Source: Candidatus Poribacteria bacterium
Lineage (GTDB): Bacteria; Poribacteria; WGA-4E; WGA-3G
Reading direction: 5' to 3'
NCBI GenBank assembly: GCA_965205015.1
Contig: OZ242029.1
Location: 1,824,001 to 1,888,000 of the forward strand
DNA: 64,000 nucleotides
Shown: piece after piece, positions 1 to 64,000 of the stretch
How the letters are laid out: the number at the start of each line of letters is the position of its first letter
How positions within the stretch are numbered: position 1 is the first letter of the stretch
The notes under the pieces: generated by a model
Databases searched by the model: none
What the model was told of the DNA's origin: nothing
Seen by the model: the letters and a program-made list of their open reading frames with translations, nothing else
Translations under genes and position numbers: made by a program

Positions 1-1
1 T

Positions 2-1234
2 ATAGGCATTGCTACCCGGTTTATCATATATGGGTGCTTCCCCCATAATACCATGTAATTCGGCGAGCTGTCCATCGGTAATCAACCGGAAAGGATTGTA
101 CTGCAGCGCGACCGTGTATCCCTTCATTTCTGCCCAATGTTTGTTTAAGTTGGCAATGTTTTCGTCCGCGGTACCTAACGCAGACATATCACTGATCGTA
201 TCGTTAATGTAGTGAACGACTGTCGCTGCGATAACTTTTTCCATACCGTTTGCGGCAGTTTGACGATATGCAGTGATTTCCGCGACCGAGCCTTGGTTCG
301 TTATGGCTGTTCTGCCAGCGAGGAAGGCACTGAAAATTTCTTGTGTGAAATCAACACCCGATCCACCTTTATCTCGCTTACCAGCGTTTCTGGAAAGCCC
401 GAAGTTGTATTCCGATTTGAAGTCGATGCTTCCATCGCCGTTAGAATCGAATGTAAAATCATCAACCTTTCCAGCGAGCTGATCATCGGTATAACGGAAG
501 TAGTCGCGAGCAGCACCGAAGTAGCCGAAGGCTTCATCCCATGCGTGCTCCATTGCGGTATAAGCCTTGCCATCTTTTCCGACACTGTTATCCCGTTCAA
601 GTAGGCCGCCAAGATAAACACCTGTCGCTTGATAATGGGGAACCGCGCCGATGAGCACCTTGTTAACCATCTGCGACATATCGACACCATCATCGGTGGT
701 ATAAGCCATTGGTGTACCAAGTTTACCGGAGTCTTGCGAATTCTCCGCAATACCTTTGAACCATTCGCGCACCAAGTCATCAGCGGTGCGATTATACCCG
801 ATAACCGGCTCATCTGAAATCTTGCCGACAAGGTTTTTCCCCGTCGAAAGTGAGGAATAGTGGCTTTCGCCTGCAGACAGTGATCCTGTGGTTGTTCGTG
901 TTTTCAGGTTGAGCGCATCATCGTATTCATAGAGCTTAAGCATATCCGCTACGGCAATGGAACGCCCTCCATCTTTTCCTACACTGTCCGTGAGGGATTT
1001 CAGGTCTTGCAACAACAAATTACGGACGACTTGACCTGAATAAGAGACACTACTTTCGCCTTCTACAAAGCGGCTATCAAAGACGTAGGCTTGTGGAACT
1101 GCTATTGTAGCATCGCCGTTTTCTGTTAATTCATCAAGCTCATCCGCTTCATCGCTTCCGCAAGCGGATAAGAATAGACTCGCAACAGTTAGCAGCACCG
1201 CTAACCATTGGAACTTTTGGGTCAGGTAATTCAT
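2..1234 (-). CDS. DUF4856-family lipoprotein (3' end runs off the window start), putative iron-regulated
   Basis: Absent from the ORF track because it has no stop in the window. Manual translation from ATG 1234 (RBS GAAGGAG): MNYLTQKFQWLAVLLTVASLFLSAC (lipobox)...SVSYSGQVVRNLL...MEHAWDEAFGYFGA...KHWAEMKGY. The HxWDEAFGYFG motif is typical of DUF4856. Fur-type box just upstream. Confidence 0.8.
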   Translation of the reverse strand, partial: MNYLTQKFQWLAVLLTVASLFLSACGSDEADELDELTENGDATIAVPQAYVFDSRFVEGESSVSYSGQVVRNLLLQDLKSLTDSVGKDGGRSIAVADMLKLYEYDDALNLKTRTTTGSLSAGESHYSSLSTGKNLVGKISDEPVIGYNRTADDLVREWFKGIAENSQDSGKLGTPMAYTTDDGVDMSQMVNKVLIGAVPHYQATGVYLGGLLERDNSVGKDGKAYTAMEHAWDEAFGYFGAARDYFRYTDDQLAGKVDDFTFDSNGDGSIDFKSEYNFGLSRNAGKRDKGGSGVDFTQEIFSAFLAGRTAITNQGSVAEITAYRQTAANGMEKVIAATVVHYINDTISDMSALGTADENIANLNKHWAEMKGYTVALQYNPFRLITDGQLAELHGIMGEAPIYDKPGSNAY

Positions 1235-1255
1235 GTTTTCTCCTTCATAATTATA

Positions 1256-1274
1256 GATAATGAGTCTCATTATC
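1256..1274. promoter_or_regulatory. Fur-type box
   Basis: GATAATGAGTCTCATTATC, a 9-1-9 palindrome that extends to 1253-1277, 22 bp upstream of the DUF4856 start. Confidence 0.85.
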
Positions 1275-1350
1275 TATCAATTGTTAGTTATGAGTAGGCG
1301 TAATTTTGGGTGTCTCCGATGGATACACCTTGCTTCAGTATACGCCTGTG

Positions 1351-3882
1351 TTAGAAACCTTGCTTGATACCGAAAAGTACCTGGCGTCTCGGACCGATCA
1401 GGATGCCCGAGCTCAGGTTGGCTTCGGGTTGGCCCGCATTTGAATGCAGCCGGGACCCGATGTATACGTGATCGAAAATATTTTTGGCAGTGAGAAATAT
1501 CTGCCACTGTTTGGTTAATTTATAATCTATGCTTGCATTGACAATTGCATAACTCGGAATGGGTCCAGTATCTCCACGGTTGAAAGTCTGCTGGAGATTT
1601 TCAAAGTCGGTGAAGACCTCGTCCACAAACCGCATATCTGCCCGCATGCGAACGCTATCACCGATGCCTTTTGCCAATCCTACTGTGAACGTGTGCCTCG
1701 GTGCGTAGGGCAATTCATTGCCGTTTAGTTCCACATCAACGTTACCGGCAATAGTCGCAGACTTCACGATGCCGTCAATAATGTTTGTCTGAAGGTATGT
1801 ATAAGAGAGATTAAGGTCAGGCAGTATTGACACGAATTCTGATATACCTAATGTCGTTGCCATCTCTATGCCCGATAGGTCGACCTTGCCTAAGTTTTTG
1901 AAGGCTGTACCGCGTCCAGCCGCGACTAAGTCTTCAACCCTAATCAGGAATCCGGAAGTTTCTAAGATAATCCCTGGTAGCCATGAACGGAATCCGAGTT
2001 CGATGTTCCAACTTTTCTCGGGTTTGAGATCAAGTCCACCGGTATCAACATTCTGTCCGAAATTCGTAATCTTCAAAGCACCACTGGAAGGCGCTGTGTA
2101 ACCTCGGTGAATGCCGCCGAAAAGGTTTAATTGTCCCAACTCGTAGTTCACACCGATGCCCGGTAATAGCACTGATGAGACCTTGTCTGCGAGTACCGAG
2201 CCGTGTAACCTATCCACTCGATCCTGTTTGAATACCTCAAACCTTAAGCCTGGTGTAACCGTCAATCTTTTAAAATTCATCTGTTCCTTGGCATAGAGTG
2301 CCAAGGCAAGCGTTTCGTAATGATGACTTTGTCCTACAATCTGCACCGGATCTGTTTCAGAATCAGGGGTGCCGGTGTAGTAGATACCGTCGCGCGCATC
2401 CGGCGCGTCCCCGGTTTTCTTATCGTCAATAAAACGTTCCCAATGCACTCTGCCGCCGATCTCGGCGCGTGCTAAATTCCCAGCGATGCCATGGTTAAAA
2501 GTATAGTTCTGCTCAATGCCTCCCACGTAGAAAGTGCGCAGGATACCGAAATTGCTTTTACCGTTCCCGGTTCTAACAAGATCACCCGTTTGAAAGTAGG
2601 GTACTGGCACCAGATTCCCAGTTTCAAGAGCCTCGGGACGGACGAAGATATCGTCCTCACGCCACCACCGTCGGTCAAACACGCTTGTATACAGAGTCGT
2701 ATTACTGACGAGGTTCGTCGAAATTTTATTGGTGTAGATGAGGTCAAGGGATGTCCGCAGGATCTTAAAATTGTCATCCTCTTTCGGATTGAAATTTGGA
2801 TCTGTTTGGAAGGAATATTCTGTCAAACCGGTATATGTTGCGTTTAAGTTTTCAAAATTACCGTTAAGTTTGAGATAGAGGGTCTTTTCCTCGCTCAGTT
2901 GGAAAAGTGTTTTTACTGTCCCATTTACCTGATCAAATGTATTATTTTCTCTAAATCCGTTTCCGTGTTTGTAGAGGAGTTGGACATCAGACACGATTTT
3001 GTCGGGATTGCCGATTCCTCTCCACTCCGAAAATGCGCTGTAGTACCCATTGTTGCCAACTGTTAACTGATTCGCTAATCCCTTTGCACCATCTGGCTTT
3101 CGTGTTGTGTAGTTGATAACACCCCCCATTGTCTGCGGTCCGTATCGGAGTGCTGCACTGCTTTTAATCACCTCGACTGCATTGATCCGGTCTGCAGGGG
3201 GATTATAGTAAGCGTTTGGATAGATGTAAAGAGCGGGTTGTATCGGGACACCGTCTTCCAATATAAGGACACGAGCACTTCGGCGAGGGTTTAGACCTCG
3301 GATGCTGATGCTCAAGCGAGAGTTACCAAAGCCGTCATCTGCATAACCGTTAATACCCGGTATGAGTTCAAGTAATTCCTGTGTTCCAACGGGTTTTATG
3401 AGATCAACAGTTTCTGGTTCCAACATACTCATCGTTCCAGTAAGTTTTCGGTGCTTACGCGATGATTCGCCAATGATTTCGATCGGAGCGAGTTGGAAGG
3501 TTTGGCTGGACAGCGAAATTTCCAAATTATGTGTTGAATCGGACGCAGGTCCAAGCATCTCACTGTAGCGATTATATCCAATTGAACTCACCTGAATCTG
3601 CTTTTCCCCTTGAACATCCTGAGAAAATCGGAAATTACCATCTCTATCTGTCAGTGTCTCTGCCAAAATCTGTCCGTCCGATTCGATCTTAACGGCGGCA
3701 CCCGAAATCGGTTGTCCTGTCTCTTTGTCAATCACTTTGCCGCTAATTTCAGTCGAACCTTGGCAAATGTGTGACATTCCCAATAGGAGGGCTAAGACGA
3801 TTGCAGTTGTTGCTATTTTAGTGCAAGTTTTTGGCCGCCATAACCAGGTCTGGCTGCAGGCTGTCTTAAAAAATTGATACAT
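1351..3882 (-). CDS. TonB-dependent receptor, FecA-like, with N-terminal carboxypeptidase-regulatory-like domain
   Basis: ISGKVIDKETGQPISGA N-domain; plug motif GLNPRRSARVLILEDGVPI; YGPQTMGGVINY; LKPEKSWN; C-terminal Phe. Probable start ATG 3882 (ORF track starts at 3906). Confidence 0.92.
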   Translation of the reverse strand: MYQFFKTACSQTWLWRPKTCTKIATTAIVLALLLGMSHICQGSTEISGKVIDKETGQPISGAAVKIESDGQILAETLTDRDGNFRFSQDVQGEKQIQVSSIGYNRYSEMLGPASDSTHNLEISLSSQTFQLAPIEIIGESSRKHRKLTGTMSMLEPETVDLIKPVGTQELLELIPGINGYADDGFGNSRLSISIRGLNPRRSARVLILEDGVPIQPALYIYPNAYYNPPADRINAVEVIKSSAALRYGPQTMGGVINYTTRKPDGAKGLANQLTVGNNGYYSAFSEWRGIGNPDKIVSDVQLLYKHGNGFRENNTFDQVNGTVKTLFQLSEEKTLYLKLNGNFENLNATYTGLTEYSFQTDPNFNPKEDDNFKILRTSLDLIYTNKISTNLVSNTTLYTSVFDRRWWREDDIFVRPEALETGNLVPVPYFQTGDLVRTGNGKSNFGILRTFYVGGIEQNYTFNHGIAGNLARAEIGGRVHWERFIDDKKTGDAPDARDGIYYTGTPDSETDPVQIVGQSHHYETLALALYAKEQMNFKRLTVTPGLRFEVFKQDRVDRLHGSVLADKVSSVLLPGIGVNYELGQLNLFGGIHRGYTAPSSGALKITNFGQNVDTGGLDLKPEKSWNIELGFRSWLPGIILETSGFLIRVEDLVAAGRGTAFKNLGKVDLSGIEMATTLGISEFVSILPDLNLSYTYLQTNIIDGIVKSATIAGNVDVELNGNELPYAPRHTFTVGLAKGIGDSVRMRADMRFVDEVFTDFENLQQTFNRGDTGPIPSYAIVNASIDYKLTKQWQIFLTAKNIFDHVYIGSRLHSNAGQPEANLSSGILIGPRRQVLFGIKQGF

Positions 3883-3902
3883 GGGTTCTGTTTCCTGCGC
3901 TT

Positions 3903-4154
3903 TCAAAAGAGTTTAGGATTCGTAATTGTGATGCGGTTGTTGTTAATTTTACCGTTTTGTTCATCTTTAACCGTGTTTCCCGTATTGCCAGTTCCAGTAA
4001 CTGGCAGATTCGTGTTGCCGTAACTGCCACCCTCTTCAGCAACTTCGGATTGCGGCGCGAGTATAGGGTCGCTCTCACAACCGAATAAAGCCAAACTGGC
4101 TGCTACAGCACAGATGAACAACAAAATCCTGCGTACGATAGAGGCTAAATTCAT
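3903..4154 (-). CDS. Small (83 aa) lipoprotein upstream of the TonB-dependent receptor
   Basis: Lipobox LFGC, RBS AAGGA, Fur-type box upstream, same strand as and directly preceding the receptor. Confidence 0.7.
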   Translation of the reverse strand: MNLASIVRRILLFICAVAASLALFGCESDPILAPQSEVAEEGGSYGNTNLPVTGTGNTGNTVKDEQNGKINNNRITITNPKLF

Positions 4155-4187
4155 GTTCTAATCCTTAATCTGGTATCGTCATATTTT

Positions 4188-4206
4188 GAAATTGAGACTC
4201 AATATC
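4188..4206. promoter_or_regulatory. Fur-type box
   Basis: GAAATTGAGACTCAATATC, about 34 bp upstream of the small lipoprotein start. Confidence 0.75.
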
Positions 4207-4213
4207 GCTATAA

Positions 4214-4241
4214 GCTTGCACCAACCGATGTTGGTGCAAGC
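4214..4241 (-). terminator. Hairpin downstream of the di-heme oxidoreductase gene
   Basis: GCTTGCACCAAC-cgat-GTTGGTGCAAGC, a perfect 12-bp stem. Confidence 0.55.
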
Positions 4242-4250
4242 GTCCGTTTT

Positions 4251-5672
4251 TTATAAAGATTCTAAAAACGCAATAAGCGCATCGCGTTCTACTTTTGACA
4301 TCTGTTCAACGGCTTGCCGTGATGCTTCTGCTTCCCCACCGTGCCAGAGAATCGCTTCCATTAAGTCCCGCGCCCTGCCGTCATGGAGGAAGTTGGTATG
4401 ACCGTTAACCCTCCTCACCAAACCGATACCCCATAGCGGTGGCGTCCGCCATTCGCGACCGTTGGCGCGAAAATCGGAACGATTGTCCGCTAAATCGGGT
4501 CCCATGTCGTGTAACAACATATCCGTGAATGGTTGAATCGTCTGGTTGCTCACTGAAGGGACCCCTGCTAAGACACCGCTTCTTAACGTCGGAACATGAC
4601 AACTGGCGCATTGTGCTTTAGCAAAAAGTACTTCGCCCCGTTTAACCTGTGGATCGTCTACATTGCGTCGCGCTGGCACTGCCAGTGTTTGAACGTAGAA
4701 CGTCACCACGTCTAAAATCTCGTCGCTAACTTCCGGTGTTGCGTCATGTTCAGTGAGTTGCGATTGCCCCGCTGAGTTTTCCGTCATGAACAGGGATGTC
4801 GTTAGCCCCATGTCGTCGTGATATGCTGCTGCAACCTGTTGCAACAGTGTCGGTTGGTTCGCTTTCCACCCAAAGCGTCCCAGCGTGTAACGCTGTGCTA
4901 CGACATCCCATACATAATTCGGCTTGCCTGAGATACCGTCTCCATCGACATCGTTTTCATCTGCATAAGCAAGGATGGTTTCTTCAGGGATCGCTTCCAG
5001 CAAACCCAGTCCAAAGACGGAGGGTGCGACGCGTGGTGATACTTCAACCTCTGCTGGCAGGGGTTGATAGGTTTCCGTAAATGTGTAATTCGGATAACGC
5101 AAATGCACACGCGTACCGTCTGCTGTTGTTAGTGTTTGTTCGGTATAGTCAATTTTGATCTTACCCTCTGGGGCTGTTCCGAAAATGGCGCGGTTGTTAA
5201 GTTGTGTACCGAATCCTGGAACGGGGATAGGAGGTTGTCCATCCATCGCATCTGCCGGCTTCGGAAGACTGAGCCTAAAGAGCATAGACACGAATTTCTC
5301 ATCAACTTTTGGCGGTCGCCCACGACCATCCCGGGAATGACAGTTGATGCACGAAATATTGTTGTAGATAGGTCCCAGCCCCGGGTTTACTTCCGCAGGG
5401 GCTGTTACAAAATTGGCTTCAAATTCGACATCGCCTTCCAGATGCTTTTCAAATGCCGAGGCCGAAAGGTTGGGAGCAGGAATTGAAAACGCGTGGCTTG
5501 ATGCATCGAAGACAGTCGTCTCACCACCGGAGAACTCGCTTGTTGCAAATATGGGTGTCGATTCTACAGCCACAGGTGACGCAGCGTCACACGCACTTAG
5601 CAAAATTGACATCAAAAGGATTAGAGGGAGTAAACTAAAAAAAGATTTCATCTCTTTCGCTATTGATATCAC
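4251..5672 (-). CDS. Di-heme oxidoreductase family (DHOR/DUF1111) lipoprotein
   Basis: GLGPIYNNISCINCH and CASCH heme motifs; GRFGWKA; WRTPPLWGIG; LHDGRAR; lipobox LSAC. Start may be 5651. Confidence 0.92.
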   Translation of the reverse strand: MISIAKEMKSFFSLLPLILLMSILLSACDAASPVAVESTPIFATSEFSGGETTVFDASSHAFSIPAPNLSASAFEKHLEGDVEFEANFVTAPAEVNPGLGPIYNNISCINCHSRDGRGRPPKVDEKFVSMLFRLSLPKPADAMDGQPPIPVPGFGTQLNNRAIFGTAPEGKIKIDYTEQTLTTADGTRVHLRYPNYTFTETYQPLPAEVEVSPRVAPSVFGLGLLEAIPEETILAYADENDVDGDGISGKPNYVWDVVAQRYTLGRFGWKANQPTLLQQVAAAYHDDMGLTTSLFMTENSAGQSQLTEHDATPEVSDEILDVVTFYVQTLAVPARRNVDDPQVKRGEVLFAKAQCASCHVPTLRSGVLAGVPSVSNQTIQPFTDMLLHDMGPDLADNRSDFRANGREWRTPPLWGIGLVRRVNGHTNFLHDGRARDLMEAILWHGGEAEASRQAVEQMSKVERDALIAFLESL

Positions 5673-5692
5673 AATAAGACTATAAATGTGTC

Positions 5693-5722
5693 GTGAGGGA
5701 ACAGCATTTCTGCTGTTCCCCG
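5693..5722. terminator. Intergenic hairpin between imelysin and DHOR genes
   Basis: GGGAACAGCA-tttc-TGCTGTTCCC stem. Confidence 0.45.
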
Positions 5723-5782
5723 CAAAAACGAAATAGCCCTTTCGTGTTTACATTTTTGAAATTAAACGCCTTACAAATTATA

Positions 5783-6853
5783 TTAATTAAACTCACTCGA
5801 TTGGACGAGCGGAAGTATATTTTGCTCGAGGGTCAGTTGAACCGTGCTGACGGCATCAATCGCAGCTTGGACAGCACCGCGGTTCGCTGTAATCGAATCC
5901 CGGAACGGATCTGGAATTGCGCCGATAGCAGAAATCGCTGCCTGCACCTCTTGCTGGAAACGAGCGTCTAACGCTGGATCTTGACCGTTCACGAATCCGT
6001 TAATCCCTTTTCCATAGACGTTCTGAATCCCACGGATATTGTTTTGGAAATCCGAGATGGAGTTGAAACTAAACTGGGATTCAACAAGGGTTGTGTCAGA
6101 TTCATTGAATGGATCAGATATTTTACCGTTCGCGACTTCATCTGCGATGACAATCATGCCGTTGACAATCTCTTGCACTGCTGCACTTTGTGAGGGATAG
6201 ACAGCACTGCCCGTGCCAGCTTGGGCAACTGCACTGACAAAATTTTCGCCACCTGGTGCCCACGCCGCCTGAAGTTGAGAGGTACTTGCCTTGAGATTCT
6301 CTGTCGTCGAAACGAGGTACTCCAACTCACGATCCGTTATATCCGATGCTTGGCGTTGGTCACCTTCGCGGAACAGTAGAAATTCAATTGTGTGAAAACC
6401 TTTCTGTGTATCTTCTAATCCACCGACAAAATCCACCGTTAAGGAATCACCGCTGTCCAGAACGGATTGTAGATTGACACGATCAACCGGCCAGCTATCC
6501 AGTGCCGGATCGAGTCCTTGCGTGTCTACGGGACCGAACAGGAATGCTTCGCTCTGTTCCCAAGGTATTCGCGTGGCTATCCACGCTTGCTGTGCTTTTT
6601 CGAGATTCCCTTGTGAGGTATCGCTTTCCAATGCCTTGACAGCGGATAAAAGTTCCCCTGCTTTATTATCCAGATCGGTATAGGTGGGTAACACGAGACC
6701 ATTCGCAAAATCGTTGAGCATCGTGGTAGCATCAAAAGCTTCGCCCTGCAATTGTTCGTCGCTCTCATCTTCATCATCGCTACCACATCCCACGACAAAA
6801 GCGGCTGCAAGTAGCAAACAGAAGAGCAATGTCCAAATCTTATAAACTTTCAT
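5783..6853 (-). CDS. Imelysin (peptidase M75)/IrpA-like iron-regulated lipoprotein
   Basis: Lipobox VVGC; WEQSEAFLFGP; DSWP; GFHTIEFLLF (GxHxxE iron-binding motif); ESQFSFNS. Start ATG 6853 with RBS GGAGG. Confidence 0.92.
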   Translation of the reverse strand: MKVYKIWTLLFCLLLAAAFVVGCGSDDEDESDEQLQGEAFDATTMLNDFANGLVLPTYTDLDNKAGELLSAVKALESDTSQGNLEKAQQAWIATRIPWEQSEAFLFGPVDTQGLDPALDSWPVDRVNLQSVLDSGDSLTVDFVGGLEDTQKGFHTIEFLLFREGDQRQASDITDRELEYLVSTTENLKASTSQLQAAWAPGGENFVSAVAQAGTGSAVYPSQSAAVQEIVNGMIVIADEVANGKISDPFNESDTTLVESQFSFNSISDFQNNIRGIQNVYGKGINGFVNGQDPALDARFQQEVQAAISAIGAIPDPFRDSITANRGAVQAAIDAVSTVQLTLEQNILPLVQSSEFN

Positions 6854-6869
6854 AAAAACCTCCATGGTA

Positions 6870-6955
6870 CAGTTATTAGTCTTCAGTTAGTTAAAGAAGA
6901 CATCTGTCTATCAACCGCTCTTTAACTGATAACCGATAACTGAAAACTGACAACT
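6870..6955. repeat. Heptamer-based inverted-repeat element (AACTGAT/C units)
   Basis: Right arm aactgat-aaccgat-aactgaa-aactgac-aact with a degenerate complementary left arm; same family as 48444-48761. Confidence 0.65.
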
Positions 6956-6959
6956 ATTA

Positions 6960-8222
6960 TTAATATTGAAAACCGAAACCGAGCGAAAAGGTATTTTCTC
7001 GGTTTTTATCTTTTGCCGCTAACCGACGAAGGGAATAATGGCTCTTGAAAACCATCTTTGGATGGACATGGTAGTTAACGCCAAAAGTCCATGCAGTTCT
7101 TTCCCATCGTGGATTGTCGAAGATAATACCTTCAACACTCGCCATTGTATCGTAAGAATCGTAACGCGCAAAAACATCTAAGACCTGGTCGTCTGGCGGA
7201 GTGTCCTGCAGATCTTGGTGTTCCGTGCCGTTGTTAGGTTGTCTGAAAAGTGATAATAGGTCGTAACCCGCCTCAATGTACCAACCTAAGGCTGAACTCC
7301 CTATCGGAGTTCGCTTTGCATTGAGATTATTGGAGAGGGTCCGGTTGACTTTAGACAGTTGATCGGCATTCTCAAGCATTCCCCATAGAAATAACCCGCG
7401 AACTTTCACAGCATTCATTTCGTAGAATCCGTGAATGCTTGCAATTCCGACATGGGCATCGAAATCTACGTCAGGTTTCGGTCGATTTGCCGCGGTATCT
7501 CCGTAATAACCGGAGATGCCGATGGTAGCGTTTTCATTAAACACATAATCGAGGCGTCCGACGAATGCCGGTGCTTCGGCGTTGATTGTTTCAAATCGGA
7601 GTTGGTGTCCGCGAACGATCCAGTGCCGAGAACTGAAACCCGTTGAATCCAGTCCATTAACAATTTGTGCCTGATAGTTCAGTGAACCAAGCGATCCAAA
7701 AATTTCAATACCTGTTTCATGCCAGATGGTTGGAATAATGTGTGCTTCCGCTTCGGGACGCGTTGTCGTAAAATAATGTTGCGGTCGATGCCTTTTGGCG
7801 ACGAGTCCTACTGGGACGATGATATGCCCAACGCGGAGATTTAAGGATGGCTGGAAAGAAAAGACAGCGGCAAGTTTTTCGACAATAATTTCGCCGCCTT
7901 TTTCGATCTCTGTCTCGAATTCTCCGAATTCTTCAAATTTGTCAAATTCCATCGTGCTACCGGTGCCACCGTGCTCAAACTCAAGCTCCGATTCCAGTCG
8001 AATGGTATCATTGATACGGTATTTTGGCGCGATAACGAAACGTTCTACATCGATGGCGGCGCGCCTGCCTGGATCGAGTTCCCAATCGAAATGGGAGTAG
8101 TGAATCACGCCGTAGCCAGAGACAGAAAATGGATTTGATTCAGCAATAACACCAACACTGAGTGAAATAAACATTCCACAAACCGCAAGAAATCTTATAG
8201 AATTTGCCAGTTGTTTCTTCAT
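6960..8222 (-). CDS. Outer-membrane porin-like beta-barrel associated with imelysin/DHOR iron uptake
   Basis: Signal peptide; ESELEFEHGG motif; IPTIWHETG; C-terminal GFGFQY; first gene of the porin-imelysin-DHOR operon. Confidence 0.8.
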   Translation of the reverse strand: MKKQLANSIRFLAVCGMFISLSVGVIAESNPFSVSGYGVIHYSHFDWELDPGRRAAIDVERFVIAPKYRINDTIRLESELEFEHGGTGSTMEFDKFEEFGEFETEIEKGGEIIVEKLAAVFSFQPSLNLRVGHIIVPVGLVAKRHRPQHYFTTTRPEAEAHIIPTIWHETGIEIFGSLGSLNYQAQIVNGLDSTGFSSRHWIVRGHQLRFETINAEAPAFVGRLDYVFNENATIGISGYYGDTAANRPKPDVDFDAHVGIASIHGFYEMNAVKVRGLFLWGMLENADQLSKVNRTLSNNLNAKRTPIGSSALGWYIEAGYDLLSLFRQPNNGTEHQDLQDTPPDDQVLDVFARYDSYDTMASVEGIIFDNPRWERTAWTFGVNYHVHPKMVFKSHYSLRRLAAKDKNRENTFSLGFGFQY

Positions 8223-8240
8223 GAATATGATTTTTTATAT

Positions 8241-8259
8241 GATATTGAGACTCATTATC
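8241..8259. promoter_or_regulatory. Fur-type box
   Basis: GATATTGAGACTCATTATC, 19 bp upstream of the porin start. Confidence 0.85.
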
Positions 8260-8321
8260 ATATTTAGTCTTTGATTACTCGGTATTTTGAATATTTGTTG
8301 GAGATCGCGTTCTAAAAAATT

Positions 8322-8340
8322 GATAACGAATCTCATTATC
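8322..8340. promoter_or_regulatory. Fur-type box (second site)
   Basis: GATAACGAATCTCATTATC, just downstream of the proximal -10 element. Confidence 0.7.
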
Positions 8341-8350
8341 CTCATCATAA

Positions 8351-8451
8351 ATTATACACAGGATTTTCGCGAATGTCAAAAAAATCGCGAGTAATTCGCA
8401 AATAACCCCATGGATTGTATTAATTATACTCACAATTTTCGCAAATGTCAA
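8351..8451 (-). promoter_or_regulatory. Tandem duplicated sigma70 promoters
   Basis: Two TTGACA-N17-TATAAT sites on the minus strand (-35 at 8379-8374 and 8451-8446; -10 at 8356-8351 and 8428-8423), 72 bp apart. Confidence 0.8.
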
Positions 8452-8581
8452 AAAAATCTGCAAAAAATATCAAAGTTTGCAATCCACTAAAATCTGTCGG
8501 ACCACCACACGTGTGAATGACCGAGTGGGAAGAGGGTATCCAGCACGGGGATAATTTCCTCGGCTGCCGAATGAGCAATCC

Positions 8582-9376
8582 TCAGACATCGTTCGCTTGG
8601 TCGGCCAGCCAGGCGGATTTAATGGTCCGCCACGCCTCGTCGGTCATCGTGCGTCGCCAATACGGAGAGATCGAGGCCTTTTTTCTGTCGATCCCGCGTT
8701 CGGACAATAGGTGCTTGCGCACTGCTCGGACCTCGCCGGCCTCCCCGTGGACGAACACATCCACGGGGCCCGGGGCAAAGTCCAGGCCAGCAACCGCATC
8801 GGGTAGCAGCGTCACAGGATCCTCGGTGCTGCGCCGATGCAAATAGGTGATGTTGAGATCGCCAGGCGTGGTGAGCACCAATTCGTCATCGGGACCGTCG
8901 ACGACTGCTAACACCACCGCGCGAGCACCTGGTGTGAGTGCCTCCAGTGATGCGCCAATAGCCGGCAACGCACTCTCGTCGCCCGCCATGAGGTGCCACG
9001 CCGCATCGGGGTCAGGAGCGTATGCACCGCTCGGTCCCATGAACTGGAGGCAGTCACCCGACTGGGCGCGTTGCGCCCAGGGACCTGCGTAGCCGTGGTC
9101 GCCGTGGACGACAAAGTCGATGGTGAGTTCCCGCCGGTCGTCGTCCCAAGCGCGCACCGTGTAACGGCGGCCCCGGGGCCGGTGGGTGCTGTCGACTGCT
9201 TCAAAGTCAGCCGGATCAAATGGGGCTGTGTAGGGTTCCCCGCCGGGAAAGAACTGGGCGTTGATATACTGATCCGAATAGGGGGTGGAAATGAATCCGT
9301 CCAGGTCGCCGCCGCCTAACACGACGCGCACCATCGACGGGGTCAAGCGTTGGGTGCTTCGCACTACTCCATACAT
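8582..9376 (-). CDS. Siderophore-interacting protein (ViuB/YqjH family, FAD-binding)
   Basis: TPSMVRVVLGG; RRYTVR; IDFVVHG; AGDESALPAI; ISPYWR. RBS GGAGG. Markedly higher GC than its neighbours. Confidence 0.92.
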   Translation of the reverse strand: MYGVVRSTQRLTPSMVRVVLGGGDLDGFISTPYSDQYINAQFFPGGEPYTAPFDPADFEAVDSTHRPRGRRYTVRAWDDDRRELTIDFVVHGDHGYAGPWAQRAQSGDCLQFMGPSGAYAPDPDAAWHLMAGDESALPAIGASLEALTPGARAVVLAVVDGPDDELVLTTPGDLNITYLHRRSTEDPVTLLPDAVAGLDFAPGPVDVFVHGEAGEVRAVRKHLLSERGIDRKKASISPYWRRTMTDEAWRTIKSAWLADQANDV

Positions 9377-9449
9377 AGGTCTACCTCCGTTTTTCAGTTG
9401 ATTTTCGTGAATCTCAAAAAATTCCTAAAATTTTCTATAAGTTAGATGA

Positions 9450-11969
9450 TTACATACCGAACCAATATCGGCATTTCACCAGAAAGATATTTTCCCCTTC
9501 ATCGGTGAAACTGCTTCCCAAACTCTGGAATGGACGGAACGCAAAGTCAGCTTCCCCGACGGATACCAAGTCAGCTTCTCGTGATTGCGTCCAAACCAAA
9601 AACAGTGTGCTTCCAGGTTGGAACTCCCAGCGGAGCACGGTGTTGCCTCGCAAAGATCGCCAATGGAAGTCTCGATTTCTCTTCAGGGGATACGGTTTGA
9701 ACTGATAGGTCTTCGGTGCCATGAGCTCCTTGAAGTTGGTATATTCACCGACCGTCAAGAAGGGTTGCAGGTAGAGCTGCAGACTCAGTGTCGGTGTAAA
9801 ACTGATGTCGGCGCGCGTGGTAAGGTCAAGCGTTTGACTTTTTAACTCGCCATAGACATAGTGTTTTTTGATCTGTCCATTGACATTCTCTTCGACCAGA
9901 TCTACCCATTGGGCATCCCTTACACCGTAGTTATAACTCGGACCTATCGTAAACTCAATATTGGGTGCGAGGCGAATGCGGATACGGAGGTCCACCTCGG
10001 AGCCATAACTCTGTCTATTGTTCTCCCAATAATAGATAGGCGTTCTCCACCAACGCGGATTCAACTGCAGCTGAATCCTTTTACGGCTATCGGTTGAGAG
10101 CGATGTGAACATCCACCAGACGGCTGGTCTCTTAAGCAGGATGCCGCCGCGTCGAAGATCGCGATCGCTAAACGATTCAAGATTGCGTCCGGCTCCCAAC
10201 GTATATGTCCAATAATTCTTGAATTGCGCCTCTACTGCTATATCGTGGTAACGACTCAGACTGTCACCCTCGTAGGTCCAGATGCGATCACCAGAGGCGT
10301 AAAGAGAAACGCGTCTGAAGATGCTAAAAGGTCTCTCCTTGTTTGCCGAGAGGTAATAGGTCCAATCCAGCCTACCAGTGTTCCAAATGATACCGAGGTC
10401 GTTGATATCGAAATCAGGTGATATCGCTTCCAGATATGTTTCGCCTCTCAGCCATCCGCCTCGTTTATCGATCTCAAGGAGCGCGATATATCCCGACTTG
10501 CGTGCATCCGGTTTCCCCGCTTGGCTTCCCGCAAGGGTCCCCGTTATCTGGTACATATCATTGGCAAATCTCAAATCCCAATCGAGACCACCGACATACC
10601 CTGTGTGAGAATCCCATCGATTCACAGCGGTTGTTATCAGCCCAAGGGTCGAGGTCCCTTTTAGGACGCTTTGCTTAAGTCGACCGACAAAGTAATTCGT
10701 TAGGGGTTCAACGAGGTGATCGCTTTGGACTTTCTTGCCATTGATCGTCCGTTCAATCTGTGCGTGCTCTGGCGCAGTGATGGCTTCCATGATGCCGAAA
10801 GAGGTTCCGCCTTCCGTTCTGCCCACAATCTTAGCGGCACCGAGAATCGTTGTCGCTTCCGGGCGACTCAGTTCGGTAGCATCGTGGGGGACCTGAAAAT
10901 GCCCGGGTCTGCGCCCAATCCGACGCGAGTAAAAGAAAAGATAATCCGCGTGGTCAAAGGCAGTTGAATCTTTAACAAAGAAGGGACGACGTTCCGAAAA
11001 ATATTCCTCATAAGCGGAAAGATTTAACGTCGCGGGATCGGCTTCCACCTGTCCAAAATCGGGGTTAACTGTTGCGTCAAGTGTAATTCCGGAGGTAATC
11101 CCCAGTCGCACATCAGTGCCGATATTGCCCCATAAGTCGGGGTCATCGTCGAACCGCGTGCGTCCCATAACATACGGCACAATCTCAAGATGACGGGGTG
11201 GATTGATGTTTTTGATACCGGTGAGATCCCCAAAGCGGGACACCCAACTCGGCGCATCGAGCTTGACCAACCGCCAGTGATCCATCTCTTTTTTACGACT
11301 GATGTATCGCTCGACCTGCAATCCCCACGTGTATTCATCTTTTGGGGAGAAACGCAATATATAAAACGGGATTTTATACTCGGCTGCCCACCCATTGTCG
11401 TGAATCTGAGGTTTCACATCCCACACACCGTCCCACGTATCGTCAAACGGAGGGTTATATTCATCCGTAACAGTACCGTCCGTGACAGACCCAGAGGAGT
11501 AAACGGTAAACCAAAACCCACGTACTCGGTTCTGATGTGGAGCAAGGCTGATGGTAACTCTATCCGATTCGATATCAGTGTCTCGCCTGACCAGTCGAGA
11601 GACAATTTTATCGGGTTCACTGTCATAACACATCACCCCAAAATAGAGTGCCTCATCATCGTAAGCGATTTGGAACGTAATGCGTTCGGTTGCCGGTTTC
11701 GCTTCATCGGGTTCGCGTTGACGAAAGCCTTCGTGGAGGGGGGCATTTTTCCATATCTCATCATCTAAAACGCCGTCCACTTGCGGTGGTGTACCGGTGA
11801 TGCGTATAGCGATTGCGGTTCGGTGCGCGGCTGCGTTTGCGTCTTCAGCGAATACATTGCCTGTGGCTTGAAAGATTAGAACAATTGCAAGGAACACCCA
11901 AAAACTCCGAAAGCCCACGTTACTTTTTTCAGGTAACTTCCTCTCTTTTTTCAGATTCTCCAGATACAT
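9450..11969 (-). CDS. CBM9-like N-terminal domain plus DUF5916 outer-membrane protein
   Basis: PQVDGVLDDEIW; DATVNPDFGQVEAD; ERRPFF; FYSRRIG; LRWEFQPGSTLFLVW. Probable start ATG 11969 with RBS AAGGAG. Confidence 0.85.
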   Translation of the reverse strand: MYLENLKKERKLPEKSNVGFRSFWVFLAIVLIFQATGNVFAEDANAAAHRTAIAIRITGTPPQVDGVLDDEIWKNAPLHEGFRQREPDEAKPATERITFQIAYDDEALYFGVMCYDSEPDKIVSRLVRRDTDIESDRVTISLAPHQNRVRGFWFTVYSSGSVTDGTVTDEYNPPFDDTWDGVWDVKPQIHDNGWAAEYKIPFYILRFSPKDEYTWGLQVERYISRKKEMDHWRLVKLDAPSWVSRFGDLTGIKNINPPRHLEIVPYVMGRTRFDDDPDLWGNIGTDVRLGITSGITLDATVNPDFGQVEADPATLNLSAYEEYFSERRPFFVKDSTAFDHADYLFFYSRRIGRRPGHFQVPHDATELSRPEATTILGAAKIVGRTEGGTSFGIMEAITAPEHAQIERTINGKKVQSDHLVEPLTNYFVGRLKQSVLKGTSTLGLITTAVNRWDSHTGYVGGLDWDLRFANDMYQITGTLAGSQAGKPDARKSGYIALLEIDKRGGWLRGETYLEAISPDFDINDLGIIWNTGRLDWTYYLSANKERPFSIFRRVSLYASGDRIWTYEGDSLSRYHDIAVEAQFKNYWTYTLGAGRNLESFSDRDLRRGGILLKRPAVWWMFTSLSTDSRKRIQLQLNPRWWRTPIYYWENNRQSYGSEVDLRIRIRLAPNIEFTIGPSYNYGVRDAQWVDLVEENVNGQIKKHYVYGELKSQTLDLTTRADISFTPTLSLQLYLQPFLTVGEYTNFKELMAPKTYQFKPYPLKRNRDFHWRSLRGNTVLRWEFQPGSTLFLVWTQSREADLVSVGEADFAFRPFQSLGSSFTDEGENIFLVKCRYWFGM

Positions 11970-12014
11970 GGTAGAACTCCTTTTTATGAGAAAAATCGGA
12001 TGTTCCTGTTTATT

Positions 12015-12033
12015 GAAAATGAGATTCATTATC
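12015..12033. promoter_or_regulatory. Fur-type box
   Basis: GAAAATGAGATTCATTATC, about 46 bp upstream of the DUF5916 start. Confidence 0.75.
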
Positions 12034-12271
12034 AATAATAGTGATCGGTAGACGCACTTATTTTAAACCACATCGCCGTCTAAGGTGTTAGGGAACCTCG
12101 TTGCAGTTCCTCCAACTCGGTAAGGACTCCTTTCCAGTAAAGGCAGTGTAAACTTTTTGCTCTGATAGTTTTTCTGTTTTGGAAAAACATAGAACGGGTT
12201 TTATAGAGGTTTATCGATTTTTGCTACCAATAAACCCCTATAGAAATTCACTATTTTTCTAAGCGATTGGT

Positions 12272-12892
12272 TCAATCGACCCATCGGAGGACATCATGCA
12301 AAGGTTGCCGCTTCGGTGTCGGAATTTCCTCTGGATAGCCCATGTAGTAGAAGCCTATGATATACTCATTTTCTGAATCAATACCGAGGAGATCGTAAGT
12401 TCCTTGTTCTAACGTAATCCCACCAGTGCTCCACTGCATACCGATGCCCTGTTCCCAACCAGCGAGTTGAATGTTGAGCATGGAACAACAGACGGACGCA
12501 TAGTCTTCTCGCTGACGTTGGTCATCTCCTTCTTGAATGCAGGAGATCGAGACGATTGTCGGTTTGGACATGAACTTCTGGAATCCACGTTCTCCGATTT
12601 CAGCGAGCGTTTCTTCTGTCGCTGCCTTAGCCGCCTCCGGATTGGATGTCACTTTCTCAATCTGAATTTCGGCGTATCGTTCGGCGAGTTTCAGCTTCAC
12701 TTCTTCGCCAATGACGGTAAACCGCCACGGTTCAGTCAGATGGTGGTTTGGTGCCCAGATGCCAGCATAAAGAATATCTTCAAGGACATGTTTCGGGACT
12801 GGGTCTGGCTTAAACTTGAAAATCGTCCGCCGCGACTCAATCACTTCCATAACAGACATCTTTCCGTTGGTGCTGGTGTTAATCTGTGTCAT
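12272..12892 (-). CDS. Nitroreductase family protein (YdjA/YfhC-like)
   Basis: IESRRTIFKF; WAPNHHLTEPWRF; GIGMQWST; GYP. Start ATG 12892 with RBS AAGGAG. Confidence 0.88.
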   Translation of the reverse strand: MTQINTSTNGKMSVMEVIESRRTIFKFKPDPVPKHVLEDILYAGIWAPNHHLTEPWRFTVIGEEVKLKLAERYAEIQIEKVTSNPEAAKAATEETLAEIGERGFQKFMSKPTIVSISCIQEGDDQRQREDYASVCCSMLNIQLAGWEQGIGMQWSTGGITLEQGTYDLLGIDSENEYIIGFYYMGYPEEIPTPKRQPLHDVLRWVD

Positions 12893-13042
12893 TATTTGCT
12901 CCTTAATAATTGAAAAATAAAGATTAACGAGTCTTCTCTGTCTAAAACAACAAAGAAATTCTCTAAGCCTCATTCTTGGGTAAACATAGATGTTAATTGA
13001 ATCGAACATCTGTGGTTATGGTCATCAGACCGACTATGAGAT

Positions 13043-13870
13043 TTATAATGAATTGTTCTCTGAATTCCGTTTTACAGCAACTAACATAATAGCGGCGAGA
13101 TTCTCTGCATAATCCCGAAACACCTGTCGCATGGTTTTCACTCGGTGCCGGGCTTCGCTGTCACGTAAAACATTCCGCCCGAAACGGAGTGCGCCCCAAA
13201 ACCCCTCATCCTGAATCAAGCGTTTCGGTTCCAGCAGATGCATGGGGGCAGTTGCTTGGGTATGGACGATGAACCCTTCAGCTTCTAACAGTGCCCGCCA
13301 TTCAGGGACGGTGAGCGGACGGGCACCGACATGTATAGCATCTGTGAGTGCTTTCTGAATCTCTTGTTTGGTATCTTCATCCAGATCTTCCGGAACAAGA
13401 CAGAGTTCATGAATCCCATAACGGCCTGTAGGTTTCATCAACCGAAATGCCTCTTGTACAATCTGCTGCTTTTTACCTGGGGTCTGCATCGTCAACATGG
13501 CTTCGCCGTAGACAACGGTTGCTGTTGTGTCTGGAAGTCCTGTCGCTTCTGCCCGTCCGATCAAACACGTTTGATGACTTCCCGTCAAGTACCGACGCAC
13601 TGCGTTGGCAGCGGCTTCGTCACGTTCAACAGCAGTATAAGAGGCAGGTTTCTGGTTCAATGTGAGTTGTGTCGTAAACCCCAAGCCCGGTGCGAACTCC
13701 ACCACATCATCTGAAGATTTAATACACAATCCATTCAACATCTGCCGGGTTAGTTCTCGTCCACCAGGTCGCAGAACACGCTTTCCGAGTCGAGCCAAAA
13801 GCCAGTGTCCGGGCATTTTGATGGTGTCAAGTTTCTCACCGAGGGTTCCTTCTTGGTTGTTGGTATCCAT
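13043..13870 (-). CDS. Class I SAM-dependent methyltransferase
   Basis: GHWLLARLGKRVLRPGG; VVEFAPGLG (motif I); GEAMLTMQ. Confidence 0.88.
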   Translation of the reverse strand: MDTNNQEGTLGEKLDTIKMPGHWLLARLGKRVLRPGGRELTRQMLNGLCIKSSDDVVEFAPGLGFTTQLTLNQKPASYTAVERDEAAANAVRRYLTGSHQTCLIGRAEATGLPDTTATVVYGEAMLTMQTPGKKQQIVQEAFRLMKPTGRYGIHELCLVPEDLDEDTKQEIQKALTDAIHVGARPLTVPEWRALLEAEGFIVHTQATAPMHLLEPKRLIQDEGFWGALRFGRNVLRDSEARHRVKTMRQVFRDYAENLAAIMLVAVKRNSENNSL

Positions 13871-13932
13871 TGTTTCCCCTTTTGCCCTTGGGATTAATGT
13901 TTTGACCAGGTAATAAGCTGTTTAATTTTATT

Positions 13933-13951
13933 GAAAGTGAATCTCATTATC
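13933..13951. promoter_or_regulatory. Fur-type box
   Basis: GAAAGTGAATCTCATTATC upstream of the methyltransferase. Confidence 0.65.
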
Positions 13952-14035
13952 ACATACGGCTTACCATCTTTTGTAGGAATTTCGATCTTGCGCTGGAGCG
14001 GACGCTTGAAAGAAATCACCTAACTTCAATAAAAT

Positions 14036-14054
14036 GATAATGAGACTCATTTTC
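14036..14054. promoter_or_regulatory. Fur-type box
   Basis: GATAATGAGACTCATTTTC. Confidence 0.8.
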
Positions 14055-14128
14055 ATCTTCGTGCCTGCGTTGCTCGCGAGGGTCCGAAAACTCGCGGGAA
14101 TTGCAGATAACCGCACGAATCGGATATA

Positions 14129-14157
14129 AGTATACACACAATTTCTGTAAATGTCAA
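14129..14157 (-). promoter_or_regulatory. sigma70 promoter for the methyltransferase/nitroreductase unit
   Basis: TTGACA (14157-14152)-N17-TATACT (14134-14129). Confidence 0.7.
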
Positions 14158-14249
14158 AAAAATATTAAAATTTTTTTAGTAAAAGCCCAGAATAGAGGAT
14201 ATTAGCGGTTCAATTACCGCTTTTTTTATTTGAACCATTTTTTACGATC

Positions 14250-14768
14250 TTACTGTTTTTCCCAGATTTGCACGTCATGTCCTGGTACATCAAACGGATA
14301 TTCACCATAAACCAGCGAAAGGGACCCGTCATCAGTGAGTTTCCAAACAATGTGAAGTTGATGTGGTGAAACGCTGGTGTCCACGCGCTCAAGGAACATG
14401 AGTTGCGAGTCGTCGTCGGTTGTTATGTTCCCCTTTGTCCAGAGAATACCTTCACCATCCGTGTAGATTCCTTCGGACAGCAAGACCTTGTGTGGTATCT
14501 CTGGGGGTAAGGTAAAACTTTCGCCTATCGTAAAAGGCGAGTTTGGGTTTGTTTGCACGGCGAGTTTCCAAGTTCCGCGGACAGGCACTTCAACACCATT
14601 TTGATCGACAACCCAAATATGATCGCGTTCTTGTATCGGAATTGAGATGTCTATCTGGGAAGTCCCTGGTTTTACTATTTGCTGAGCCCGATCGCATGAG
14701 AAAAGTCCTGTAACTAAAGTAATAATAGCCAGTATAGATGCGAATTTTGTGATTTTTTTTATGTTCAT
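14250..14768 (-). CDS. Hypothetical lipoprotein
   Basis: MNIKK...GLFSC lipobox; RBS AAGGA; start 14768 preferred over 14855. Confidence 0.65.
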   Translation of the reverse strand: MNIKKITKFASILAIITLVTGLFSCDRAQQIVKPGTSQIDISIPIQERDHIWVVDQNGVEVPVRGTWKLAVQTNPNSPFTIGESFTLPPEIPHKVLLSEGIYTDGEGILWTKGNITTDDDSQLMFLERVDTSVSPHQLHIVWKLTDDGSLSLVYGEYPFDVPGHDVQIWEKQ

Positions 14769-14867
14769 GTTGAATTCCTTTGTTCTTTGAATGAAAAAGT
14801 TATGTTGTGCACATTTTCTTTCGAAACCATAGGCTTCTTTATATTGTATCCACAATTTTCCTAAATT

Positions 14868-15524
14868 TCAAAAAAAATTGTAAAAATCATAGAACGTCTC
14901 AATCGGACATTCAGGTCTCAGCACTTGGTACGGAAAGCATTGAAGGCAACCGTCAACCGTTTTTTGCTTGCTAAGACACTCCAAGAACTGTGAGGCAGTG
15001 GGTTGTCGAACGGATCCCTTGCGGGCAACAAATTGTCCCCACAATGCCCAAAATTCGGTTTCATAACCTACGGGTTTCGTCGTCTTAACATAGTCTGGTG
15101 GAAAGAGTCTAAGGTAGGCAGGTATATTGTAAAGCCAAGATCCACCGCGCACCGTTTCCACGTCAGGATGATTTGCTTGGATGTGTCGAAACATCGCTGA
15201 CAACTCCGACTTTCGGACGGGCATTCTTTCTTTGCTTAAGGTGCCGTGTTCAGAGGTTTCACGGTTTTCAAAATGGAGCCGAAGTTTTTTCGTATTGCGC
15301 CACGGGTAGACGTAGGAGAAACACCCGAAAAATTGCCGATCATCAGGAGTATCTGACTTCACTGTCATCCGTTGGAGATAGAAATTGTATGTCCAATCTT
15401 CAGGATTATCAGACGTGCAAAGACCTTCGATGAACGCATCCCACAGTGGGTTGGGAAGATCGTGAGAAACTCGCAGGTTGAACAGAGTTCGCAAAATTGT
15501 GTAGTCTATCAACACATCTTCCAA
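14868..15524 (-). CDS. Hypothetical protein
   Basis: 218-aa ORF with globular composition, TTG start, collinear with neighbours. Confidence 0.6.
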   Translation of the reverse strand: MEDVLIDYTILRTLFNLRVSHDLPNPLWDAFIEGLCTSDNPEDWTYNFYLQRMTVKSDTPDDRQFFGCFSYVYPWRNTKKLRLHFENRETSEHGTLSKERMPVRKSELSAMFRHIQANHPDVETVRGGSWLYNIPAYLRLFPPDYVKTTKPVGYETEFWALWGQFVARKGSVRQPTASQFLECLSKQKTVDGCLQCFPYQVLRPECPIETFYDFYNFF

Positions 15525-15643
15525 AGCCCGATCGGAGACATCGGCGATTTTTTGGGCGAATCTAATTTGTAATATCAGAAAGTCCTTAGCATATTGTATC
15601 AGGGTTCTACCTCGTTTATTAGCGTTTCAACCGGAATGATGCA

Positions 15644-16648
15644 CTAAGCAACAAGGACCTGGATCGGATATTCAAGGAGATAGGACAGAGAATACTCGTC
15701 GGATGGTGGCTGGTACTCACCATCGTATTCGGGAGCTGTCCAGAAAGCACGCCAATTTGTGGCTCGATCCTGACCAATGTAAAGCGTTTTTCCAATGACT
15801 GCCCATGCTGTGCCATCGGGTGTAAACGCAATACAGCCCGTGCTAATCCGATCAGTGGGTTCCGTGAGCTGATCGTTGAGGTGCGTCCATGTCGCACCGC
15901 CGTTCTCCGAACGACAGAGCCACGCTCCACCGCCTCTCGGTCCGCTTTGGACTGTGGCGATCAATAGGTCTGGGTCTACTGGATGTACAGCGATAGCAGT
16001 GCCGTAGCGACGCGGTAAACCTTGAGGTCGATGGTCCCATGAGTTGCCACGATCTGGACTGACATAGACACCGTTTTGCGTGTTCGCATAAACCCGATTA
16101 TCGTCCGCAGGACACGTAGCGACTTGGTGGACATCTTTATGAAGTTCTGGTGTGACGGGTTCCCAAGAGATTCCTTCATCGTTGGAACGCATGATACTTC
16201 CGACGTGGATATCTGCGTAACAAAAGCCGTCTTGGGTTTTGGCAAAAGTTCGCACGGCTGGGGGACCGCCCCACGGCGTATACCAATCTTTCCGACATTC
16301 TAATGCATCAAACGCGATGACCCGTTCTGCCGGTCCTTCTTCTCCAATAAGACGATAGACATAAGCCCCTTCATCCGTTCCAATGAGCAGGGTCAACGGA
16401 TCCTCACGAACAACGAGCAACGCAGCGATTGGATCCTCTATACCTGTTGGAATTCGTTTCTCATCGTTCTCCGATAAAACCAGTAGCGTTCCATCCGACA
16501 AGGCAGACACCACGGTGTTGCTGCTTGACAGTGAAACCATCGCACCATGAGGTGCCATTCCGCCGAGCGTGCCTTCATAGACTACGGTGGGTTCACCATT
16601 TCCGTTATCTTCAACGGCATAGATAGCGTTGTAGGTTGCGATAAACAT
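15644..16648 (-). CDS. BNR/Asp-box beta-propeller protein (YCF48/sialidase-like)
   Basis: Asp-box repeats RSNDEGISW, VSPDRGNSW, RSENGGATW; WYTPWGGPP; RBS AAGGAG. Confidence 0.8.
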   Translation of the reverse strand: MFIATYNAIYAVEDNGNGEPTVVYEGTLGGMAPHGAMVSLSSSNTVVSALSDGTLLVLSENDEKRIPTGIEDPIAALLVVREDPLTLLIGTDEGAYVYRLIGEEGPAERVIAFDALECRKDWYTPWGGPPAVRTFAKTQDGFCYADIHVGSIMRSNDEGISWEPVTPELHKDVHQVATCPADDNRVYANTQNGVYVSPDRGNSWDHRPQGLPRRYGTAIAVHPVDPDLLIATVQSGPRGGGAWLCRSENGGATWTHLNDQLTEPTDRISTGCIAFTPDGTAWAVIGKTLYIGQDRATNWRAFWTAPEYDGEYQPPSDEYSLSYLLEYPIQVLVA

Positions 16649-16720
16649 TATGTTATCTCCTTTGGGATGTTCTCCGACATTATTTGTAGTAGATATAAAA
16701 TGTGTCCAAAACTTCTTGAA

Positions 16721-17287
16721 TTAAGGGGCATCTTGTGAGAATAGCGAAAAAACGATGGTATCCGAAACACCTTCTTTGGTTGAGGAACTATTTTTTACTC
16801 TTTTCTTCTCAGAAGGGTTGAGCTTTTCAGCGACTCGTGCACTTGCAATATTATCAATTGAAGTCACCACATCAATACGTTTGAGTCGAAGGTGCTCGAA
16901 TCCAAAGCGGACGAGAAGTTTAGAGGCAGCCGTTGCTACACCTTTCCGTGTTCGAGAGGTTCTCACCCAATATCCGAGGTTTGCTATTTGGTTCCCCCAA
17001 TTGACTTGGTCCAAACCACATCCGCCCAAAATGCTACCGGTTGCTATCTCGGTAATGACAAAGTGATATTCGCTCTGTTGTTCCCAGAATCTCGGAATCA
17101 TCTTTTCAATCCATGTCCGAGCTTCTTCAATTGAGTACTCTGGATGAAGCCATGGTAGATGACGCGATACCTCTGCAATTGACTCTCGCGCAGCCTCAAA
17201 ATAAGGGTGAACGTCACTCGGTTGATAAGTGCGAATCGCGATTGTTCCATCGCTAAGTTCTGTCGGAGTCTGCATAGGGGTTGTCAT
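16721..17287 (-). CDS. GNAT N-acetyltransferase, RimJ/RimL family
   Basis: ANLGYWVRTSRTRKGVAT; NIASARVAEKL. Confidence 0.88.
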   Translation of the reverse strand: MTTPMQTPTELSDGTIAIRTYQPSDVHPYFEAARESIAEVSRHLPWLHPEYSIEEARTWIEKMIPRFWEQQSEYHFVITEIATGSILGGCGLDQVNWGNQIANLGYWVRTSRTRKGVATAASKLLVRFGFEHLRLKRIDVVTSIDNIASARVAEKLNPSEKKRVKNSSSTKEGVSDTIVFSLFSQDAP

Positions 17288-17375
17288 CAGTATAACCTTT
17301 TCGTTGGCAAAAGTAGGTTAGATGAAAGTTTGATTTTCAAATCAGATATGATCTAACAAACAAGGGATTCCCTTT

Positions 17376-18050
17376 TTAGGCGTGTAGCATTTTTATAAAT
17401 GTATCCTGACACGAAAAATCTTCAACCCAGAATTCACATTTCCCCTTTAACCGTGCCCCTACGCCTATGAAATGCCATCCCAGTTCTTGGGTCGCCTGCA
17501 TATCCCATTCGGCATCACCGACATATACGATGCGGTGAAAGCAACGCTTTTTTAATGCGAGCAAACATTTTTTCATAATCGCTACGCGTTCGTCACCATC
17601 ATCACTGGACGTCAAAACCGTATTTCTCAAGTTAAATCCTGCATGCTGAAGTTTCATTTTGGCGGTGTGTTCCCACCCGCCTGTCGCGAATCCAACTTCA
17701 TAGCCATCCGAGGTGAGAAGTTTGTCAATCAGGTGAATAGCACCTTCCTTCGGACGGCATTTGCCACCGTTTTGCAGATACTGCCGAATCAATTCACCGA
17801 ATTTCGTGCGAACTTCCTTAATTTGCTCCTTTTCCTTAATATTGTTCTCTTCCATAATTTGTCGCAAGCTACCGGTGTCGGTTACGTTTTTGTATTTGCT
17901 CCAATCATTATGGATGTAAACTTTACCCAAAACTTCTCTGACTGCGGTGACATAACAGGCATCATCGAAACCGAAACTTTCGACCAAGGTACCGTCGATA
18001 TCAAATATCGTAGCAATCATTTGTTGTTCTCGGTCATTTCTGTTCTGCAT
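17376..18050 (-). CDS. HAD-family hydrolase
   Basis: FDIDGTLV motif I; ATGG; VYVGDAEWD motif IV. Confidence 0.88.
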   Translation of the reverse strand: MQNRNDREQQMIATIFDIDGTLVESFGFDDACYVTAVREVLGKVYIHNDWSKYKNVTDTGSLRQIMEENNIKEKEQIKEVRTKFGELIRQYLQNGGKCRPKEGAIHLIDKLLTSDGYEVGFATGGWEHTAKMKLQHAGFNLRNTVLTSSDDGDERVAIMKKCLLALKKRCFHRIVYVGDAEWDMQATQELGWHFIGVGARLKGKCEFWVEDFSCQDTFIKMLHA

Positions 18051-18339
18051 TTTCGCCTATCGGTAATTCTGGTGACAATCGCGGTGGGAAGGTAAGCGTG
18101 TCAGTTGCAGATAATTGTTGATGGGTTTCTAAAACGTCTTGCAACTGATTATAGAATTGCTCACATTCTTCTTTGGTGCCGAGCATCTCTATGCTGGGCG
18201 AATTTGACAAATTAATATGTAATTCGTAGGAACGATGCCTCCCTTTGATTATCTGAATCTGGTGTACGTACTCAATATTCACCATCCCTCGGTAGGAAGA
18301 GTTATACTTCCCATCCTGATTGATGATCTCAATAAACAT
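18034..18339 (-). CDS. Hypothetical protein (101 aa)
   Basis: RBS AAGGAG before ATG; overlaps the HAD gene start, suggesting translational coupling. Confidence 0.6.
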   Translation of the reverse strand: MFIEIINQDGKYNSSYRGMVNIEYVHQIQIIKGRHRSYELHINLSNSPSIEMLGTKEECEQFYNQLQDVLETHQQLSATDTLTFPPRLSPELPIGENAEQK

Positions 18340-18386
18340 CGTAAATCTCCTTTAGATTTTTTGTGGGGTAAATGGATGATTGTAAA

Positions 18387-19289
18387 TTATTCGTTTGCCT
18401 CAACATCCGTAAGGAGTTCTCGTCCATTCAACGGCTGGACCGGCCGATTATTGTCATGAATAATCGCTTTAAATGCCGCGATTTGCGCTTCAGACATCTC
18501 AATCGGGGTTGTCAGCACGATCCATTTGACGTCTTCCGAACAAGGTGGTGTCGTCAGTGAGCCGTCGTAATGATAGTACCCTGATAAGGGCTGCACACCC
18601 TCGTCGGTCACTTGTCCATCTGGTAACAACATAAGGAAAGGGTTGATGCCGAAATTCTCATCAACCTCAACCCGTTGCGTTTCGCCTCGGATTGCAGGCA
18701 AATGTGCCCAGACAGAGTCAAACGCGAAATTGTGATCACCGCTCTCAATTAACAATCCAACGACTGCCAAGTTGCCCGCTTCACTTTTGTGGACAAAGTG
18801 CATCTCCATATCAAAAGATTTACCTGCCACCGTATGTTCACTCGGGGCATGGAAATGGAATTGGAGTAACTGATACCGCATACCATCGACTTCAATCCAG
18901 TTCCCTTCCGGGGACGCAACTTCGATCGTATGGCCAGTGTTGCGGATGTTTAGGCGTGTTGTCGAATAATACTCGCAGATAATAGGAGGTAGTTTTGCTG
19001 GTGTTGGATTCACAAGATTGATGGGTGATTGATGTTTCCCTGTAGCACAAAGGATATATTCTGGACTGAGCTCCGCCCAAACGTCTGGTCCATTCTCTGA
19101 TTCGTAACCCCATTCCGTTTTCTCGGTGTGGGAGGGGACACTCTGGGTCTTTCCACAACTTGTTATACACATAAAAATACACATAATGCGAATCAATGAC
19201 TTTGTAATAGGATGCAAACCACATCCTAAAATTAGTTTTGCAGACGCCACATAAATTATTGTAAATTCTCTAAGAATTTCTTTTTCCAT
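18387..19289 (-). CDS. cah: Alpha-class carbonic anhydrase (probably exported; start uncertain)
   Basis: QSPIN; QFHFHAPSEH and EMHFVH zinc ligands; GSLTTPPCSE; NNRPVQPLNGR. Confidence 0.92.
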   Translation of the reverse strand: MEKEILREFTIIYVASAKLILGCGLHPITKSLIRIMCIFMCITSCGKTQSVPSHTEKTEWGYESENGPDVWAELSPEYILCATGKHQSPINLVNPTPAKLPPIICEYYSTTRLNIRNTGHTIEVASPEGNWIEVDGMRYQLLQFHFHAPSEHTVAGKSFDMEMHFVHKSEAGNLAVVGLLIESGDHNFAFDSVWAHLPAIRGETQRVEVDENFGINPFLMLLPDGQVTDEGVQPLSGYYHYDGSLTTPPCSEDVKWIVLTTPIEMSEAQIAAFKAIIHDNNRPVQPLNGRELLTDVEANE

Positions 19290-19362
19290 GAAAGATTTCC
19301 TAACGGAAACCGTGAATCGCCTATAACATCACATTGACGCTTTTCTGCCCGCGCTGTTCTCT

Positions 19363-20196
19363 TTATCCGTAAGCCATTTCTGGGTGTTTCCCGAGAACCC
19401 GCAACAGACGTTCATCTGCCCCTTCCAGGACATAATCGGGCATACGGTAATTCAGGTAGGGCCAGAACCGCTGGGCAACGAAGCGTTGTCCATAGACTTG
19501 GTGGAATAGATATCGGGTCCGATCCGTCTGGTTTGGTGCCCCTCGGTGCCACGTCTGTCCATTGAGTAGGTAGAGGTCGCCTGCTTTCATGAGGAGCGAA
19601 ACGGGTGTTTTGCCATCAAAGGTTGGGTGTTCTGGATCATCGGGTTGCCGGCCAGAGTAATGGCTACCCGGGACGAATTGGGAGGGACCGTATTTGACAT
19701 CATCTTGGTCGGTCAGCGCGATTTGCACGGACATACGAAGCACGGGCATCCGTAATCTCGGATCGTGCCGTTCCATCTCCGGCGTAATCGGAAATTCCAC
19801 ACCATCGTCGATATGGAACCGGTTGATCCCTAAATCTGTTCGGTTGAGGATACACCCTTGAGCGATACAGTGGCAGTGCTCCCCTAATACACTTTCAGCG
19901 ATGCTGATGATCGGCTCCCGCACCAACAGATCCCGGAACATGAGGTCGCACTCAAAGAGGCGATGCACCACGATGGGGTCTTTACCATCTTGTCGAGAAC
20001 CTTTGACATTCCGCTTATGCATGAAGTAAGGTTCGGCAAAGATTTCGTCAACGCGCGCAACAATCCGTTCACACGCTTCGCGTGAAAGCACGTTTCGGAT
20101 AATCGTTACACCGTTTTGATAAAAATCCTCCAAGATAGTGTTCAAAGTCTCTGGGGATAAAGGTTCAGCCGGGAGTGTTTGTTCTTTGATTTCCAT
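19363..20196 (-). CDS. Phytanoyl-CoA dioxygenase (PhyH) family protein
   Basis: HxD (FHIDD); VPGSH; WHRGAPN. Start ATG 20196. Confidence 0.88.
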   Translation of the reverse strand: MEIKEQTLPAEPLSPETLNTILEDFYQNGVTIIRNVLSREACERIVARVDEIFAEPYFMHKRNVKGSRQDGKDPIVVHRLFECDLMFRDLLVREPIISIAESVLGEHCHCIAQGCILNRTDLGINRFHIDDGVEFPITPEMERHDPRLRMPVLRMSVQIALTDQDDVKYGPSQFVPGSHYSGRQPDDPEHPTFDGKTPVSLLMKAGDLYLLNGQTWHRGAPNQTDRTRYLFHQVYGQRFVAQRFWPYLNYRMPDYVLEGADERLLRVLGKHPEMAYG

Positions 20197-20242
20197 GGTT
20201 CTGAATCCTAATGTGTAGATTGGGATGGATGGTGTCGGCGTC

Positions 20243-21508
20243 CTATTGATATTCCTTGACAACCAACGGAAGTTTCTCGCGCGCCTTACCTAACTCAGCA
20301 CTAACACCGTTTGGGTTCAACACCGTGAGCGTTCCTGTAATGTCATGAAGTGGGAAACTGCTCTCCGGTTGGGTAAATTCGATGACGGGACGGTCGCGAT
20401 TGTCCTCAACAAAGCAGTTGATGAAATCAATACCGCCCATCGTCTGGACCAACTCCGGTTTTGGCAGAGACAACGAAATCGGCGACCACTCACCCCCGAA
20501 CTGACGATCGGAGGCAGCGTGGATGACCTTACAATCGGTGAACTTCACCCGCGCCCCCTTTAAGGACTTTTCCTGAACCTTAATGCCGTAACCGACGGTG
20601 TTCTCAACTGTGCAGTTATCAAATTCAATGCTGCCATCGGGACCGTTGTCTCCGATTTTTGACACGCGGATACCCGTTCCGTGTTTACTGCTGATGTAGC
20701 AGTTCTCGAAGCGCAGCGTCACATCATCAGATTCGCCGCTGGTGTGTGCCAAGAATACCTCAATGCCGTCACCGACGTTATCAATGAACTGGCATCCGGA
20801 GAAGACCGTATTTTTTATTCGCTGCTCGCTTTTGTCCGGTTCAATATCCACCCCGGATGCTGGGGGCGTTCCCCAGGTGTTTGAAAACGTACAGTTCTCG
20901 ACTTTAAGGTTTTCAGCACTAATAACGCTGATGCCCTGTCGATAATGGTTGTCGCAGGCAATGTCACGTAAGACCACATTTTCAGAGGCACGTCGTTCTG
21001 TGCCGCCATCAATATAGATACCATCTCCACCGCTATCTTTGAGCGTCAAGCCGGACACATTTACGTTTTGACACCCTCGAATTGCCAACGTCATGCGCCA
21101 CTCCGCCTTTGGATATTGTCCATACCAACGATGCCAGCCAAACTGTTCAAGCACAAGCCCATTGATATAATCCTGTTTCCACATGCGAAAGGTCGCACCG
21201 TAGCCACGGATGGTAAGATTCTCAACATCTTGTGCGGTGAACATCGAATCGCCTCTACCGCGGTATTCACCCCGTTTTGCTGTGATGACTGTCCCGCGTT
21301 CAAAAATCAACGCTTGGTTTCCCGCAAGTTTAATCGGCTGGATTATCCAATCAGCGTTCATATTCGGAACAACCACCCGTTTTGCGCCAGAATCGATAGC
21401 CGCTTGTAGTGCTTCTGTCGCGTCTTCCGGGTCAAATCCCCACCACGCCGCGTTGGCAACTGGATTTTTTCCGGCACGAACATCCGCAATCGCTTCAAGA
21501 TTTTTCAT
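20243..21508 (-). CDS. Right-handed parallel beta-helix protein (pectate lyase-like)
   Basis: DATEALQAAID; GDGIYI; NHYRQGISV; GVDIEP repeats. Start ATG 21508. Confidence 0.82.
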   Translation of the reverse strand: MKNLEAIADVRAGKNPVANAAWWGFDPEDATEALQAAIDSGAKRVVVPNMNADWIIQPIKLAGNQALIFERGTVITAKRGEYRGRGDSMFTAQDVENLTIRGYGATFRMWKQDYINGLVLEQFGWHRWYGQYPKAEWRMTLAIRGCQNVNVSGLTLKDSGGDGIYIDGGTERRASENVVLRDIACDNHYRQGISVISAENLKVENCTFSNTWGTPPASGVDIEPDKSEQRIKNTVFSGCQFIDNVGDGIEVFLAHTSGESDDVTLRFENCYISSKHGTGIRVSKIGDNGPDGSIEFDNCTVENTVGYGIKVQEKSLKGARVKFTDCKVIHAASDRQFGGEWSPISLSLPKPELVQTMGGIDFINCFVEDNRDRPVIEFTQPESSFPLHDITGTLTVLNPNGVSAELGKAREKLPLVVKEYQ

Positions 21509-21606
21509 GCTTTCTGCTCCATAGGGGCTACACCAAAACAAAGGAAGCTGCCTGCCTGTCACAAACTGGACGTGCTGGCAGCTCTGTCAATTTCTTAAGG
21601 TCGTGT

Positions 21607-22890
21607 TTACAACGCAAAGGTCTTCTCATCATCAAGTGCCATCAGTGCGAACCATGTATTGATGTCCGTACGCTCTGGAGCAATTCGGCTGATCATTTTC
21701 GCCATGAGTGCCGTGTAGCGTTCATCCGTGGGACCCATCTGGATCATCCGTTCGTTATAGGCTTCAATATCTGCTTCGCTTTTCGGATGATTCGCCTGCA
21801 GCCACGCCTCAACCTCTGCATCGGTTGCCGACGTTTTCAATGCTTCAGCAAATTCTGCTGCGGATATACCCAAGAAATCGAGCGTTGCCCGATCGATCCC
21901 CGAATCTTCACCGTAAAAATAGGCACCCAACGTATCGCTGTTAGATGCTCGACCTTTGTCAATCAACCGTGCGAGTTGAACCATTCCGCAGACTTCGGTG
22001 TTATAGGGACTTCGTGGCGCGCGGCGGTTGAGGTCGACAATACCAAAACTCAACTGATCGTCCACGTCCTGGAGCATAACCCATGTGGTAATGTCTGTGC
22101 GGGTCGGATCTACTTCTTGACAACGCGCTTCAAACCGTTCCCGGGTCGTTTCAGTGGGTCCATAGTTTACCAACGTCTGATTGAATTCATCAATCTCATC
22201 CTGTGATTTACCGCAGTTTTCCAGTACCCAGGCACCGAGTTCGAGATTATTCGGGTTGTTGACGGCTGCTTCCTGAAAATCTGCCGCTGAAATGCCGAGG
22301 AAAGTTAGAATCCGTACATCCTGCCCGGAATTGTCGCCGTATAGGTACTCACCGATTTTGTCTGCGCGTTCCGCTCGTGCTTTGTCTGTCATGCGTGCGA
22401 CACCACAGATGCCACCGACATCTTTGGCGCGGGCACTCCGAGGTGGACCAGCAGTCAAGTCAACCTGCCAGAAACTTCCCCAATCGTCGAGTTCCATCGA
22501 CTGTAATACCGTTGTGATATCGGTTCTGCCTGGCGCAAAGCGAGCGAGTCGCTCCTTCAACCGTTGTTTATGTCCCTCTGTGTCGGGCAGTTGGCTGAGG
22601 GCGTCGTCGTTAAACGCCGCTATCTCTGCTGCTGTCTTTCCACTTGTTTCAAGCACCCAGTGTCCCAGAGCGTCGTCGTCGTGTTCGTCAACGGCTTCGG
22701 CGTAAGCATCGGCGGAAATCCCTAAAAACGTTAAAACGCGCTGATCCAAGCCGGAACTCTCACCGTAGATGTAATCACCGAGCGTTTCCGCGTTATGTGC
22801 GCGTGCCTTGTCTGTCATGCGTGCCACACCTACAATCCCAGCGATGCCGAGATTTGAAGGGCGACGTGGCGGTTGGCGTGTCAAATCCAT
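21607..22890 (-). CDS. DUF5069-domain protein with three tandem domains
   Basis: Three copies of DLTxxPPRS...ARMTDKARA...GxYxYGxxSGxD...FLGISA. Start ATG 22890. Confidence 0.82.
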   Translation of the reverse strand: MDLTRQPPRRPSNLGIAGIVGVARMTDKARAHNAETLGDYIYGESSGLDQRVLTFLGISADAYAEAVDEHDDDALGHWVLETSGKTAAEIAAFNDDALSQLPDTEGHKQRLKERLARFAPGRTDITTVLQSMELDDWGSFWQVDLTAGPPRSARAKDVGGICGVARMTDKARAERADKIGEYLYGDNSGQDVRILTFLGISAADFQEAAVNNPNNLELGAWVLENCGKSQDEIDEFNQTLVNYGPTETTRERFEARCQEVDPTRTDITTWVMLQDVDDQLSFGIVDLNRRAPRSPYNTEVCGMVQLARLIDKGRASNSDTLGAYFYGEDSGIDRATLDFLGISAAEFAEALKTSATDAEVEAWLQANHPKSEADIEAYNERMIQMGPTDERYTALMAKMISRIAPERTDINTWFALMALDDEKTFAL

Positions 22891-23074
22891 AATTTCTATG
22901 TCCTTCCAATTCGAGAGATGAGATGTTATGTCTTTTGCCAATATTTTATCATGCCAAATATTTTATCATAGTGCCAAAGCGTGTCAAGAGAAAAAGTACA
23001 CCGATCCCCTAATTTGCCTTGCCAATTTTCACAGAAAATGGTATTTTTATCGCAAAAGTCCATGGAGGTATACA

Positions 23075-23707
23075 ATGGGATTCCCTGTTTACGATTATCG
23101 CACGGATATACGGAATGTGTTGGTAACACCGCAAATTCGCTCTCGATTTTTAAGGATGGAGCCTGGGCAAAGTGCCCAACTTCATAGTCATGACTTGGGA
23201 CATGAAATTTTCCTAATTCTGGAAGGACGCGTCGAATTTGAGATTGATGGCGAAACTGAAGAGGTGGGACCGGGACAGATGTGTGTCGCTTTGGCAGACC
23301 AGCCGCACGTAGTGCGAGTTCTCGGTGATGAACCGATGACAATGTATCTGTCTGTTACACCGCATATCCACCCGACGCATACGCCACGTACGGAAGAAGG
23401 CGAACGGCTCCCGCACAATTTCGTCTCACCGCGTGCTTACGATGTTGAGCCGGATATGCAGGTGTCAGTCGCGGAACTCGTCGCGCGCCAGATACATGCC
23501 GCACAATTGTTGGAAGAACTTACCCGCACCTGCGCAGCTGTTCAGCAGGAGATGGGGACGCAACTTAAGACTGCACTCGCTGAGGAGGATGCCGACACTG
23601 CCACCGCAGCGCGTAAAGCCATGTGGGAAGCCATCTATCCCGTCTACAAGGCTGTCGCTGAATTGGGTGATGTTTGGAACGCGCTTGCGCCCCGCGTGAG
23701 CCAATAG
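23075..23707 (+). CDS. Cupin-domain protein
   Basis: HSHDLGHEIFLILEG...PH cupin motif; RBS GGAGG before ATG 23075. Confidence 0.85.
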   Translation: MGFPVYDYRTDIRNVLVTPQIRSRFLRMEPGQSAQLHSHDLGHEIFLILEGRVEFEIDGETEEVGPGQMCVALADQPHVVRVLGDEPMTMYLSVTPHIHPTHTPRTEEGERLPHNFVSPRAYDVEPDMQVSVAELVARQIHAAQLLEELTRTCAAVQQEMGTQLKTALAEEDADTATAARKAMWEAIYPVYKAVAELGDVWNALAPRVSQ

Positions 23708-23812
23708 ACTATTTTTAATTTGTTTTATTTTTCTGTTTATGCTATACTTAAAACAACAAAGAGTGTGTTCGCCTAATTTACGGAAATTATTTAAATTTGA
23801 ACCGAATTTAAT

Positions 23813-23841
23813 TTGACAACGTTTTAAAATTAGGATAAACT
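23813..23841 (+). promoter_or_regulatory. sigma70 promoter of the cohesin/spondin gene
   Basis: TTGACA (23813)-N17-TAAACT (23836). Confidence 0.6.
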
Positions 23842-24021
23842 TATCTTTTAACCTTTAAAGTCCCGTTTGAGAGACTCGTCTTGTGCTCTGATTCCAATGC
23901 GCTGATGCGGAAGAATCTCCCATATCTATTACGGTTGAAATCTTTTGTCAAACGAGAGGCTACAATCTTTACCGAAAGGTAAGGGACATCAGAATATAAA
24001 TGAATTATGAAGGAGTGTCTT

Positions 24022-26574
24022 ATGAAAGACCAGCTTTTTAGTAGGAAAGTCCTCTTTTCCTTATTAGCTGTTGTATTGTGTTTAGGATTTACAGCCATGA
24101 GTTATGGCCAAGCTGTCATTTCTGTGGACCCAGCTGAAGTAGAATCCCCAGCAGCTGGGGAAGAACTCATGGTGAGTATTAATATAACGGGTGGCGCGGG
24201 AGTCGTGGGCTACCAAGCAACCGTAAACTTCGATGCGACTGCGCTCGAATATGTTTCTGCCGCGAATGCCGACTACCTGCCCGCAGGCGCGTTCCCGATT
24301 GTAACACCAGGTGATGGCAATGTCTTAGTCGGAGCTGGTGGAGCAAATCCGGCAGCAGAAGCCGATGGCACACTCGCTACGGTAACATTTAAGGTCATTG
24401 AAGCGAAAGCCTCCACTATCAGTTTAACAGATGTTCTGCTCTCTGATGCCGCTGCTGCTGCATTAGAATTCACGACTATGGACGGTATGGTTACTGTTGA
24501 TGGTGCTGGTCCAGCAGCCGAAGAACCCGCTGCTGATGACGCAGCCGCCGATGATGCCGAAGCAGATGATGATGCCGAAGCGGACGAGGCCGCTGCCGAT
24601 GATACAGCCGCCGATGATGCGGAAACGGACGATGCCGCTGACGATGCGGAAACTGAGGAAACCGAAGCCGAAATGCCCACCAGTCAGATGTTCGAGATTA
24701 CCCTCACGAACCTGACGGAGGGTGTACACGGTGAGAGCGGACAAACGCTATCTCCCGCCATTTTCGCAGCACACCCCGCCGGCGTTAAACTTGCCGAAGT
24801 CGGTCAGCCCGCAAATGAGGCGATTGTCGCGCTTGCTGAAGGTGGCGATACGTCAGGGCTTGAAGCACTCGCAACTGCTGCTGGCGCGAACGTCATGATC
24901 GCTATGAATGCGGATATGACGCGTCGGTATACGATGCCAGGTCAATCTACGACGGTCACGATAACGGCTGATATGACGAATTCTTCGCTCTCTGTCGGCT
25001 CAATGTTGGTCTCAACGAACGATGCGTTCATCGCGGTTATTGACGAACCCCTCTTTGATGAAGACGGTATGCCTGTCTCGACAACCATTGACTTGATGGC
25101 GTATGATGCTGGGAGTGAAGATAACACAGAGATGGCTTCCGATATTCCGGGACCCCTCGGTTTAGATGAAGCAACGGATCCCCCAGGGAGCAATGAGCGT
25201 GTTCCGACGGAAGGTGGGGTCATAGCAGCGCATGAAGGTATCCAAGGTGTTGGTGATGTCACTGAAGCGTTTGCGTGGGAAGAGCCGACAGCAATGTTGA
25301 CGATCATGCCAGTTGAAGCGCCTGCGGAACCGATGCCAGAAGAACCGATGCCGGAACCCGTCGTGGAAGGTCCTGGTTTTGATGTGATGTTGGAATCGGG
25401 CTTGAACATGATTTCGATTCCGCTGATGCCAGCGGAACCTTACACAGCGAAATCACTCGCAGAAATGCTCGGTGCCACGGTTGTGATCCAACTCGATGCT
25501 GCGACGCAGAATTTCGTGGGCTACACAGTAGCCGATGAAGGTGATGGTTTTGGTATTGACGGGGGTAGAGGTTATATTGTGAATACCCCTGCGGGGGGTA
25601 TGGTGAAGTTCACGGGTGATGCGTGGGATAACCAGCCTGAACAGCCTGAAGAACCTGAAGTTGAAGCCGATGCTGAAGTTGAAGTCGATGCTGAAACCGA
25701 TGATGCCGAAGCGGATGACGCAGCCGCCGATGATGCCGAAGCGGATGATGCCGAAGCGGACGATGCTGATGCCGAAGCCGATGCCGAAGCCGATGCTGGT
25801 GAAGGTGATACTGAAGCCGATGCTGGTGGAGATGACGCCGCTGCTGACGCTGGTGGAGATGCTGATGCCGAAGCCGATGCTGGTGAAGGTGATGCTGCTG
25901 GTGAAGATGATGCCGCAGATGCTGGTGGAGACGCCGCACCCGCTGCACCCACACGCGCAACCTATAAAAGCGCATGGGCGTTCATCGTGACCAGTGACAT
26001 CCAAGGCATGGAAACTGGCACAGCATATACCCTCGTCGCAGAGAACCTCCGCACCGGCACGATTGCCACGGAGAACATCACAAGCACAGCAAAACGTTCC
26101 TCTGCTGTCTGGGCAGACCTGAACCGTAAGAGCGTCGTTGAAGCGGGTGATAAACTCAAAGTCGCACTTTACGACGACAACAACAGAATCGTCTCGGGTC
26201 CGTTCCAACGCACGGTGACGACCGGGGACATTCGCAACGCGTTCCTGAGTCTGCAACTGAGGGTCGGAGATGTGCAGCCGCAAGATACGTTACTGGCGCA
26301 GAACTTCCCGAATCCGTTCAATCCAGAGACATGGATTCCGTATCAGTTGAGCAAAGCGACAGAAGTGAAGATCGCTATCTATGATGTATCGGGTCGCTTG
26401 GTTCGTTCGTTGGATTTGGGTTGGCAGCCGACAGGTTCGTATATGACGCCGTCGAGTGCTGCGTATTGGGATGGTAGGAATGCCGTCGGTGAGCGTGTCG
26501 CGAGTGGTATCTACTTCTATACGCTCCAGACGTCAGATTTCGCTGCGACCCGACGGATGGTTATCCTTAAGTAG
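24022..26574 (+). CDS. Secreted protein: cohesin, acidic linker, Spondin_N, acidic linker, C-terminal FlgD-Ig/T9SS-like sorting domain
   Basis: Signal peptide; cohesin (GYQATVNFDATALEYV...GTLATVTFKV); Spondin_N (FEITLTNLT, LAEGGD, MLVSTNDAF, YDAGSE); NFPNPFNPETWIPY...WDGRN...SGIYFY...RRMVILK. RBS GAAGGAG. Confidence 0.85.
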   Translation: MKDQLFSRKVLFSLLAVVLCLGFTAMSYGQAVISVDPAEVESPAAGEELMVSINITGGAGVVGYQATVNFDATALEYVSAANADYLPAGAFPIVTPGDGNVLVGAGGANPAAEADGTLATVTFKVIEAKASTISLTDVLLSDAAAAALEFTTMDGMVTVDGAGPAAEEPAADDAAADDAEADDDAEADEAAADDTAADDAETDDAADDAETEETEAEMPTSQMFEITLTNLTEGVHGESGQTLSPAIFAAHPAGVKLAEVGQPANEAIVALAEGGDTSGLEALATAAGANVMIAMNADMTRRYTMPGQSTTVTITADMTNSSLSVGSMLVSTNDAFIAVIDEPLFDEDGMPVSTTIDLMAYDAGSEDNTEMASDIPGPLGLDEATDPPGSNERVPTEGGVIAAHEGIQGVGDVTEAFAWEEPTAMLTIMPVEAPAEPMPEEPMPEPVVEGPGFDVMLESGLNMISIPLMPAEPYTAKSLAEMLGATVVIQLDAATQNFVGYTVADEGDGFGIDGGRGYIVNTPAGGMVKFTGDAWDNQPEQPEEPEVEADAEVEVDAETDDAEADDAAADDAEADDAEADDADAEADAEADAGEGDTEADAGGDDAAADAGGDADAEADAGEGDAAGEDDAADAGGDAAPAAPTRATYKSAWAFIVTSDIQGMETGTAYTLVAENLRTGTIATENITSTAKRSSAVWADLNRKSVVEAGDKLKVALYDDNNRIVSGPFQRTVTTGDIRNAFLSLQLRVGDVQPQDTLLAQNFPNPFNPETWIPYQLSKATEVKIAIYDVSGRLVRSLDLGWQPTGSYMTPSSAAYWDGRNAVGERVASGIYFYTLQTSDFAATRRMVILK
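24520..24675 (+). repeat. Low-complexity Asp/Ala/Glu coding repeat (GATGATGCCGAAGC units)
   Basis: Encodes ADDAAADDAEADDDAEA... Confidence 0.8.
25636..25945 (+). repeat. Second Asp/Ala/Glu/Gly low-complexity coding repeat
   Basis: GATGCCGAAGC / GATGCTGGTG units encoding DDAEADDAAADDAEA...DAG. Confidence 0.8.
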
Positions 26575-26583
26575 GTATAGCAG

Positions 26584-26618
26584 CAATTTTTTAACAATGA
26601 CACATCGTTAAAAAATTG
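26584..26618 (+). terminator. AT-rich hairpin after the cohesin/spondin gene
   Basis: CAATTTTTTAACAATG-aca-CATCGTTAAAAAATTG inverted repeat. Confidence 0.45.
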
Positions 26619-26713
26619 AAAAATAAAACGCCCCCTCGTGTGCTATTCGGAAGTGCCGGTTGCGCTAACCGCGAATCAGCGCTGATTAGCAGTCGGCGTC
26701 GGGGCGTTTTTTA

Positions 26714-27862
26714 ATGTGTACACAAAGGAGAAATTTTTTGATTTATCCAAGAAATAGCTTACCTATTTGGGGAGTGCTTGTGATACTTTTCGTTGCAAGC
26801 ACCGGCAGTGCCTTCGCATTTTCTTTCGGACCCCCGGAAGAAAAAACAGGAGCCTTTAAGGAAGGCACATGTGCAGATTGCCATGTCGGCAATGAACTTA
26901 ACGCTCCAGATGGTTCACTGATGCTGACAATCCCTGAAACCTACGAGCCAAATCAGGTTTATGAAATTGTCGTCAGTCTTGCACGGGATGGGCAAAGCCG
27001 TTGGGGGTTTGAAATGACCGCGTTAGATGATGATGGCGCACGCGCTGGCTCCTTTGAAGCCTCAGATGCAGCAAATACACAGTTAAAGGACGCGAACAGT
27101 AAGCAGTATATTATGCACACTGCTGCAGGAAGTGCCCAAGGAACAAATGATGAGAATCAATGGACCCTTAAATGGACCGCTCCTGACGCTGACATAGGAC
27201 CTATTACCTTCTACGCCGCTGGAAACGCCGCCAATGCCGATTTTGGAATCACGGGTGATTATATCTACACAACAAAAGCAGAATCGACACCTCCAATTCC
27301 CACAGTTGCCGGTGTGTCCTTGGAAATCGTCGGAGACACAGCACTCTCTACAATGGATGCCGTTGAAGGTGTAGACTATACCCTCAAAGTCACGAATACC
27401 GGGAATATGATGGACACGATAACGCTTGAAGCCGCAGCAGAAGCTGGCATTGAAGGCAATATCGTTGCAGCACTCAGTAACGAATCAGTTGAACTTGAAG
27501 CCGGTGCATCGACAGAAGTAACGTTGAAGGTTTCAGGAGATGCCTTAGCACCCGGCGATTATGCCATCAGCGTGACGGCAACTTCTCAGACAGATGATAC
27601 GATGACTGCTGAAGTCACAACAACAACAACCATAGAAATGCCACCACCGCCGGCCCCTGAAGCGCCGCCGCCACCGCCGACACCTTGGGATGTCAATGCA
27701 GACGGAAATGTGAATATTCAGGACATCGTCTTAGTCGCCGGTGAATTCGGTCAGTCTGGAGAGGATCTGAAAGGGGATGTAAACGGTGATGGAACAGTGA
27801 ATGTCCTTGATTTAGTCCTTGTATCTTCGCATTTCGGTGAAGCTACGAATGCTGATCAGTAA
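26714..27862 (+). CDS. Secreted Reeler-like (choice-of-anchor V) protein with CxxCH, Ig-like domain, Pro linker and C-terminal dockerin
   Basis: TGAFKEGTCADCH; RWGFEMTA; WTLKWTAP...ITFYAAGNAAN...GDYIY; duplicated dockerin Ca-loops DVNADGNVNIQDIVLV and DVNGDGTVNVLDLVLV. Start uncertain. Confidence 0.82.
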   Translation: MCTQRRNFLIYPRNSLPIWGVLVILFVASTGSAFAFSFGPPEEKTGAFKEGTCADCHVGNELNAPDGSLMLTIPETYEPNQVYEIVVSLARDGQSRWGFEMTALDDDGARAGSFEASDAANTQLKDANSKQYIMHTAAGSAQGTNDENQWTLKWTAPDADIGPITFYAAGNAANADFGITGDYIYTTKAESTPPIPTVAGVSLEIVGDTALSTMDAVEGVDYTLKVTNTGNMMDTITLEAAAEAGIEGNIVAALSNESVELEAGASTEVTLKVSGDALAPGDYAISVTATSQTDDTMTAEVTTTTTIEMPPPPAPEAPPPPPTPWDVNADGNVNIQDIVLVAGEFGQSGEDLKGDVNGDGTVNVLDLVLVSSHFGEATNADQ

Positions 27863-27914
27863 AACGGACATTAAATTACAAAATTCGTTACGCAACCGCA
27901 AGGAAAATTAAAAA

Positions 27915-28985
27915 ATGGCATCTAAATATCGCGTTGGAATTATCGGATGTGGTGGTATTGCCAATGCTCATGCACGTGGCTATCAGGGCGTTGCGCAAAC
28001 AGAAATTGTCGCACTTGCCGATCCGGTTCAAGTCGCTCTTGACAAGTTCGCAGACACCTACGGCGTATCCCCTGAAAACTGTTATTTGGATGCGCGCGAG
28101 ATGTTGGATAACGAAAATCTTGATATTGTCAGTGTCGCGACGTGGCATAAACTCCATGCACCCATGACAATCGCAGCGTGCGCGCGAAGTCCAAAAGCAG
28201 TGCTCTGTGAAAAACCGATGGGGGTAAGTCTCGGCGAATGCGATGAAATGTTAATCGCCGCCAACCGAAGCAGTGTCAAGGTTGTCATTGGACATCAACG
28301 CCGATTCAATTCCGCATGGACGGATGCCCGAAACCTCATCGCTGACGGGGCAATCGGTGAACCTCAACAGATTGTTTGTCAAGGCGGCCAAGGGCTACTG
28401 AATGACTGCTCACACCTCTTTGATATGATGCGCTATGTCATCGGTGACCCCGATCCACAATGGGTTATCGGTAACGTTGAACGGAAAACGGAACGTTACG
28501 AACGCGATATTCAAATTGAAGACCGGAGTGCGGGTATTATCGGATTTTCAAACGGTTGTATCGGTACGCTCTTGCAGGAGATCGGTAGACCGAACTATCA
28601 AGGAGGTATCGTCTACGGGACAGATGGTATCGCAGATGTGACGGAGGGGCGCGTCCGTCTTCTCAACAATAAGGCTACAGACTGGGAAGAACGTCCCTCT
28701 GATGGAAAGGACCAGCACGTCGCGCAAGCAACTGAGCTGGTTGAATGGATCGAAGGCGGTCCTGAACACCGCGGTGAGGCAAAACATGGGCGTGCTGCCG
28801 TTGAAATTATCATGGCGATCTATGAATCCGCACGAATGCACGAAGTCGTCCAATTACCGCTGCAGACGCATGCCAATCCGTTGGATTTGATGATCGAAAG
28901 CGGAGAGTTGCCTATTGAACGCCCAGGGCGTTACGATATCCGTGCGTTTTTGTTGCACGGCGAATCCATGAAACCTGAAGGATAA
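27915..28985 (+). CDS. Gfo/Idh/MocA oxidoreductase
   Basis: GIIGCGGIA; LCEKPM; GHQRRF. Confidence 0.9.
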   Translation: MASKYRVGIIGCGGIANAHARGYQGVAQTEIVALADPVQVALDKFADTYGVSPENCYLDAREMLDNENLDIVSVATWHKLHAPMTIAACARSPKAVLCEKPMGVSLGECDEMLIAANRSSVKVVIGHQRRFNSAWTDARNLIADGAIGEPQQIVCQGGQGLLNDCSHLFDMMRYVIGDPDPQWVIGNVERKTERYERDIQIEDRSAGIIGFSNGCIGTLLQEIGRPNYQGGIVYGTDGIADVTEGRVRLLNNKATDWEERPSDGKDQHVAQATELVEWIEGGPEHRGEAKHGRAAVEIIMAIYESARMHEVVQLPLQTHANPLDLMIESGELPIERPGRYDIRAFLLHGESMKPEG

Positions 28986-29011
28986 AAATCACCTACGAGA
29001 ATTAGCGAATT

Positions 29012-30247
29012 ATGCAGATTACACAAGGGGTGACTGTCGGCTTGACAGCACTCCAACGCAACAAGTTACGCTCTGTACTCACAACCCTCGGAATTATCAT
29101 CGGTATCGCAGCGGTTGTGGCTGTTGTTTCTGTTGGCGGTGGTGCCGAACATCTTATGCTCGCTGAATTAGAACGGATCGGCGGTGCAGGGCTGATTGTC
29201 TGCTTTCGGAAAGAGGCGTTCCGTAGAGAAGATGGTTCCTACTACGAAAATAAATATCCAGAATACATTGAATACGAGGATCTGGACTTTCTCCTCGAGA
29301 ATTGTCCCTCTCTTAAAGCAGCCACAGCACTATCACAGACGAATCTCACCGTATCACACAAGCACGTGAATCAATCGCTTGAGATTTGGGGCGTGACACC
29401 TTTCTATGAAGAGGTTAATAATTGGTACGTTCAAACCGGCAGATTTATTACGGAAAGTGACATGGAACGGAGAGAACCCGTCTGTATCATCGGTTCTGAA
29501 GTCCGCAAGGACCTGTTTGAAAGGGAAGACCCGATTGGTCTTGAATTGAGAGTCGGCGAAGAACGATTCACCGTCATCGGGGTCATGGAAGAGAAGGGCA
29601 ATAGTATGGCGAGTGAGGGGTGGGATAATCGGGTAATTATCCCTCTCACCACAATGGAAATCCGTTATATCGGGCAGATGAAAGGGTGGCTCTTCTTGTG
29701 GGCACAAGCCGAGAGTTATGAAAAGGTGGAACAAGCCGTCGCTGAAATCAAAGTTGCGATGCGGCAACAACACGGAGACGAAAAATACTTTGAATTCTTC
29801 ACCGCGAAGGAGATTATAAAACAGGTAGGTAACGTCAGCCGAATTGTTCAAATACTTTTAGGCGGTGTTGCAAGCGTTGCGTTGTTCGTGGGGGGTATCG
29901 GCATCATGAATATTATGTTGGTCTCCGTAACAGAGAGAACCAGTGAGATCGGCTTGCGTAAAGCCGTTGGTGCGAAGCGTCGCGATATCCTGATCCAATT
30001 CCTCATTGAAGCCATCGTTTTGAGCGTTTGTGGCGGGCTTATCGGTATTTTCATCGGAAGTAGTCTCGCTTCTGTGTCGGGTTTGATTATTTCAAAACTC
30101 ATGAATGCGAGTTGGCCCGCTGTTGTCTCAGTCCAAGCCGCTTTGATCGCATTTAGCGTCTCCGCATTAATCGGCATATTTTTTGGACTCTATCCAGCGA
30201 ACAAAGCCTCAGGCCTCACCCCAACAGAGGCATTGCGTCATGACTAA
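29012..30247 (+). CDS. MacB/FtsX-family ABC transporter permease
   Basis: RSVLTTLGIIIGIAAVV; GGIGIMNIMLVSVTERTSEIGLRKAVGA; YPANKAS. Confidence 0.92.
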   Translation: MQITQGVTVGLTALQRNKLRSVLTTLGIIIGIAAVVAVVSVGGGAEHLMLAELERIGGAGLIVCFRKEAFRREDGSYYENKYPEYIEYEDLDFLLENCPSLKAATALSQTNLTVSHKHVNQSLEIWGVTPFYEEVNNWYVQTGRFITESDMERREPVCIIGSEVRKDLFEREDPIGLELRVGEERFTVIGVMEEKGNSMASEGWDNRVIIPLTTMEIRYIGQMKGWLFLWAQAESYEKVEQAVAEIKVAMRQQHGDEKYFEFFTAKEIIKQVGNVSRIVQILLGGVASVALFVGGIGIMNIMLVSVTERTSEIGLRKAVGAKRRDILIQFLIEAIVLSVCGGLIGIFIGSSLASVSGLIISKLMNASWPAVVSVQAALIAFSVSALIGIFFGLYPANKASGLTPTEALRHD

Positions 30248-30332
30248 AATCACATAATTTCACGCCTCCCTCGCAAAATCAAAGTTTATAGGAAATTATA
30301 GTAGAGTCAATAATTACTTGGGCACCCCGATT

Positions 30333-30390
30333 GTAGCGCAAACTGTTAGTTTGCGTGCCTCCCCTGCACAAACTGGACAGTTTGTGCTAC
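30333..30390. repeat. GTAG-type REP doublet (REPIN-like)
   Basis: GTAGCGCAAACTGTTAGTTTGCG...GCACAAACTGGACAGTTTGTGCTAC: two inverted REP hairpins. Confidence 0.7.
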
Positions 30391-30470
30391 GAATGTTCAC
30401 TTATTTTTCGGTTTTACTATAAAATAGAAAATTTGGCTTGCAAGTTACGCCGAAAAAAGGAGCACGTGCT

Positions 30471-31517
30471 GTGTCAAATCGAACAACAAAAATTCGCGCG
30501 GCTGTCGTTGGACTCGGTTGGCCCGGGATGCAACATCTCAAGGGTTATACTGCTGATCCGCGTTCAGAAGTGATTGCCGTCTGCGATTTAGATAAGAAGC
30601 AGGTCAAACAGGTGGCATCGGAGTATAAAATACCGAATACGTATACCAGCCACTTGGAGATGTTGAAGAATAAAGATATCGATGCCGTTAGCGTCTGTTT
30701 GCCGAACTTCCTCCACGCCCCTATCTCTATTGACGCGTTGAACGCTGGCAAGCATGTGCTTTGTGAGAAACCCCCTGCTCGAAGTGCACAGGAAGCAAAG
30801 GCTATGGCAGATGCCGCCACTCAAAATGGAAAAACCTTAATGTATGCCCTCGTGCAGCGGTTTGATGGAAGCACGCAGCGGTTGAAGCAGTTGATACGGG
30901 AAGGCGAACTCGGTGAAATTTACTTCGGCAAAGCAGGGTATGTCCGACGGCGTGGCGTTCCTATCGGTAAGGAAGGGTGGTTTGTCGATAAAGAACGCGC
31001 AGGCGGCGGGGCTCTCATTGATATTGGCGTCCATGCGTTAGATTGTGTTTGGTGGCTCATGAATTCTCCGAGACCCGTTGAGGTTATGGGAACCTCCTAT
31101 TCGCACTTCAGGCATCTGGTGCCTGACGACGTTAAATACGATGTTGACGATGCAACCTTTGCCCAGATCCGCTTTGAAAACGGTGCGACGATTATCCTTG
31201 AAACGACGTGGGCATTGAATCTGCCAGGCGATAATTACATTAAGGTGGCAGGAACAAAAGCAGGAGCGACGCTCAGTCCCTTCACGCTTTATACCGAAGA
31301 AAACGGCAAGGACTTGGATAAGCCCCTTAGCGCACCCCCGATTAACGGCTTTGATGAGGAGGTAAAGCACTTCGTGGCGTGCATTATTGATGGTAAAGAA
31401 CCGATCTCCTCAGCGGAACAGGGGACCATGCTGATGCAGATGCTTGATGGTATCTACGAATCCGCAGAAAAGGGGCGATCTGTGCCTGTCGCGGATTTAA
31501 GCGCCGCAACCGGATGA
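30471..31517 (+). CDS. Gfo/Idh/MocA oxidoreductase
   Basis: VVGLGWPG; KHVLCEKP; GGGALIDIGVHALD. GTG start with RBS AAGGAG. Confidence 0.9.
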   Translation: MSNRTTKIRAAVVGLGWPGMQHLKGYTADPRSEVIAVCDLDKKQVKQVASEYKIPNTYTSHLEMLKNKDIDAVSVCLPNFLHAPISIDALNAGKHVLCEKPPARSAQEAKAMADAATQNGKTLMYALVQRFDGSTQRLKQLIREGELGEIYFGKAGYVRRRGVPIGKEGWFVDKERAGGGALIDIGVHALDCVWWLMNSPRPVEVMGTSYSHFRHLVPDDVKYDVDDATFAQIRFENGATIILETTWALNLPGDNYIKVAGTKAGATLSPFTLYTEENGKDLDKPLSAPPINGFDEEVKHFVACIIDGKEPISSAEQGTMLMQMLDGIYESAEKGRSVPVADLSAATG

Positions 31518-32329
31518 AATCCCTCTCTTTAGCGTTCCAGGTCTATCTGGCGTTTGCAAAGAAAGCGTTCCAGAGACGGATGCAATATCGGGTGGCAAAC
31601 CTCGCAGGTTTGACGACCAATTTTTTCTTTCTGCTGGTGCATATCTTCGTCTATACTGCTTTCTACGCAGCGCGTACCGCCCCTCAACCCCTGAATCTGG
31701 ATGAAATTATCACCTATTTCGTTCTCTGTCAGGTTTCTTTCATGCTCATGCCGTTTTGGGGGACGCGCTCCGAAATTACGGGCGCGATTAAAGACGGCAG
31801 TATTGCGCTCCAATTAACCAAACCGGTTGACTTCCAAGCGTATTGGTTTGCCGATGAGTGCGGGAGAGCCTTTTATTTTTTACTCATGCGGGGATTTCCG
31901 ACCTTTCTTATCAGCATTCTCTTCTTTAAGGTTACAATTCCGCAGCAGCCCACCGTTTTGATAGTATTTGCAGTTTCAATGCTGCTCGCTATTTTCATGA
32001 GTAACGCTATCACGATAACAATCTTTAGCTCGGGGTTCTGGACACTGGATACAACAGGGATTTCTGGGATGTCCTATTCTATAATCACCCTATTTTCTGG
32101 AATGTTGGTTCCAATTGCGCTATGGCCCGAAGGGTTGGCACACATCGCCAGATGGCTGCCGTTTGAAGGTTTAATTGACCTCCCGTTTAGTATCTATCTG
32201 GGTAAGATTACGGGGATTGAGGTCTGGATTGCTATAGGCAAACAAATGGTGTGGAACCTCTTTTTTATTGGGTTGGGACGACTTTTCTTAACCCGTGGTT
32301 TTTCGCGACTGGTTATACAAGGCGGGTAG
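31514..32329 (+). CDS. ABC-2 family (DUF990-type) permease
   Basis: Six TM segments; IKDGSIALQLTKP; C-terminal VIQGG. Confidence 0.88.
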   Translation: MKSLSLAFQVYLAFAKKAFQRRMQYRVANLAGLTTNFFFLLVHIFVYTAFYAARTAPQPLNLDEIITYFVLCQVSFMLMPFWGTRSEITGAIKDGSIALQLTKPVDFQAYWFADECGRAFYFLLMRGFPTFLISILFFKVTIPQQPTVLIVFAVSMLLAIFMSNAITITIFSSGFWTLDTTGISGMSYSIITLFSGMLVPIALWPEGLAHIARWLPFEGLIDLPFSIYLGKITGIEVWIAIGKQMVWNLFFIGLGRLFLTRGFSRLVIQGG

Positions 32330-32352
32330 GGGCTGGGTAACCCAGCCCCTAC
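32326..32352. repeat. GTAG-type REP palindrome
   Basis: GTAGGGGCTGGG-taa-CCCAGCCCCTAC perfect stem; its TAG is the stop codon of the upstream gene. Confidence 0.75.
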
Positions 32353-32370
32353 GGCGGAATCCCCAAAGAA

Positions 32371-33171
32371 ATGCACCATCTTTCACTCTACTTCCATTTT
32401 GTCAAACTTCGTATCCGATCGCAGATGGAGTACCGGCTCTCGTTCGTCTTTGACGTATGTGCGCAAGCGAGCATTTCTGTCATTGACTTTTTCATGATTG
32501 CCCTACTCTTTAACCGTTTTAAAGAGTTAGCGGGATGGAGTCTCTGGGAAGTCGGATTCCTCTACGGCATGATTGGCATCTGCTTTGCCATCGCCGAGAT
32601 GGTGGGGAGGGGGTTTGATGTCTTTCAAAGAAATATTGTGCGCGGCGACTTTGACACAGTCCTCATCCGTCCGCTTGGCACTTTCTTTCAAGTGTTTTCG
32701 CATGAATTCCTACTCCGTCGATTAGGGAGGATCGCACAAGCCCTCGTTGTGTTTCTCATTGCTAATTCACAGTTAACTGTATCATGGTCGCTTACCAAGG
32801 TGGGGTATCTGTTGATTTCGTTGGTAAGCGGGACCTGTTTTTTTGTAGGTCTCTTCGTCATCGGCGCGACAAGTTGCTTTTGGACTGTCCAATCCATTGA
32901 GATTATTAATATCTTCACGAACGGCGGCGTTTTCATGGGAAGTTACCCATTTTCCATTTATCGGTGGTGGTTTCGGCATTTTTTCACCTTTATTGTCCCG
33001 TTGGCGTGTGTCAACTATTTTCCGTCCCTTTTTCTGCTCGGAAAAATTGGAGCATCGGGTGTTTCACCGATCGGTGTCCATTTAGCACCCTTCGCGGGGT
33101 TCCTGTTTCTCGGTATCACTGTGCTATTTTGGAGATGGGGTGTCTTACACTACCAAAGCACGGGTTTTTAA
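32371..33171 (+). CDS. ABC-2 family (DUF990-type) permease
   Basis: GDFDTVLIRP; YPFSIY; C-terminal HYQSTG. Confidence 0.88.
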   Translation: MHHLSLYFHFVKLRIRSQMEYRLSFVFDVCAQASISVIDFFMIALLFNRFKELAGWSLWEVGFLYGMIGICFAIAEMVGRGFDVFQRNIVRGDFDTVLIRPLGTFFQVFSHEFLLRRLGRIAQALVVFLIANSQLTVSWSLTKVGYLLISLVSGTCFFVGLFVIGATSCFWTVQSIEIINIFTNGGVFMGSYPFSIYRWWFRHFFTFIVPLACVNYFPSLFLLGKIGASGVSPIGVHLAPFAGFLFLGITVLFWRWGVLHYQSTGF

Positions 33172-33256
33172 TTTATTGCTTCTGGGCCGCTGCGTCCGTT
33201 GTCCTTGCGGGTTTTCGGTTAATTCGCGACTGGATTTGAGGATTTTGACATTAATT

Positions 33257-33280
33257 GTAGCATAAACTTTTAGTTTGTGC
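33257..33280. repeat. GTAG-type REP (same family as 30333)
   Basis: GTAGCATAAACTTTTAGTTTGTGC. Confidence 0.6.
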
Positions 33281-33447
33281 AGTTTTATGGTGGAGCCCAA
33301 AAACAGATAGACCCTTTCCCGTTGAAACCAAAAACGCAGCCTGCAACAATACGCAGAAATGCCCAAGCAAAAACACGCAGGCGACTCGAACACGAAGACC
33401 ACTAAAGTTCTAAATTCTGCTACTTATCCGCAAGGTAAATTAAAAAT

Positions 33448-34464
33448 ATGATTGAAGTTGACAACCTTAGCAAAATTTTCAAGGTCTATCATCACCGCAA
33501 GGGATTTTTCGGGAGTTTTGTGAACCTCTTTTCCCGTAAACACCGCATTGTCCAAGCGGTAGACGAGATTTCCTTCACCGTCAAACGCGGCGAAATTGTG
33601 GGGTATCTGGGACCAAATGGTGCCGGAAAGTCAACGACTATCAAAATGCTGACGGGCATTTTGGTGCCGACATCAGGCAGCGTGACCGTGAATGGGTATA
33701 TCCCGCATCGGCAGCGAAAGGAGAATGCCAAACACATTGGGGTCGTGTTTGGACAACGCTCACATCTGTGGTTCGATTTGCCCGTTCAAGAGTCGTTTGA
33801 ACTCTTACAACGTATCTATCGGATTCCAGAGACGCAGTATCGCTATAACGTCGAGATGTTTGACGAATTACTCAATCTTGGCGATTTTTTCCGGACCCCT
33901 GTTCGTCAGTTGAGTCTCGGTCAGCGGATGCGTGCCGACATCGCCGCTGCCCTACTCCACAATCCGGATGTTCTATTTCTTGATGAACCCACGATCGGGT
34001 TAGATGTTGTCGCCAAGGCGCGTATCCGACAGTTTATCCAAAAAATCAACGCTGAGCGGCAGGTCACGGTCGTGCTGACAACACACGATTTGGACGATGT
34101 CGAAAAACTCTGTAAGCGTGTCATTCTCATTGACAACGCGCGTCTCTGCTTTGATGGAGAACTCGCTACACTTCGGCGATTACTTTCAACGGAGCGGCTT
34201 TTGACTGTTGATTACGCTGAAGTCTACCCTGACATTAGCATCCCCAACGCACACGTTATCTATCGGGAGGGTGCCCGCGTGCAGTATCGATTCTCTCCTG
34301 AAGAAATCAGCACGGCGGATCTTATCGGGACAATCCTCCAAAGGTTCAGAATTGTAGACATATCCGTCCAGGAACCTGATATTGAGGAGTTAATCAAAAC
34401 CGTTTATGAGGACAACCTCACACTTGAACGTAAATTGACGGCGCCGATATCTCCAGACGCATGA
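33448..34464 (+). CDS. ABC transporter ATP-binding protein (partner of the DUF990 permeases)
   Basis: GPNGAGKST; LSLGQRMR; LDEPTIGLD; TTH. Confidence 0.93.
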   Translation: MIEVDNLSKIFKVYHHRKGFFGSFVNLFSRKHRIVQAVDEISFTVKRGEIVGYLGPNGAGKSTTIKMLTGILVPTSGSVTVNGYIPHRQRKENAKHIGVVFGQRSHLWFDLPVQESFELLQRIYRIPETQYRYNVEMFDELLNLGDFFRTPVRQLSLGQRMRADIAAALLHNPDVLFLDEPTIGLDVVAKARIRQFIQKINAERQVTVVLTTHDLDDVEKLCKRVILIDNARLCFDGELATLRRLLSTERLLTVDYAEVYPDISIPNAHVIYREGARVQYRFSPEEISTADLIGTILQRFRIVDISVQEPDIEELIKTVYEDNLTLERKLTAPISPDA

Positions 34465-34557
34465 GCGGATTGACTTGACAAACCGAAAATCTATAAGGTA
34501 AAATATATGATAGTTTTCACCGACCCTAATTTCTATAACCAAAAGGAGTAATTAAAA

Positions 34558-35322
34558 ATGCGTTTAAGGAATATCAGAATAGTCTGTGTACTCGCTGCAC
34601 TCCTCACGATGTTCTGCTATGTAACAGCGGCTGATGCACAAGATTTCGTAATAGATGGACTCGTTGCCATGTATACGCTCAATGAAGCGGATATCGACGG
34701 TAAAACTGTCAAAGATGTCTTTGGGGGCAAAGATGCGAAGATCGAAGGCACCCTTAAATCCGTCGAAGGTGCGGCTGATGGCACGGGAGAAGCGTTGGAA
34801 TTTGAAGGGGATAGTTACATCGAAATCCCAGCGATGGGTGAGTTTGAGCATGTGAGTATTGAATGCTATGCGCTTGAAGGACAGTTCGGCGGCATTCAAG
34901 GCATCGTATCTACATGGCAGTGGGCGGCGGGCAAAGTCCACTTCAAATTTGAGGGCAACCAAATCCAAGTTCATAAGAACGATGGTGTGAAAATCCGCTT
35001 AAATGCTGAGGAGGATCGGTGGTATCACATCATTTACACCAGCAATACCAAAGACAATGAGTTGAAACTCTATGTTGATGGTGAATTGGTTGACGAAGGG
35101 AACGCCGGCGCAACCCCGGAACTGATGGACGAACGCCGTATCGGTAGCGAACACGACGGTAGATTCCTGATCGGTATGATTGATAACGTCCGTATTTATG
35201 ACCGGATCCTTGACGAAGACGAGGTTGCACAGAATTTTGAGTCCCAAAGCGATCAATTGCCTGTGGAACCCGCTGGAAAACTCTCAGCCACTTGGGGCTA
35301 CCTCAAAGCATTGAGGAATTAA
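34558..35322 (+). CDS. Secreted LamG/concanavalin A-like domain protein
   Basis: Signal peptide; WYHI...LKLYVDG...GMIDNVRIYDRIL; C-terminal PVEPAGKLSATWGYLK motif. Confidence 0.88.
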   Translation: MRLRNIRIVCVLAALLTMFCYVTAADAQDFVIDGLVAMYTLNEADIDGKTVKDVFGGKDAKIEGTLKSVEGAADGTGEALEFEGDSYIEIPAMGEFEHVSIECYALEGQFGGIQGIVSTWQWAAGKVHFKFEGNQIQVHKNDGVKIRLNAEEDRWYHIIYTSNTKDNELKLYVDGELVDEGNAGATPELMDERRIGSEHDGRFLIGMIDNVRIYDRILDEDEVAQNFESQSDQLPVEPAGKLSATWGYLKALRN

Positions 35323-35333
35323 TAGGAATCCCG

Positions 35334-36257
35334 ATGTCTTTGCGCATTCAGAAGGCAGTTATTCCTATTGCCGGATACGGGACACGCCTTTTCCCCGCAA
35401 CGAAAGCCGTGCCAAAAGCACTCTTTCCAATTATCGCTCAGGATGGTATCGCGAAGCCGATCATTCAGCTGATTATTGAGGAAGCACTAACGGCAGGTGT
35501 GGAGGAGGTGTGTCTCGTTGCTCAACCCCAGCAGGTCGAACCGATTGCCGACTATTTTTCTGGCACCGTCGCGGACGCGATTCACGAAAAGGCGGAATTA
35601 GCTGCACAAGCGGATCGGTTAGCGGAAATAGGCGAACGATTGCATTTCGCGATTCAAGCAGCGCCGGAGGGTTTTGGACACGCCATCTATTGCGCAAAGG
35701 ATTTCGCCGCTGGTGAGCCAGTCATGATTCTGCTCGGGGATCACCTCTATATTTCCGAGTCAAATGTCTCTTGCGCGAAACAATTGGCGGATGTCTACGC
35801 ACGGGTGGGTCAATCTGTCACGAGTCTGGATCTCTGTCATGAGAGTGAACTCTCACGCAACGGCATCGTTCACGGGAGTCCTTCCGCTGAATTCCCGCGG
35901 TGCTTTACATTAGCACAAATCTCCGAAAAACCGACGGTCGAGTTCGCGCAGGAACACCTCCGTGTTGCGGGTCTCCCTAATCAACAATACCTCTGCAACT
36001 TCGGCATCGATCTCCTCAATCCCCTCCTCTTTGATATTCTGGACTACAACTACAGACACCGAATTGTGACGCATGGAGAGATTCAACTGCGGGATGCAAT
36101 GTCGGAAATGATAAAACAGGAAGGCATGTCCGGGTATCGCGTCGCAGGTAAGCGTTACGATACGGGAAACCCACAGGACCTGCTGAAGACCGTAAATGCC
36201 TTTGGATTACAAAGCCCCTATTGGGAAGGGTTTGAAAATCAAAATTATCAAAAATAG
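35334..36257 (+). CDS. galU: UTP--glucose-1-phosphate uridylyltransferase-like nucleotidyltransferase
   Basis: KAVIPIAGYGTRLFPATKAVPKAL; EGFGHA; LGDH; EKP; GEIQL; YDTG. Confidence 0.8.
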   Translation: MSLRIQKAVIPIAGYGTRLFPATKAVPKALFPIIAQDGIAKPIIQLIIEEALTAGVEEVCLVAQPQQVEPIADYFSGTVADAIHEKAELAAQADRLAEIGERLHFAIQAAPEGFGHAIYCAKDFAAGEPVMILLGDHLYISESNVSCAKQLADVYARVGQSVTSLDLCHESELSRNGIVHGSPSAEFPRCFTLAQISEKPTVEFAQEHLRVAGLPNQQYLCNFGIDLLNPLLFDILDYNYRHRIVTHGEIQLRDAMSEMIKQEGMSGYRVAGKRYDTGNPQDLLKTVNAFGLQSPYWEGFENQNYQK

Positions 36258-36289
36258 AGTGTCCCTACTATTGGAAACGAGAAAACAGA

Positions 36290-39250
36290 ATGTCAAACAA
36301 AGAAGACCTCATTACATCTGCATTCGTAAATGTACTCCGCCCTATGCGTGCTACATGGACACTTAAACAACGTCCATCGAAACCCTTTATTGAGAATAAT
36401 AAAGAACCCGATGTCATTGTCACCGAGCCAAAGCGAGATCCGATTGCTATTGAGGACAAAGTTGACAACGAGCGTAGTCCAAATCTCAATGGTGAAGGGC
36501 AACTCAAAGATGACTATCTCGGTAAGACGCTTAACACAACAGGGCGGAAGATTCGCATGGGTATTGCCGTTCGATTTCCGTACAAGTTCAGAGAGATAGA
36601 GGAAGCAAATCTTGATGCAGAAATAAAAAAAGAGCATGACATCGCTTATTGCATTCTCAGTACGGATGAACCCTATCGTTTTCCAAGAAAAGGATGGCTA
36701 ACCGGTAGCGTAGCGGACATCGCGACTGCTATCCGCGTCAGAACAATACCTATCGCTAAAATTAATGAAGCAGCGGTAATCTTGGAGCAAGGTGTGGATA
36801 ATGCGGGCGAACTCGTTGATGCAGCTATAGCAGAACGACCTGAGATCGGTAATCAAATAGAAAAAATCCTCTACCAAGAGTCCTGTCCGCAGACGACGCG
36901 GATGGCAATGCTTATTATAGGAAATGCTTTCATCTTTCAAAGTTCCCTTGCAGGAAAACCTGAACTGGAAGCAGTGCCTTCACTTAGCGGACTCCGAGGT
37001 CAAGATGGCTTACTTGATTCTGATTTGGTTTTTGACGCATGGTATACTATTCGGACAATAAACTATCGCTCTATTTATGATGTAGCAATTGGTTTAGTTG
37101 ATGCCATCGCACTTGATGACCAACTTGTCGGAAAGGTACTTTATACACTCCGCAACACCGCACGGAACTTAGAGCAAATGGGACTTGCGAGAGAGCATGA
37201 ACTTGCCGGAATAGTCTTTCAGAAATTGATTACAGACCGGAAATTTATCAAGGCACACTATACACGTCCTGAATCGTCAGCTCTTCTCTCAGCACTCATG
37301 TTACCTGAATTGAAACGCGGTGCTCGGCAGATTAAGGTGGCAGATTTCGCTTGCGGGACTGGGACACTCCTCAACGATATTTACCAGCGTATTCTTGGTT
37401 TTCATGAAAAAGTGGGTGGAAAGGGGCAAGATATCCATCGATATATGCTGAAAAATAATATCGTCGGCTGCGACATTCTGCCCAATGCTGTCCATCTGAC
37501 CGCATCCATTATCGCTAGCACCTACCCAGGCATCAAAATTGGTGACACACGGATCCATACGATGGAATATGGTGTACAGCGTCCCGACGGACAATACGCC
37601 ATTGGTGCTCTAAACCTGCTTCGCAACCCAGAAGAAACTCTGCCGATACCGATGACAACCAGCCGTAGGGTCGGTGGCCAAGGAGATAAAGAAACCGATG
37701 CAAAGCAGGAATTCAGACACAAAGAATTCGATTTCGTGATACAGAACCCACCCTATACCAAGGGAAATACAGACAAAAATTCCGAAGTCCCGAAAACAAC
37801 CTTTGGGGATAAAGATCCCAAAGTCGAAAAGGCAATGAAAAAGTCGCTTAAGGCACAGAAGGAGAAAGACAGTGTTGCCGATGGGAATGCTGGTATCGCT
37901 TCATACTTTGTTGAACTCGCTGATAAAATGCTGAAGTCCAACGGCAGAATGGGAATAGTCTTGCCTATAAACGCCATGGCAGGCGCGAGTTGGCGAAAGG
38001 TGCGGCACCTTTGGGCGAAAGGATACCGCGATGTCATTATTGTCACGATTGCGGATGCCGAAATTGAAAATAGTACCTTTTCTGCGGACACGGGCATAGC
38101 GGAGTGTCTTGTTATTGCAACCAAAGGAAAATCCAAAACCACGGGTCGAGGCACTTTTGTCTGCCTACATCGCTGCCCTGCAAGCGTACTGGAGGCACTT
38201 GAAATAGCGAGCCAGGTTCACAGGAAATCTGACGACATCCGCCAACTTGAAAGCGGCATCACTGGCGGCGATCCTATCAAGGTAGGGGCAGAGACTGTGG
38301 GCTATGTAATGGATGCCCCGCTCCCAGACTTTGAAGAAGGCTGGGCAGTTTGTCGTGTCAAGGATATGGGATTACTCCAATCGGCATATCAACTCGCTAA
38401 TGGACAGCTGAGACTACCTCGACAAACAGAACCGCTCCCGATACCAATTTGTCGGTTGTCCGATATTGCTAAAACCAGCCCCGGCCCCTTAGACATATAT
38501 GGTGATGGTGGACGTGGTGGTTTTGATGTTGAAGAGGGTTGTCCTGACACTGCGGATTATCCCTGTTTATGGCATGTTGATTCTCGGATTCAGCAGACGA
38601 TGCTTGTTTCACCTGATTCCCACGCGCTGCCTAGGCCAAACAAGGAGTCCAAAATCGCAGACATAATGGGCGTTAATAGCCGAATACATTACAGTGAAAG
38701 CATACAGTTTAACGCCGGCTCTATGTTAGTAATGTTTACCGATCAAAAATCGATCGGTGTAAATACGCTTCCAAACATTGCCTTTGCTAACGAAATCTAT
38801 GAATACGCGTGGGTATTATGGGGAAATTCAACATTTGGGCTGCTCTGTCATTGGATGCAGTGTGGCAAACAGCAGCAGGGGCGCGGTATACTCCGAAAAA
38901 CGACCTTGCGTTCTCTGCCGACCTTGGATGTCACTCAGTTGAGTCCATCTCAACTTAAGGCTGCAGAACAGATTTTCCATGAGTTAAAACACCAGCAGAT
39001 GCTTCCCTTCAACGAAATGATGGATGATCCAGTCCGGCAGAAACTGGATCGGCTACTGTTATCAAAGGTACTGGATTTAGGAGAGGACACGCACCCGCAG
39101 GTGCATGAAGGGCTTGATCTGCTCCGCAAAAAACTCTGCGCGGAACCAAGCATCCACGGCGGAAAATTGGATGCTTGTGATTTAGAGGAAGGAACACCAG
39201 AACTTATCCGTAAGGATTCAAACGAGACACAAATAGAGCTGCTTTTGTAA
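36290..39250 (+). CDS. Type IIG-like restriction-modification fusion (PD-(D/E)xK nuclease, N6-adenine MTase, TRD)
   Basis: N-terminal EPDVIV...IAIEDK; HYTRPE; motif I DFACGTGTLL; motif IV IQNPPY; long C-terminal TRD-like region. Confidence 0.82.
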   Translation: MSNKEDLITSAFVNVLRPMRATWTLKQRPSKPFIENNKEPDVIVTEPKRDPIAIEDKVDNERSPNLNGEGQLKDDYLGKTLNTTGRKIRMGIAVRFPYKFREIEEANLDAEIKKEHDIAYCILSTDEPYRFPRKGWLTGSVADIATAIRVRTIPIAKINEAAVILEQGVDNAGELVDAAIAERPEIGNQIEKILYQESCPQTTRMAMLIIGNAFIFQSSLAGKPELEAVPSLSGLRGQDGLLDSDLVFDAWYTIRTINYRSIYDVAIGLVDAIALDDQLVGKVLYTLRNTARNLEQMGLAREHELAGIVFQKLITDRKFIKAHYTRPESSALLSALMLPELKRGARQIKVADFACGTGTLLNDIYQRILGFHEKVGGKGQDIHRYMLKNNIVGCDILPNAVHLTASIIASTYPGIKIGDTRIHTMEYGVQRPDGQYAIGALNLLRNPEETLPIPMTTSRRVGGQGDKETDAKQEFRHKEFDFVIQNPPYTKGNTDKNSEVPKTTFGDKDPKVEKAMKKSLKAQKEKDSVADGNAGIASYFVELADKMLKSNGRMGIVLPINAMAGASWRKVRHLWAKGYRDVIIVTIADAEIENSTFSADTGIAECLVIATKGKSKTTGRGTFVCLHRCPASVLEALEIASQVHRKSDDIRQLESGITGGDPIKVGAETVGYVMDAPLPDFEEGWAVCRVKDMGLLQSAYQLANGQLRLPRQTEPLPIPICRLSDIAKTSPGPLDIYGDGGRGGFDVEEGCPDTADYPCLWHVDSRIQQTMLVSPDSHALPRPNKESKIADIMGVNSRIHYSESIQFNAGSMLVMFTDQKSIGVNTLPNIAFANEIYEYAWVLWGNSTFGLLCHWMQCGKQQQGRGILRKTTLRSLPTLDVTQLSPSQLKAAEQIFHELKHQQMLPFNEMMDDPVRQKLDRLLLSKVLDLGEDTHPQVHEGLDLLRKKLCAEPSIHGGKLDACDLEEGTPELIRKDSNETQIELLL

Positions 39251-39316
39251 ATGCTCTTGACGGGGAAGGCTATCTATGGTATCCTACTCGTATCTTGAAT
39301 TGTTTGGAGTTATCCA

Positions 39317-42300
39317 ATGAATAGCGCAACAATTTTCACTGTGAGAAACGAAGACCTTAACCGGCTTGATCAGTACACATCGGTTGAATTCTTTCGACGG
39401 TTGCTTTGGGCGGAAGCACGTCGACTCGGTATAGAAATTAACAAGGTCAATGTGTCCCTCCAAGTAAATGTCAAAGATGGTGGTGTTGATGCGACCGTCA
39501 CAGATAATGACCTTGATGTAGTCGTTGTTAAAAACAGGACTTCAACAGTGAGTGGTCTGATTAAAGTAGGACATACTAGTTATCAGATCAAGTCGGGGAA
39601 GACGAAGCCTAATATCAAAACGGAACTTTTCAAGGATGAGGAAAACCTTAAGGAAGGTGTGCAAGCCTGCCTTGATGCTGATGGGACTTACGTCTTAGTT
39701 TGCACCGGTATAGACCTTGATGCTCGCCGGCACAAGGAACTCCTTTCTCAGATTAAGGGCTGCCTAGAGCCGTATAGTACGCAGCCCCCCAAAGTTGAAG
39801 TGTGGAGTCAGAACACCCTGATAGGTATGCTTGAGTCATTTCCATCGTTGGCGTTGTTGATTAATGGGTACAGTCATGCCGAATTTCAAACGCATCAGAG
39901 TTGGTCGAACAATGCGGATATGCAAGTTCCATTTATTGCTGCGGCAGCACAGAACGAATTAATTGAAAAGATCCAAGGTGGGTTGCGGGAAAAAGTGAAC
40001 GCGGTTCACGTGCGAGTGTTAGGTGAACCCGGCATCGGCAAGACAAAACTCGTTTTTGAAGCTACGAAGGCAGACGATTTAGCACCCCTTGTTATTTATT
40101 GTACGCCTGCTGAGTTTCGTGCTAGCGGTCTGAGACGTGAAATCCTCCGTGAGGATAGCCACTTTTCGGCTGTTTTGATAGTTGATGAGTGCGATCCAAG
40201 CAACCGGTATGATATCTGGAATGAGCTGCAGAATCAGGGGCCTCGGATTAAACTGATTAGCATCTATAACGATTACGATCAGGTTCCCGGTAGTGATATT
40301 TCTGAATTAGAAACGTTGCGGTTGGCGGACGATCAGGTTTCCACTATTATTCAAGGATATGGAATCTCCGAAGAACAAGCGGAACAGTACATAGAATTCT
40401 GTGACGGTTCTCCACGTATGGCACATCATACGGGTAAAGTTTTAGTGAGTCATCCAGGAGATCCATCGCAGCTCCTGAGCGATGATTATCTCTACAAGAA
40501 GTTCTATGATTTTGGAGATAGTCAAGAAGAGGTTCAACAGAGAGAATTAGTCCTGCAGTACATCGCGCTTTTTAAGCGATTTGGCTTTGGGGGGGCTGTT
40601 ATCGCTGATGCACAAGCAATTGCCGAGAAGGTGCGAGAGGCAAACCCATTAGTTACCTGGAGCAAATTTCAGAAAATTGTCAATGACCTCAAGAAACGCA
40701 AGATTCTTCAAGGTCAGTCTACGCTCTACATTACACCGAAAGCACTCCATATCAAGTTATGGGTAGAATGGTGGTGGATTTACGGGGCCTCGTTTGATCT
40801 TGAAACCTTCACACAAGGTTTACCGTCTAAATCTAAATTGATTACGTGGTTCCATGAAATGTTTCAATACGCCGCTGAATCAGAGCCCGCATCAAGAGTA
40901 GTCAAGAAACTTCTCGGCCCGAATGGCCCCTTTCAGGATGGTGAATATCTGAATACAAGGCTGGGTAGCCGTTTTTTTCTCGCATTAACTGAAGCGGAGC
41001 CGAAGGCAGCCCTAAAATGCCTGATGTGCACGATAGGGACATGGGATAAGGATGCCCTTTTGAAATTCACAGATGGGCGAAGGGATGTAGTATGGGCACT
41101 TGAAAAGATTGCTATGCAACGCGATCTGTTTGTTGATGCTGCGCGTTTGCTCCTTGCCCTCGGCGAAGCGGAAAATGAAGGTTGGTCGAACAATGCCAGT
41201 GGTGTATTTGCTAGGCTCTTTTCACACGGACGTGGGAGAGTCGCACCGACCGAAGCCTCCCCGGCAGAACGCTTGCCTGTTTTGAAAGAGGCATTTGAAT
41301 CAGGATCAAGAGAACAACACCTCCTTGCATTGAAGGCTTGCAATGAAGGTCTAGAGTTTGACCGTTTCTCGCGGGTGCCCGGTGCAGAGTATCGTGGATT
41401 ACATAAGAATGCTGACTTTTGGGATCCGAAAACGTACGGTGAACTTTTTGATGCTTACCGTCAGATATGGCAGCTTCTATCTGAGCAGTTAGAAAGTTTG
41501 TCAGAAGATGAACAGGTAGAAGCAGTTACTATTTTACTGCAACGCGCTTCCAGGATTGCGAGAAGGCCCAACCTAAGCAATATGGTCGCTGATACAATAC
41601 AGATACTCTCAGAAAAAACTTACGTTGATAATAAATGGCTTATCAAAACTGTTGTTGAGTTTCTTCGTCATAATGGCAAGGATCTGCCCGACGGCATAAG
41701 ACACCGCTGGGAACAACTTAGGGATGAATTGGTTGGCTCCGATTTTCATGCCATGATGCAACGGTATGTTGGAATGAATTTGCTTGAGGATGCCTTTGAC
41801 GAGAACGAAAATTATCTTGATCAAGGCCATCCACAGATTCATGCCCTCGCTCAGCAATCCGTTGAAAATCCACGCCTTTTGCAATCAGAGTTACCGTGGC
41901 TCGTCACAACCGAAGCACACAATGGATACGCGTTTGGGAATCAACTCGGGAAAAGAGACGATGGTTTTGTTATTCTACCAACCCTTCTTGAGGCACAACG
42001 AAACGCGGAGGATAATGCAAGTGTGTATTTCCTTGGTGGCTATTTCCGAGCACTTTTTGAAGGCAACATAGCAGAATGGGAGAAACAACTTGATGTGTTG
42101 GTTGAAGATACCACGCTAAATGTGCTAATTCCAGAAATTACACACCTTTCTGGAATGACAAAGCCGGCGGGGTTGCGTCTTCTCAAACTTGCCAAAGATG
42201 GGGTTATGGACATCAAATTCTTCGCCTCTTTCTTTCGCAAGCATGTGATAGACAACTTATCGGATGAAGTCTTCGCTGAGTGGATCGAGTTTCTTCTCAA

Positions 42301-43132
42301 TTCTTCAGACGATTTAGCTGTACCAATTGCACTCAAGTTGTATTATTTCTACTATGTTTACGACAAGCAAGGGTTGGTTTTACCGCGTGATCTGACGTTC
42401 CAACTGATCATCCGTTCCCCCTTATTTGAAAACGTGCCAGTATTATATCAACATTTCCAACAGGGAAATTCAATGACAGATAGTTATTGGGTAGAGATCA
42501 CAAAAGCGTTCCTAGATCTCTACCCAGAAAAGGGTTTGGAATTTATTGAGCGGGTACTCCCTCATTTTGGGAAGGGAGGTACCATTTTTGGGGCATTCAA
42601 CACGGAAACAGTTTCTGTGATAACTGAATTGACAAAACGGTATCCAGACCAAGTGTGGAAGCACGTTAGCAAACGCCTGGAAGAACGTGATTTTTTCTTA
42701 GAAAGTTGGCTTAAAGAGGGAGATCCCGAAGAGTCTTTCTCAACGGCGGATGAAAAGGGAGCGTTAACCTTCATTCCGCGTGAAAAAATTTGGGAGTGGA
42801 TTGATGGAGATGTAGAAGATCGGGCATGGTATTTTGCCTACAGACTCGTCTCTAAAACCCTCTCGGTAGAGGAATGGCACAATTCTTTGGTGCGTGCTTT
42901 CCTTATTCGATACGGTGGACGTGAAGATGTCCGCAGAAATCTATGTGCGAACTATTCGACAGAGGGATGGACTGGTGAGCGAAGTTTGCACCTTGAGAAG
43001 AAAAAAGAAAAACTACTTCGCATTAAGGAAAGCGAAGAGAACACGAACGTCAAACGTTGGCTTGATGAATATATAGAGCAATTAGAAGAGGGCATTGAGC
43101 AGGCAAGGGTTGAGGAGGAGAGAAAATTTTAG
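39317..43132 (+). CDS. STAND NTPase with N-terminal restriction-endonuclease-like domain (Avs/AVAST-like defence protein)
   Basis: DGGVDA...YQIKSG nuclease-like motif; Walker A GEPGIGKT; Walker B VLIVDEC; long helical C-terminus; adjacent to the R-M gene. Confidence 0.7.
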   Translation: MNSATIFTVRNEDLNRLDQYTSVEFFRRLLWAEARRLGIEINKVNVSLQVNVKDGGVDATVTDNDLDVVVVKNRTSTVSGLIKVGHTSYQIKSGKTKPNIKTELFKDEENLKEGVQACLDADGTYVLVCTGIDLDARRHKELLSQIKGCLEPYSTQPPKVEVWSQNTLIGMLESFPSLALLINGYSHAEFQTHQSWSNNADMQVPFIAAAAQNELIEKIQGGLREKVNAVHVRVLGEPGIGKTKLVFEATKADDLAPLVIYCTPAEFRASGLRREILREDSHFSAVLIVDECDPSNRYDIWNELQNQGPRIKLISIYNDYDQVPGSDISELETLRLADDQVSTIIQGYGISEEQAEQYIEFCDGSPRMAHHTGKVLVSHPGDPSQLLSDDYLYKKFYDFGDSQEEVQQRELVLQYIALFKRFGFGGAVIADAQAIAEKVREANPLVTWSKFQKIVNDLKKRKILQGQSTLYITPKALHIKLWVEWWWIYGASFDLETFTQGLPSKSKLITWFHEMFQYAAESEPASRVVKKLLGPNGPFQDGEYLNTRLGSRFFLALTEAEPKAALKCLMCTIGTWDKDALLKFTDGRRDVVWALEKIAMQRDLFVDAARLLLALGEAENEGWSNNASGVFARLFSHGRGRVAPTEASPAERLPVLKEAFESGSREQHLLALKACNEGLEFDRFSRVPGAEYRGLHKNADFWDPKTYGELFDAYRQIWQLLSEQLESLSEDEQVEAVTILLQRASRIARRPNLSNMVADTIQILSEKTYVDNKWLIKTVVEFLRHNGKDLPDGIRHRWEQLRDELVGSDFHAMMQRYVGMNLLEDAFDENENYLDQGHPQIHALAQQSVENPRLLQSELPWLVTTEAHNGYAFGNQLGKRDDGFVILPTLLEAQRNAEDNASVYFLGGYFRALFEGNIAEWEKQLDVLVEDTTLNVLIPEITHLSGMTKPAGLRLLKLAKDGVMDIKFFASFFRKHVIDNLSDEVFAEWIEFLLNSSDDLAVPIALKLYYFYYVYDKQGLVLPRDLTFQLIIRSPLFENVPVLYQHFQQGNSMTDSYWVEITKAFLDLYPEKGLEFIERVLPHFGKGGTIFGAFNTETVSVITELTKRYPDQVWKHVSKRLEERDFFLESWLKEGDPEESFSTADEKGALTFIPREKIWEWIDGDVEDRAWYFAYRLVSKTLSVEEWHNSLVRAFLIRYGGREDVRRNLCANYSTEGWTGERSLHLEKKKEKLLRIKESEENTNVKRWLDEYIEQLEEGIEQARVEEERKF

Positions 43133-43165
43133 GAGCGATCTTTCCTCACTATGCTATCTCGTAGG

Positions 43166-43189
43166 GCACAAGCTAACAGTTTGTGCTAC
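43166..43189. repeat. GTAG-type REP (same family as 30366-30390)
   Basis: GCACAAGCTAACAGTTTGTGCTAC between convergent genes. Confidence 0.65.
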
Positions 43190-43200
43190 AAAAAATTGCT

Positions 43201-43911
43201 TCAGTCTAATGTCTCCCCAACCGCTAACGAAACAATTTCTACATTCTGGGATGCTGTCAATTGTCGGAGTTCTTCGGGCGTTCCTGTCAAGAGTGGGAAA
43301 GTGCCGTAATGGATGGGCAGAATCGCTGGCACATTGAGCAATTGTGCGGCATAGGCGGCTTCACGCGGTCCCATCGTGAAATGGTCACCGATAGGGAGCA
43401 GTGCCAGATCAGGTTGGTAAATCTCGCCGATAATTCGCATGTCTCCGAAGACATTGGTATCCCCAGCGTGGTAGATTTTATAGCCATTCGTAAATTCAAT
43501 AACATAACCCGCGGGTTCACCGAGATAAACTGTGGTACCGTCTTCCTCTGTGAAACTGCTACTATGGTTTGCTGAGACCATCGTTGCCTTTATACCCCCA
43601 ACAGTAACAGTGCCACCTTTGTTCATACCGATCGTGTTCTCGACCCCCTGATTACCGAGCCATCCTGCAATTTCAACGATAGACACAACTGTTGATCCAT
43701 GTTTTTTCGCCAGTGGCACTGCATCGCTAATGTGATCCGCGTGTCCGTGCGTGATGAGGATAGCATCAAGGCGATCAAAAGTCTTGAGCGCATGGGGACA
43801 TACTGGGTTGTTGGTTACCCATGGATCTATAAGAAGTGTTTGTCCATCTGTTTCGATTTTAAAGGTGGAGTGTCCAAGCCATGTCAGGCGTATACCGTTG
43901 TCAAGTTTCAT
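43201..43911 (-). CDS. Metallo-beta-lactamase-fold hydrolase (UPF0173)
   Basis: LTWLGHS; THGHADH; YHAGDT; LPIGDHFTMGP; PIHYGTFP. Start ATG 43911. Confidence 0.9.
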   Translation of the reverse strand: MKLDNGIRLTWLGHSTFKIETDGQTLLIDPWVTNNPVCPHALKTFDRLDAILITHGHADHISDAVPLAKKHGSTVVSIVEIAGWLGNQGVENTIGMNKGGTVTVGGIKATMVSANHSSSFTEEDGTTVYLGEPAGYVIEFTNGYKIYHAGDTNVFGDMRIIGEIYQPDLALLPIGDHFTMGPREAAYAAQLLNVPAILPIHYGTFPLLTGTPEELRQLTASQNVEIVSLAVGETLD

Positions 43912-44060
43912 TGGATCTGTTCCTTTATTTTTACTCGTAGAACGAGATAAATTCATTGGCAAATATTCATCTCTTACCATGGTTCTTTACGCTGTAAGAC
44001 TTTTTGAATACTGAGGTTGTACCATGCTATGTCCTAAATATCGAATGCTTTTGTCCTACT

Positions 44061-44627
44061 TTAAATCATACCCCTAAGATCGGTTATAATCATTGACTCC
44101 CCATTTTCTTCCGTAATCTCCCAATATTTTTTTTGAAGCGGAATAACCTTTCCTGCGTCCGCTGTATATCCCCAAATTTCCTTTTCAATAATGACAAGTC
44201 TTTCAATGTTCGATTGTGCTAATTTCTCAAAATCAATTGTCTTCACCTTAGGATTCATATGATGAATGTCATTCCGGTAGCTGCGATAGATAGCTAAGGA
44301 GGCATTAGCACAATTTTCTGTGATAATATTTTGTTTCTTAAGTTCTGATATAAGTTGTTCCTTATTTTCAAAATTTGCCGTGTTGATATTGTTTTCAACA
44401 GCAACAAACTTTAGAATCCCTTCGTTTACTGCCTGGACCATCATGACGGTTGCAATAAAATGCCCTGCGAAATAGCATTCTAGACATTCTGTTGATGCTG
44501 CCGAAAAATATGTGTGGCCAATAAGGGTGTGATGTTCCAAATCAATACGGCGCTTTATTCTCTCGTCAAAAGTGGAGTTATCTTGTTTTTTTAAGAAGTC
44601 ACGTAACATTGATTCAGGTATAGACAT
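44061..44627 (-). CDS. Hypothetical protein, possible HEPN/DUF4145-like domain
   Basis: ECYFAGHFIATVMM...E helix and RNDIHH (Rx4H); AT-rich gene; RBS GAGGA. Confidence 0.55.
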   Translation of the reverse strand: MSIPESMLRDFLKKQDNSTFDERIKRRIDLEHHTLIGHTYFSAASTECLECYFAGHFIATVMMVQAVNEGILKFVAVENNINTANFENKEQLISELKKQNIITENCANASLAIYRSYRNDIHHMNPKVKTIDFEKLAQSNIERLVIIEKEIWGYTADAGKVIPLQKKYWEITEENGESMIITDLRGMI

Positions 44628-44630
44628 GTG

Positions 44631-45752
44631 TTATTTCCTCTTGTTTAAAATTTGTCGTAGACTCTGGGCGATGATTTCTACCTCTCCGGGCATTAGCGTT
44701 TGTCCATTGATAATAATACCGTTTTCTCCTGCGCTTGGAAGGTCAATCGAGGGCTCACCGTCTGCGAGTTGCTGAAGGATTTCGTTCCGTGTGATACCGA
44801 GGTGTTCTGCATCAAATCGGATTTCAGTGCGGGGCATCGGTTGTCCGGCTTCGGAAGGGAAGATACGATGGACGGTAACGCCTTGGATATCCGAGAACGC
44901 TTCGTCGTAGTAGGTAACCTGATCCTCGTAGGATTGCTGTAATTTGTCGTGGTCTTGATCCAGATACCATTCAACAGCGGTAAGGAGTCCTACCAACTCT
45001 TCTTTCCCCACCTTCATTCCCCTGCCGATGAAAGGATGTGGGGGTCCGTTGAAAGCGATAGCCTCAATCAACGATTTTTTTCCCACAATTAACCCACTAC
45101 TCTGCGGTCCGTGCAACCCTTTCCCGCCGCTAAAGAGTGCCAAATCAGCACCCATCTGCGTGAAACGCCATAAGTTTTCAGGGGGTGGTAATTGTGCTGC
45201 GGCATCAACGATGAGGGGAATATTATGCCTTTTCGCAATCGAGATGGCTTCCTCATAAGGCACCCAGAGGTGTTCTCTACTGGGGTTTGCGAAGTAGAAG
45301 ATCGCAGCGGTCTTTTCCGTAATGGCGTTCTCTAACGCATCGGGGGTTGTTCCCTTTTCATCACCTATCTCTACGAAAGTGACACCAACCTGCCGAACGG
45401 CGTAATCGTATCCGACCCGACCGTGACGATGCACAATGACTTCACTTTTCATTGAGGGATCAAGGTGCGGCAATTTTTCGCGTTTATCTGAGTCAAGTCC
45501 GGTGATACACGCCGCAGTGCTGAGGGTCAAAGCAGCGGCAGCACCGCAGGAGACATACGCCGCTTCGTTGTGGGTGAGTTTCGCAATCTCTTCCCCGACC
45601 CGTTTTTGGAGTTCAATGATGTCTACAAAATGCTTGGCAGCGTCCGCCATCGCCGCTATGACCTCGGGGGGCATGATCGAACCACCGAGCCGTGTGAGCG
45701 TCGCATTACCGTTGATGACTGTGCGAATACCTAAGCGTTTGTAAATGCTCAT
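44631..45752 (-). CDS. SelA-like/DgaE-family PLP-dependent enzyme
   Basis: VINGNATLTRLGGS; VDAAAQLPP; FSGGKGLHGPQSSG (PLP lysine); IGRGMKVGKEE. Confidence 0.85.
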   Translation of the reverse strand: MSIYKRLGIRTVINGNATLTRLGGSIMPPEVIAAMADAAKHFVDIIELQKRVGEEIAKLTHNEAAYVSCGAAAALTLSTAACITGLDSDKREKLPHLDPSMKSEVIVHRHGRVGYDYAVRQVGVTFVEIGDEKGTTPDALENAITEKTAAIFYFANPSREHLWVPYEEAISIAKRHNIPLIVDAAAQLPPPENLWRFTQMGADLALFSGGKGLHGPQSSGLIVGKKSLIEAIAFNGPPHPFIGRGMKVGKEELVGLLTAVEWYLDQDHDKLQQSYEDQVTYYDEAFSDIQGVTVHRIFPSEAGQPMPRTEIRFDAEHLGITRNEILQQLADGEPSIDLPSAGENGIIINGQTLMPGEVEIIAQSLRQILNKRK

Positions 45753-45757
45753 TTGAA

Positions 45758-45860
45758 TGGTTATCGGAAACTATCAGTTTTCAGCAAAAGGATCTTGCGG
45801 CAGTTATGCAACTTTTATATGCTACACACTGGCTGCCGACTGCCGACTGCTGATAACTAT
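45758..45860. repeat. Heptamer inverted-repeat intergenic element
   Basis: ggttatcgg/atcagttttcag left arm; ctgccga-ctgccga-ctgctga-taact right arm. Confidence 0.55.
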
Positions 45861-46673
45861 CTATCCAACCTCTTCACCATCTAATTTGCCGACGTGGAGA
45901 TCGATCTCATCGCGCGACTCAATCTTGTCGACCTTACCGTCTGCCATGTGGAAAATACGGTCAGAGACATCTAACATCTTGTGATCGTGTGTTGCGGTGA
46001 TGATGGTTACGCCGTTTTCAGCATTGAGTCGACGGAGGAGGGCGATGATTTCGAGTCCGGTTTTGGTGTCCAAGTTTCCAGTCGGTTCATCGGCGAGAAC
46101 GATTGCGGGATCGTTTGCGAGCGAGCGTGCAATCGCAACACGCTGTTGTTGTCCACCGGAGAGTTCTAACGGCTTGTGTTGCACGCGGTCACCGAGTCCG
46201 ACGAGTGTAAGGAGGTCAACGCCTTTCTCTCTGCTTTCGTCGGCACTCATACCCGCGAAGATCATCGGAAGTGAAACGTTTTCGAGTGCCGTCATAACTG
46301 GGATGAGATTGAACGATTGAAAGATATAGCCGATCTTCCGGCAGCGAAGCCATGCGAGTTCATACGCGTCAAGTTGTGCGATGTCCACCTCATCAATGTA
46401 GACTCTGCCCTCGGTCGGTTTGTCTAAACCACCAATCATGTTGAAAAGTGTCGATTTCCCTGAACCGGAGGGACCCATAATAGAGATGTACTCGCCGCGC
46501 TGGATTTGGAAATTGACGCCACGGAGGGCATCGACGGTCTGTGTTCCCATCTCATATCGCTTGATAAGGTTCCGGACGCGAACCGTATTTTCCTTAGGGA
46601 GAACGCGTTGAAACTTTTCCGGAGTTTCGGAGAGAATGGCATTAACATCGCCGATTTCTGTTGGTATATTCAT
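45861..46673 (-). CDS. ABC transporter ATP-binding protein (LolD/MacB type)
   Basis: GPSGSGKST; LSGGQQQRVAIAR; LADEPTGNLD; ATHD. Confidence 0.94.
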   Translation of the reverse strand: MNIPTEIGDVNAILSETPEKFQRVLPKENTVRVRNLIKRYEMGTQTVDALRGVNFQIQRGEYISIMGPSGSGKSTLFNMIGGLDKPTEGRVYIDEVDIAQLDAYELAWLRCRKIGYIFQSFNLIPVMTALENVSLPMIFAGMSADESREKGVDLLTLVGLGDRVQHKPLELSGGQQQRVAIARSLANDPAIVLADEPTGNLDTKTGLEIIALLRRLNAENGVTIITATHDHKMLDVSDRIFHMADGKVDKIESRDEIDLHVGKLDGEEVG

Positions 46674-46788
46674 TTTTTTCTCCTTTAGTGGTTATTGGCA
46701 GTCGGCTATCGAAAACCATCAGCCAGAGGGACTTGTGGTAGGGGAGAGCGTTTGCAGCTGCGCTGACCACTAATCGTCATTGCGTTAC

Positions 46789-47256
46789 TTACCGTCTCTG
46801 TAGGAATCCAAAAATACCCTGTTTTTCAGGTTCGGGTTCGGGCGTTACGGGAGCGTTCTGTTGAGGGTTCGGAATGGCGAACCCGATGAAATTCCGTTTG
46901 CCAAGCTGCTGCATAAATGTAAACAGGGACGTTTCCGCTTCTTTCCGGGTCAACTGGTACTGGTTTTGGACCCCCTTTATAATCTGTGAGATGGTATGCT
47001 TACCGTCGCACATCTGCCACACATAAGTTCCGATGGAATCTAATACGATAACCCTTTTATTGGGGAGCATAAAAAGTTTACTGGCGAGTCGGATCCAGAG
47101 TTTGTCTTTCTGGGGAACAACGAGTGAGGCTTCGCCTTTGTCGTCTAGCTCCCAATTTATCAACTGGTTCCGAACAGGAAACGACTTCATGATCCGAGTC
47201 CGATCCATATCCGGACGTTTCTTAAGTTTGAGAGCGTATAAAATTCTGTTTAGCAT
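46789..47256 (-). CDS. PqqD-family (RiPP recognition element-like) protein
   Basis: LDSIGTYVWQMCDGKHTISQII...FMQQLGKRNFI winged-helix signature. Start ATG 47256. Confidence 0.8.
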   Translation of the reverse strand: MLNRILYALKLKKRPDMDRTRIMKSFPVRNQLINWELDDKGEASLVVPQKDKLWIRLASKLFMLPNKRVIVLDSIGTYVWQMCDGKHTISQIIKGVQNQYQLTRKEAETSLFTFMQQLGKRNFIGFAIPNPQQNAPVTPEPEPEKQGIFGFLQRR

Positions 47257-47338
47257 AATGGTTGTCAGTGCGGATTTTTTTTCGCAAGAAAAACCCGGTG
47301 AATGCCACACGGCATTCATACCGTTGATTCACCGAAAA

Positions 47339-48436
47339 CTATCCGTGGTATTGAATACTTTCAGCAACTTTTTGCACGGTCGAACGCGCATCGGTACTGC
47401 CGATCGACTGGATAACATAGATACGATTAGACTGATTGCATCGCCATAGATGGAACACAAGGGCTGTTCTCTTGGATAACTTATCAAGCATCAGCACGGG
47501 ACTGAATGGCACACCATCATAGAGCCGTGTTTGTTCCCCAATGAGTGTCAAACGCTCATTATCTGAATCTGTCTCGGATGTTACTTCAAACCCGTAGCCA
47601 CGAATCGCTTTTGCGTATTTGGTACGAAACCATGCCTCTAATGGGTTTGGGGCATCTTTATAGTCGCTCAGCATCACTTCTGCGGGTCCGTATCGCTCCA
47701 CACTCAGTCGTCCTTTGTCGGGGGGTAGGGGGTTTTTGCTTGGGGTTTTTGCTTGGGTATTTTCTGCGGATTTCCCCAAGGTTATCTCACCCCTACCATC
47801 TTCTACAGAACCATTATTCTTTAGACGATTGCTTGCCAGTTTCGCCAGCCGTACTGCACTCTGAAAGGGAACAGGCTTGGCAACGAAGGCAAACAACAGG
47901 TAGCCGCTGAGCAGTTTCTGACGTTCCAACTTGTATTCTTTTGGAACCCCTAACTTAAGCCCGTAGGCACTCCACAATGTCAATGGGGCATCCCCGCGGT
48001 CTGTAATTGATTCAAAAATCCGAAGAACTGTAGGTCGCCAATTCTCCTTGAGCCGTCCCATCACCTGCACGATCGTAATTCGCTTCCCAGTGTGAAAAAT
48101 CAGCCCATTCGCACGAATGCTCCCTTTCCAACTAAAACCGAGAACCGTCCGTCCCTTAAAGAATTCCTCTTCTTTGATGAGATTAACGTTCCGACGAAAG
48201 GAGAGCTCGGTGCCTTTCTTATACGTCTTGCGAATCAGCTTGAAATATTCGTCAAGCGTTGCGTGGAGATCCGGCTTTTTGCGTCGGGTATGCGCCCATT
48301 TGAGTTCAAGGCGAGGCATCTCTGGATCGTCAAGCCGGAGATATCCTGTTTTCTGATCTCCGCTGAGTCCACTCAGTTCCCACGTCGTGGGGATTTCCAG
48401 TTCTATGCCTGCCCACCCAAAAACAGTCCATTCCAT
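47339..48436 (-). CDS. Hypothetical protein, possibly tandem PsbP/DcrB-like domains
   Basis: 365-aa ORF within the operon; internal repeat FGWAGIELEIPTTWEL / WSAYGLKLGVPKEYKL. Confidence 0.65.
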   Translation of the reverse strand: MEWTVFGWAGIELEIPTTWELSGLSGDQKTGYLRLDDPEMPRLELKWAHTRRKKPDLHATLDEYFKLIRKTYKKGTELSFRRNVNLIKEEEFFKGRTVLGFSWKGSIRANGLIFHTGKRITIVQVMGRLKENWRPTVLRIFESITDRGDAPLTLWSAYGLKLGVPKEYKLERQKLLSGYLLFAFVAKPVPFQSAVRLAKLASNRLKNNGSVEDGRGEITLGKSAENTQAKTPSKNPLPPDKGRLSVERYGPAEVMLSDYKDAPNPLEAWFRTKYAKAIRGYGFEVTSETDSDNERLTLIGEQTRLYDGVPFSPVLMLDKLSKRTALVFHLWRCNQSNRIYVIQSIGSTDARSTVQKVAESIQYHG

Positions 48437-48443
48437 TTTTTTA

Positions 48444-48761
48444 TAGTTGTCAGTTATCAGTTGTCAGTTATCAGTTAAGAGAAGGTCCTGTTAAACGAAA
48501 ACTAATGGCTATTCCTAAGTTCTGAGTTTTTTCAGCAAGGCGGTTAACATTTTCTTCACATTGATATTCAAATGAATGATTATCGGTTTTAATAGTTGTT
48601 GGTTCGGTTTTTTCTTGCGAAAAAACCTTTTAGTTGTCAACTGTCAATCCAGAGGGTATCTTGTAACAATCTTCCCGGGTGTTGGAATATTCCAAGTTTT
48701 CGGTGAATTGTTACCCAACACCTCTTGTAACTGACAACTGACAACTGATAACTGACAACTA
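48444..48761. mobile_element. MITE-like element with 34-bp heptamer-built terminal inverted repeats
   Basis: 48444-48477 TAGTTGTCAGTTATCAGTTGTCAGTTATCAGTTA matches the reverse complement of 48728-48761 with one mismatch; no ORF of 60 aa or more inside. Confidence 0.65.
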
Positions 48762-50750
48762 TTAAAACGGTTTGACGATTACGGCTTTAGAGACAAGCGC
48801 AATAGCCACGGTTCCCATACCAATGAGACCGACACCGCAGGCAAATCCTGCTGCAAGTACCGGGTTGTACATATACCAACGCCGCATCCCAAATCGCTTG
48901 ATCATGTAAAACCGTCCAATAACTGCACCGAGCAGCCGTGTAACCATACTTCCTGGATCCGCGCCGATGCCACCAACAATACCGTAGAACCACATGGAGG
49001 GGAGTTTAAATACCCACAACATCCCGTAGATTGCAAGGCTTCCGGTAAACCCGGCGGCCACATAATCCCCTCGAATTGCTTGCAGCATTTGGCTGTTTCC
49101 ATCCCGCAGCGACGTTTTCCAGAGACACTCATTTGTGGCGTTAATCGGCCACATCATCTGTGCGAATGGATACTGCGCACTGGGGATCGGTGCAATCTTC
49201 CAGATAAAGTGCAGCACCACAATTCCACTGACGACCAGAATCGGCATAATCAACAGTGTACCGGCGAGATTTGACGTGAAGGTCGTTCCTGTCAATTCAA
49301 GGACTCGCCAACTCTGTGTGCCGCGCCCGTAATCTTCGTCGGGTAATGGTGCGAACCAGATATCGACCTCTTCATAGCGACTCAAAATGAAGGTAATTTC
49401 GTGTAGATACGGTATCTCAAAGAGGTCGCGTCCCAGCACACCGAAGGTCCGTGCGGTAATATACGAATTGATCGGTGTATACAGGAAAGCGTAACCTAAC
49501 AGGAAACTCAGCGGGAAATTCGGGACCATCCAGTGAATAAGCCATACAAATCCACCCATACCGATGAGCCACATTAATCCCATCAACCATATCGGGAAAT
49601 CACCACGGTTCGGAGGCGGAGCGAAGGTGCCGCGCTCGCCTGCGGTTTTCTGAGCCCTCCGCATTTTAAAGAGCATCGGAATTGAAGCCGCCATCCCTAC
49701 GATTGCGAAACTAAAGGATTTCCCCATGCCGCAACTAATCCAGAAATCCAGTCCGTTGAACAAGCCGACACCCCGGACATCCAAACCCGGCGTCCACTGA
49801 TGGAGAATCTCATACCGGTACAGAATTTGTGGGTTCAAGATAAATTGCGTTGCCATTGCGGCAATGAATTCTGTCATCACAATCGGGAACGGCAACACGA
49901 ACCCGAAGAGCATTTGTCCAAAATCGGTTCGGAACGCGAAAACACCCGTCGGCGCGAAACCTTCGATACTCTGTGTGAAATCTATCCACGGGATCTTCAG
50001 AATCTGAATCGGTTGGCTCATCATCACACCGGTGAGTGAAGGCACACCGATATAGAGGAACCCCCAAATGAGTCCTGCCATAGAGCCGATAGAGAAGACC
50101 CGCCATCGCCAGGTTTCTTCTTTACCTGTCGTTTCTGCAAGCGCCGTTGCCCCCTGCGCACTAATCGGTGCCATCGGATAGGGGAGGCGTTCAAGGTCTG
50201 CCGTAAGTCGGAACAGAATATACTGCCCACTGACAAAACGCAGGGTTCCCAGTAGTTTTCCTGCCAGGTAGATACCGATAGGCAGAAACCAGTCTGGATG
50301 TATAAGACTTCGCGTGAGCACGCCAACGGAATCGCCTGCCGGCACAATCCAATCTGGGATTTTGTCGGCGATTTCGTAGGAAGCTGCCTGTGGCGTGTTA
50401 ACAAAATAGGCGTACCAGATAAAATTCCGGTATTGGAGCCCACTTCCGACAGCCGCACCTGTTAACCCGAGGAGCATATAAAGCTCCTGTCGTCGGGCAG
50501 TTGTAAAGGAACGCCGCGCGAGTTCGGTGAATAGAATAACGGCAACCCAAGGTGCTGCACCAGCACCGGATTCACCGGATACATAACTGAGATAAATGGA
50601 ACCCGGCATCATCAGCAAGCCAACGAAAAGTGCTCCAACAAACACTTTAACTGTTAGTCCCGACTCAAAGGTACGAATACCGCCTTCAATGTCATATCGC
50701 TGTGCCCAAGCTTGCCATTCATCTGCTTGTGATACTCTTTCTCTCGCCAA
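48762..50750 (-). CDS. OPT/DUF6785-like polytopic membrane protein (putative peptide transporter)
   Basis: Many TM helices; WVAVILFTELARR; ERLPYPMAPI; APIPSAQYP. Probable TTG start at 50750 with RBS GAAAGGAG. Confidence 0.75.
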   Translation of the reverse strand: MARERVSQADEWQAWAQRYDIEGGIRTFESGLTVKVFVGALFVGLLMMPGSIYLSYVSGESGAGAAPWVAVILFTELARRSFTTARRQELYMLLGLTGAAVGSGLQYRNFIWYAYFVNTPQAASYEIADKIPDWIVPAGDSVGVLTRSLIHPDWFLPIGIYLAGKLLGTLRFVSGQYILFRLTADLERLPYPMAPISAQGATALAETTGKEETWRWRVFSIGSMAGLIWGFLYIGVPSLTGVMMSQPIQILKIPWIDFTQSIEGFAPTGVFAFRTDFGQMLFGFVLPFPIVMTEFIAAMATQFILNPQILYRYEILHQWTPGLDVRGVGLFNGLDFWISCGMGKSFSFAIVGMAASIPMLFKMRRAQKTAGERGTFAPPPNRGDFPIWLMGLMWLIGMGGFVWLIHWMVPNFPLSFLLGYAFLYTPINSYITARTFGVLGRDLFEIPYLHEITFILSRYEEVDIWFAPLPDEDYGRGTQSWRVLELTGTTFTSNLAGTLLIMPILVVSGIVVLHFIWKIAPIPSAQYPFAQMMWPINATNECLWKTSLRDGNSQMLQAIRGDYVAAGFTGSLAIYGMLWVFKLPSMWFYGIVGGIGADPGSMVTRLLGAVIGRFYMIKRFGMRRWYMYNPVLAAGFACGVGLIGMGTVAIALVSKAVIVKPF

Positions 50751-50769
50751 ATTGAATGTTCTCCTTTCT

Positions 50770-50934
50770 TGACTGTCGGCTATCGGCATATTGGCTGTCG
50801 GCTATCGGCTTTCAGCGAAGAAGGTTTTCGTTTAACGATACCCTCTTAACTGACTGCTGAAAGGGTTTTCGTAGAAAACCCGACCCGACGGCTGATTGCC
50901 AATTGCTGACAGCCATCCTGCTGACTGCTGATGC
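50770..50934. repeat. Heptamer inverted-repeat intergenic element
   Basis: ctgtcgg-ctatcgg...ctgtcgg-ctatcgg-ctttcag left arm; ctgactg-ctga... right arm; internal GGGTTTTC-gta-GAAAACCC hairpin. Confidence 0.6.
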
Positions 50935-51123
50935 TCACTCTTCGCCTGATTCTTCGGTGTCGTCGGTGCTTCGTAGTTCTTCCCAGAAATGCGCACAGAA
51001 AATACCAACTATCAGCACAAGAGCTGAGAACATCTGCCATTGCCAACGCCCTTCAAGGGCGAGAACGCTGAACAGCCATAAGAAGGTGCCAATGATAATA
51101 ATAAGACTTGCTACTTTTTCCAT
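50935..51123 (-). CDS. Small two-TM membrane protein
   Basis: 62 aa with two hydrophobic helices and an acidic tail; lies between operon genes on the same strand. Confidence 0.6.
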   Translation of the reverse strand: MEKVASLIIIIGTFLWLFSVLALEGRWQWQMFSALVLIVGIFCAHFWEELRSTDDTEESGEE

Positions 51124-51245
51124 TATTTTAACTATGATCCCCCAAATAGGGTTCTAAAGTCCGAGTGTAAAGTCTGTAAAGTGTAACGAAAGTGAACTAA
51201 AATTATATTAAACCCAACAACTTTAGTACACTTGTGAACTTTAAT

Positions 51246-54200
51246 TTAATCTGCCGGTGTCGGTACAGGCTCCATCTGTCCTGCTTCTTCTGCCGACGGG
51301 TCCATACCTTCGGTTCTACCGCGTTCATGGAACTCTGCTCGGATATCGACGCTGAATGTCCGCCAAATCAGGAGTTGTTTCCGCAGCAGATTCAGGAAAC
51401 GTCGATTGACCCGCTTCCAAGAGGCGATCTCACCACTCTCACGATGTACATCCAACGTGATTTTGTAGAGATCCTCTTCTTCACCACCGACTGGGGATGT
51501 AACGAACTGAATAGACTGGCTCACACCTAAGTCATAAGGCGCCAACCATACCATCATCCCGATCTGATAGGAGTCTTCGGCTTCTTCTTGGCTGAACGCA
51601 ACCTGGTCCGTATAAAAGTCGCTGGCGGATTCGTCTGCATGTGCCTCAAAATAGTCCCGCATAAAGACGTTCAACCCGAGTGATTCTTCTTCAAGGACGG
51701 TAAAGGGTAAATTAAAGTGCCATACGTCCCCTTCGGGTTCTGGGAGTTTCCATTTACGTTCGATATCAGGGACTGCCATCCGTGAAGCCTTGATTGCCGG
51801 ATACATGGTACTGAGTAAAACGACAAGCATGACAATAATTGTTGCGACGACCGTTGACATTGACGAATAGTTAAGCGTCAATCCAGCGAGCCAACCGAAA
51901 TGCACGAGGGTTGTCGCGATTGCTTGTCCCATGAGATAGCCTAACACCGCACCGACGATGGCGTATACGCATGCCTCCGCAAGGAAGAGGAAGGCGATAT
52001 GCACAGGCGCGAGTCCAACGGAACTGTAGATGCCGATTTCACGGACCCGTTCATAAACGGCGCCAAGCATGGTGTTAAGAACGATAAGCGCGGCGATCAA
52101 GATCGGTACGAATAGGTTACCCATGCCGCTGAAACTCGTCATGCCAATACTACTGTAGAGATATGTGTCTTTATCACGTCCGACAAAGAAGTCAAGAGCG
52201 ATACGGTTCATGAGCGGTGCCATGATAAGGTCTAACTTATCTATTGCGCCTAACAACTGCGGATCATCCTCTCGCGGTTCCATGTTAACAGCAACACTTC
52301 GGAGGGTGCCCCCTTGATTCATAACGACTTGATAAGGGAGAATAGCGACACTGTCTGGCGTGAGATGGAGGTATTTCTGTAATTCGCCTTCAAGCGTCTC
52401 ATCACCAGTGGCACCCCGGCTCCGCTGCTGTTGCATCAGCTGATAATCGACAGGCGTAAGTTCTTCGCCATCGTTATCAGTAAGATCCTTGAAGCCGATA
52501 CCGAGGACACCAACGACAGTAAAATCGGCACCGTAAACAGAGACGGTGGCTTTCCCCATATCGCTTTCGGTGATCTTGAGCAATTCTGCCATTCCTTTGG
52601 GCAGCACAATGGCGTAGGGCCACTCCGTCGGCCATTCATTGGCATCTGCCGGGTCAAACCATTTGCCGTATTGGAGGTATCTATCAATACCGCTAACACC
52701 GGGTTCTGATTCATTCATGCCCACGAGCATGTTTGCCGCGAAGGTCAATGCTTCGCCTGTGAGTGGGTGCGTTGGAGGCGATGTATCTGCTGTGTTTTCC
52801 GTGCGTGTGAGTTGGACAAACGATTGGTCGCCGGTTCCTGAGGATTGATACCATGCGCGCGGTGCGACGACGTTCCGAACGAATAAGACGGATTCTGCGT
52901 CTACCTGTTCAATGAAACCCCCTTCTTTTAAAGTGCTACGCGCTTCCGCAAGGTCAAGCGGTTGTTCGCCTTGCTTGACCAAGAGTTCGTTTTTACGTTC
53001 CAAAAGTCGTTCTAAGGCGGTCAATGTGATTTGCGTCTTTTGCATGTCGTTCAGTACGGAGGTAAGCACCGGTTCCTCAAGTGGACGCCAATACTGGTCA
53101 CGGATGAGGAGACCGGTATAGCGCGGTGTCACTTGTGGAAGGCTCGTTCTGTTCGGGTGCATAAACGTCCGCACAGAGGTAAACGATATAACAGTAAAGG
53201 TAAGGATGACCAACGTACAACACGTCAGGATCGTCCGTCCTTTCCGTTTCCGCATGTTGGAAATACCTAAACTAAATGCAGCAGCACTCGCACTCAACCT
53301 GCCGACATCGGCTTTATAAACTTTACTGCCCTCTTGTCGGATCTTTTCGAGTTGCTCCTCGAATTTCCGGACAATAATACTGATGACGATAACCGTCAAG
53401 GCAAGTACAACAAACGCGATCAGAATAATCACAGGTGTGGTCGTAATCTGGAATGCGGGGTGAACTTGGCTGAGGAAGAAAAATACAAGTAAAAAGATGC
53501 CGAATGAACCCAAAATCTGTTTGTGGATGTTCGGGAAGCCGAAAATGAGCCGTTCCATAAAGTAGGCGAACGGCATCAGTAAGGCGAGGTAGAACATCAC
53601 ACCGTTGACGACATCGTTACCGGTCTGTTTGACGTCTGGGTATGCGCGTGATTCATAACCCCACGCGGCGCGGGCGAGTTTGAGTGCCTGTTGATAGTCG
53701 CTTTGGAGTAATTCGGTCTCCGCACGTGCAAGGTAATCGTTCGCAAATTGGTGGAGTTTGTCAAGCCGGTCACTGGAGATACCAAACCGTTTGTAAAGTC
53801 GTGAGCGGTTCTCATCGAGCCACCACATATCTCGGACAACGACGTACGGCGTGAGACGAATTTGTCCGTTTTCGCGGACGACGAAACCCTCACCGGTATA
53901 AAGCGTCGGGTTCTTCATACCGCTTTTCGTTGCTTTGATGAGAAGGAGACGTTTACCAATCTGTCCGTATGCCATTCCAACTTTGATGCGCGTGTTGGGT
54001 TCGCTATACACGAGTGCAATAGGTTCGGCTGCGGACACACCTTCCTGCTGCCACGGTTTGGACATCCCGAACTTCTCCGGCGCACTATCCGTGAGCGCAT
54101 CATAAACTTCGAGTTCCCGCAAGGTTCGCAGGTACCGTTGATCCACTAAGTCGTAGATCGTTGTAGATACACACGGAAATGTAACAACACGGCAACCGCG

Positions 54201-57200
54201 CCTACGGGTGTTGATCGGAATTTTGTTCGGAAGTAGTTTCGCACCGTAATTCCCGAGATCAGGGGCATAGACGATGTCGCCTGAATCCTTGTCAAGAATG
54301 TATGCTTCAACCTCTTGTGCACCACCGAGACGCCGTGTAGCTCTACCTTCCATTGCTAATCCGGCGACCTCAAAGTTACCCTTGTTATCGCCCATCACAA
54401 ACAGGTCTCCACGGACCCCCATCATGGTTTTGTGTTTCCTGCGGAGCGTCAAAATCGGGTAAGGCACCGGTTTATTCGGTAGTGCGGATTCACGTGCGTC
54501 AAATTCAACAACATCACCGAAGAGGTTGCAGTAGAAATTCCCGACACGTGCCGCGGTGGGCATCTCTTCATCTCGAAGGGCTTGGATGAGTAACGATGCC
54601 AATGTCTGTGCTTGCTGATGGAGGTTACCACCTTCGCGCAAATCAACGCGTTCAATCGTATCGAGGGGGGTGTCCGTTAAGACGCGGGCATCTTCAATGG
54701 TTGCAAAAGCGATGCCAGTCTTTCCGACAAGCGTGGCGACCTCGCTATCAAAAGCAATTTTACCTGGGATATAAGTCTTCCACGTCTTTCCACCGCTTGC
54801 GGAGATGGCGTTAACGAAATTTGACTCACCGCCGAGACCCGCAATCGAAATGAGAGTTTTAATATCCTCAATTTCTTCATCGGAGAAGGTGTCCGGATCT
54901 TCATGACGAAGTCGGAGCATGGCGTCCAACTGTTCACGTGTACGGATGTTATTCTTTCGATTCTTCTTTGCAGTGCGGACATCATTTCGGATGAAACGCT
55001 CGACCTCTTTACGGATGTAATCCATATCTTTGAGCATATCCTCAGAGGGTTCACCTTGATTGCGCCACTGTTCAAACTGCATCTTCATCAGTCGGCTCAC
55101 TCCGCTGAGGCCGGTGAGTTTATTGAAGTGCGAACTCAATAGCGTTTCAAGCGTCTTTCCTTCGAGTGCCGCTTTATCAGATATCCCGTTTGCAACCGTC
55201 CATTGACGTGCCATAACGGCTTGGCGAATTTGATCGTCTGTCCACTGCCAAAGTTTCCTGACACGGACACCAAAATCGGCATCTTCAGCGTAAGAGGCAA
55301 GTTTATTGCCGATGCTCGCAAACTCGCGACGTAATACAAATTCGGGTTGCTGATCGTAGAACCATCCCTTGTTGAACACCCCGAACTGATTCGACTGTGA
55401 GGAGAGGTCAATGCTAATATAGAGAGAGGTATAATACCGGTTGAATAGGTCTTGTAGGGCGATTGCCGCCTCGATCTGTCCGAGTTTTCGGTTGTATTCA
55501 TCGGTATCAATACGCAACATCTTTTCAATACGACTCTGGATGTTACGGAAACGTGCGTTGCGAAGCGTTAACATGTTATCGCGTAGAAGCACTTTGGTCT
55601 CTGCATCCAAATCGGTGTCTAATGTGGGTAACCGTTCAATGAGGTTTTCGAGTGCTACGATATCCGTATCGGCGCGATTTTTAACGATCGTTAACAATTC
55701 TTTTTCGCTAATCTGTGATGCGATGCGTAAGCGCAACGAAAGTGCTTGTTCAACTTCATCATCCGATAGGTAGTTTTCCAAAATGAGACGTTCTTCATCC
55801 AAGTATTCCCGACCTAACGTCCCCGATGTTGCGATCAAAGTCTGAATACGCGTGCGTTCCAATCGGGCATTCCGGAGTGCAATTTCAAAGATACCTTGTT
55901 TATCTTTAAGAAGATCTGCTATCAATACGGCAACATCAGTTGTATCTCCAGATTCGGCTAATCTCTGTCGCAGCTGGGTATCGATCGTGTTGAGACGTTC
56001 TATCCCGGCTTTCGACAAAAATTGACCGCCATAAATCAAAGAATCACCGCCCGATTTTCCCATCGGCGTTTCCTTGAGTCGGCGAATGCTCGCTTTAACC
56101 TCATTTTCAACGGGTTGGCTATCAGGTATTTGTGCCAGAACCTTTTCAAGGAGCTGAACCTCTCGCTGAATCGCTGCTGCTTGGGTGTCGTTGGCATCGC
56201 GTAAAACACTGCGTGCCTCTTTCGCTGTATTGAGTGAGTGTAGGTCGAGATGCCGGTCAAGTATCTTCTCAGGTGTCCACATCAGTGCAAATTTGCGTTT
56301 GTCGCTCATCTCCCAGTTTGCGAGGGTTTTGTTAAGCATCTCGATATCAGCGATGAGTTCTTGCGGAAGATCATTCGGTATTGGGATGTGCCAGTCTGAG
56401 CCCTGTTGCACCGGAATAAGATAGGCGTCATTCGGGTGCGTATTGTATTCGTCGGTACTGCCGGTCTCCACCGCGTGAATGAGTTTCTCAACCGCCCATA
56501 TATCAAGACGCGCAATCGGCAGTCCAAGCGTTTCAATCAATTCGCGCTGTGCGGATCGGCTCGTATTGAGGGCAACACCACGAACCTCAGCTAACCTACC
56601 GACAATATCTCGGAGGAAATGTGTCGTTTGCAAAGCTTCTTTCTTCGAGCGGGCAAGATTTGCTAATAAACGGCTCTTCTCTTCACCTGTGAAGCCTTGC
56701 TTTTCGCGTTTTCGATTCCTGTCTGCCTGCTTCTTCTGGCGTTCTGAAAAGTCACGCTGTTGCTCCGTAAGAGATTCAATCTCAGATCGTGTTTTTGACA
56801 AGCCGTCCAGTGTAGTTGCGAGAGAGTCTAAGTCAGACTTTACGTTGTGTATACCGTGGAAAAAGTCAGCCGGGAGATCGACAAGAACGCTCCGGTCAAT
56901 GGAGAGCAAAAGCCTTCTGCCCAACTCTTCAAATTCAAGGACATCTGTAGAAAGACCACGGCGAAGTCCGTGCATTGTGGGGGTGCCGGGTGAATCGGTG
57001 TCGGAACCGACGATATCTTGTCCAATACCTTCCATAAAGGCACGCATGCCGGCAAGCCCTTGGAAGTGTCCATCGACTGCAACAAAGAGGACAGAATAGC
57101 CGGGCCGATATTGGGGCTGACTAAAAAGACGCGCGAGTTCCATGAGGGTCGCGATACCACACGTTGGATCAGCACCGGGTGCCATGGCGGGAACGACCGA

Positions 57201-58574
57201 CATTGAGTCGTAATAAGCTGTGAGAACAATCAGTTCATCGCGTAAAGTTGGGTCTCCGCCTTCCAAAAATCCGCGTATATTTTGCCCGACACGGCGCTCC
57301 CACGTCATCTTCCCTCTTATACGAACATTAACTTGACTCCCTTCCGCCTGTTGTGCCGTCATCAAATTGGTGAGGACAGCAGCATCTTCTTTAGAAATCC
57401 AAAATCGCGGTATATTAGCGGGGACGGTACCGAACTTATTTTCTGCTTCTCCTCGAATGGTTGTGTCGGGTTCGATAAAGATGACAGCAGTGCCACCGAG
57501 CATTGCCGCATTGATATAACGAGTGCTGGAGTTAAAATCAAGAAGAACGATTGCCCCTTTCGGGATAAATATGTGTGATTCACTCGCAGCAACAAACTCG
57601 CCGGACTCATCGACTTGTCCATCGTTGTTGTTATCGATGCCATCAGTGTCATCCCCTGGGATTTCATCTGTCCAGCCATCGGCATCGTTATCAATGCCAT
57701 CTGTTGCCCATCCTAAGATTTCAGAGAGCAGAGGGATTTCACCGTACTCATCAATAGTGCCATCCTCGTCATTGTCGATGCCATCGGATGCTTTTTGTAG
57801 GTGTTCATTAAGTATATCATCGGTGATACTGGCGTCGGTGATACGATAACGTCGGGCGAGTGTTGTGAGTGTGTCCCCATCTTGGAGTTTATGCCAAAAT
57901 CCACCAATATTCGTGCCGTTGAAATCAGCAAGTTCGGCATCATCGCCGTAAAGGAGGGGACCAGATAAACCTCCTGTCGGAATAAACACCGTGCTTCCTT
58001 CGACAACTGGCGTCGCCAGAAATTGGTTCCGCTCGTCTGCAAGGATAGTCGTCTCGTCAATATGGTAACTTTCTGCGATGTCTTTGAGTGTTTCTCCTGC
58101 CAATACAGTGTGTTTAATGCCGTCTGCTAATAGAGAGGTCCGCACAAGGTTGGGCCAGAGGGGAGTGAGTTTAAAGGCGTGTAGCACATTGGCTTCCGGT
58201 GAGAGGACTTCAATGATGCTATCACCGTGGTCGATCGGCACGGTGACGGAAAATTCGCGACTTTCCACGTTCTGCAAACCGGTTTCGACGAAACGATCAA
58301 AAATGTATTTGCTTCCACTCGCAGCTTGAGGATAACCCGTTACACGACTGTCGAGACTTGAGAGGCGTGCAAGGTCCTTTCGAATGTTGCCGATAGAGAG
58401 GTCATCCCGAATCTGGATGGCTGCAGATTGCATGCCGGTACTGGGAATTGCTTGTGCGTATGCAGTATCGGATAGTTGCCCAGCGACGAGCAAAACCGAA
58501 AGAAAAAACATTAATACATTTGTGAACGCACTGAAGAGCCGCTCGCGGCACTCGGGTCTACTATGAATTTTCAT
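51246..58574 (-). CDS. 2442-aa fusion: signal peptide, degenerate M28 (nicalin/nicastrin-like) domain with LysM x2, DGIDN acidic repeats and helical insert, and two FtsX-like permease modules
   Basis: SRVTGYP; LysM-like HTVLAGETLKDIA and HKLQDGDTLTTLAR; DGIDNDxDG x3; IVLTAYYDS...PGAD...LMELARLFS; FSLGISNMRKRKGRT; LNTMLGAVYERVREIGIYSSVGLAP...FLAEA; YPAIKAS. Confidence 0.85.
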   Translation of the reverse strand: MKIHSRPECRERLFSAFTNVLMFFLSVLLVAGQLSDTAYAQAIPSTGMQSAAIQIRDDLSIGNIRKDLARLSSLDSRVTGYPQAASGSKYIFDRFVETGLQNVESREFSVTVPIDHGDSIIEVLSPEANVLHAFKLTPLWPNLVRTSLLADGIKHTVLAGETLKDIAESYHIDETTILADERNQFLATPVVEGSTVFIPTGGLSGPLLYGDDAELADFNGTNIGGFWHKLQDGDTLTTLARRYRITDASITDDILNEHLQKASDGIDNDEDGTIDEYGEIPLLSEILGWATDGIDNDADGWTDEIPGDDTDGIDNNNDGQVDESGEFVAASESHIFIPKGAIVLLDFNSSTRYINAAMLGGTAVIFIEPDTTIRGEAENKFGTVPANIPRFWISKEDAAVLTNLMTAQQAEGSQVNVRIRGKMTWERRVGQNIRGFLEGGDPTLRDELIVLTAYYDSMSVVPAMAPGADPTCGIATLMELARLFSQPQYRPGYSVLFVAVDGHFQGLAGMRAFMEGIGQDIVGSDTDSPGTPTMHGLRRGLSTDVLEFEELGRRLLLSIDRSVLVDLPADFFHGIHNVKSDLDSLATTLDGLSKTRSEIESLTEQQRDFSERQKKQADRNRKREKQGFTGEEKSRLLANLARSKKEALQTTHFLRDIVGRLAEVRGVALNTSRSAQRELIETLGLPIARLDIWAVEKLIHAVETGSTDEYNTHPNDAYLIPVQQGSDWHIPIPNDLPQELIADIEMLNKTLANWEMSDKRKFALMWTPEKILDRHLDLHSLNTAKEARSVLRDANDTQAAAIQREVQLLEKVLAQIPDSQPVENEVKASIRRLKETPMGKSGGDSLIYGGQFLSKAGIERLNTIDTQLRQRLAESGDTTDVAVLIADLLKDKQGIFEIALRNARLERTRIQTLIATSGTLGREYLDEERLILENYLSDDEVEQALSLRLRIASQISEKELLTIVKNRADTDIVALENLIERLPTLDTDLDAETKVLLRDNMLTLRNARFRNIQSRIEKMLRIDTDEYNRKLGQIEAAIALQDLFNRYYTSLYISIDLSSQSNQFGVFNKGWFYDQQPEFVLRREFASIGNKLASYAEDADFGVRVRKLWQWTDDQIRQAVMARQWTVANGISDKAALEGKTLETLLSSHFNKLTGLSGVSRLMKMQFEQWRNQGEPSEDMLKDMDYIRKEVERFIRNDVRTAKKNRKNNIRTREQLDAMLRLRHEDPDTFSDEEIEDIKTLISIAGLGGESNFVNAISASGGKTWKTYIPGKIAFDSEVATLVGKTGIAFATIEDARVLTDTPLDTIERVDLREGGNLHQQAQTLASLLIQALRDEEMPTAARVGNFYCNLFGDVVEFDARESALPNKPVPYPILTLRRKHKTMMGVRGDLFVMGDNKGNFEVAGLAMEGRATRRLGGAQEVEAYILDKDSGDIVYAPDLGNYGAKLLPNKIPINTRRRGCRVVTFPCVSTTIYDLVDQRYLRTLRELEVYDALTDSAPEKFGMSKPWQQEGVSAAEPIALVYSEPNTRIKVGMAYGQIGKRLLLIKATKSGMKNPTLYTGEGFVVRENGQIRLTPYVVVRDMWWLDENRSRLYKRFGISSDRLDKLHQFANDYLARAETELLQSDYQQALKLARAAWGYESRAYPDVKQTGNDVVNGVMFYLALLMPFAYFMERLIFGFPNIHKQILGSFGIFLLVFFFLSQVHPAFQITTTPVIILIAFVVLALTVIVISIIVRKFEEQLEKIRQEGSKVYKADVGRLSASAAAFSLGISNMRKRKGRTILTCCTLVILTFTVISFTSVRTFMHPNRTSLPQVTPRYTGLLIRDQYWRPLEEPVLTSVLNDMQKTQITLTALERLLERKNELLVKQGEQPLDLAEARSTLKEGGFIEQVDAESVLFVRNVVAPRAWYQSSGTGDQSFVQLTRTENTADTSPPTHPLTGEALTFAANMLVGMNESEPGVSGIDRYLQYGKWFDPADANEWPTEWPYAIVLPKGMAELLKITESDMGKATVSVYGADFTVVGVLGIGFKDLTDNDGEELTPVDYQLMQQQRSRGATGDETLEGELQKYLHLTPDSVAILPYQVVMNQGGTLRSVAVNMEPREDDPQLLGAIDKLDLIMAPLMNRIALDFFVGRDKDTYLYSSIGMTSFSGMGNLFVPILIAALIVLNTMLGAVYERVREIGIYSSVGLAPVHIAFLFLAEACVYAIVGAVLGYLMGQAIATTLVHFGWLAGLTLNYSSMSTVVATIIVMLVVLLSTMYPAIKASRMAVPDIERKWKLPEPEGDVWHFNLPFTVLEEESLGLNVFMRDYFEAHADESASDFYTDQVAFSQEEAEDSYQIGMMVWLAPYDLGVSQSIQFVTSPVGGEEEDLYKITLDVHRESGEIASWKRVNRRFLNLLRKQLLIWRTFSVDIRAEFHERGRTEGMDPSAEEAGQMEPVPTPAD

Positions 58575-58678
58575 GTTGTGAAGTCTCCCGCCTTTTTCTG
58601 GTTTTTCAGATTTTCTCCCCGCCGCATAGATTCCTATGTTCGGAGCCTACTGGCGTAGTTTTGGGAGGCAATATTTAT

Positions 58679-58748
58679 ATTGTATACTATTATTGCAATT
58701 TTTGTCAAATTAAAAAAATTTGCATTTAAGGCTTTTTTAGGTTAAAAT
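58679..58748. promoter_or_regulatory. Back-to-back divergent sigma70 promoters
   Basis: Minus: TTGACA (58708-58703) with TACAAT (58684-58679). Plus: TTGCAT (58720)-N17-TAAAAT (58743). Confidence 0.5.
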
Positions 58749-58878
58749 ATATTTCACGCTTTTGCCTCTCATTGAAGCAGAATCCTCTTCAAACTACATT
58801 TCACTGCAATACTAAAAAATTTCAAAAAAAATCAGCAGCAGTCCAACCCTAATCTTGCTGCCTGATAAGGAGCCAAAC

Positions 58879-59238
58879 GTGGGCAAAGAATCAAGAGACT
58901 CAAATACAGACAAAGTCGTCTCACGTATAAAACTACGTCGCCACGAACTGAAGTTGACACAAACAGAACTTGCGAAAGTGGCGAATCTAACACCTGCGGC
59001 GATCTCCCAATTTGAATCAGGAGCCCGGAAACCGTCGTTTAAAACACTTTCAAGTCTTTCCGATGCTCTAAAAGTCACTACCGATTACCTACTTGGAAAA
59101 GCCGACAAAAGTTACGATGATCTTTTAGCCGACCCAAAGATTAGTGCTATGTTCAAGGGGATGATGGAATTTACGGAAAAAGATAAGGAAACGCTCTACG
59201 AGTTCTATGAATTTCTTAAGGTGAAAGCCAACCAGTGA
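58879..59238 (+). CDS. XRE-family HTH transcriptional regulator
   Basis: LTQTELAKVANLTPAAISQFESGARKPS...TDYLLG. GTG start with RBS AAGGAG. Confidence 0.9.
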   Translation: MGKESRDSNTDKVVSRIKLRRHELKLTQTELAKVANLTPAAISQFESGARKPSFKTLSSLSDALKVTTDYLLGKADKSYDDLLADPKISAMFKGMMEFTEKDKETLYEFYEFLKVKANQ

Positions 59239-59316
59239 TTATTGTGATTTACTATGATGATGCGGCCTCCGAGAATCAAGGTAAATCAGATAATCCGTTA
59301 AATCATAGTTCAGACT

Positions 59317-60378
59317 TTAATCGTCAGTTATTCTTGGACAGAGGCAGATTTTTCCGAAATTTTGGCGGTTCTCTAATAGCAGGTGTGCCTCACCCGCACG
59401 ATGGAGCGGTAAAACTCTGTCAATAATAGGTTCCAATTTTCCCTGTCCAGCGAGATAGACAAGCGTTCGGAGTTCAGCGACTGTCCCGAGGGCAGAGCCC
59501 ATCAGTGTTAACTGCTTTTGATACATCTTTCGGATGTTAATTGTGCCAATGTTGCCTGTTGTCACACCACACGAAACAAGTCTCCCATTTTTAGCAAGAC
59601 TCGCAATGCTCTGATCCCATGTTGCAGCCCCGACATGCTCAAGGACAACATCCACACCGCGTCCGTTGGTTATATTAAGCACGATCTCCGAAAAATCTCT
59701 GTCTTTATAGTTAATTGTAACATCTGCACCCATCTGCCGGGCACGTTCAAGTTTCTCATCACTGCTCGCTGTCGCAAAAACTCTGGCACCCGTTAATTTT
59801 GCGATTTGTAGTCCTGCACTTCCGACACCGCCCCCTACACCGAGAATTAAAACATCGTCCTCTGGACGAAGTTGTGCACGCGTCATGAGCATATGCCATG
59901 CGGTGAGATACGCTATCGGTATCGCAGCGGCGTTAACGAATGACAGGGTTTCTGATGGGAGCTGAATAGCGTTTTGGGCAGGGGCTTTTACGTATTCTGC
60001 GTATCCGCCATTTGTTTGGAAACCGATGAGTTCTTGCGTGTCACACAAGTTTTCGGCACCGCGATAACAGTCGCTACAGATGCCACACGGGATGCAGGGT
60101 GCGAGAACGACTCGATCCCCGACCGCAACACCGCGGACTGCAGCCCCAATTTCGGCGATTGTTCCAGCGATGTCGGAACCGAGTATATGGGGCGTATCCC
60201 CTCGACGGAGTTTTGCTTCTATCTCAGGCCGGTTCCGCCGGGCATGGATGTCCAGATAGTTCACCGCACAGGCTTCGACTTTAACCAGCACCTCATCGGT
60301 ATCAAGCGTTGGTTTAGGGACATCCGTGTACTGAAGAACCTCCGCACTGCCTTGTTCTGAGAAAACGATTGCTTGCAT
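59317..60378 (-). CDS. Zinc-binding alcohol dehydrogenase/quinone oxidoreductase (MDR family)
   Basis: ILGSDIAG; structural Zn CGICSDC...C; GVGGGVG; GKI. Start ATG 60378. Confidence 0.9.
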   Translation of the reverse strand: MQAIVFSEQGSAEVLQYTDVPKPTLDTDEVLVKVEACAVNYLDIHARRNRPEIEAKLRRGDTPHILGSDIAGTIAEIGAAVRGVAVGDRVVLAPCIPCGICSDCYRGAENLCDTQELIGFQTNGGYAEYVKAPAQNAIQLPSETLSFVNAAAIPIAYLTAWHMLMTRAQLRPEDDVLILGVGGGVGSAGLQIAKLTGARVFATASSDEKLERARQMGADVTINYKDRDFSEIVLNITNGRGVDVVLEHVGAATWDQSIASLAKNGRLVSCGVTTGNIGTINIRKMYQKQLTLMGSALGTVAELRTLVYLAGQGKLEPIIDRVLPLHRAGEAHLLLENRQNFGKICLCPRITDD

Positions 60379-60523
60379 TTTTCTAATGATTAACTCTCGG
60401 CATCGTTGCACGATGATTTCTGGTGAATTCCAACCGGGTTGGGCAGCTTGAGAACTTTTTTCAAGCACACAGGAAAGCGGCAGTAGATAGAGCAACTTCC
60501 TGATTCACGCTATGGTTGGTAGT

Positions 60524-61351
60524 TTAGAGCCGATGTAACTCGTCTAAGCAATCAGAAAACCCTAATAACTGTAATTCTCTGGAGATATAACTAAGGACGG
60601 CTTTTTCCAGTGCCAACGGATAAACGACACCGTGCTGTTTGGCAATATCGGGTCCGTGCCGTTGCATAATCGCTATTAACCGGAAATGTGCTTTGGCAAT
60701 GCCTTCTCTATCAATAGTCTGCATTGTTAGAGCATCTTCGATTTCTTTTCTGAGAGTTTGCGGTACAAAAGCATTAATATTTTTTACACCTCTGTCTCTT
60801 TGTTTCCCACTTCCTATGATGAGGACTTCTGTCAGCGACATCACAGCAAATGTAGTGCCCATAAATCCTGCAATGCGTTCCTCACGTCCCAAAACTGTAG
60901 GAAGGATAGAGAGCACCCGCCAAAACTCATTGAAATGCTGCTTTAGTACCGAACTAACACCTTCTAATTCTTTGTCGCTACACGTTTCCTTAAGTTGAAT
61001 GCATCCTTCGGCAGCAGACAACACGCGAACCTTAGTCCGTTCAAGGCTGATTGTGTCCCCAGCATGTATCCAAACATCAACTCGCAAGCCTTCGCTTGTG
61101 AGGCAGGTTATCATCTGTCCAGGAAACGTGTCTTTGAAGAGAACCAACGACTGAATATCGGATAACCAAGATTCTAATCCGTGTTGGAAAGTTTCTTTAT
61201 TTTCTTCGGCGACCAGTAGATGAAGGTCAATGTCTGAATATCTGTCAGCGGTGCCTGTTGCGAAACTCCCTTCAAGCCACGTCCCTAATACGCGCACGTC
61301 CGATGCTACCTTATCGGCAAATGCTTTCAGATATTCTTGATGCATTTCCAA
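60524..61351 (-). CDS. Pol-beta superfamily nucleotidyltransferase (LinB/ANT-like)
   Basis: WLEGSFATGTADRYSDIDL motif plus helical C-terminal domain. Confidence 0.78.
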   Translation of the reverse strand: MEMHQEYLKAFADKVASDVRVLGTWLEGSFATGTADRYSDIDLHLLVAEENKETFQHGLESWLSDIQSLVLFKDTFPGQMITCLTSEGLRVDVWIHAGDTISLERTKVRVLSAAEGCIQLKETCSDKELEGVSSVLKQHFNEFWRVLSILPTVLGREERIAGFMGTTFAVMSLTEVLIIGSGKQRDRGVKNINAFVPQTLRKEIEDALTMQTIDREGIAKAHFRLIAIMQRHGPDIAKQHGVVYPLALEKAVLSYISRELQLLGFSDCLDELHRL

Positions 61352-61405
61352 TCCCTTGCAACAAATTGCGTAGGCACGTTATGTTTGTCGGCACAGCACG
61401 AAAAT

Positions 61406-62215
61406 CTACCCGTAAGCACCATGGTTGAGGAAACCGAGCAGTCGACGCAGACGCGGACTCGCATCTTTGTAAACAGACTCCGGCATACTGTAATTCATAA
61501 ACGGATAGTATTTATGCCCAACAAGACGGCGTCCATAAGTCACCTGTGTGATATATCGGATGCGCTCGGTCTGGTTCGGACCCCCGCGATGCCAGACCTG
61601 ATTGTTGAACATGATAACACTTCCGGCTTTTCCGAGATTATACTGAACTTTGTCTTCCCACTCTGTTCCCTCTATCGGGTTCGGAGGCGATGCACCGAAA
61701 AGATGTGAGCCTGGAACAACCTCTGTGCCACCGTGTTCAATTTCGGTGACATCGGTGAGGTAATAATTTGCTGTGAAGAGTAGGACCGGCAACCGAACGT
61801 TCTTTGGGGGGTCCCCCTCGGTCACGATATAGTGTGGAGCATCGTCTTGATGCCACGATGTGATTCCGCCACCGGGAAAGGTCTGGAAAGAGTTGTTGTG
61901 AATCACATGACAATTTTCCGCGACGAGTGCTTCAGCGAAGGAAACAATAGGTTCCAGGTCGAACAATCGACGATTCGCTTCGCTGTGTTCAAACATGCGA
62001 TGGCTTAAGTGCATACGACCTGTGGGGCTCCCACCATTTAAGCCATTCGGATCGTTTTCGAGTGCCCACTCTAAATCTTGTCGCAATTGCGCACATAGAT
62101 CAGGGGGTAGGACGTTTTGCAGAAACAGACAGCCTCGCTCGTGGAATGTCTCTACCCATTCTTGGATTTGTGCCTCGCTAACAACCTGATCTGCCAAGTA
62201 AGTTGTTTGTGCCAT
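61406..62215 (-). CDS. Phytanoyl-CoA dioxygenase (PhyH) family protein
   Basis: WHQDD; VPGSH; WHRGGPN; paralog of 19363-20196. Confidence 0.88.
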   Translation of the reverse strand: MAQTTYLADQVVSEAQIQEWVETFHERGCLFLQNVLPPDLCAQLRQDLEWALENDPNGLNGGSPTGRMHLSHRMFEHSEANRRLFDLEPIVSFAEALVAENCHVIHNNSFQTFPGGGITSWHQDDAPHYIVTEGDPPKNVRLPVLLFTANYYLTDVTEIEHGGTEVVPGSHLFGASPPNPIEGTEWEDKVQYNLGKAGSVIMFNNQVWHRGGPNQTERIRYITQVTYGRRLVGHKYYPFMNYSMPESVYKDASPRLRRLLGFLNHGAYG

Positions 62216-62219
62216 TTTT

Positions 62220-63086
62220 CTACGCCCCCTCAGTCAAAGTTGGTAGATTCATCGAAAAAATAAGAAAATTTCCGTTAAAATGGTGTTGAAGAACAAAAAC
62301 TTCCATTTGAGAAAATAGCCTTGTGCAGTTCATTTCCTTAAATACAATTTTCATTTGACTATGCAGACGATTCCGCTCGGTCTCATTATGACATGGAACA
62401 CCGAAGTTCAATGTATTATCTCGGATTTGAGGATATTGATTCGGATTCAGAATATTTGCGCCAGCTTTAACTTCTGTCATAATACGAAAACGTAACCGTA
62501 CTGAGGCATCGTCTACGTTTCTTGTTTTACTGAAGGTTTGTTGTTCGCTAAACAGATCCAGCAATTTCTGTTTCATTGATACGGACAAAGTTTCTCCAAG
62601 TTCGTTTAGCCGCTCTTCTAAAGCTTGAGCAAATGACCCTGAAATTAGTGTTGAAACCGGGACTGTCTCGAAAAACTTTCCGTGAGTCAAGCAGACTTTC
62701 ACGTTTGACTGTTTTCTACCTCGAATTAGATAAAAAACCTGGCGAATAGGTAAGGAAAGTATGTCGTTGCCTGCCTTTTGCATCTGTGTTCGGATGATGT
62801 TTTTTCGGCCTGCCGTTAACTTTTCGATAGCCTTTTCACCTGTTGGGATTGTTGAATTGAAAGAAGCCACCTCATAAGCTTTGCTATCTTTAAGTTCAAT
62901 CAATTCCCCGCCCGTAAACTGTGAATCACCACGATTGAGTTTAATGGCTAAATCGGGAAATTTTCCCTTGTTAATACAAGAAAGCATTTGCTCATCAAAC
63001 GGAAAACTTTCAAGTTTATTTGCCGAGAGAAATTCCTCTTTTTTTTGGCATAAATCGGCGAAGAAATGGTAAATTGAATAAGCCAT
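62220..63086 (-). CDS. Putative Type II restriction endonuclease
   Basis: FPDL...GELIELKDSK PD-(D/E)xK motif; starts immediately after the MTase stop codon. Confidence 0.65.
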   Translation of the reverse strand: MAYSIYHFFADLCQKKEEFLSANKLESFPFDEQMLSCINKGKFPDLAIKLNRGDSQFTGGELIELKDSKAYEVASFNSTIPTGEKAIEKLTAGRKNIIRTQMQKAGNDILSLPIRQVFYLIRGRKQSNVKVCLTHGKFFETVPVSTLISGSFAQALEERLNELGETLSVSMKQKLLDLFSEQQTFSKTRNVDDASVRLRFRIMTEVKAGANILNPNQYPQIRDNTLNFGVPCHNETERNRLHSQMKIVFKEMNCTRLFSQMEVFVLQHHFNGNFLIFSMNLPTLTEGA

Positions 63087-63998
63087 CTATTGGTTTGATT
63101 TAAGAAAAGCCATCTGTTTGGTACCGGTTTCGTCGAAGGAGACGCATTTTTTGTTTAGCCCACGGTCTCCCCAAATGGTGTCTAAATCCGGGGTACAGGC
63201 ATAATCCTTGAAAAAGCGCGAGACATCATCTGATTTTCTCTGATCGGCAAGTCTATTTTGAATAAGCGCGACGTTGTGCGAGTCGAGCTCGATTCCTATG
63301 GAGCGGCGCCTTAATTGTTCTGCGACAACGAGCGTTGTTCCCGAACCTGCGAACGGATCGAGGACGACATCCCCTGGATTTGTAGAAGAAAGGATAATCC
63401 GGAGGAGCAATTGAATAGGGGTCTGTTGTTTGTGCAGGCGGTTTCCTTCTGCATCGCGCAAAGCCTCATCACCTGCAAAGTAACCAGCGGTTAATTCACG
63501 GATATCATCCCACACATCCGTCACAAACATACCGTTCTCTCGCGCGTGCTTGTAGCCTACCGGCAGTGGTGGATCAATGCGCAGTCGATGGAAAACACGC
63601 GGGGTCTTCCCCTTCGTTGCAAACGTAATGACTTGATAGTGTTTGCCAAAACGTTTCAACCCCGGTACTGCTGAGGTTTTCTTTTTCCAAATAATCAGGT
63701 TTTGGAAACTCCATCCGGTATCGCGTAAACACCGCAACACGAATTCCGTATTTTTTTCTCGTTGCATGAAGTAAATTGCACCGCCATCGGAAGTCAAAGC
63801 GTACACCTTCGCGCAGACCTCATGCATCCACCCCCAATATTTCGCTGGAGACAAATTGTCGTCCCACATATTATATGCCTTGTCCTGATTGAAAGGTGGA
63901 TCGAGGAAGGATAGATCTATTTTGGATTCAACGCGCCTGCTATCTAACGCAGTCGCACAATTTTCGTGGAGGACGATGCAGTTTTTTCTTACTGAGGT
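63087..63998 (-). CDS. N4-C/N6-A DNA methyltransferase, beta class (5' end beyond the window)
   Basis: The frame stays open to the window end and includes motif IV DPPF (IDLSFLDPPFNQ), followed by motif I VLDPFAGSGTT. Confidence 0.9.
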   Translation of the reverse strand, partial: TSVRKNCIVLHENCATALDSRRVESKIDLSFLDPPFNQDKAYNMWDDNLSPAKYWGWMHEVCAKVYALTSDGGAIYFMQREKNTEFVLRCLRDTGWSFQNLIIWKKKTSAVPGLKRFGKHYQVITFATKGKTPRVFHRLRIDPPLPVGYKHARENGMFVTDVWDDIRELTAGYFAGDEALRDAEGNRLHKQQTPIQLLLRIILSSTNPGDVVLDPFAGSGTTLVVAEQLRRRSIGIELDSHNVALIQNRLADQRKSDDVSRFFKDYACTPDLDTIWGDRGLNKKCVSFDETGTKQMAFLKSNQ

Positions 63999-64000
63999 GT

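Follow-up and report, generated by a model that had tools for sequence, protein, structure and literature searches.

A conserved cassette of an ABC ATPase, a giant FtsX-type permease and OPT-fold membrane proteins in Candidatus Poribacteria and other little-studied bacterial phyla

What could six adjacent genes encoding a giant permease, membrane proteins, an ABC ATPase and a PqqD-fold protein do together? The question is raised by a window of 64,000 nucleotides from the genome of a sponge-symbiont Candidatus Poribacteria, in which the original prediction had placed six co-oriented genes at 45861-58574 and read them as a single envelope machine. An ORF check recovered all six on the minus strand at these positions. 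The results reveal a conserved ABC/OPT-fold envelope system that occurs in many little-studied bacterial phyla and is undescribed in print: the literature searches found no published description of it, in agreement with the earlier statement that no system of this composition had been characterised. The preferred reading, for which we see roughly an even chance, is that the operon is the Poribacteria version of a conserved machine made of a type VII ABC motor and OPT-fold translocators, probably serving nutrient uptake. The features are the following:

45861..46673, minus strand: ABC ATPase of the MacB/LolD/FtsE type (Pfam ABC_tran, 120.8 bits)
46789..47319, minus strand: PqqD-fold protein (domain at residues 84-145)
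47339..48436, minus strand: 365-aa soluble protein of no known family
48437..48761, minus strand: strain-variable spacer of 325 nt that separates the OPT-fold and 365-aa genes
48762..50789, minus strand: predicted OPT-fold membrane protein of 675 aa ('P0002 family'; AF2 model and Foldseek)
50935..51123, minus strand: 62-aa protein (ORF) with two hydrophobic transmembrane (TM) segments by hydropathy
51246..58574, minus strand: giant permease of 2442 aa (ORF, Pfam and hydropathy)
51249..51767, minus strand: conserved cytoplasmic C-terminal domain of the giant, of no known family (residues 2270-2442)
51804..53234, minus strand: FtsX-type module of the giant (TM5, MacB-PCD-like outer domain 2 and TM6-8; residues 1781-2257)
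54825..56897, minus strand: charged insertion of ~690 aa in the giant, Poribacteria-specific (residues ~560-1250)
56895..57587, minus strand: PA and M28-like pseudo-aminopeptidase core in outer domain 1 of the giant (residues ~330-560)
58679..58708, minus strand: promoter-like site (TTGACA, 18 nt spacer, TACAAT; 11/12 matches)

By hydropathy, the N-terminal half of the giant comprises an anchor (residues 13-31), outer domain 1 (~32-1654) and three TM segments (1655-1734), and the C-terminal half one TM segment (1781-1799), outer domain 2 (~1800-2154) and the FtsX domain with its three TM segments (2155-2257), followed by a cytoplasmic C-terminal domain. Pfam recognised LysM (155-179, 25.8 bits), Peptidase_M28 (432-515, 32.9 bits) and FtsX (2156-2266, 47.9 bits), with PA (338-399, 17.5 bits) and MacB_PCD (1948-2048, 18.4 bits) below their cut-offs. 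The FtsX-type module is the best-conserved part across phyla (53-68% identity in tblastn), and its best NCBIfam model is LolC, at 30.3 bits against a cut-off of 473. Of the double FtsX that had been proposed, one domain stands by sequence, whereas the other set of 1+3 TM segments, in the N-terminal half, is seen by hydropathy only and has no profile similarity to the second (hhalign probability 0.06). In the charged insertion, E, K, R, D, Q and L make up 0.49 of all residues, and its tblastn matches outside Poribacteria are weak or absent. The LysM and an Asp-rich repeat stretch (residues ~150-330), N-terminal to the PA/M28 core, are likewise found in the Poribacteria form only. Giant homologs from other phyla are 600-1000 aa shorter than this form, with lengths of 1454-1867 aa in 41 non-Poribacteria loci. 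An alignment-based profile of the C-terminal domain matched 1584 representative proteins (E<=1e-3), and the domain stands at the C-terminus in full-length matches of 1450-3050 aa.

Concerning outer domain 1, modelling and profile comparison point to a PA/M28 aminopeptidase fold. Its family profile matched the PDB sequences of the aminopeptidase 2ek8 (E 2.3e-15) and Nicalin (E 6.7e-8), and the model of a homolog matched the folds of 2ek8 (E 1e-21), the transferrin receptor and GCPII. A working M28 peptidase is not supported, since the position of the catalytic Glu is occupied by G or A in 115/115 homologs. The old metal site nevertheless keeps an acidic residue in 114, and a His and an Asp in all, of these 115 homologs, so the pocket is conserved and may be a remodelled metal or ligand site.

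The 675-aa protein was modelled by AF2 with a pLDDT of 77.5. In Foldseek, the only PDB matches of this model at E<=1e-3 were two structures of barley Yellow Stripe 1, 7wst and 7wsr (E 1.5e-9, TM 0.59/0.65, ~14% identity). These matches indicate an OPT fold for the modelled protein, in line with its first description as OPT-like. The protein has no Pfam match, and Pfam OPT was found in 0/17 of its aligned relatives, even at E<=1; on the other hand, a member of the family in a different genome scores above the Pfam OPT cut-off (38.6 vs 25.8 bits), and PF03169 is carried by 5/120 of the homologs listed. The family has at least 1373 homologs and is present in single copy in one complete Poribacteria chromosome. 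As the relatives are ~662 aa long, translation may in fact begin a little further downstream, by a few codons.

The arrangement of these genes is kept far more often than chance would allow: the OPT-fold gene has the giant upstream of it in 78/80 Poribacteria loci and in 46/80 loci from other phyla, which include Armatimonadota, WS1, Gemmatimonadota, Latescibacterota, Brocadiia, Desantisbacteria, Verrucomicrobiota and Abditibacteria. The other 34 non-Poribacteria loci comprise nine with too little upstream DNA to judge and 25 in which the OPT-fold gene has at least 5 kb of upstream DNA without a giant. The order OPT-fold gene, 365-aa homolog and PqqD is also found in Verrucomicrobiota (L152) and Latescibacterota (L196). 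Synteny across phyla thus supports the operon as one unit, and five of its six genes belong to the recurrent cross-phylum cassette. The exception is the 62-aa gene, which had been counted in the unit and is Poribacteria-specific, with HMM matches in 80/80 Poribacteria and 0/80 non-Poribacteria loci.

Moreover, the cassette has two further conserved partners, which the original prediction missed because they lie outside the operon in Poribacteria: the DUF6785/DUF6784 proteins and a small FtsX gene accompanied by an ATPase of its own. A DUF6785/DUF6784 gene adjoins the giant in six loci (L136, L140, L142, L143, L152 and L201); in Poribacteria, no DUF6785 gene was found within 10 kb of the cassette. 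In L083, L094 and L143 the giant is preceded by the small FtsX gene with an ATPase gene behind it, and L201 has a longer FtsX protein (524 aa) at this position. A profile relationship between the 675-aa family and DUF6785 is not demonstrable (hhalign E 0.54). Furthermore, a single 2118-aa ORF holds M28, MacB_PCD, FtsX, DUF6785 and DUF6784. FtsX and DUF6785 occur together in 34 protein clusters (53-98% identical), 27 of them with a length of 2086-2161 aa, and this fusion of the giant to DUF6785 was seen only in a Latescibacterota-like lineage.

The phyletic profile covered 61 genomes of Verrucomicrobiota. Nine of these, the same ones in each case, carry the OPT-fold family, DUF6785 and the small FtsX, and the outer domain of the giant was detected in eight of the nine; the other 52 genomes have none of the four families. 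In the positive genomes the genes share contigs and lie together. If the nine genomes are closely related, as they may be, their shared profile could stem from few independent events. The profile, together with the natural fusion that joins the giant to an OPT-superfamily protein, gives strong support to the single envelope machine that had been proposed.

Regarding copy number, one Verrucomicrobiota genome shows the order DUF6785, giant and OPT-fold gene in 4/4 cassettes, and in one Latescibacterota genome 7/7 giants have a same-strand DUF6785 gene within 5 kb. The latter genome holds seven giants, 78 DUF6785 matches and one ATPase at least 60% identical to that of the operon, which adjoins the small FtsX gene; Poribacteria have one giant versus 32 DUF6785. 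The DUF6785 copies in six genomes number 32, 29, 5, 4, 9 and 78 (range 4 to 78), and most DUF6785 copies stand alone. Sulfatase or sugar-acid type genes adjoin 8/20 DUF6785 loci examined. The neighbours of 11 cassettes and 20 DUF6785 copies were mixed, with no constant hydrolase or regulator. The multiplication of cassettes within genomes and the many DUF6785 copies suggest a pattern of the uptake type.

The ATPase is of the MacB/LolD/FtsE type, as expected from its naming as LolD-type; LolD is its best NCBIfam model (236.4 bits, below the cut-off of 307.75), and the ATPases tied to cassettes in five phyla share 59-77% identity. The PqqD-fold protein, whose real start may be internal, exceeds the Pfam PqqD cut-off (44.6 bits vs 23.4), but reaches the cut-off of no named PqqD subfamily in NCBIfam. 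PqqD genes are also present in the cassettes L143, L152 and L196, giving four phyla in all; they are found in 2/80 non-Poribacteria loci, plus L196, and are absent from most cassettes examined. The 365-aa protein has no match in Pfam or NCBIfam and no TM segment by hydropathy, and its conserved part is the N-terminal ~200 aa. Its homologs come after the OPT-fold gene in L152 and L196 (hhalign 99.8%, E 3.7e-28 for the latter), and directly after an FtsW/RodA gene in the WS1-type loci.

The promoter-like site lies ~105 nt upstream of the ATG of the giant gene and is a consensus match only, in a region where 17 such sites were found vs 20.0 expected from shuffles, which is no excess. In the 325-nt spacer no Rfam family was matched, the start of the next gene differs among relatives, and metatranscriptome contigs end loosely at 48444-48767. 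Relatives of the operon were covered in metatranscriptome contigs from four libraries of three studies (27-29/30 bins); this support is weak because DNA carry-over is possible. No radical SAM or YcaO gene was present among the 16 ORFs scanned (39317-63869), as had been noted before, and no maturase or precursor gene was found in the operon or the cassettes examined, which agrees with the view that this is not a standard RiPP cluster.

In the preferred uptake machine, the cytoplasmic ATPase would drive the giant FtsX-type permease, whose catalytically dead PA/M28 outer domain, with its conserved pocket, would capture a ligand outside the cytoplasm, most probably an oligomer of peptide-like nature. 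Movement powered by ATP would then pass this ligand to the attached OPT-fold translocators, putatively the 675-aa family and the DUF6785/DUF6784 proteins, for uptake, and the PqqD-fold and 365-aa proteins could be cytoplasmic accessories. From the data above we infer that the proteins form a physical complex in Poribacteria, that transport is inward, what kind of cargo is carried and that one motor serves many OPT-fold proteins. OPT proteins (TC 2.A.67) are known as importers. To our knowledge, no type VII ABC system imports anything or works with an OPT-fold protein.

A PqqD-fold protein in the cytoplasm would be no less compatible with the export of a cytoplasmic peptide than with import. 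In such an export machine, which we consider unlikely, the OPT-fold protein would move a cytoplasmic peptide or small molecule out, the PqqD-fold protein would act as a chaperone, like an RRE on a leader peptide, and the giant would push the cargo or present it in the periplasm or at the cell surface. Known MacB-type systems do expel periplasmic substrates, PqqD-fold genes occur in cassettes of four phyla, and the ATPase scores 218.8 bits on the NCBIfam darobactin-export model, though the cut-off is 375. However, neither the operon nor the cassettes examined contain a gene for a precursor peptide, a maturase, a membrane-fusion protein or a TolC-like protein. OPT proteins are known only as importers, PqqD is absent from most cassettes examined, and the many paralogous cassettes, with DUF6785 reaching 78 copies, resemble a nutrient-uptake pattern more than the export of one product. 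It is more doubtful still that the giant is an ATP-driven switch of the FtsEX kind, with the dead-peptidase domain controlling wall or surface hydrolases and the OPT-fold proteins perhaps recycling the peptides set free. The inactive LytM domain of EnvC controls hydrolases in FtsEX, and an FtsX permease that bears a pseudo-enzyme outer domain is a parallel to this. The LysM of the Poribacteria giant (25.8 bits) and the FtsW/RodA gene before the 365-aa homolog in WS1-type loci also speak for such a switch. Nevertheless, the LysM and the long charged insertion are restricted to Poribacteria, no amidase or hydrolase gene is constant among the cassette neighbours examined, and neither four to seven paralogous cassettes per genome nor the absence from 52/61 Verrucomicrobiota genomes would be expected of a housekeeping wall regulator.

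An extractor like LolCDE is quite improbable. Here, an asymmetric permease would pull a lipid-anchored molecule from the outer leaflet of the inner membrane and pass it on, with the OPT-fold proteins possibly supplying or flipping the substrate. LolC and LolD are indeed the best NCBIfam models for the FtsX module and the ATPase, and the two unequal halves of the giant resemble LolC/LolE in topology, but the scores are far under the Lol cut-offs (30.3 vs 473 and 236.4 vs 307.75), no LolA or LolB-like gene is present in the cassettes examined, and we know of no OPT fold that flips lipids. Finally, the genes could be neighbours through descent alone and work independently, with a stand-alone OPT-type importer next to an unrelated ABC system, as the 25/80 non-Poribacteria loci without an upstream giant and the solitary DUF6785 copies might suggest. 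This is very improbable given the natural fusion in 34 protein clusters, the identical 9/61 genomes of three families (eight also with the giant) and the gene order kept across at least eight phyla.

Among known systems, the type VII ABC systems MacAB-TolC, LolCDE and FtsEX share with the operon the FtsX-type transmembrane domain (47.9 bits), the large outer domain that TM segments flank and in which MacB_PCD is weakly recognised, and a separate MacB/LolD/FtsE-type ATPase; FtsEX also uses an inactive-peptidase domain. Unlike them, the giant has eight TM segments in one chain with one half recognisable as FtsX, a PA/M28-fold outer domain 1 of 800-1650 aa and, at the C-terminus, a conserved cytoplasmic domain that belongs to no known family. 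The cassette has constant, even fused, OPT-fold partners and no membrane-fusion protein, TolC, LolA or EnvC-type gene, and the operon proteins score far below every equivalog cut-off. The RiPP recognition elements of the PqqD family share the PqqD-fold domain (44.6 bits); the operon protein differs in falling under all named subfamily cut-offs, with no maturase or precursor gene nearby. The 675-aa protein resembles the OPT/Yellow Stripe-like transporters (PF03169; barley YS1, 7wst) in its predicted fold, but lacks the Pfam OPT match and is genetically tied to an ABC motor, a tie that we know of for no OPT protein. The giant shows the fold and domain order of the PA/M28 pseudo-peptidases (transferrin receptor, Nicalin and nicastrin, with GCPII and YwaD/BSAP as active relatives), although it is bacterial, fused to an FtsX permease and retains the invariant His and Asp and the near-invariant acidic residue. 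The transferrin receptor and Nicalin have receptor roles, and since the catalytic machinery is lost in the giant as in these two, a ligand-binding role is likely for its outer domain. ECF transporters and TonB-ExbBD offer an analogy only, as the parts are not homologous and motor sharing in the cassette is deduced from counts; in these systems a shared motor serves many substrate-specific membrane partners, and the copy-number logic matches, since each genome has a single pair of cognate ATPase and small FtsX versus seven giants and 78 DUF6785 matches in one genome, or one giant and 32 DUF6785 in Poribacteria.

The six ORFs on the minus strand at 45861-58574 were recovered at exactly the coordinates of the original prediction. 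They encode a 2442-aa permease (the giant, 51246-58574), a 62-aa protein, a 675-aa OPT-fold protein, a 365-aa protein, a PqqD protein and an ABC ATPase. The intergenic gaps measure 3-145 nt, with the exception of a 325-nt spacer 5' of the 365-aa gene. The promoter scan gave one strong promoter-like site upstream of the giant; apart from it, the terminator and promoter scans did not rise above shuffled sequences, and no Rfam family matched in 43000-59400. With the 675-aa protein as the query, the best 80 related loci (77 from Poribacteria and 3 labelled 'uncultured bacterium') are 86-97% identical. The spacer at 48437-48761, which separates the OPT-fold gene from the 365-aa gene, differs in length among Poribacteria strains.

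Metatranscriptome contigs from four libraries of three studies covered 27-29 of the 30 bins of 43000-59400. They are mostly 90-95% alike and therefore come from related strains. One contig bridges the 3' end of the giant and the 62-aa gene; none of the contigs listed bridges the spacer 48437-48761 in the window's form, and many contigs of relatives break within it, with unrelated loose ends. These contigs, which are uninformative on strand, ends or a single transcript and may include DNA carry-over, hint only weakly at expression of such operons in sponges.

Other features of the window
1351-9376 (-): iron-uptake-type genes for a TonB-dependent receptor with CarboxypepD_reg, a di-haem oxidoreductase (DHOR), an imelysin (Peptidase_M75) and a siderophore-interacting protein
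24007-27862 (+): cohesin, spondin-N and FlgD-Ig domains in some secreted proteins, dockerin and reeler domains in others; sponge symbionts typically have such eukaryote-like or cellulosome-like modules
29012-30247 (+): a separate, ordinary MacB_PCD and FtsX permease (411 aa) without an adjacent ATPase, flanked by two GFO/IDH/MocA oxidoreductases
31514-34464: two ABC-2 permeases and an ABC ATPase, after the 411-aa permease
36290-43132 (+): an Eco57I-type restriction-modification methylase (986 aa), then a 1271-aa protein without Pfam or NCBIfam match whose gene occurs in only 5/80 related loci; the two genes are possibly a variable defence island beside the operon
44061-44627 (-): a 188-aa ORF between a DgaE-like PLP enzyme and an MBL-fold hydrolase, with a weak DUF4152 match below the cut-off; tblastn found no match in 80 related Poribacteria loci, where the flanking genes are kept in 66/80 and 69/80, and it looks like a strain-specific insertion
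63087-63869: another DNA methylase

The Pfam content of the giant comprises LysM, a weak PA domain, a partial Peptidase_M28, MacB_PCD below its cut-off and one FtsX domain. The latter (PF02687, residues 2156-2266) scores 47.9 bits against a cut-off of 25.5 and is present in homologs too, and the MacB-type core (PF12704) reaches 18.4 bits against a cut-off of 27 (24.7 bits in a fused homolog). Hydropathy predicts 8 TM segments in the order 1 + 3 + 1 + 3, so that the 'double FtsX' of the original prediction stands as two 1 + 3 sets by topology. By profile the second FtsX found no support: TM2-4 are without similarity to the FtsX set, TM6-8 (hhalign probability 0.06), and the term is thus a statement of topology only. 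The small separate FtsX, a co-occurring gene, could be the second FtsX module. The cytoplasmic C-terminal domain of the giant belongs to no known family; 1584 representative proteins match it (E<=1e-3), and in full-length matches it is always C-terminal. A complex prediction of this domain (A6) with the OPT-fold protein (A4) gave ipSAE 0.00 in two runs without controls and is neutral on binding. LysM, Asp-rich repeats and a charged insertion of ~690 aa are found in the Poribacteria form only, and homologs outside Poribacteria measure 1454-1867 aa.

Outer domain 1, the PA/M28-like part of the giant, was modelled from an alignment of 12 shorter homologs (pLDDT 80.9, pTM 0.84). For its first ~450 residues, the best Foldseek matches are PA-bearing M28 aminopeptidases (2ek8, E 1e-21; BSAP; PaAP), followed by the transferrin receptor and glutamate carboxypeptidase II/III. 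A sequence search with the family profile also returned 2ek8 (E 2.3e-15) and Nicalin (E 6.7e-8). Pfam (32.9 bits), profile and fold matches agree on the M28 homology. After the PA/M28 part, the predicted model continues with beta-sandwich domains and then a three-helix stalk. The active site of M28 enzymes, taken as the co-catalytic zinc ligands His, Asp, Glu, Asp and His plus the catalytic Glu, was compared in 115 giants (74 from Poribacteria and 41 from other phyla), the last zinc-ligand His being assessed by alignments only.

Residues of the giants at M28 active-site positions (n=115)
First zinc-ligand His: Tyr 100, His 9, Phe 5, Ser 1
Bridging Asp: Glu or Asp in 114/115
Catalytic Glu: Gly or Ala in 115/115
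Neighbouring zinc-ligand Glu: His in 115/115
Second ligand Asp: Asp in 115/115

The giants do not fit the catalytic definition of M28 metallopeptidases, as the catalytic Glu is replaced in all 115 homologs and the set of zinc ligands is altered. Judged by its residues, outer domain 1 is a pseudo-peptidase with a conserved and remodelled pocket, rather than a decayed domain.

Neither the 62-aa, the 675-aa nor the 365-aa protein has a Pfam or NCBIfam match. The 675-aa family has at least 1373 homologs, some of them annotated as 'peptide transporter' in Armatimonadota, Latescibacteria and Firestonebacteria. Its AlphaFold2 model, built from 22 sequences (pLDDT 77.5, pTM 0.78), gave just two PDB matches at E<=1e-3, 7wst and 7wsr (probability 1.00), both of them structures of the OPT-superfamily carrier Yellow Stripe 1 from barley (E 1.5e-9, TM 0.59/0.65). 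The Pfam OPT model PF03169 did not match the window's protein or any of 17 relatives at E<=1; it is carried by 5 of the 120 listed homologs and scores 38.6 bits against a cut-off of 25.8 in one Verrucomicrobiota member of the family (L201:12016-14046). Given this score and the Yellow Stripe 1 matches, the 'OPT-like' label holds at the level of the fold. The OPT superfamily (TC 2.A.67) carries out the proton-coupled uptake of oligopeptides or metal chelates.

A membrane protein of ~640-880 aa with DUF6785/DUF6784 (Pfam) adjoins the giant in loci L136, L140, L142, L143, L152 and L201. This protein and the small FtsX escaped the original prediction because they lie outside the operon in Poribacteria. 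The 675-aa family and DUF6785 may be kin, as language-model neighbours alone suggest; their alignments (A1 and A3) were not significantly similar by hhalign (E 0.54). Sequence searches of the PDB with the A1, A3 and A7 profiles returned nothing usable, the best A7 match (HtpG, E 0.23) being judged chance.

Concerning the small proteins of the operon, hydropathy predicts that the 62-aa protein has two TM segments and that the 365-aa protein, the PqqD protein and the ATPase have none. The 62-aa gene is confined to Poribacteria, and a 365-aa homolog and PqqD were detected in 5/80 and 2/80 foreign loci, respectively. The block OPT-fold gene - 365-aa homolog - PqqD is repeated in Verrucomicrobiota L152 and Latescibacterota L196 (365-aa homolog at L196: hhalign 99.8%, E 3.7e-28), and the Desantisbacteria cassette begins with a PqqD gene. 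In the ESM Atlas, the 365-aa protein falls only in unnamed clusters from Poribacteria and Armatimonadota. In WS1/Zipacnadia-type genomes, a 365-aa homolog lies directly 3' of an FtsW/RodA (SEDS) gene, a few kb downstream of the cassette (L083 14147-16314; also L081, L085 and L088). The PqqD domain (PF05402) is present with 44.6 bits against a cut-off of 23.4, and the protein falls under the cut-offs of all six NCBIfam PqqD models (best 38.1 against 100). The operon and the cassettes L143, L152 and L196 proved free of radical SAM, YcaO or similar genes. The earlier view that this is not a standard RiPP cluster is thus borne out, with a PqqD domain outside a RiPP context and no maturase or precursor gene in these four places.

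The order of the main genes is widely conserved. The giant precedes the OPT-fold gene in 78/80 Poribacteria loci and in 46/80 loci of other phyla (Armatimonadota, WS1, Gemmatimonadota, Latescibacterota, Brocadiia, Desantisbacteria, Verrucomicrobiota and Abditibacteria); the remaining 34 foreign loci comprise 9 with less than 5 kb upstream and 25 that have the OPT-fold gene without the giant. The four cassettes of one Verrucomicrobiota genome each run DUF6785 - giant - OPT-fold gene. In a Latescibacterota genome, all 7 giants have a same-strand DUF6785 gene within 5 kb, one of them fused, and 5 of the 7 have an OPT-fold gene of the 675-aa family. In one of these seven cassettes a Fic/DOC-family gene stands between the giant and its DUF6785 partner (L200 10067-11086, genome G006).

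The fusion, on a Latescibacterota chromosome, is a single uninterrupted 2118-aa ORF (L189:3653-10009) with M28, MacB_PCD, FtsX, DUF6785 and DUF6784. When its DUF6785 part was compared with long proteins, 34 clusters from four source collections were found (53-98% identical), all with FtsX and DUF6785, and 27 of them are 2086-2161 aa long. The families also occur together: among 61 evenly sampled Verrucomicrobiota genomes, 9 have the 675-aa family, 9 have DUF6785 and 9 have the small-FtsX type, and the nine are identical. The giant's outer domain is in 8 of these 9, the ninth having a cassette gap of the right size; the genes are clustered together in the positive genomes, and not one of the four families occurs in the other 52.

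The operon ATPase matches ABC_tran with 120.8 bits, and its top NCBIfam models are LolD, DarD, DevA, YbbA, MacB and FtsE (212-236 bits). A small FtsX gene (223-270 aa) and, after it, an ATPase gene precede the giant in L083, L094 and L143, and in L201 an FtsX protein of 524 aa takes its place. For Poribacteria, genome-wide counts were taken from G001, a related complete chromosome whose cassette ATPase is 99% identical to that of the window; there, the small FtsX and a second ATPase make up a two-gene unit of their own at a distant site. Across phyla, the ATPases of the cassettes and of the small FtsX are mutually 59-77% identical.

DUF6785 matches and giants per genome
G001, Poribacteria: 32 DUF6785 matches, 1 giant
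G002, Armatimonadota: 29 DUF6785 matches, 2 giants
G003, Desantisbacteria: 5 DUF6785 matches, 1 giant
G004, Verrucomicrobiota: 4 DUF6785 matches, 4 giants
G005, Brocadiia: 9 DUF6785 matches, 1 giant
G006, Latescibacterota: 78 DUF6785 matches, 7 giants

DUF6785 had no match in 14 control genomes, and no FtsX match lies less than 10 kb from any DUF6785 copy in Poribacteria. Of ATPases with 60% or higher identity to that of the window, there are two in G001 and in G004 and one each in G002, G005 and G006, the five genomes searched; G006 therefore has a single cognate ATPase for 7 giants and 78 DUF6785 matches, and its gene adjoins a small FtsX gene. These copy numbers suggest, short of proof, that many membrane clients share one motor.

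It is very probable that these parts, with their observed folds, catalytic loss, gene order, fusion and co-occurrence, belong to one machine. In its proposed working, an ATPase dimer would drive the giant, the small FtsX possibly serving as a second FtsX module; the dead-aminopeptidase domain would capture an extracytoplasmic ligand, and ATP-driven motion would hand it to the attached OPT-fold proteins for inward transport. Uptake of a peptide-like oligomer is the favoured reading, in which we infer direction and cargo; the whole statement, with machine, direction and cargo class, has an even chance at best. A bolder and rather doubtful proposal is a new transporter class, in which the OPT-fold 675-aa family and DUF6785/DUF6784 would depend obligately, as clients, on a type VII ABC mechanotransducer. 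Here, many OPT-fold translocators, each with its own substrate, would draw power from the ATPase and small FtsX as shared motor, together with the giants as FtsX permeases that bear the receptor. If true, this would account for DUF6785 copy numbers of 4 to 78 per genome in Poribacteria, Latescibacterota, Armatimonadota and allies.

Type VII ABC systems are generally regarded as working mechanically outside the membrane, without a transmembrane pathway, and OPT proteins as secondary carriers that act on their own. The fixed genetic union of both, fusions included, suggests an undescribed hybrid transport mechanism, and a full-text literature search, judged by titles and abstract openings, found no published account of either the cassette or DUF6785/DUF6784. 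The system occurs widely (1584 representative proteins with the giant's C-terminal domain and at least 1373 of the OPT-fold family) and concentrated in uncultured, ecologically important heterotrophs, namely sponge symbionts and sediment and soil phyla, and the DUF6785 partners are among the most expanded membrane families of their genomes. Solving it would annotate thousands of 'hypothetical' genes and could reveal how these bacteria feed.

Uptake is favoured because the known OPT carriers are importers, the giants keep the aminopeptidase pocket, single genomes carry the system in several copies, as is usual for nutrient systems, and 8 of 20 DUF6785 loci in Poribacteria adjoin genes of the sulfatase or sugar-acid type (sulfatase, GFO/IDH/MocA, xylose-isomerase-like, enolase-superfamily, lactonase, PhyH or glycosidase-like). 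Against it, the neighbours of 11 cassettes are mixed, with no constant functional theme found there or at the 20 DUF6785 copies, and we know of no type VII ABC system that imports. The cytoplasmic PqqD-fold protein would fit an export machine at least equally well, to which the importing nature of OPT carriers is opposed. That the genes are mere neighbours and form no machine is very unlikely in view of the single-ORF fusion and the gene order kept across phyla. The nine positive Verrucomicrobiota genomes may be kin, so that their co-occurrence does not amount to nine independent events.

Besides uptake by one machine, there are two unlikely readings. A Lol-like extractor would have to do with parts that fail the LolCDE cut-offs (LolC 30.3 against 473, lolCE 16.9 against 362, LolD 236.4 against 307.75), and an FtsEX-like wall regulator, with which the giant has an FtsX domain in common, with parts that fail those of FtsE (212.4 against 264.85) and FtsX_actino (21.3 against 250). 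As for MacAB-TolC, the MacB model gave 28.5 against 966, and no HlyD-type membrane-fusion gene is among the 16 ORFs scanned around the operon. The equivalog thresholds are thus missed widely, and the partner genes of Lol, MacB and FtsEX are absent from the cassette system. The logic of the proposed shared motor would be like that of ECF and TonB systems, whose parts are unrelated, and the likeness to type VII ABC mechanotransducers lies in the FtsX domain and in a similar proposed working.

Follow-up and report, generated by a model that had tools for sequence, protein, structure and literature searches.

The giant protein of 2442 aa encoded at 51246-58574 (-) of the window, that is, of the whole 64,000-nucleotide stretch analyzed here, is a MacB/FtsX-type (type VII ABC) permease with an M28/PA-type extracytoplasmic head from a Poribacteria sponge symbiont. 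In our preferred explanation, to which we assign a probability of roughly 0.6, the zinc site of this head has been replaced by a conserved pocket and the permease drives the presentation of a ligand by ATP. If true, a very widespread and unstudied family, with hundreds of 50%-identity clusters in at least eight phyla, would link a refashioned aminopeptidase fold with both a mechanotransmitting ABC motor and an OPT-like permease. Type VII ABC systems would thereby gain a new type of periplasmic partner, and the head would be a case of an enzyme metal site that was rebuilt instead of lost.

The motifs AYYDS, DGHFQG and TDTPLDT, together with a 37-aa nicalin-like segment, are all located within this one ORF (Table 1). 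An earlier note had placed the three motifs at the active-site motif positions of M28 peptidases, within a span (54650-57250) corresponding to aa 442-1309, and these equivalences are upheld by the HMMER and hhalign alignments. The note had also assumed one insert splitting the M28 domain, whereas three were found, and had rightly taken the domain for the extracytoplasmic part of a membrane-protein machine, as the head tops an FtsX-type permease. Its position outside the membrane is the topology read from hydropathy and charge of the giant protein. The first 41 residues comprise a basic n-region, a hydrophobic core and AYA-QA, and cleavage of this signal is predicted. The stretch of aa 42-140 shows a column occupancy of 0.75-0.98 among 97 relatives and is paired by hhalign with ordinary M28 aminopeptidases. 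Occupancy in relatives is 0.65-0.89 for the strand carrying D1056 and the segment behind it, 0.5-0.98 for the region behind the M28 core and 0.82-0.97 for the cytoplasmic C-terminal domain, the last two being without a match in Pfam and PDB searches. The cytoplasmic linker carries 8 K+R by charge count.

Table 1. Features of the giant gene, its product and the neighboring operon genes. Locus counts refer to 80 related loci, many of them broken off by contig ends.
Feature	Residues (aa)	Position in window (nt)	Basis or remark
Promoter-like site TTGACA-18-TACAAT		58679..58708 (-)	~105 nt upstream of the giant ORF's start codon
Signal peptide or anchor, N-terminal	1-41	58452..58574 (-)	hydropathy scans
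N-terminal strand-helix part of M28 fold, family-wide	42-140	58155..58451 (-)	occupancy, hhalign
Lineage-specific insert within PA domain	141-340	57555..58154 (-)	2 LysM, 3 acidic DGIDN-type repeats
Remaining PA domain and first M28-core half	341-515	57030..57554 (-)	Y454, D456, D469, H503, F504
Nicalin-like 37-aa segment	449-485
AYYDS	453-457	57204-57218
DGHFQG	501-506	57057-57074
Insert A	516-1040	55455..57029 (-)	no known family
Conserved M28 core strand and segment behind	1041-1100	55275..55454 (-)	D1056
Insert B, charged	1101-1240	54855..55274 (-)	no known family
Second M28-core half	1241-1400	54375..54854 (-)	E1278 in AFDSEV, D1295, R1297, D1301, T1302, P1303, D1305
TDTPLDT	1300-1306	54657-54677
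Family-conserved extracytoplasmic region behind M28 core	1401-1654	53613..54374 (-)	no known family
3 extra TM helices, basic cytoplasmic linker, FtsX TM1	1655-1801	53172..53612 (-)	hydropathy, charge
Periplasmic domain between TM1 and TM2	1802-2146	52137..53171 (-)	possibly MacB_PCD-like
FtsX-type TM2-TM4	2147-2266	51777..52136 (-)	Pfam FtsX 1.6e-12
Family-conserved cytoplasmic C-terminal domain	2267-2442 + stop	51246..51776 (-)	no known family
Polytopic membrane protein, weakly OPT-like, conserved partner	675 in length	48762..50789 (-)
Conserved partner	365 in length	47339..48436 (-)	27/80 loci
PqqD-like protein (peptide-chaperone fold)	176 in length	46789..47319 (-)	Pfam PqqD 1.9e-11; 24/80 loci
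ABC ATPase, LolD/MacB/FtsE type	270 in length	45861..46673 (-)	34/80 loci, 62-93% identity

Pfam Peptidase_M28 matches the whole protein with E 6.6e-8 (32.9 bits, cut-off 21.3) and aa 341-515 with 2.8e-9, its scores of 32.9-37.4 bits covering the first M28 half only. No match was obtained for the second half in single-sequence Pfam and PDB searches; its pairing with the SDH and YHTxxDT motifs of canonical M28 enzymes comes from hhalign and from an HMMER stretch that stayed below threshold. The family ectodomain profile aligned through both halves with 14 ordinary (EE-type) M28 aminopeptidases (hhalign Prob 99.96, E 4.5e-39, 491 columns), and with 14 glutaminyl-cyclase-like M28 proteins at 8.6e-10. 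The PA domain sits between the N-terminal part and the M28 core, and both the hhalign and the HMMER alignments span this region. Pfam PA reaches 27.1 bits in the relative L016 but stays at 16.8-20.5 bits, below the cut-off of 23.9, in the window protein, because its PA domain is split by an insert. The best two solved relatives in the PDB profile searches were the Aneurinibacillus aminopeptidase 2ek8 (5.1e-22) and YwaD of Bacillus subtilis (6hc6, 3.7e-20); a second profile search gave 7.7e-24 and 2.9e-24, and the same two lead for the compact single member L011. The Vibrio aminopeptidase (AAP) was found at about 1e-10 and TfR at about 4e-9 (N-terminal/PA part). In the phylogenetic tree, from which nicalin was absent, all 36 heads fall into a single clade (SH-aLRT 100), which is placed with the EE-type aminopeptidases. 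Judged by profiles and tree, the family descends from PA-domain M28 aminopeptidases and not from the nicalin/nicastrin line.

Bacterial PA-domain M28 aminopeptidases such as 2ek8 and YwaD are soluble, secreted two-zinc enzymes. The head shares with them the order of N-terminal M28 part, PA domain and M28 core, and their HxD, GAxD..SG, SDH and YHTxxDT framework is still recognizable in it. It differs from them by replacement of His97, Glu152, His256 and the base Glu151, by a ligand loop one residue shorter, by fusion to seven TM helices and, in the Poribacteria lineage, by three inserts of about 865 aa in total. The TfR/glutamate carboxypeptidase II group also possesses M28 and PA ectodomains, which serve as receptors there. 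However, the TfR match is weaker than those to the bacterial aminopeptidases, the membrane anchor of this group differs from that of the head, and no TFR_dimer domain was detected by Pfam in the giant protein.

The replacements at the zinc site were located by the HMMER and hhalign alignments, and the positions are named by the numbering that we take to apply to active M28 enzymes (Asp179 and His256 among them). AHxD corresponds to AYYDS, with His97 replaced by Tyr454. The G-E-E motif corresponds to G502-H503-F504, so that the general base Glu151 has become His503 and the zinc ligand Glu152 has become Phe504, and YHTxxDT corresponds to T-D1301-T-P-L-D-T, with Asp1301 in place of His256. Three of the five ligand positions are thus lost. 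Acids remain at the other two, D469 at the position of the bridging Asp and D1056 (within ISIDLSS) at that of Asp179, and hhalign pairs the family LDLS of the latter strand with the canonical lDm motif. As a control, H, D, EE, D/E and H are all intact in each of 14 ordinary Armatimonadota M28 enzymes. The five ligands and Glu base by which an active co-catalytic M28 aminopeptidase is recognized are not all found in the head, and from these alignments the canonical two-zinc site and the Glu general base are absent. The loss of metal ligands described in the earlier note is therefore correct for Tyr454, Phe504, Asp1301 and the base position His503, but does not extend to D469 and D1056.

It was also too simple a description, since the canonical site is gone but the residues replacing it are near-invariant throughout the family. 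Among 98 family members, Y454 is conserved in 76, an acid at 469 in 82, E1278 in 90, D1301 in 85 and D1305 in 96, while D456 and H503 are found in all; among 36 family heads, F504 is present in 29, D1056 in 35, and D1295 and R1297 in every one. Both DARxLTDTPLD[TR] and AFDSEV occur in 121/121 Poribacteria-type proteins. D456, D/E469, H503, D1056, E1278, D1295, R1297, D1301 and D1305 are accordingly near-invariant at or around the old site positions. Four residues, D456, T1302, P1303 and D1305, are conserved in ordinary M28 enzymes too and may have a structural role only. The near-invariance of the replacement residues across the family argues for a remodelled site with a functional pocket rather than a decayed or dead one, and homology to solved M28 enzymes suggests that the conserved residues lie in one pocket. 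The old active-site pocket would persist as a specific acidic/His binding centre, possibly as a new catalytic one, for a periplasmic ligand, for example the amino terminus of a peptide or a chelated metal.

A more far-reaching version is put forward only tentatively. In it, a re-tooled centre of the invariant His, R1297 and a putative acidic cluster (D456, D/E469, D1056, E1278, D1295, D1301 and D1305) would have a metal or an amino group as its ligand, or would catalyze a new reaction, and would be the device by which a machine not described so far, built from a type VII ABC system and an OPT-like protein and present in many bacterial phyla, captures its ligand with the energy of ATP. The sponge symbionts would have armed this device further with LysM modules and with new helical domains of about 680 aa.

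The strict conservation can also be read as that of a head that is still an enzyme, a neofunctionalized hydrolase or other catalyst whose base is His503 and whose altered metal centre could hold one ion through D469, D1056, D1301 and Tyr454. H503, without exception in 98 members, stands exactly at the general-base position, two ligand positions have stayed acidic and a third has become so, and the further invariants E1278, D1295 and R1297 represent a strictness unusual for a pure scaffold. However, a zinc ligand has turned into Phe, both His97 and His256 are gone, and the conservation is explicable by binding alone, so that we regard this as an unlikely, though serious, alternative.

A total of 2248 representatives of the family at E<=1e-3, and 297 at <=1e-30, were found in a library clustered at 50%. 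The 587 confirmed loci are distributed in Armatimonadota, Latescibacterota, Gemmatimonadota, Planctomycetota, Nitrospirota, WS1, Desantisbacteria and Poribacteria. Most family proteins have 1450-1800 aa, compared with 2442 aa in the window protein, and the members are labelled in databases only as 'M28 family peptidase', 'FtsX-like permease family protein' or 'hypothetical'. A search by profile for heads that stand alone yielded none in its best 120 matches, all of which were fused family members: 117 carry FtsX, and two of the remaining three are short or labelled partial. An N-terminal OPT-like fusion considered in 3000-aa members was rejected, as its best E of 0.01 lay on an unrelated stretch. 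The literature search returned no paper on an M28-FtsX fusion, nor one combining FtsX, M28 and PqqD.

Pfam FtsX recognizes the permease module of the giant protein at 47.9 bits (cut-off 25.5), and the PDB matches of this module are MacB (5lil, 8.8e-9) and LolC (4.5e-8). The loop between TM1 and TM2 is 348 aa long and scores 18.4 bits with Pfam MacB_PCD (cut-off 27), for which the relative P0125 reaches 40.1 bits. The 270-aa ATPase of the operon was matched by the NCBIfam models LolD (2.6e-70), MacB (2.1e-64) and FtsE (5.7e-63), all under their equivalog cut-offs, and is by its sequence type likely the motor of the giant permease. The operon is preserved in different phyla, and its OPT-like partner occurs in 60/80 related loci, usually directly downstream of the giant gene. 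Pfam OPT was found in two of its 32 homologues with a best E of 1.2e-5, below cut-off, and a PDB profile search gave one chance match (E 0.24). No Pfam, NCBIfam, PDB-profile or Atlas family was found for the 365-aa partner, whose best PDB-profile E of 0.83 is chance. A mini-FtsX gene is present in 29/80 related loci and has no counterpart in the window operon.

The FtsX four-helix module, and possibly the periplasmic domain between TM1 and TM2, is shared with the type VII ABC systems MacAB-TolC, LolCDE, FtsEX-EnvC and YbbAP-TesA, and the ATPase type of these systems (LolD/MacB/FtsE) is likewise encoded in the window operon. Periplasmic partners with a hydrolase fold are described for YbbAP-TesA and FtsEX-EnvC in excerpts of PMC12646458. 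Unlike in these systems, the hydrolase-like module is here fused N-terminally through three extra TM helices, and the OPT-like, PqqD-like and 365-aa partners are not known from the type VII systems described so far. If the system works like FtsEX-EnvC, LolCDE and YbbAP-TesA, the FtsX periplasmic domain and, with it, the head would be moved as the LolD-type ATPase hydrolyzes ATP. The captured ligand might then be presented to, or released at, the OPT-like partner, a step as conjectural as the direction of transport.

The inserts distinguish the Poribacteria-type proteins from the rest of the family. The PA insert site holds 199 aa in the window protein. Among 97 relatives its median length is 35 aa, and 94 of them have 32-55 aa there. 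In the window protein the insert contains two stretches matched by Pfam LysM (25.8-30.5 bits, cut-off 20.9), for which peptidoglycan binding is the predicted function. LysM is confined to the Poribacteria-type clade. Three acidic DGIDN-type repeats read off the translation of the same insert may bind calcium. Insert A is rich in Leu/Arg/Glu/Asp and poor in Pro/Gly, belongs to no family in Pfam, PDB or Atlas, and is retained down to 48% overall identity. Its columns are occupied at 0.02-0.35 in relatives, where site A has a median of 29 aa (range 14-559) and is filled by a discoidin domain in another member. Site B comprises 155 aa here versus a median of 13 aa in relatives, and single-sequence Pfam and PDB searches and an Atlas look-up assigned insert B to no named family. 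A long coiled coil in the inserts was not supported, as only 3.8% of the insert-A windows passed a crude heptad test. We suppose that the LysM modules, the acidic repeats and the two large helix-favouring inserts were gained by the head in the Poribacteria lineage, probably as an envelope tether or spacer.

The two LysM modules, and the discoidin domain at site A elsewhere, would also suit an FtsEX-EnvC-like regulator, whose head and inserts switch a cell-wall hydrolase or remodel peptidoglycan with no capture or transport. FtsEX-EnvC offers a precedent, a degenerate peptidase-like domain on a type VII permease, as presented in excerpts of PMC11491553 and PMC12646458. However, LysM is limited to one clade and the PA site is short in nearly all relatives, the heptad test speaks against a long EnvC-like coiled coil, and the conserved operon genes include no amidase or hydrolase. 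The conserved partners are instead the OPT-like permease and the PqqD-like protein. This makes a regulator of the EnvC kind rather improbable, and we retain ligand presentation by a remodelled pocket as the preferred reading.

Nicalin and nicastrin are M28-fold ectodomains that have no working zinc site and are part of membrane complexes (BOS and gamma-secretase). The likeness of the head segment to nicalin, pointed out in the earlier note, is real in pairwise comparison: among solved structures, nicalin (7tm3_7) matches the single-sequence M28 piece best (E 8.8e-5, 24.8 bits, aa 447-513), ELARLFS is identical between the two, and the loop from YD to GAD is equally long. With L011, nicalin is third in PDB at 3e-5, above the Vibrio aminopeptidase at 0.0033. 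These observations would fit a prokaryotic protein within or beside the nicalin/nicastrin lineage, whose ectodomain would be a non-catalytic gatekeeper by descent, but the kinship suggested in the note is contradicted by the profiles, which favour 2ek8 and YwaD over nicalin (1.5e-8) by 12 to 14 orders of magnitude and give nicastrin 0.6-0.8 (0.8 in the same search as the former value). The domain also falls with ordinary EE-type aminopeptidases in the profile comparison and in the phylogeny, the latter built without nicalin. On an identical 90-residue segment, nicalin (33.1/31.3 bits) does not exceed the active peptidases AAP (35.5-39.9) and YwaD (37.0), and nicastrin has 14.7 bits. Pfam Nicastrin scores 11.3 bits on the head (E 0.25, cut-off 25) and matches none of four other family heads at E<=10. 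The PA-aminopeptidase advantage seen with L011 is gone in the window protein because the 200-aa insert splits its PA domain.

The substitutions differ as well, at the His97, bridging-Asp and Glu-Glu positions: in nicalin the HxD motif retains its His, the bridging residue is Ser, and Gly and Lys occupy the places of His503 and Phe504. LLELARLF is also present in ordinary bacterial M28 proteins. Both nicalin/nicastrin and the head are M28-fold ectodomains that lack the canonical zinc site and belong to a membrane complex, but their membrane architecture is different. Behind the head come three TM helices and the four-TM FtsX module with its ABC ATPase instead of a single C-terminal TM, and no Aph-1 or TMEM147-type Pfam family was found among the operon proteins scanned. 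In excerpts of PMC7505659, the single TM of nicalin/nicastrin is packed beside a 7-TM partner of APH-1/TMEM147 type, and nicalin-TMEM147 is modelled on nicastrin-APH-1. Descent from this lineage is therefore very improbable. The nicalin similarity is generic M28 similarity plus a chance heptad, and thus says nothing about where the eukaryotic BOS and gamma-secretase ectodomains came from; no paper tracing nicalin to prokaryotes was returned by the literature search.

A decayed, functionless peptidase remnant acting as mere spacer or folding unit, as the loss of three canonical ligands and the base and the tolerance of large inserts at three sites might suggest, is hardly credible, since the replaced positions are near-invariant over phyla and within the clade the M28 halves share 62-98% identity, compared with 32-82% for insert A.

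The promoter-like site upstream of the giant gene agrees with the consensus at 11/12 positions, in a region that is not richer in such sites than its shuffles, and is a consensus match only. The operon is covered, with 90-99% identity, by contigs from RNA libraries of four metatranscriptome studies on sponges; these contigs come from relatives and are no proof of transcription. Four X2 contigs among such relatives' sequences tile 51245-58618.

The window encodes, within a conserved operon, a type VII ABC permease with a remodelled M28/PA head fused to it. All the motif strings that the earlier note quoted from the M28 region were confirmed and lie in a single 2442-aa ORF, which also gives weak Pfam matches to PA and MacB_PCD. 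Hydropathy and charge place about 1600 aa outside, after a signal peptide; next come three TM helices, a basic cytoplasmic linker, an FtsX unit in which an outside loop of 348 aa separates TM1 from TM2-4, and a 176-aa cytoplasmic tail. Close homologues, with 70-95% identity and 2400-2470 aa, come from Candidatus Poribacteria; their database labels are hypothetical, M28 family peptidase or LysM protein.

Features of the giant gene, its product and the surrounding window (nt, window positions; aa, residues of the 2442-aa protein; kept, conserved in family sequences)
Feature	Position	Strand	Remarks
2442-aa ORF	nt 51246-58574	-	
LysM	aa 155-179		Pfam above cut-off; two stretches if N-terminal part scanned alone
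Peptidase_M28	aa 432-515		Pfam above cut-off; profile positions 1-78 of 193 only
FtsX	aa 2156-2266		Pfam above cut-off
AYYDS	aa 453-457		
DGHFQG	aa 501-506		
TDTPLDT	aa 1300-1306		
Core common to family	aa 61-140, 201-220, 341-515, 1041-1100, 1241-2420		window protein and 97 relatives
PA-site insert	aa 141-340, inside PA domain		199 aa vs median 35 aa in relatives
Insert A (site A)	aa 516-1040		539 aa vs median 29 aa in relatives
Insert B (site B)	aa 1101-1240		155 aa vs median 13 aa in relatives
Vibrio His97, ligand	Tyr454		kept 76/98
Vibrio Asp99, conserved acid	Asp456		kept 98/98
Vibrio Asp117, bridging ligand	Asp469		acid in 82/98, Glu in most members; loop one residue shorter
Vibrio Glu151, general base	His503		kept 98/98
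Vibrio Glu152, ligand	Phe504		kept 29/36
Vibrio Asp179, ligand	Asp1056		kept 35/36
SDH motif	D1276-S-E1278		E1278 kept 90/98
Vibrio His256, ligand	Asp1301		kept 85/98
Eukaryote-like or cellulosome-like proteins	nt 15644-16648; 18387-19289; 24007-27862	-; -; +	
MacB-type permease, 411 aa	nt 29012-30247	+	MacB_PCD 3.9e-42, FtsX 2.8e-18
Methylase, then 1271-aa protein	nt 36290-43132	+	
Three genes downstream of ATPase	nt 43201-45752	-	
HTH_3 (Cro/C1-type) regulator	nt 58855-59238	+	upstream of giant gene, divergent
Type II DNA methylase, 288-aa protein	nt 62220-63869	-	N6_N4_Mtase, 1.6e-39

With aa 330-1420 as query, a 50%-clustered library yielded 2248 representatives at E<=1e-3, 297 of them at <=1e-30; most are 1450-1800 aa long. 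The family alignment comprises the window protein and 97 relatives of at least 1350 aa, picked from 150 matches listed. The three inserts of the window protein are lineage-specific. They are still present at 48% overall identity but diverge more quickly than the core: identity is 32-82% in insert A and 62-98% in the M28 halves. Site A, the loop that follows the GHFQxLxG helix, is a hot spot for insertions with lengths from 14 to 559 aa among relatives, and in one of them (P0125) it holds an F5/8 type C (discoidin) domain at aa 351-459. The searches run gave no family match for the window protein's inserts, and a crude heptad test did not support a long coiled coil in them. Members of 2800-3100 aa (P0207, P0213, P0228 and those of loci L063 and L065) are extended at the N-terminus by about 1300 aa ahead of the M28 head; this extension is not the OPT-like partner described below.

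An ectodomain profile of the family (A2, built from 36 sequences) was aligned with 14 ordinary EE-type M28 aminopeptidases drawn from 26 Armatimonadota genomes (hhalign probability 99.96, E 4.5e-39, 491 columns); the alignment takes in both halves of M28 as well as the PA domain and the N-terminal part. The residue mapping also agrees with HMMER alignments to 2ek8, a bacterial PA-domain M28 aminopeptidase, and to the Vibrio aminopeptidase, whose numbering was taken in part (not for Asp179 and His256) from chain positions in the HMMER alignment. Since the mapping differs while H, D, EE, D/E and H are retained in 14/14 controls, the two-zinc site of the head is not intact, which supports the view that the domain is inactive as a zinc aminopeptidase. 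The replacements at the old site are not drift. Besides the residues in the table, D1295 and R1297 are each kept in 36/36 family sequences and D1305 in 96/98, and the motifs DARxLTDTPLD and AFDSEV each occur in 121/121 Poribacteria-type proteins. H503, E1278, D1295, R1297 and D1301 are specific to the family; D456, T1302, P1303 and D1305 are M28 heritage and perhaps have a structural role.

The earlier note had also suggested a possible prokaryotic relative of nicalin and nicastrin. The pairwise resemblance stands: nicalin is the top solved match to the M28 piece of the window protein, with E 8.8e-5, 24.8 bits and an identical ELARLFS, whereas the Vibrio enzyme reaches 17-20.5 bits. Specific kinship is not supported. 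The A2 profile ranks 2ek8 (5.1e-22), YwaD, likewise a PA-domain aminopeptidase (3.7e-20), the Vibrio enzyme (~1e-10) and TfR (~5e-9) before nicalin (1.5e-8) and nicastrin (0.8), and a second family profile (A1) gives the identical ranking. A single compact family member also places 2ek8 (1.7e-11) and YwaD (2.4e-7) ahead of nicalin (3e-5); with the window protein the PA-aminopeptidases probably lose this lead because a 200-aa insert divides its PA domain. When the 90-residue segment is compared by itself, nicalin scores 33.1 and 31.3 bits, not above the Vibrio enzyme (35.5-39.9) or YwaD (37.0), and nicastrin reaches 14.7. Pfam Nicastrin on the head scores 11.3 bits, under its cut-off of 25, and LLELARLF is also present in ordinary bacterial M28 proteins (L101, L082). 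Nicalin retains the His of HxD and has Ser at the bridging position, where the window protein has Tyr454 and Asp469, and has Gly and Lys at the positions of His503 and Phe504; the ligand losses are thus independent. In a quick tree, from which nicalin was absent, the 36 heads form one clade (SH-aLRT 100) grouped with the EE-type aminopeptidases (support 90).

When one genome was scanned for each species, 587 family loci were confirmed, from Armatimonadota, WS1, Desantisbacteria, Latescibacterota, Gemmatimonadota, Planctomycetota, Nitrospirota, Poribacteria and others, 80 of which were kept for operon comparison. The giant gene is followed downstream, on its own strand (-), by genes for four proteins: a polytopic membrane protein of 675 aa, one of 365 aa without a known family, a PqqD-like protein and a LolD/MacB/FtsE-type ATPase. 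Among the 80 loci, many of them cut by contig ends, these were found at 60, 27, 24 and 34 loci, respectively, the ATPases being 62-93% identical. The membrane partner is weakly OPT-like (Pfam OPT in 2/32 homologues, best E 1.2e-5, below cut-off). A mini-FtsX of about 210 aa, with four TM helices and almost no outside domain, lies between PqqD and the ATPase at 29/80 loci, including L011, L016, L026, L030, L035 and L037 from other phyla. None was found in the window operon or in the Poribacteria-type loci L051, L069 and L072; the permease there may thus be a homodimer, or the mini-FtsX gene may lie elsewhere. The 411-aa MacB-type permease of the window is ordinary in type, sits between GFO/IDH/MocA oxidoreductases without an ATPase immediately beside it, and is not the missing mini-FtsX. 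In four sponge metatranscriptome studies, RNA-library contigs that match at 90-99% identity cover the operon, a weak hint that relatives express it.

The family is unstudied, and no paper uniting FtsX, M28 and PqqD was found in the literature; periplasmic partners with a hydrolase fold are already known from type VII ABC systems (PMC12646458). The old active-site pocket may have become a binding site for a ligand such as an amino terminus or a metal chelate, or may have acquired new catalysis. The head would be moved in turn by ATP-driven motion of the FtsX periplasmic domain, and the ligand would pass to or from the OPT-like partner. In Poribacteria, the inserts with LysM modules could tether the head in the envelope.

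The HTH_3 regulator is also present beside locus L072 (76% identity). The three genes downstream of the ATPase encode a DgaE/SelA-like PLP enzyme, a 188-aa unknown protein and a metallo-beta-lactamase-fold protein; they are probably outside the system, because only the last recurs, at L072 alone. The whole 64-kb window holds no tRNA genes and no Rfam families at gathering score. Among the eukaryote-like or cellulosome-like proteins, one of 855 aa combines cohesin, Spondin_N and FlgD_ig, and one of 382 aa has dockerin and Reeler; sortilin-Vps10 and a carbonic anhydrase of eukaryotic type also occur. The type II DNA methylase and the adjoining 288-aa protein, which has no family, may form a restriction-modification pair. 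The 986-aa Eco57I-like, or type IIG-like, methylase and the 1271-aa protein, which has no Pfam family and matches PADLOC PD-Lambda-4_A (E 3.3e-29), are likely a defence pair adjoining the operon.
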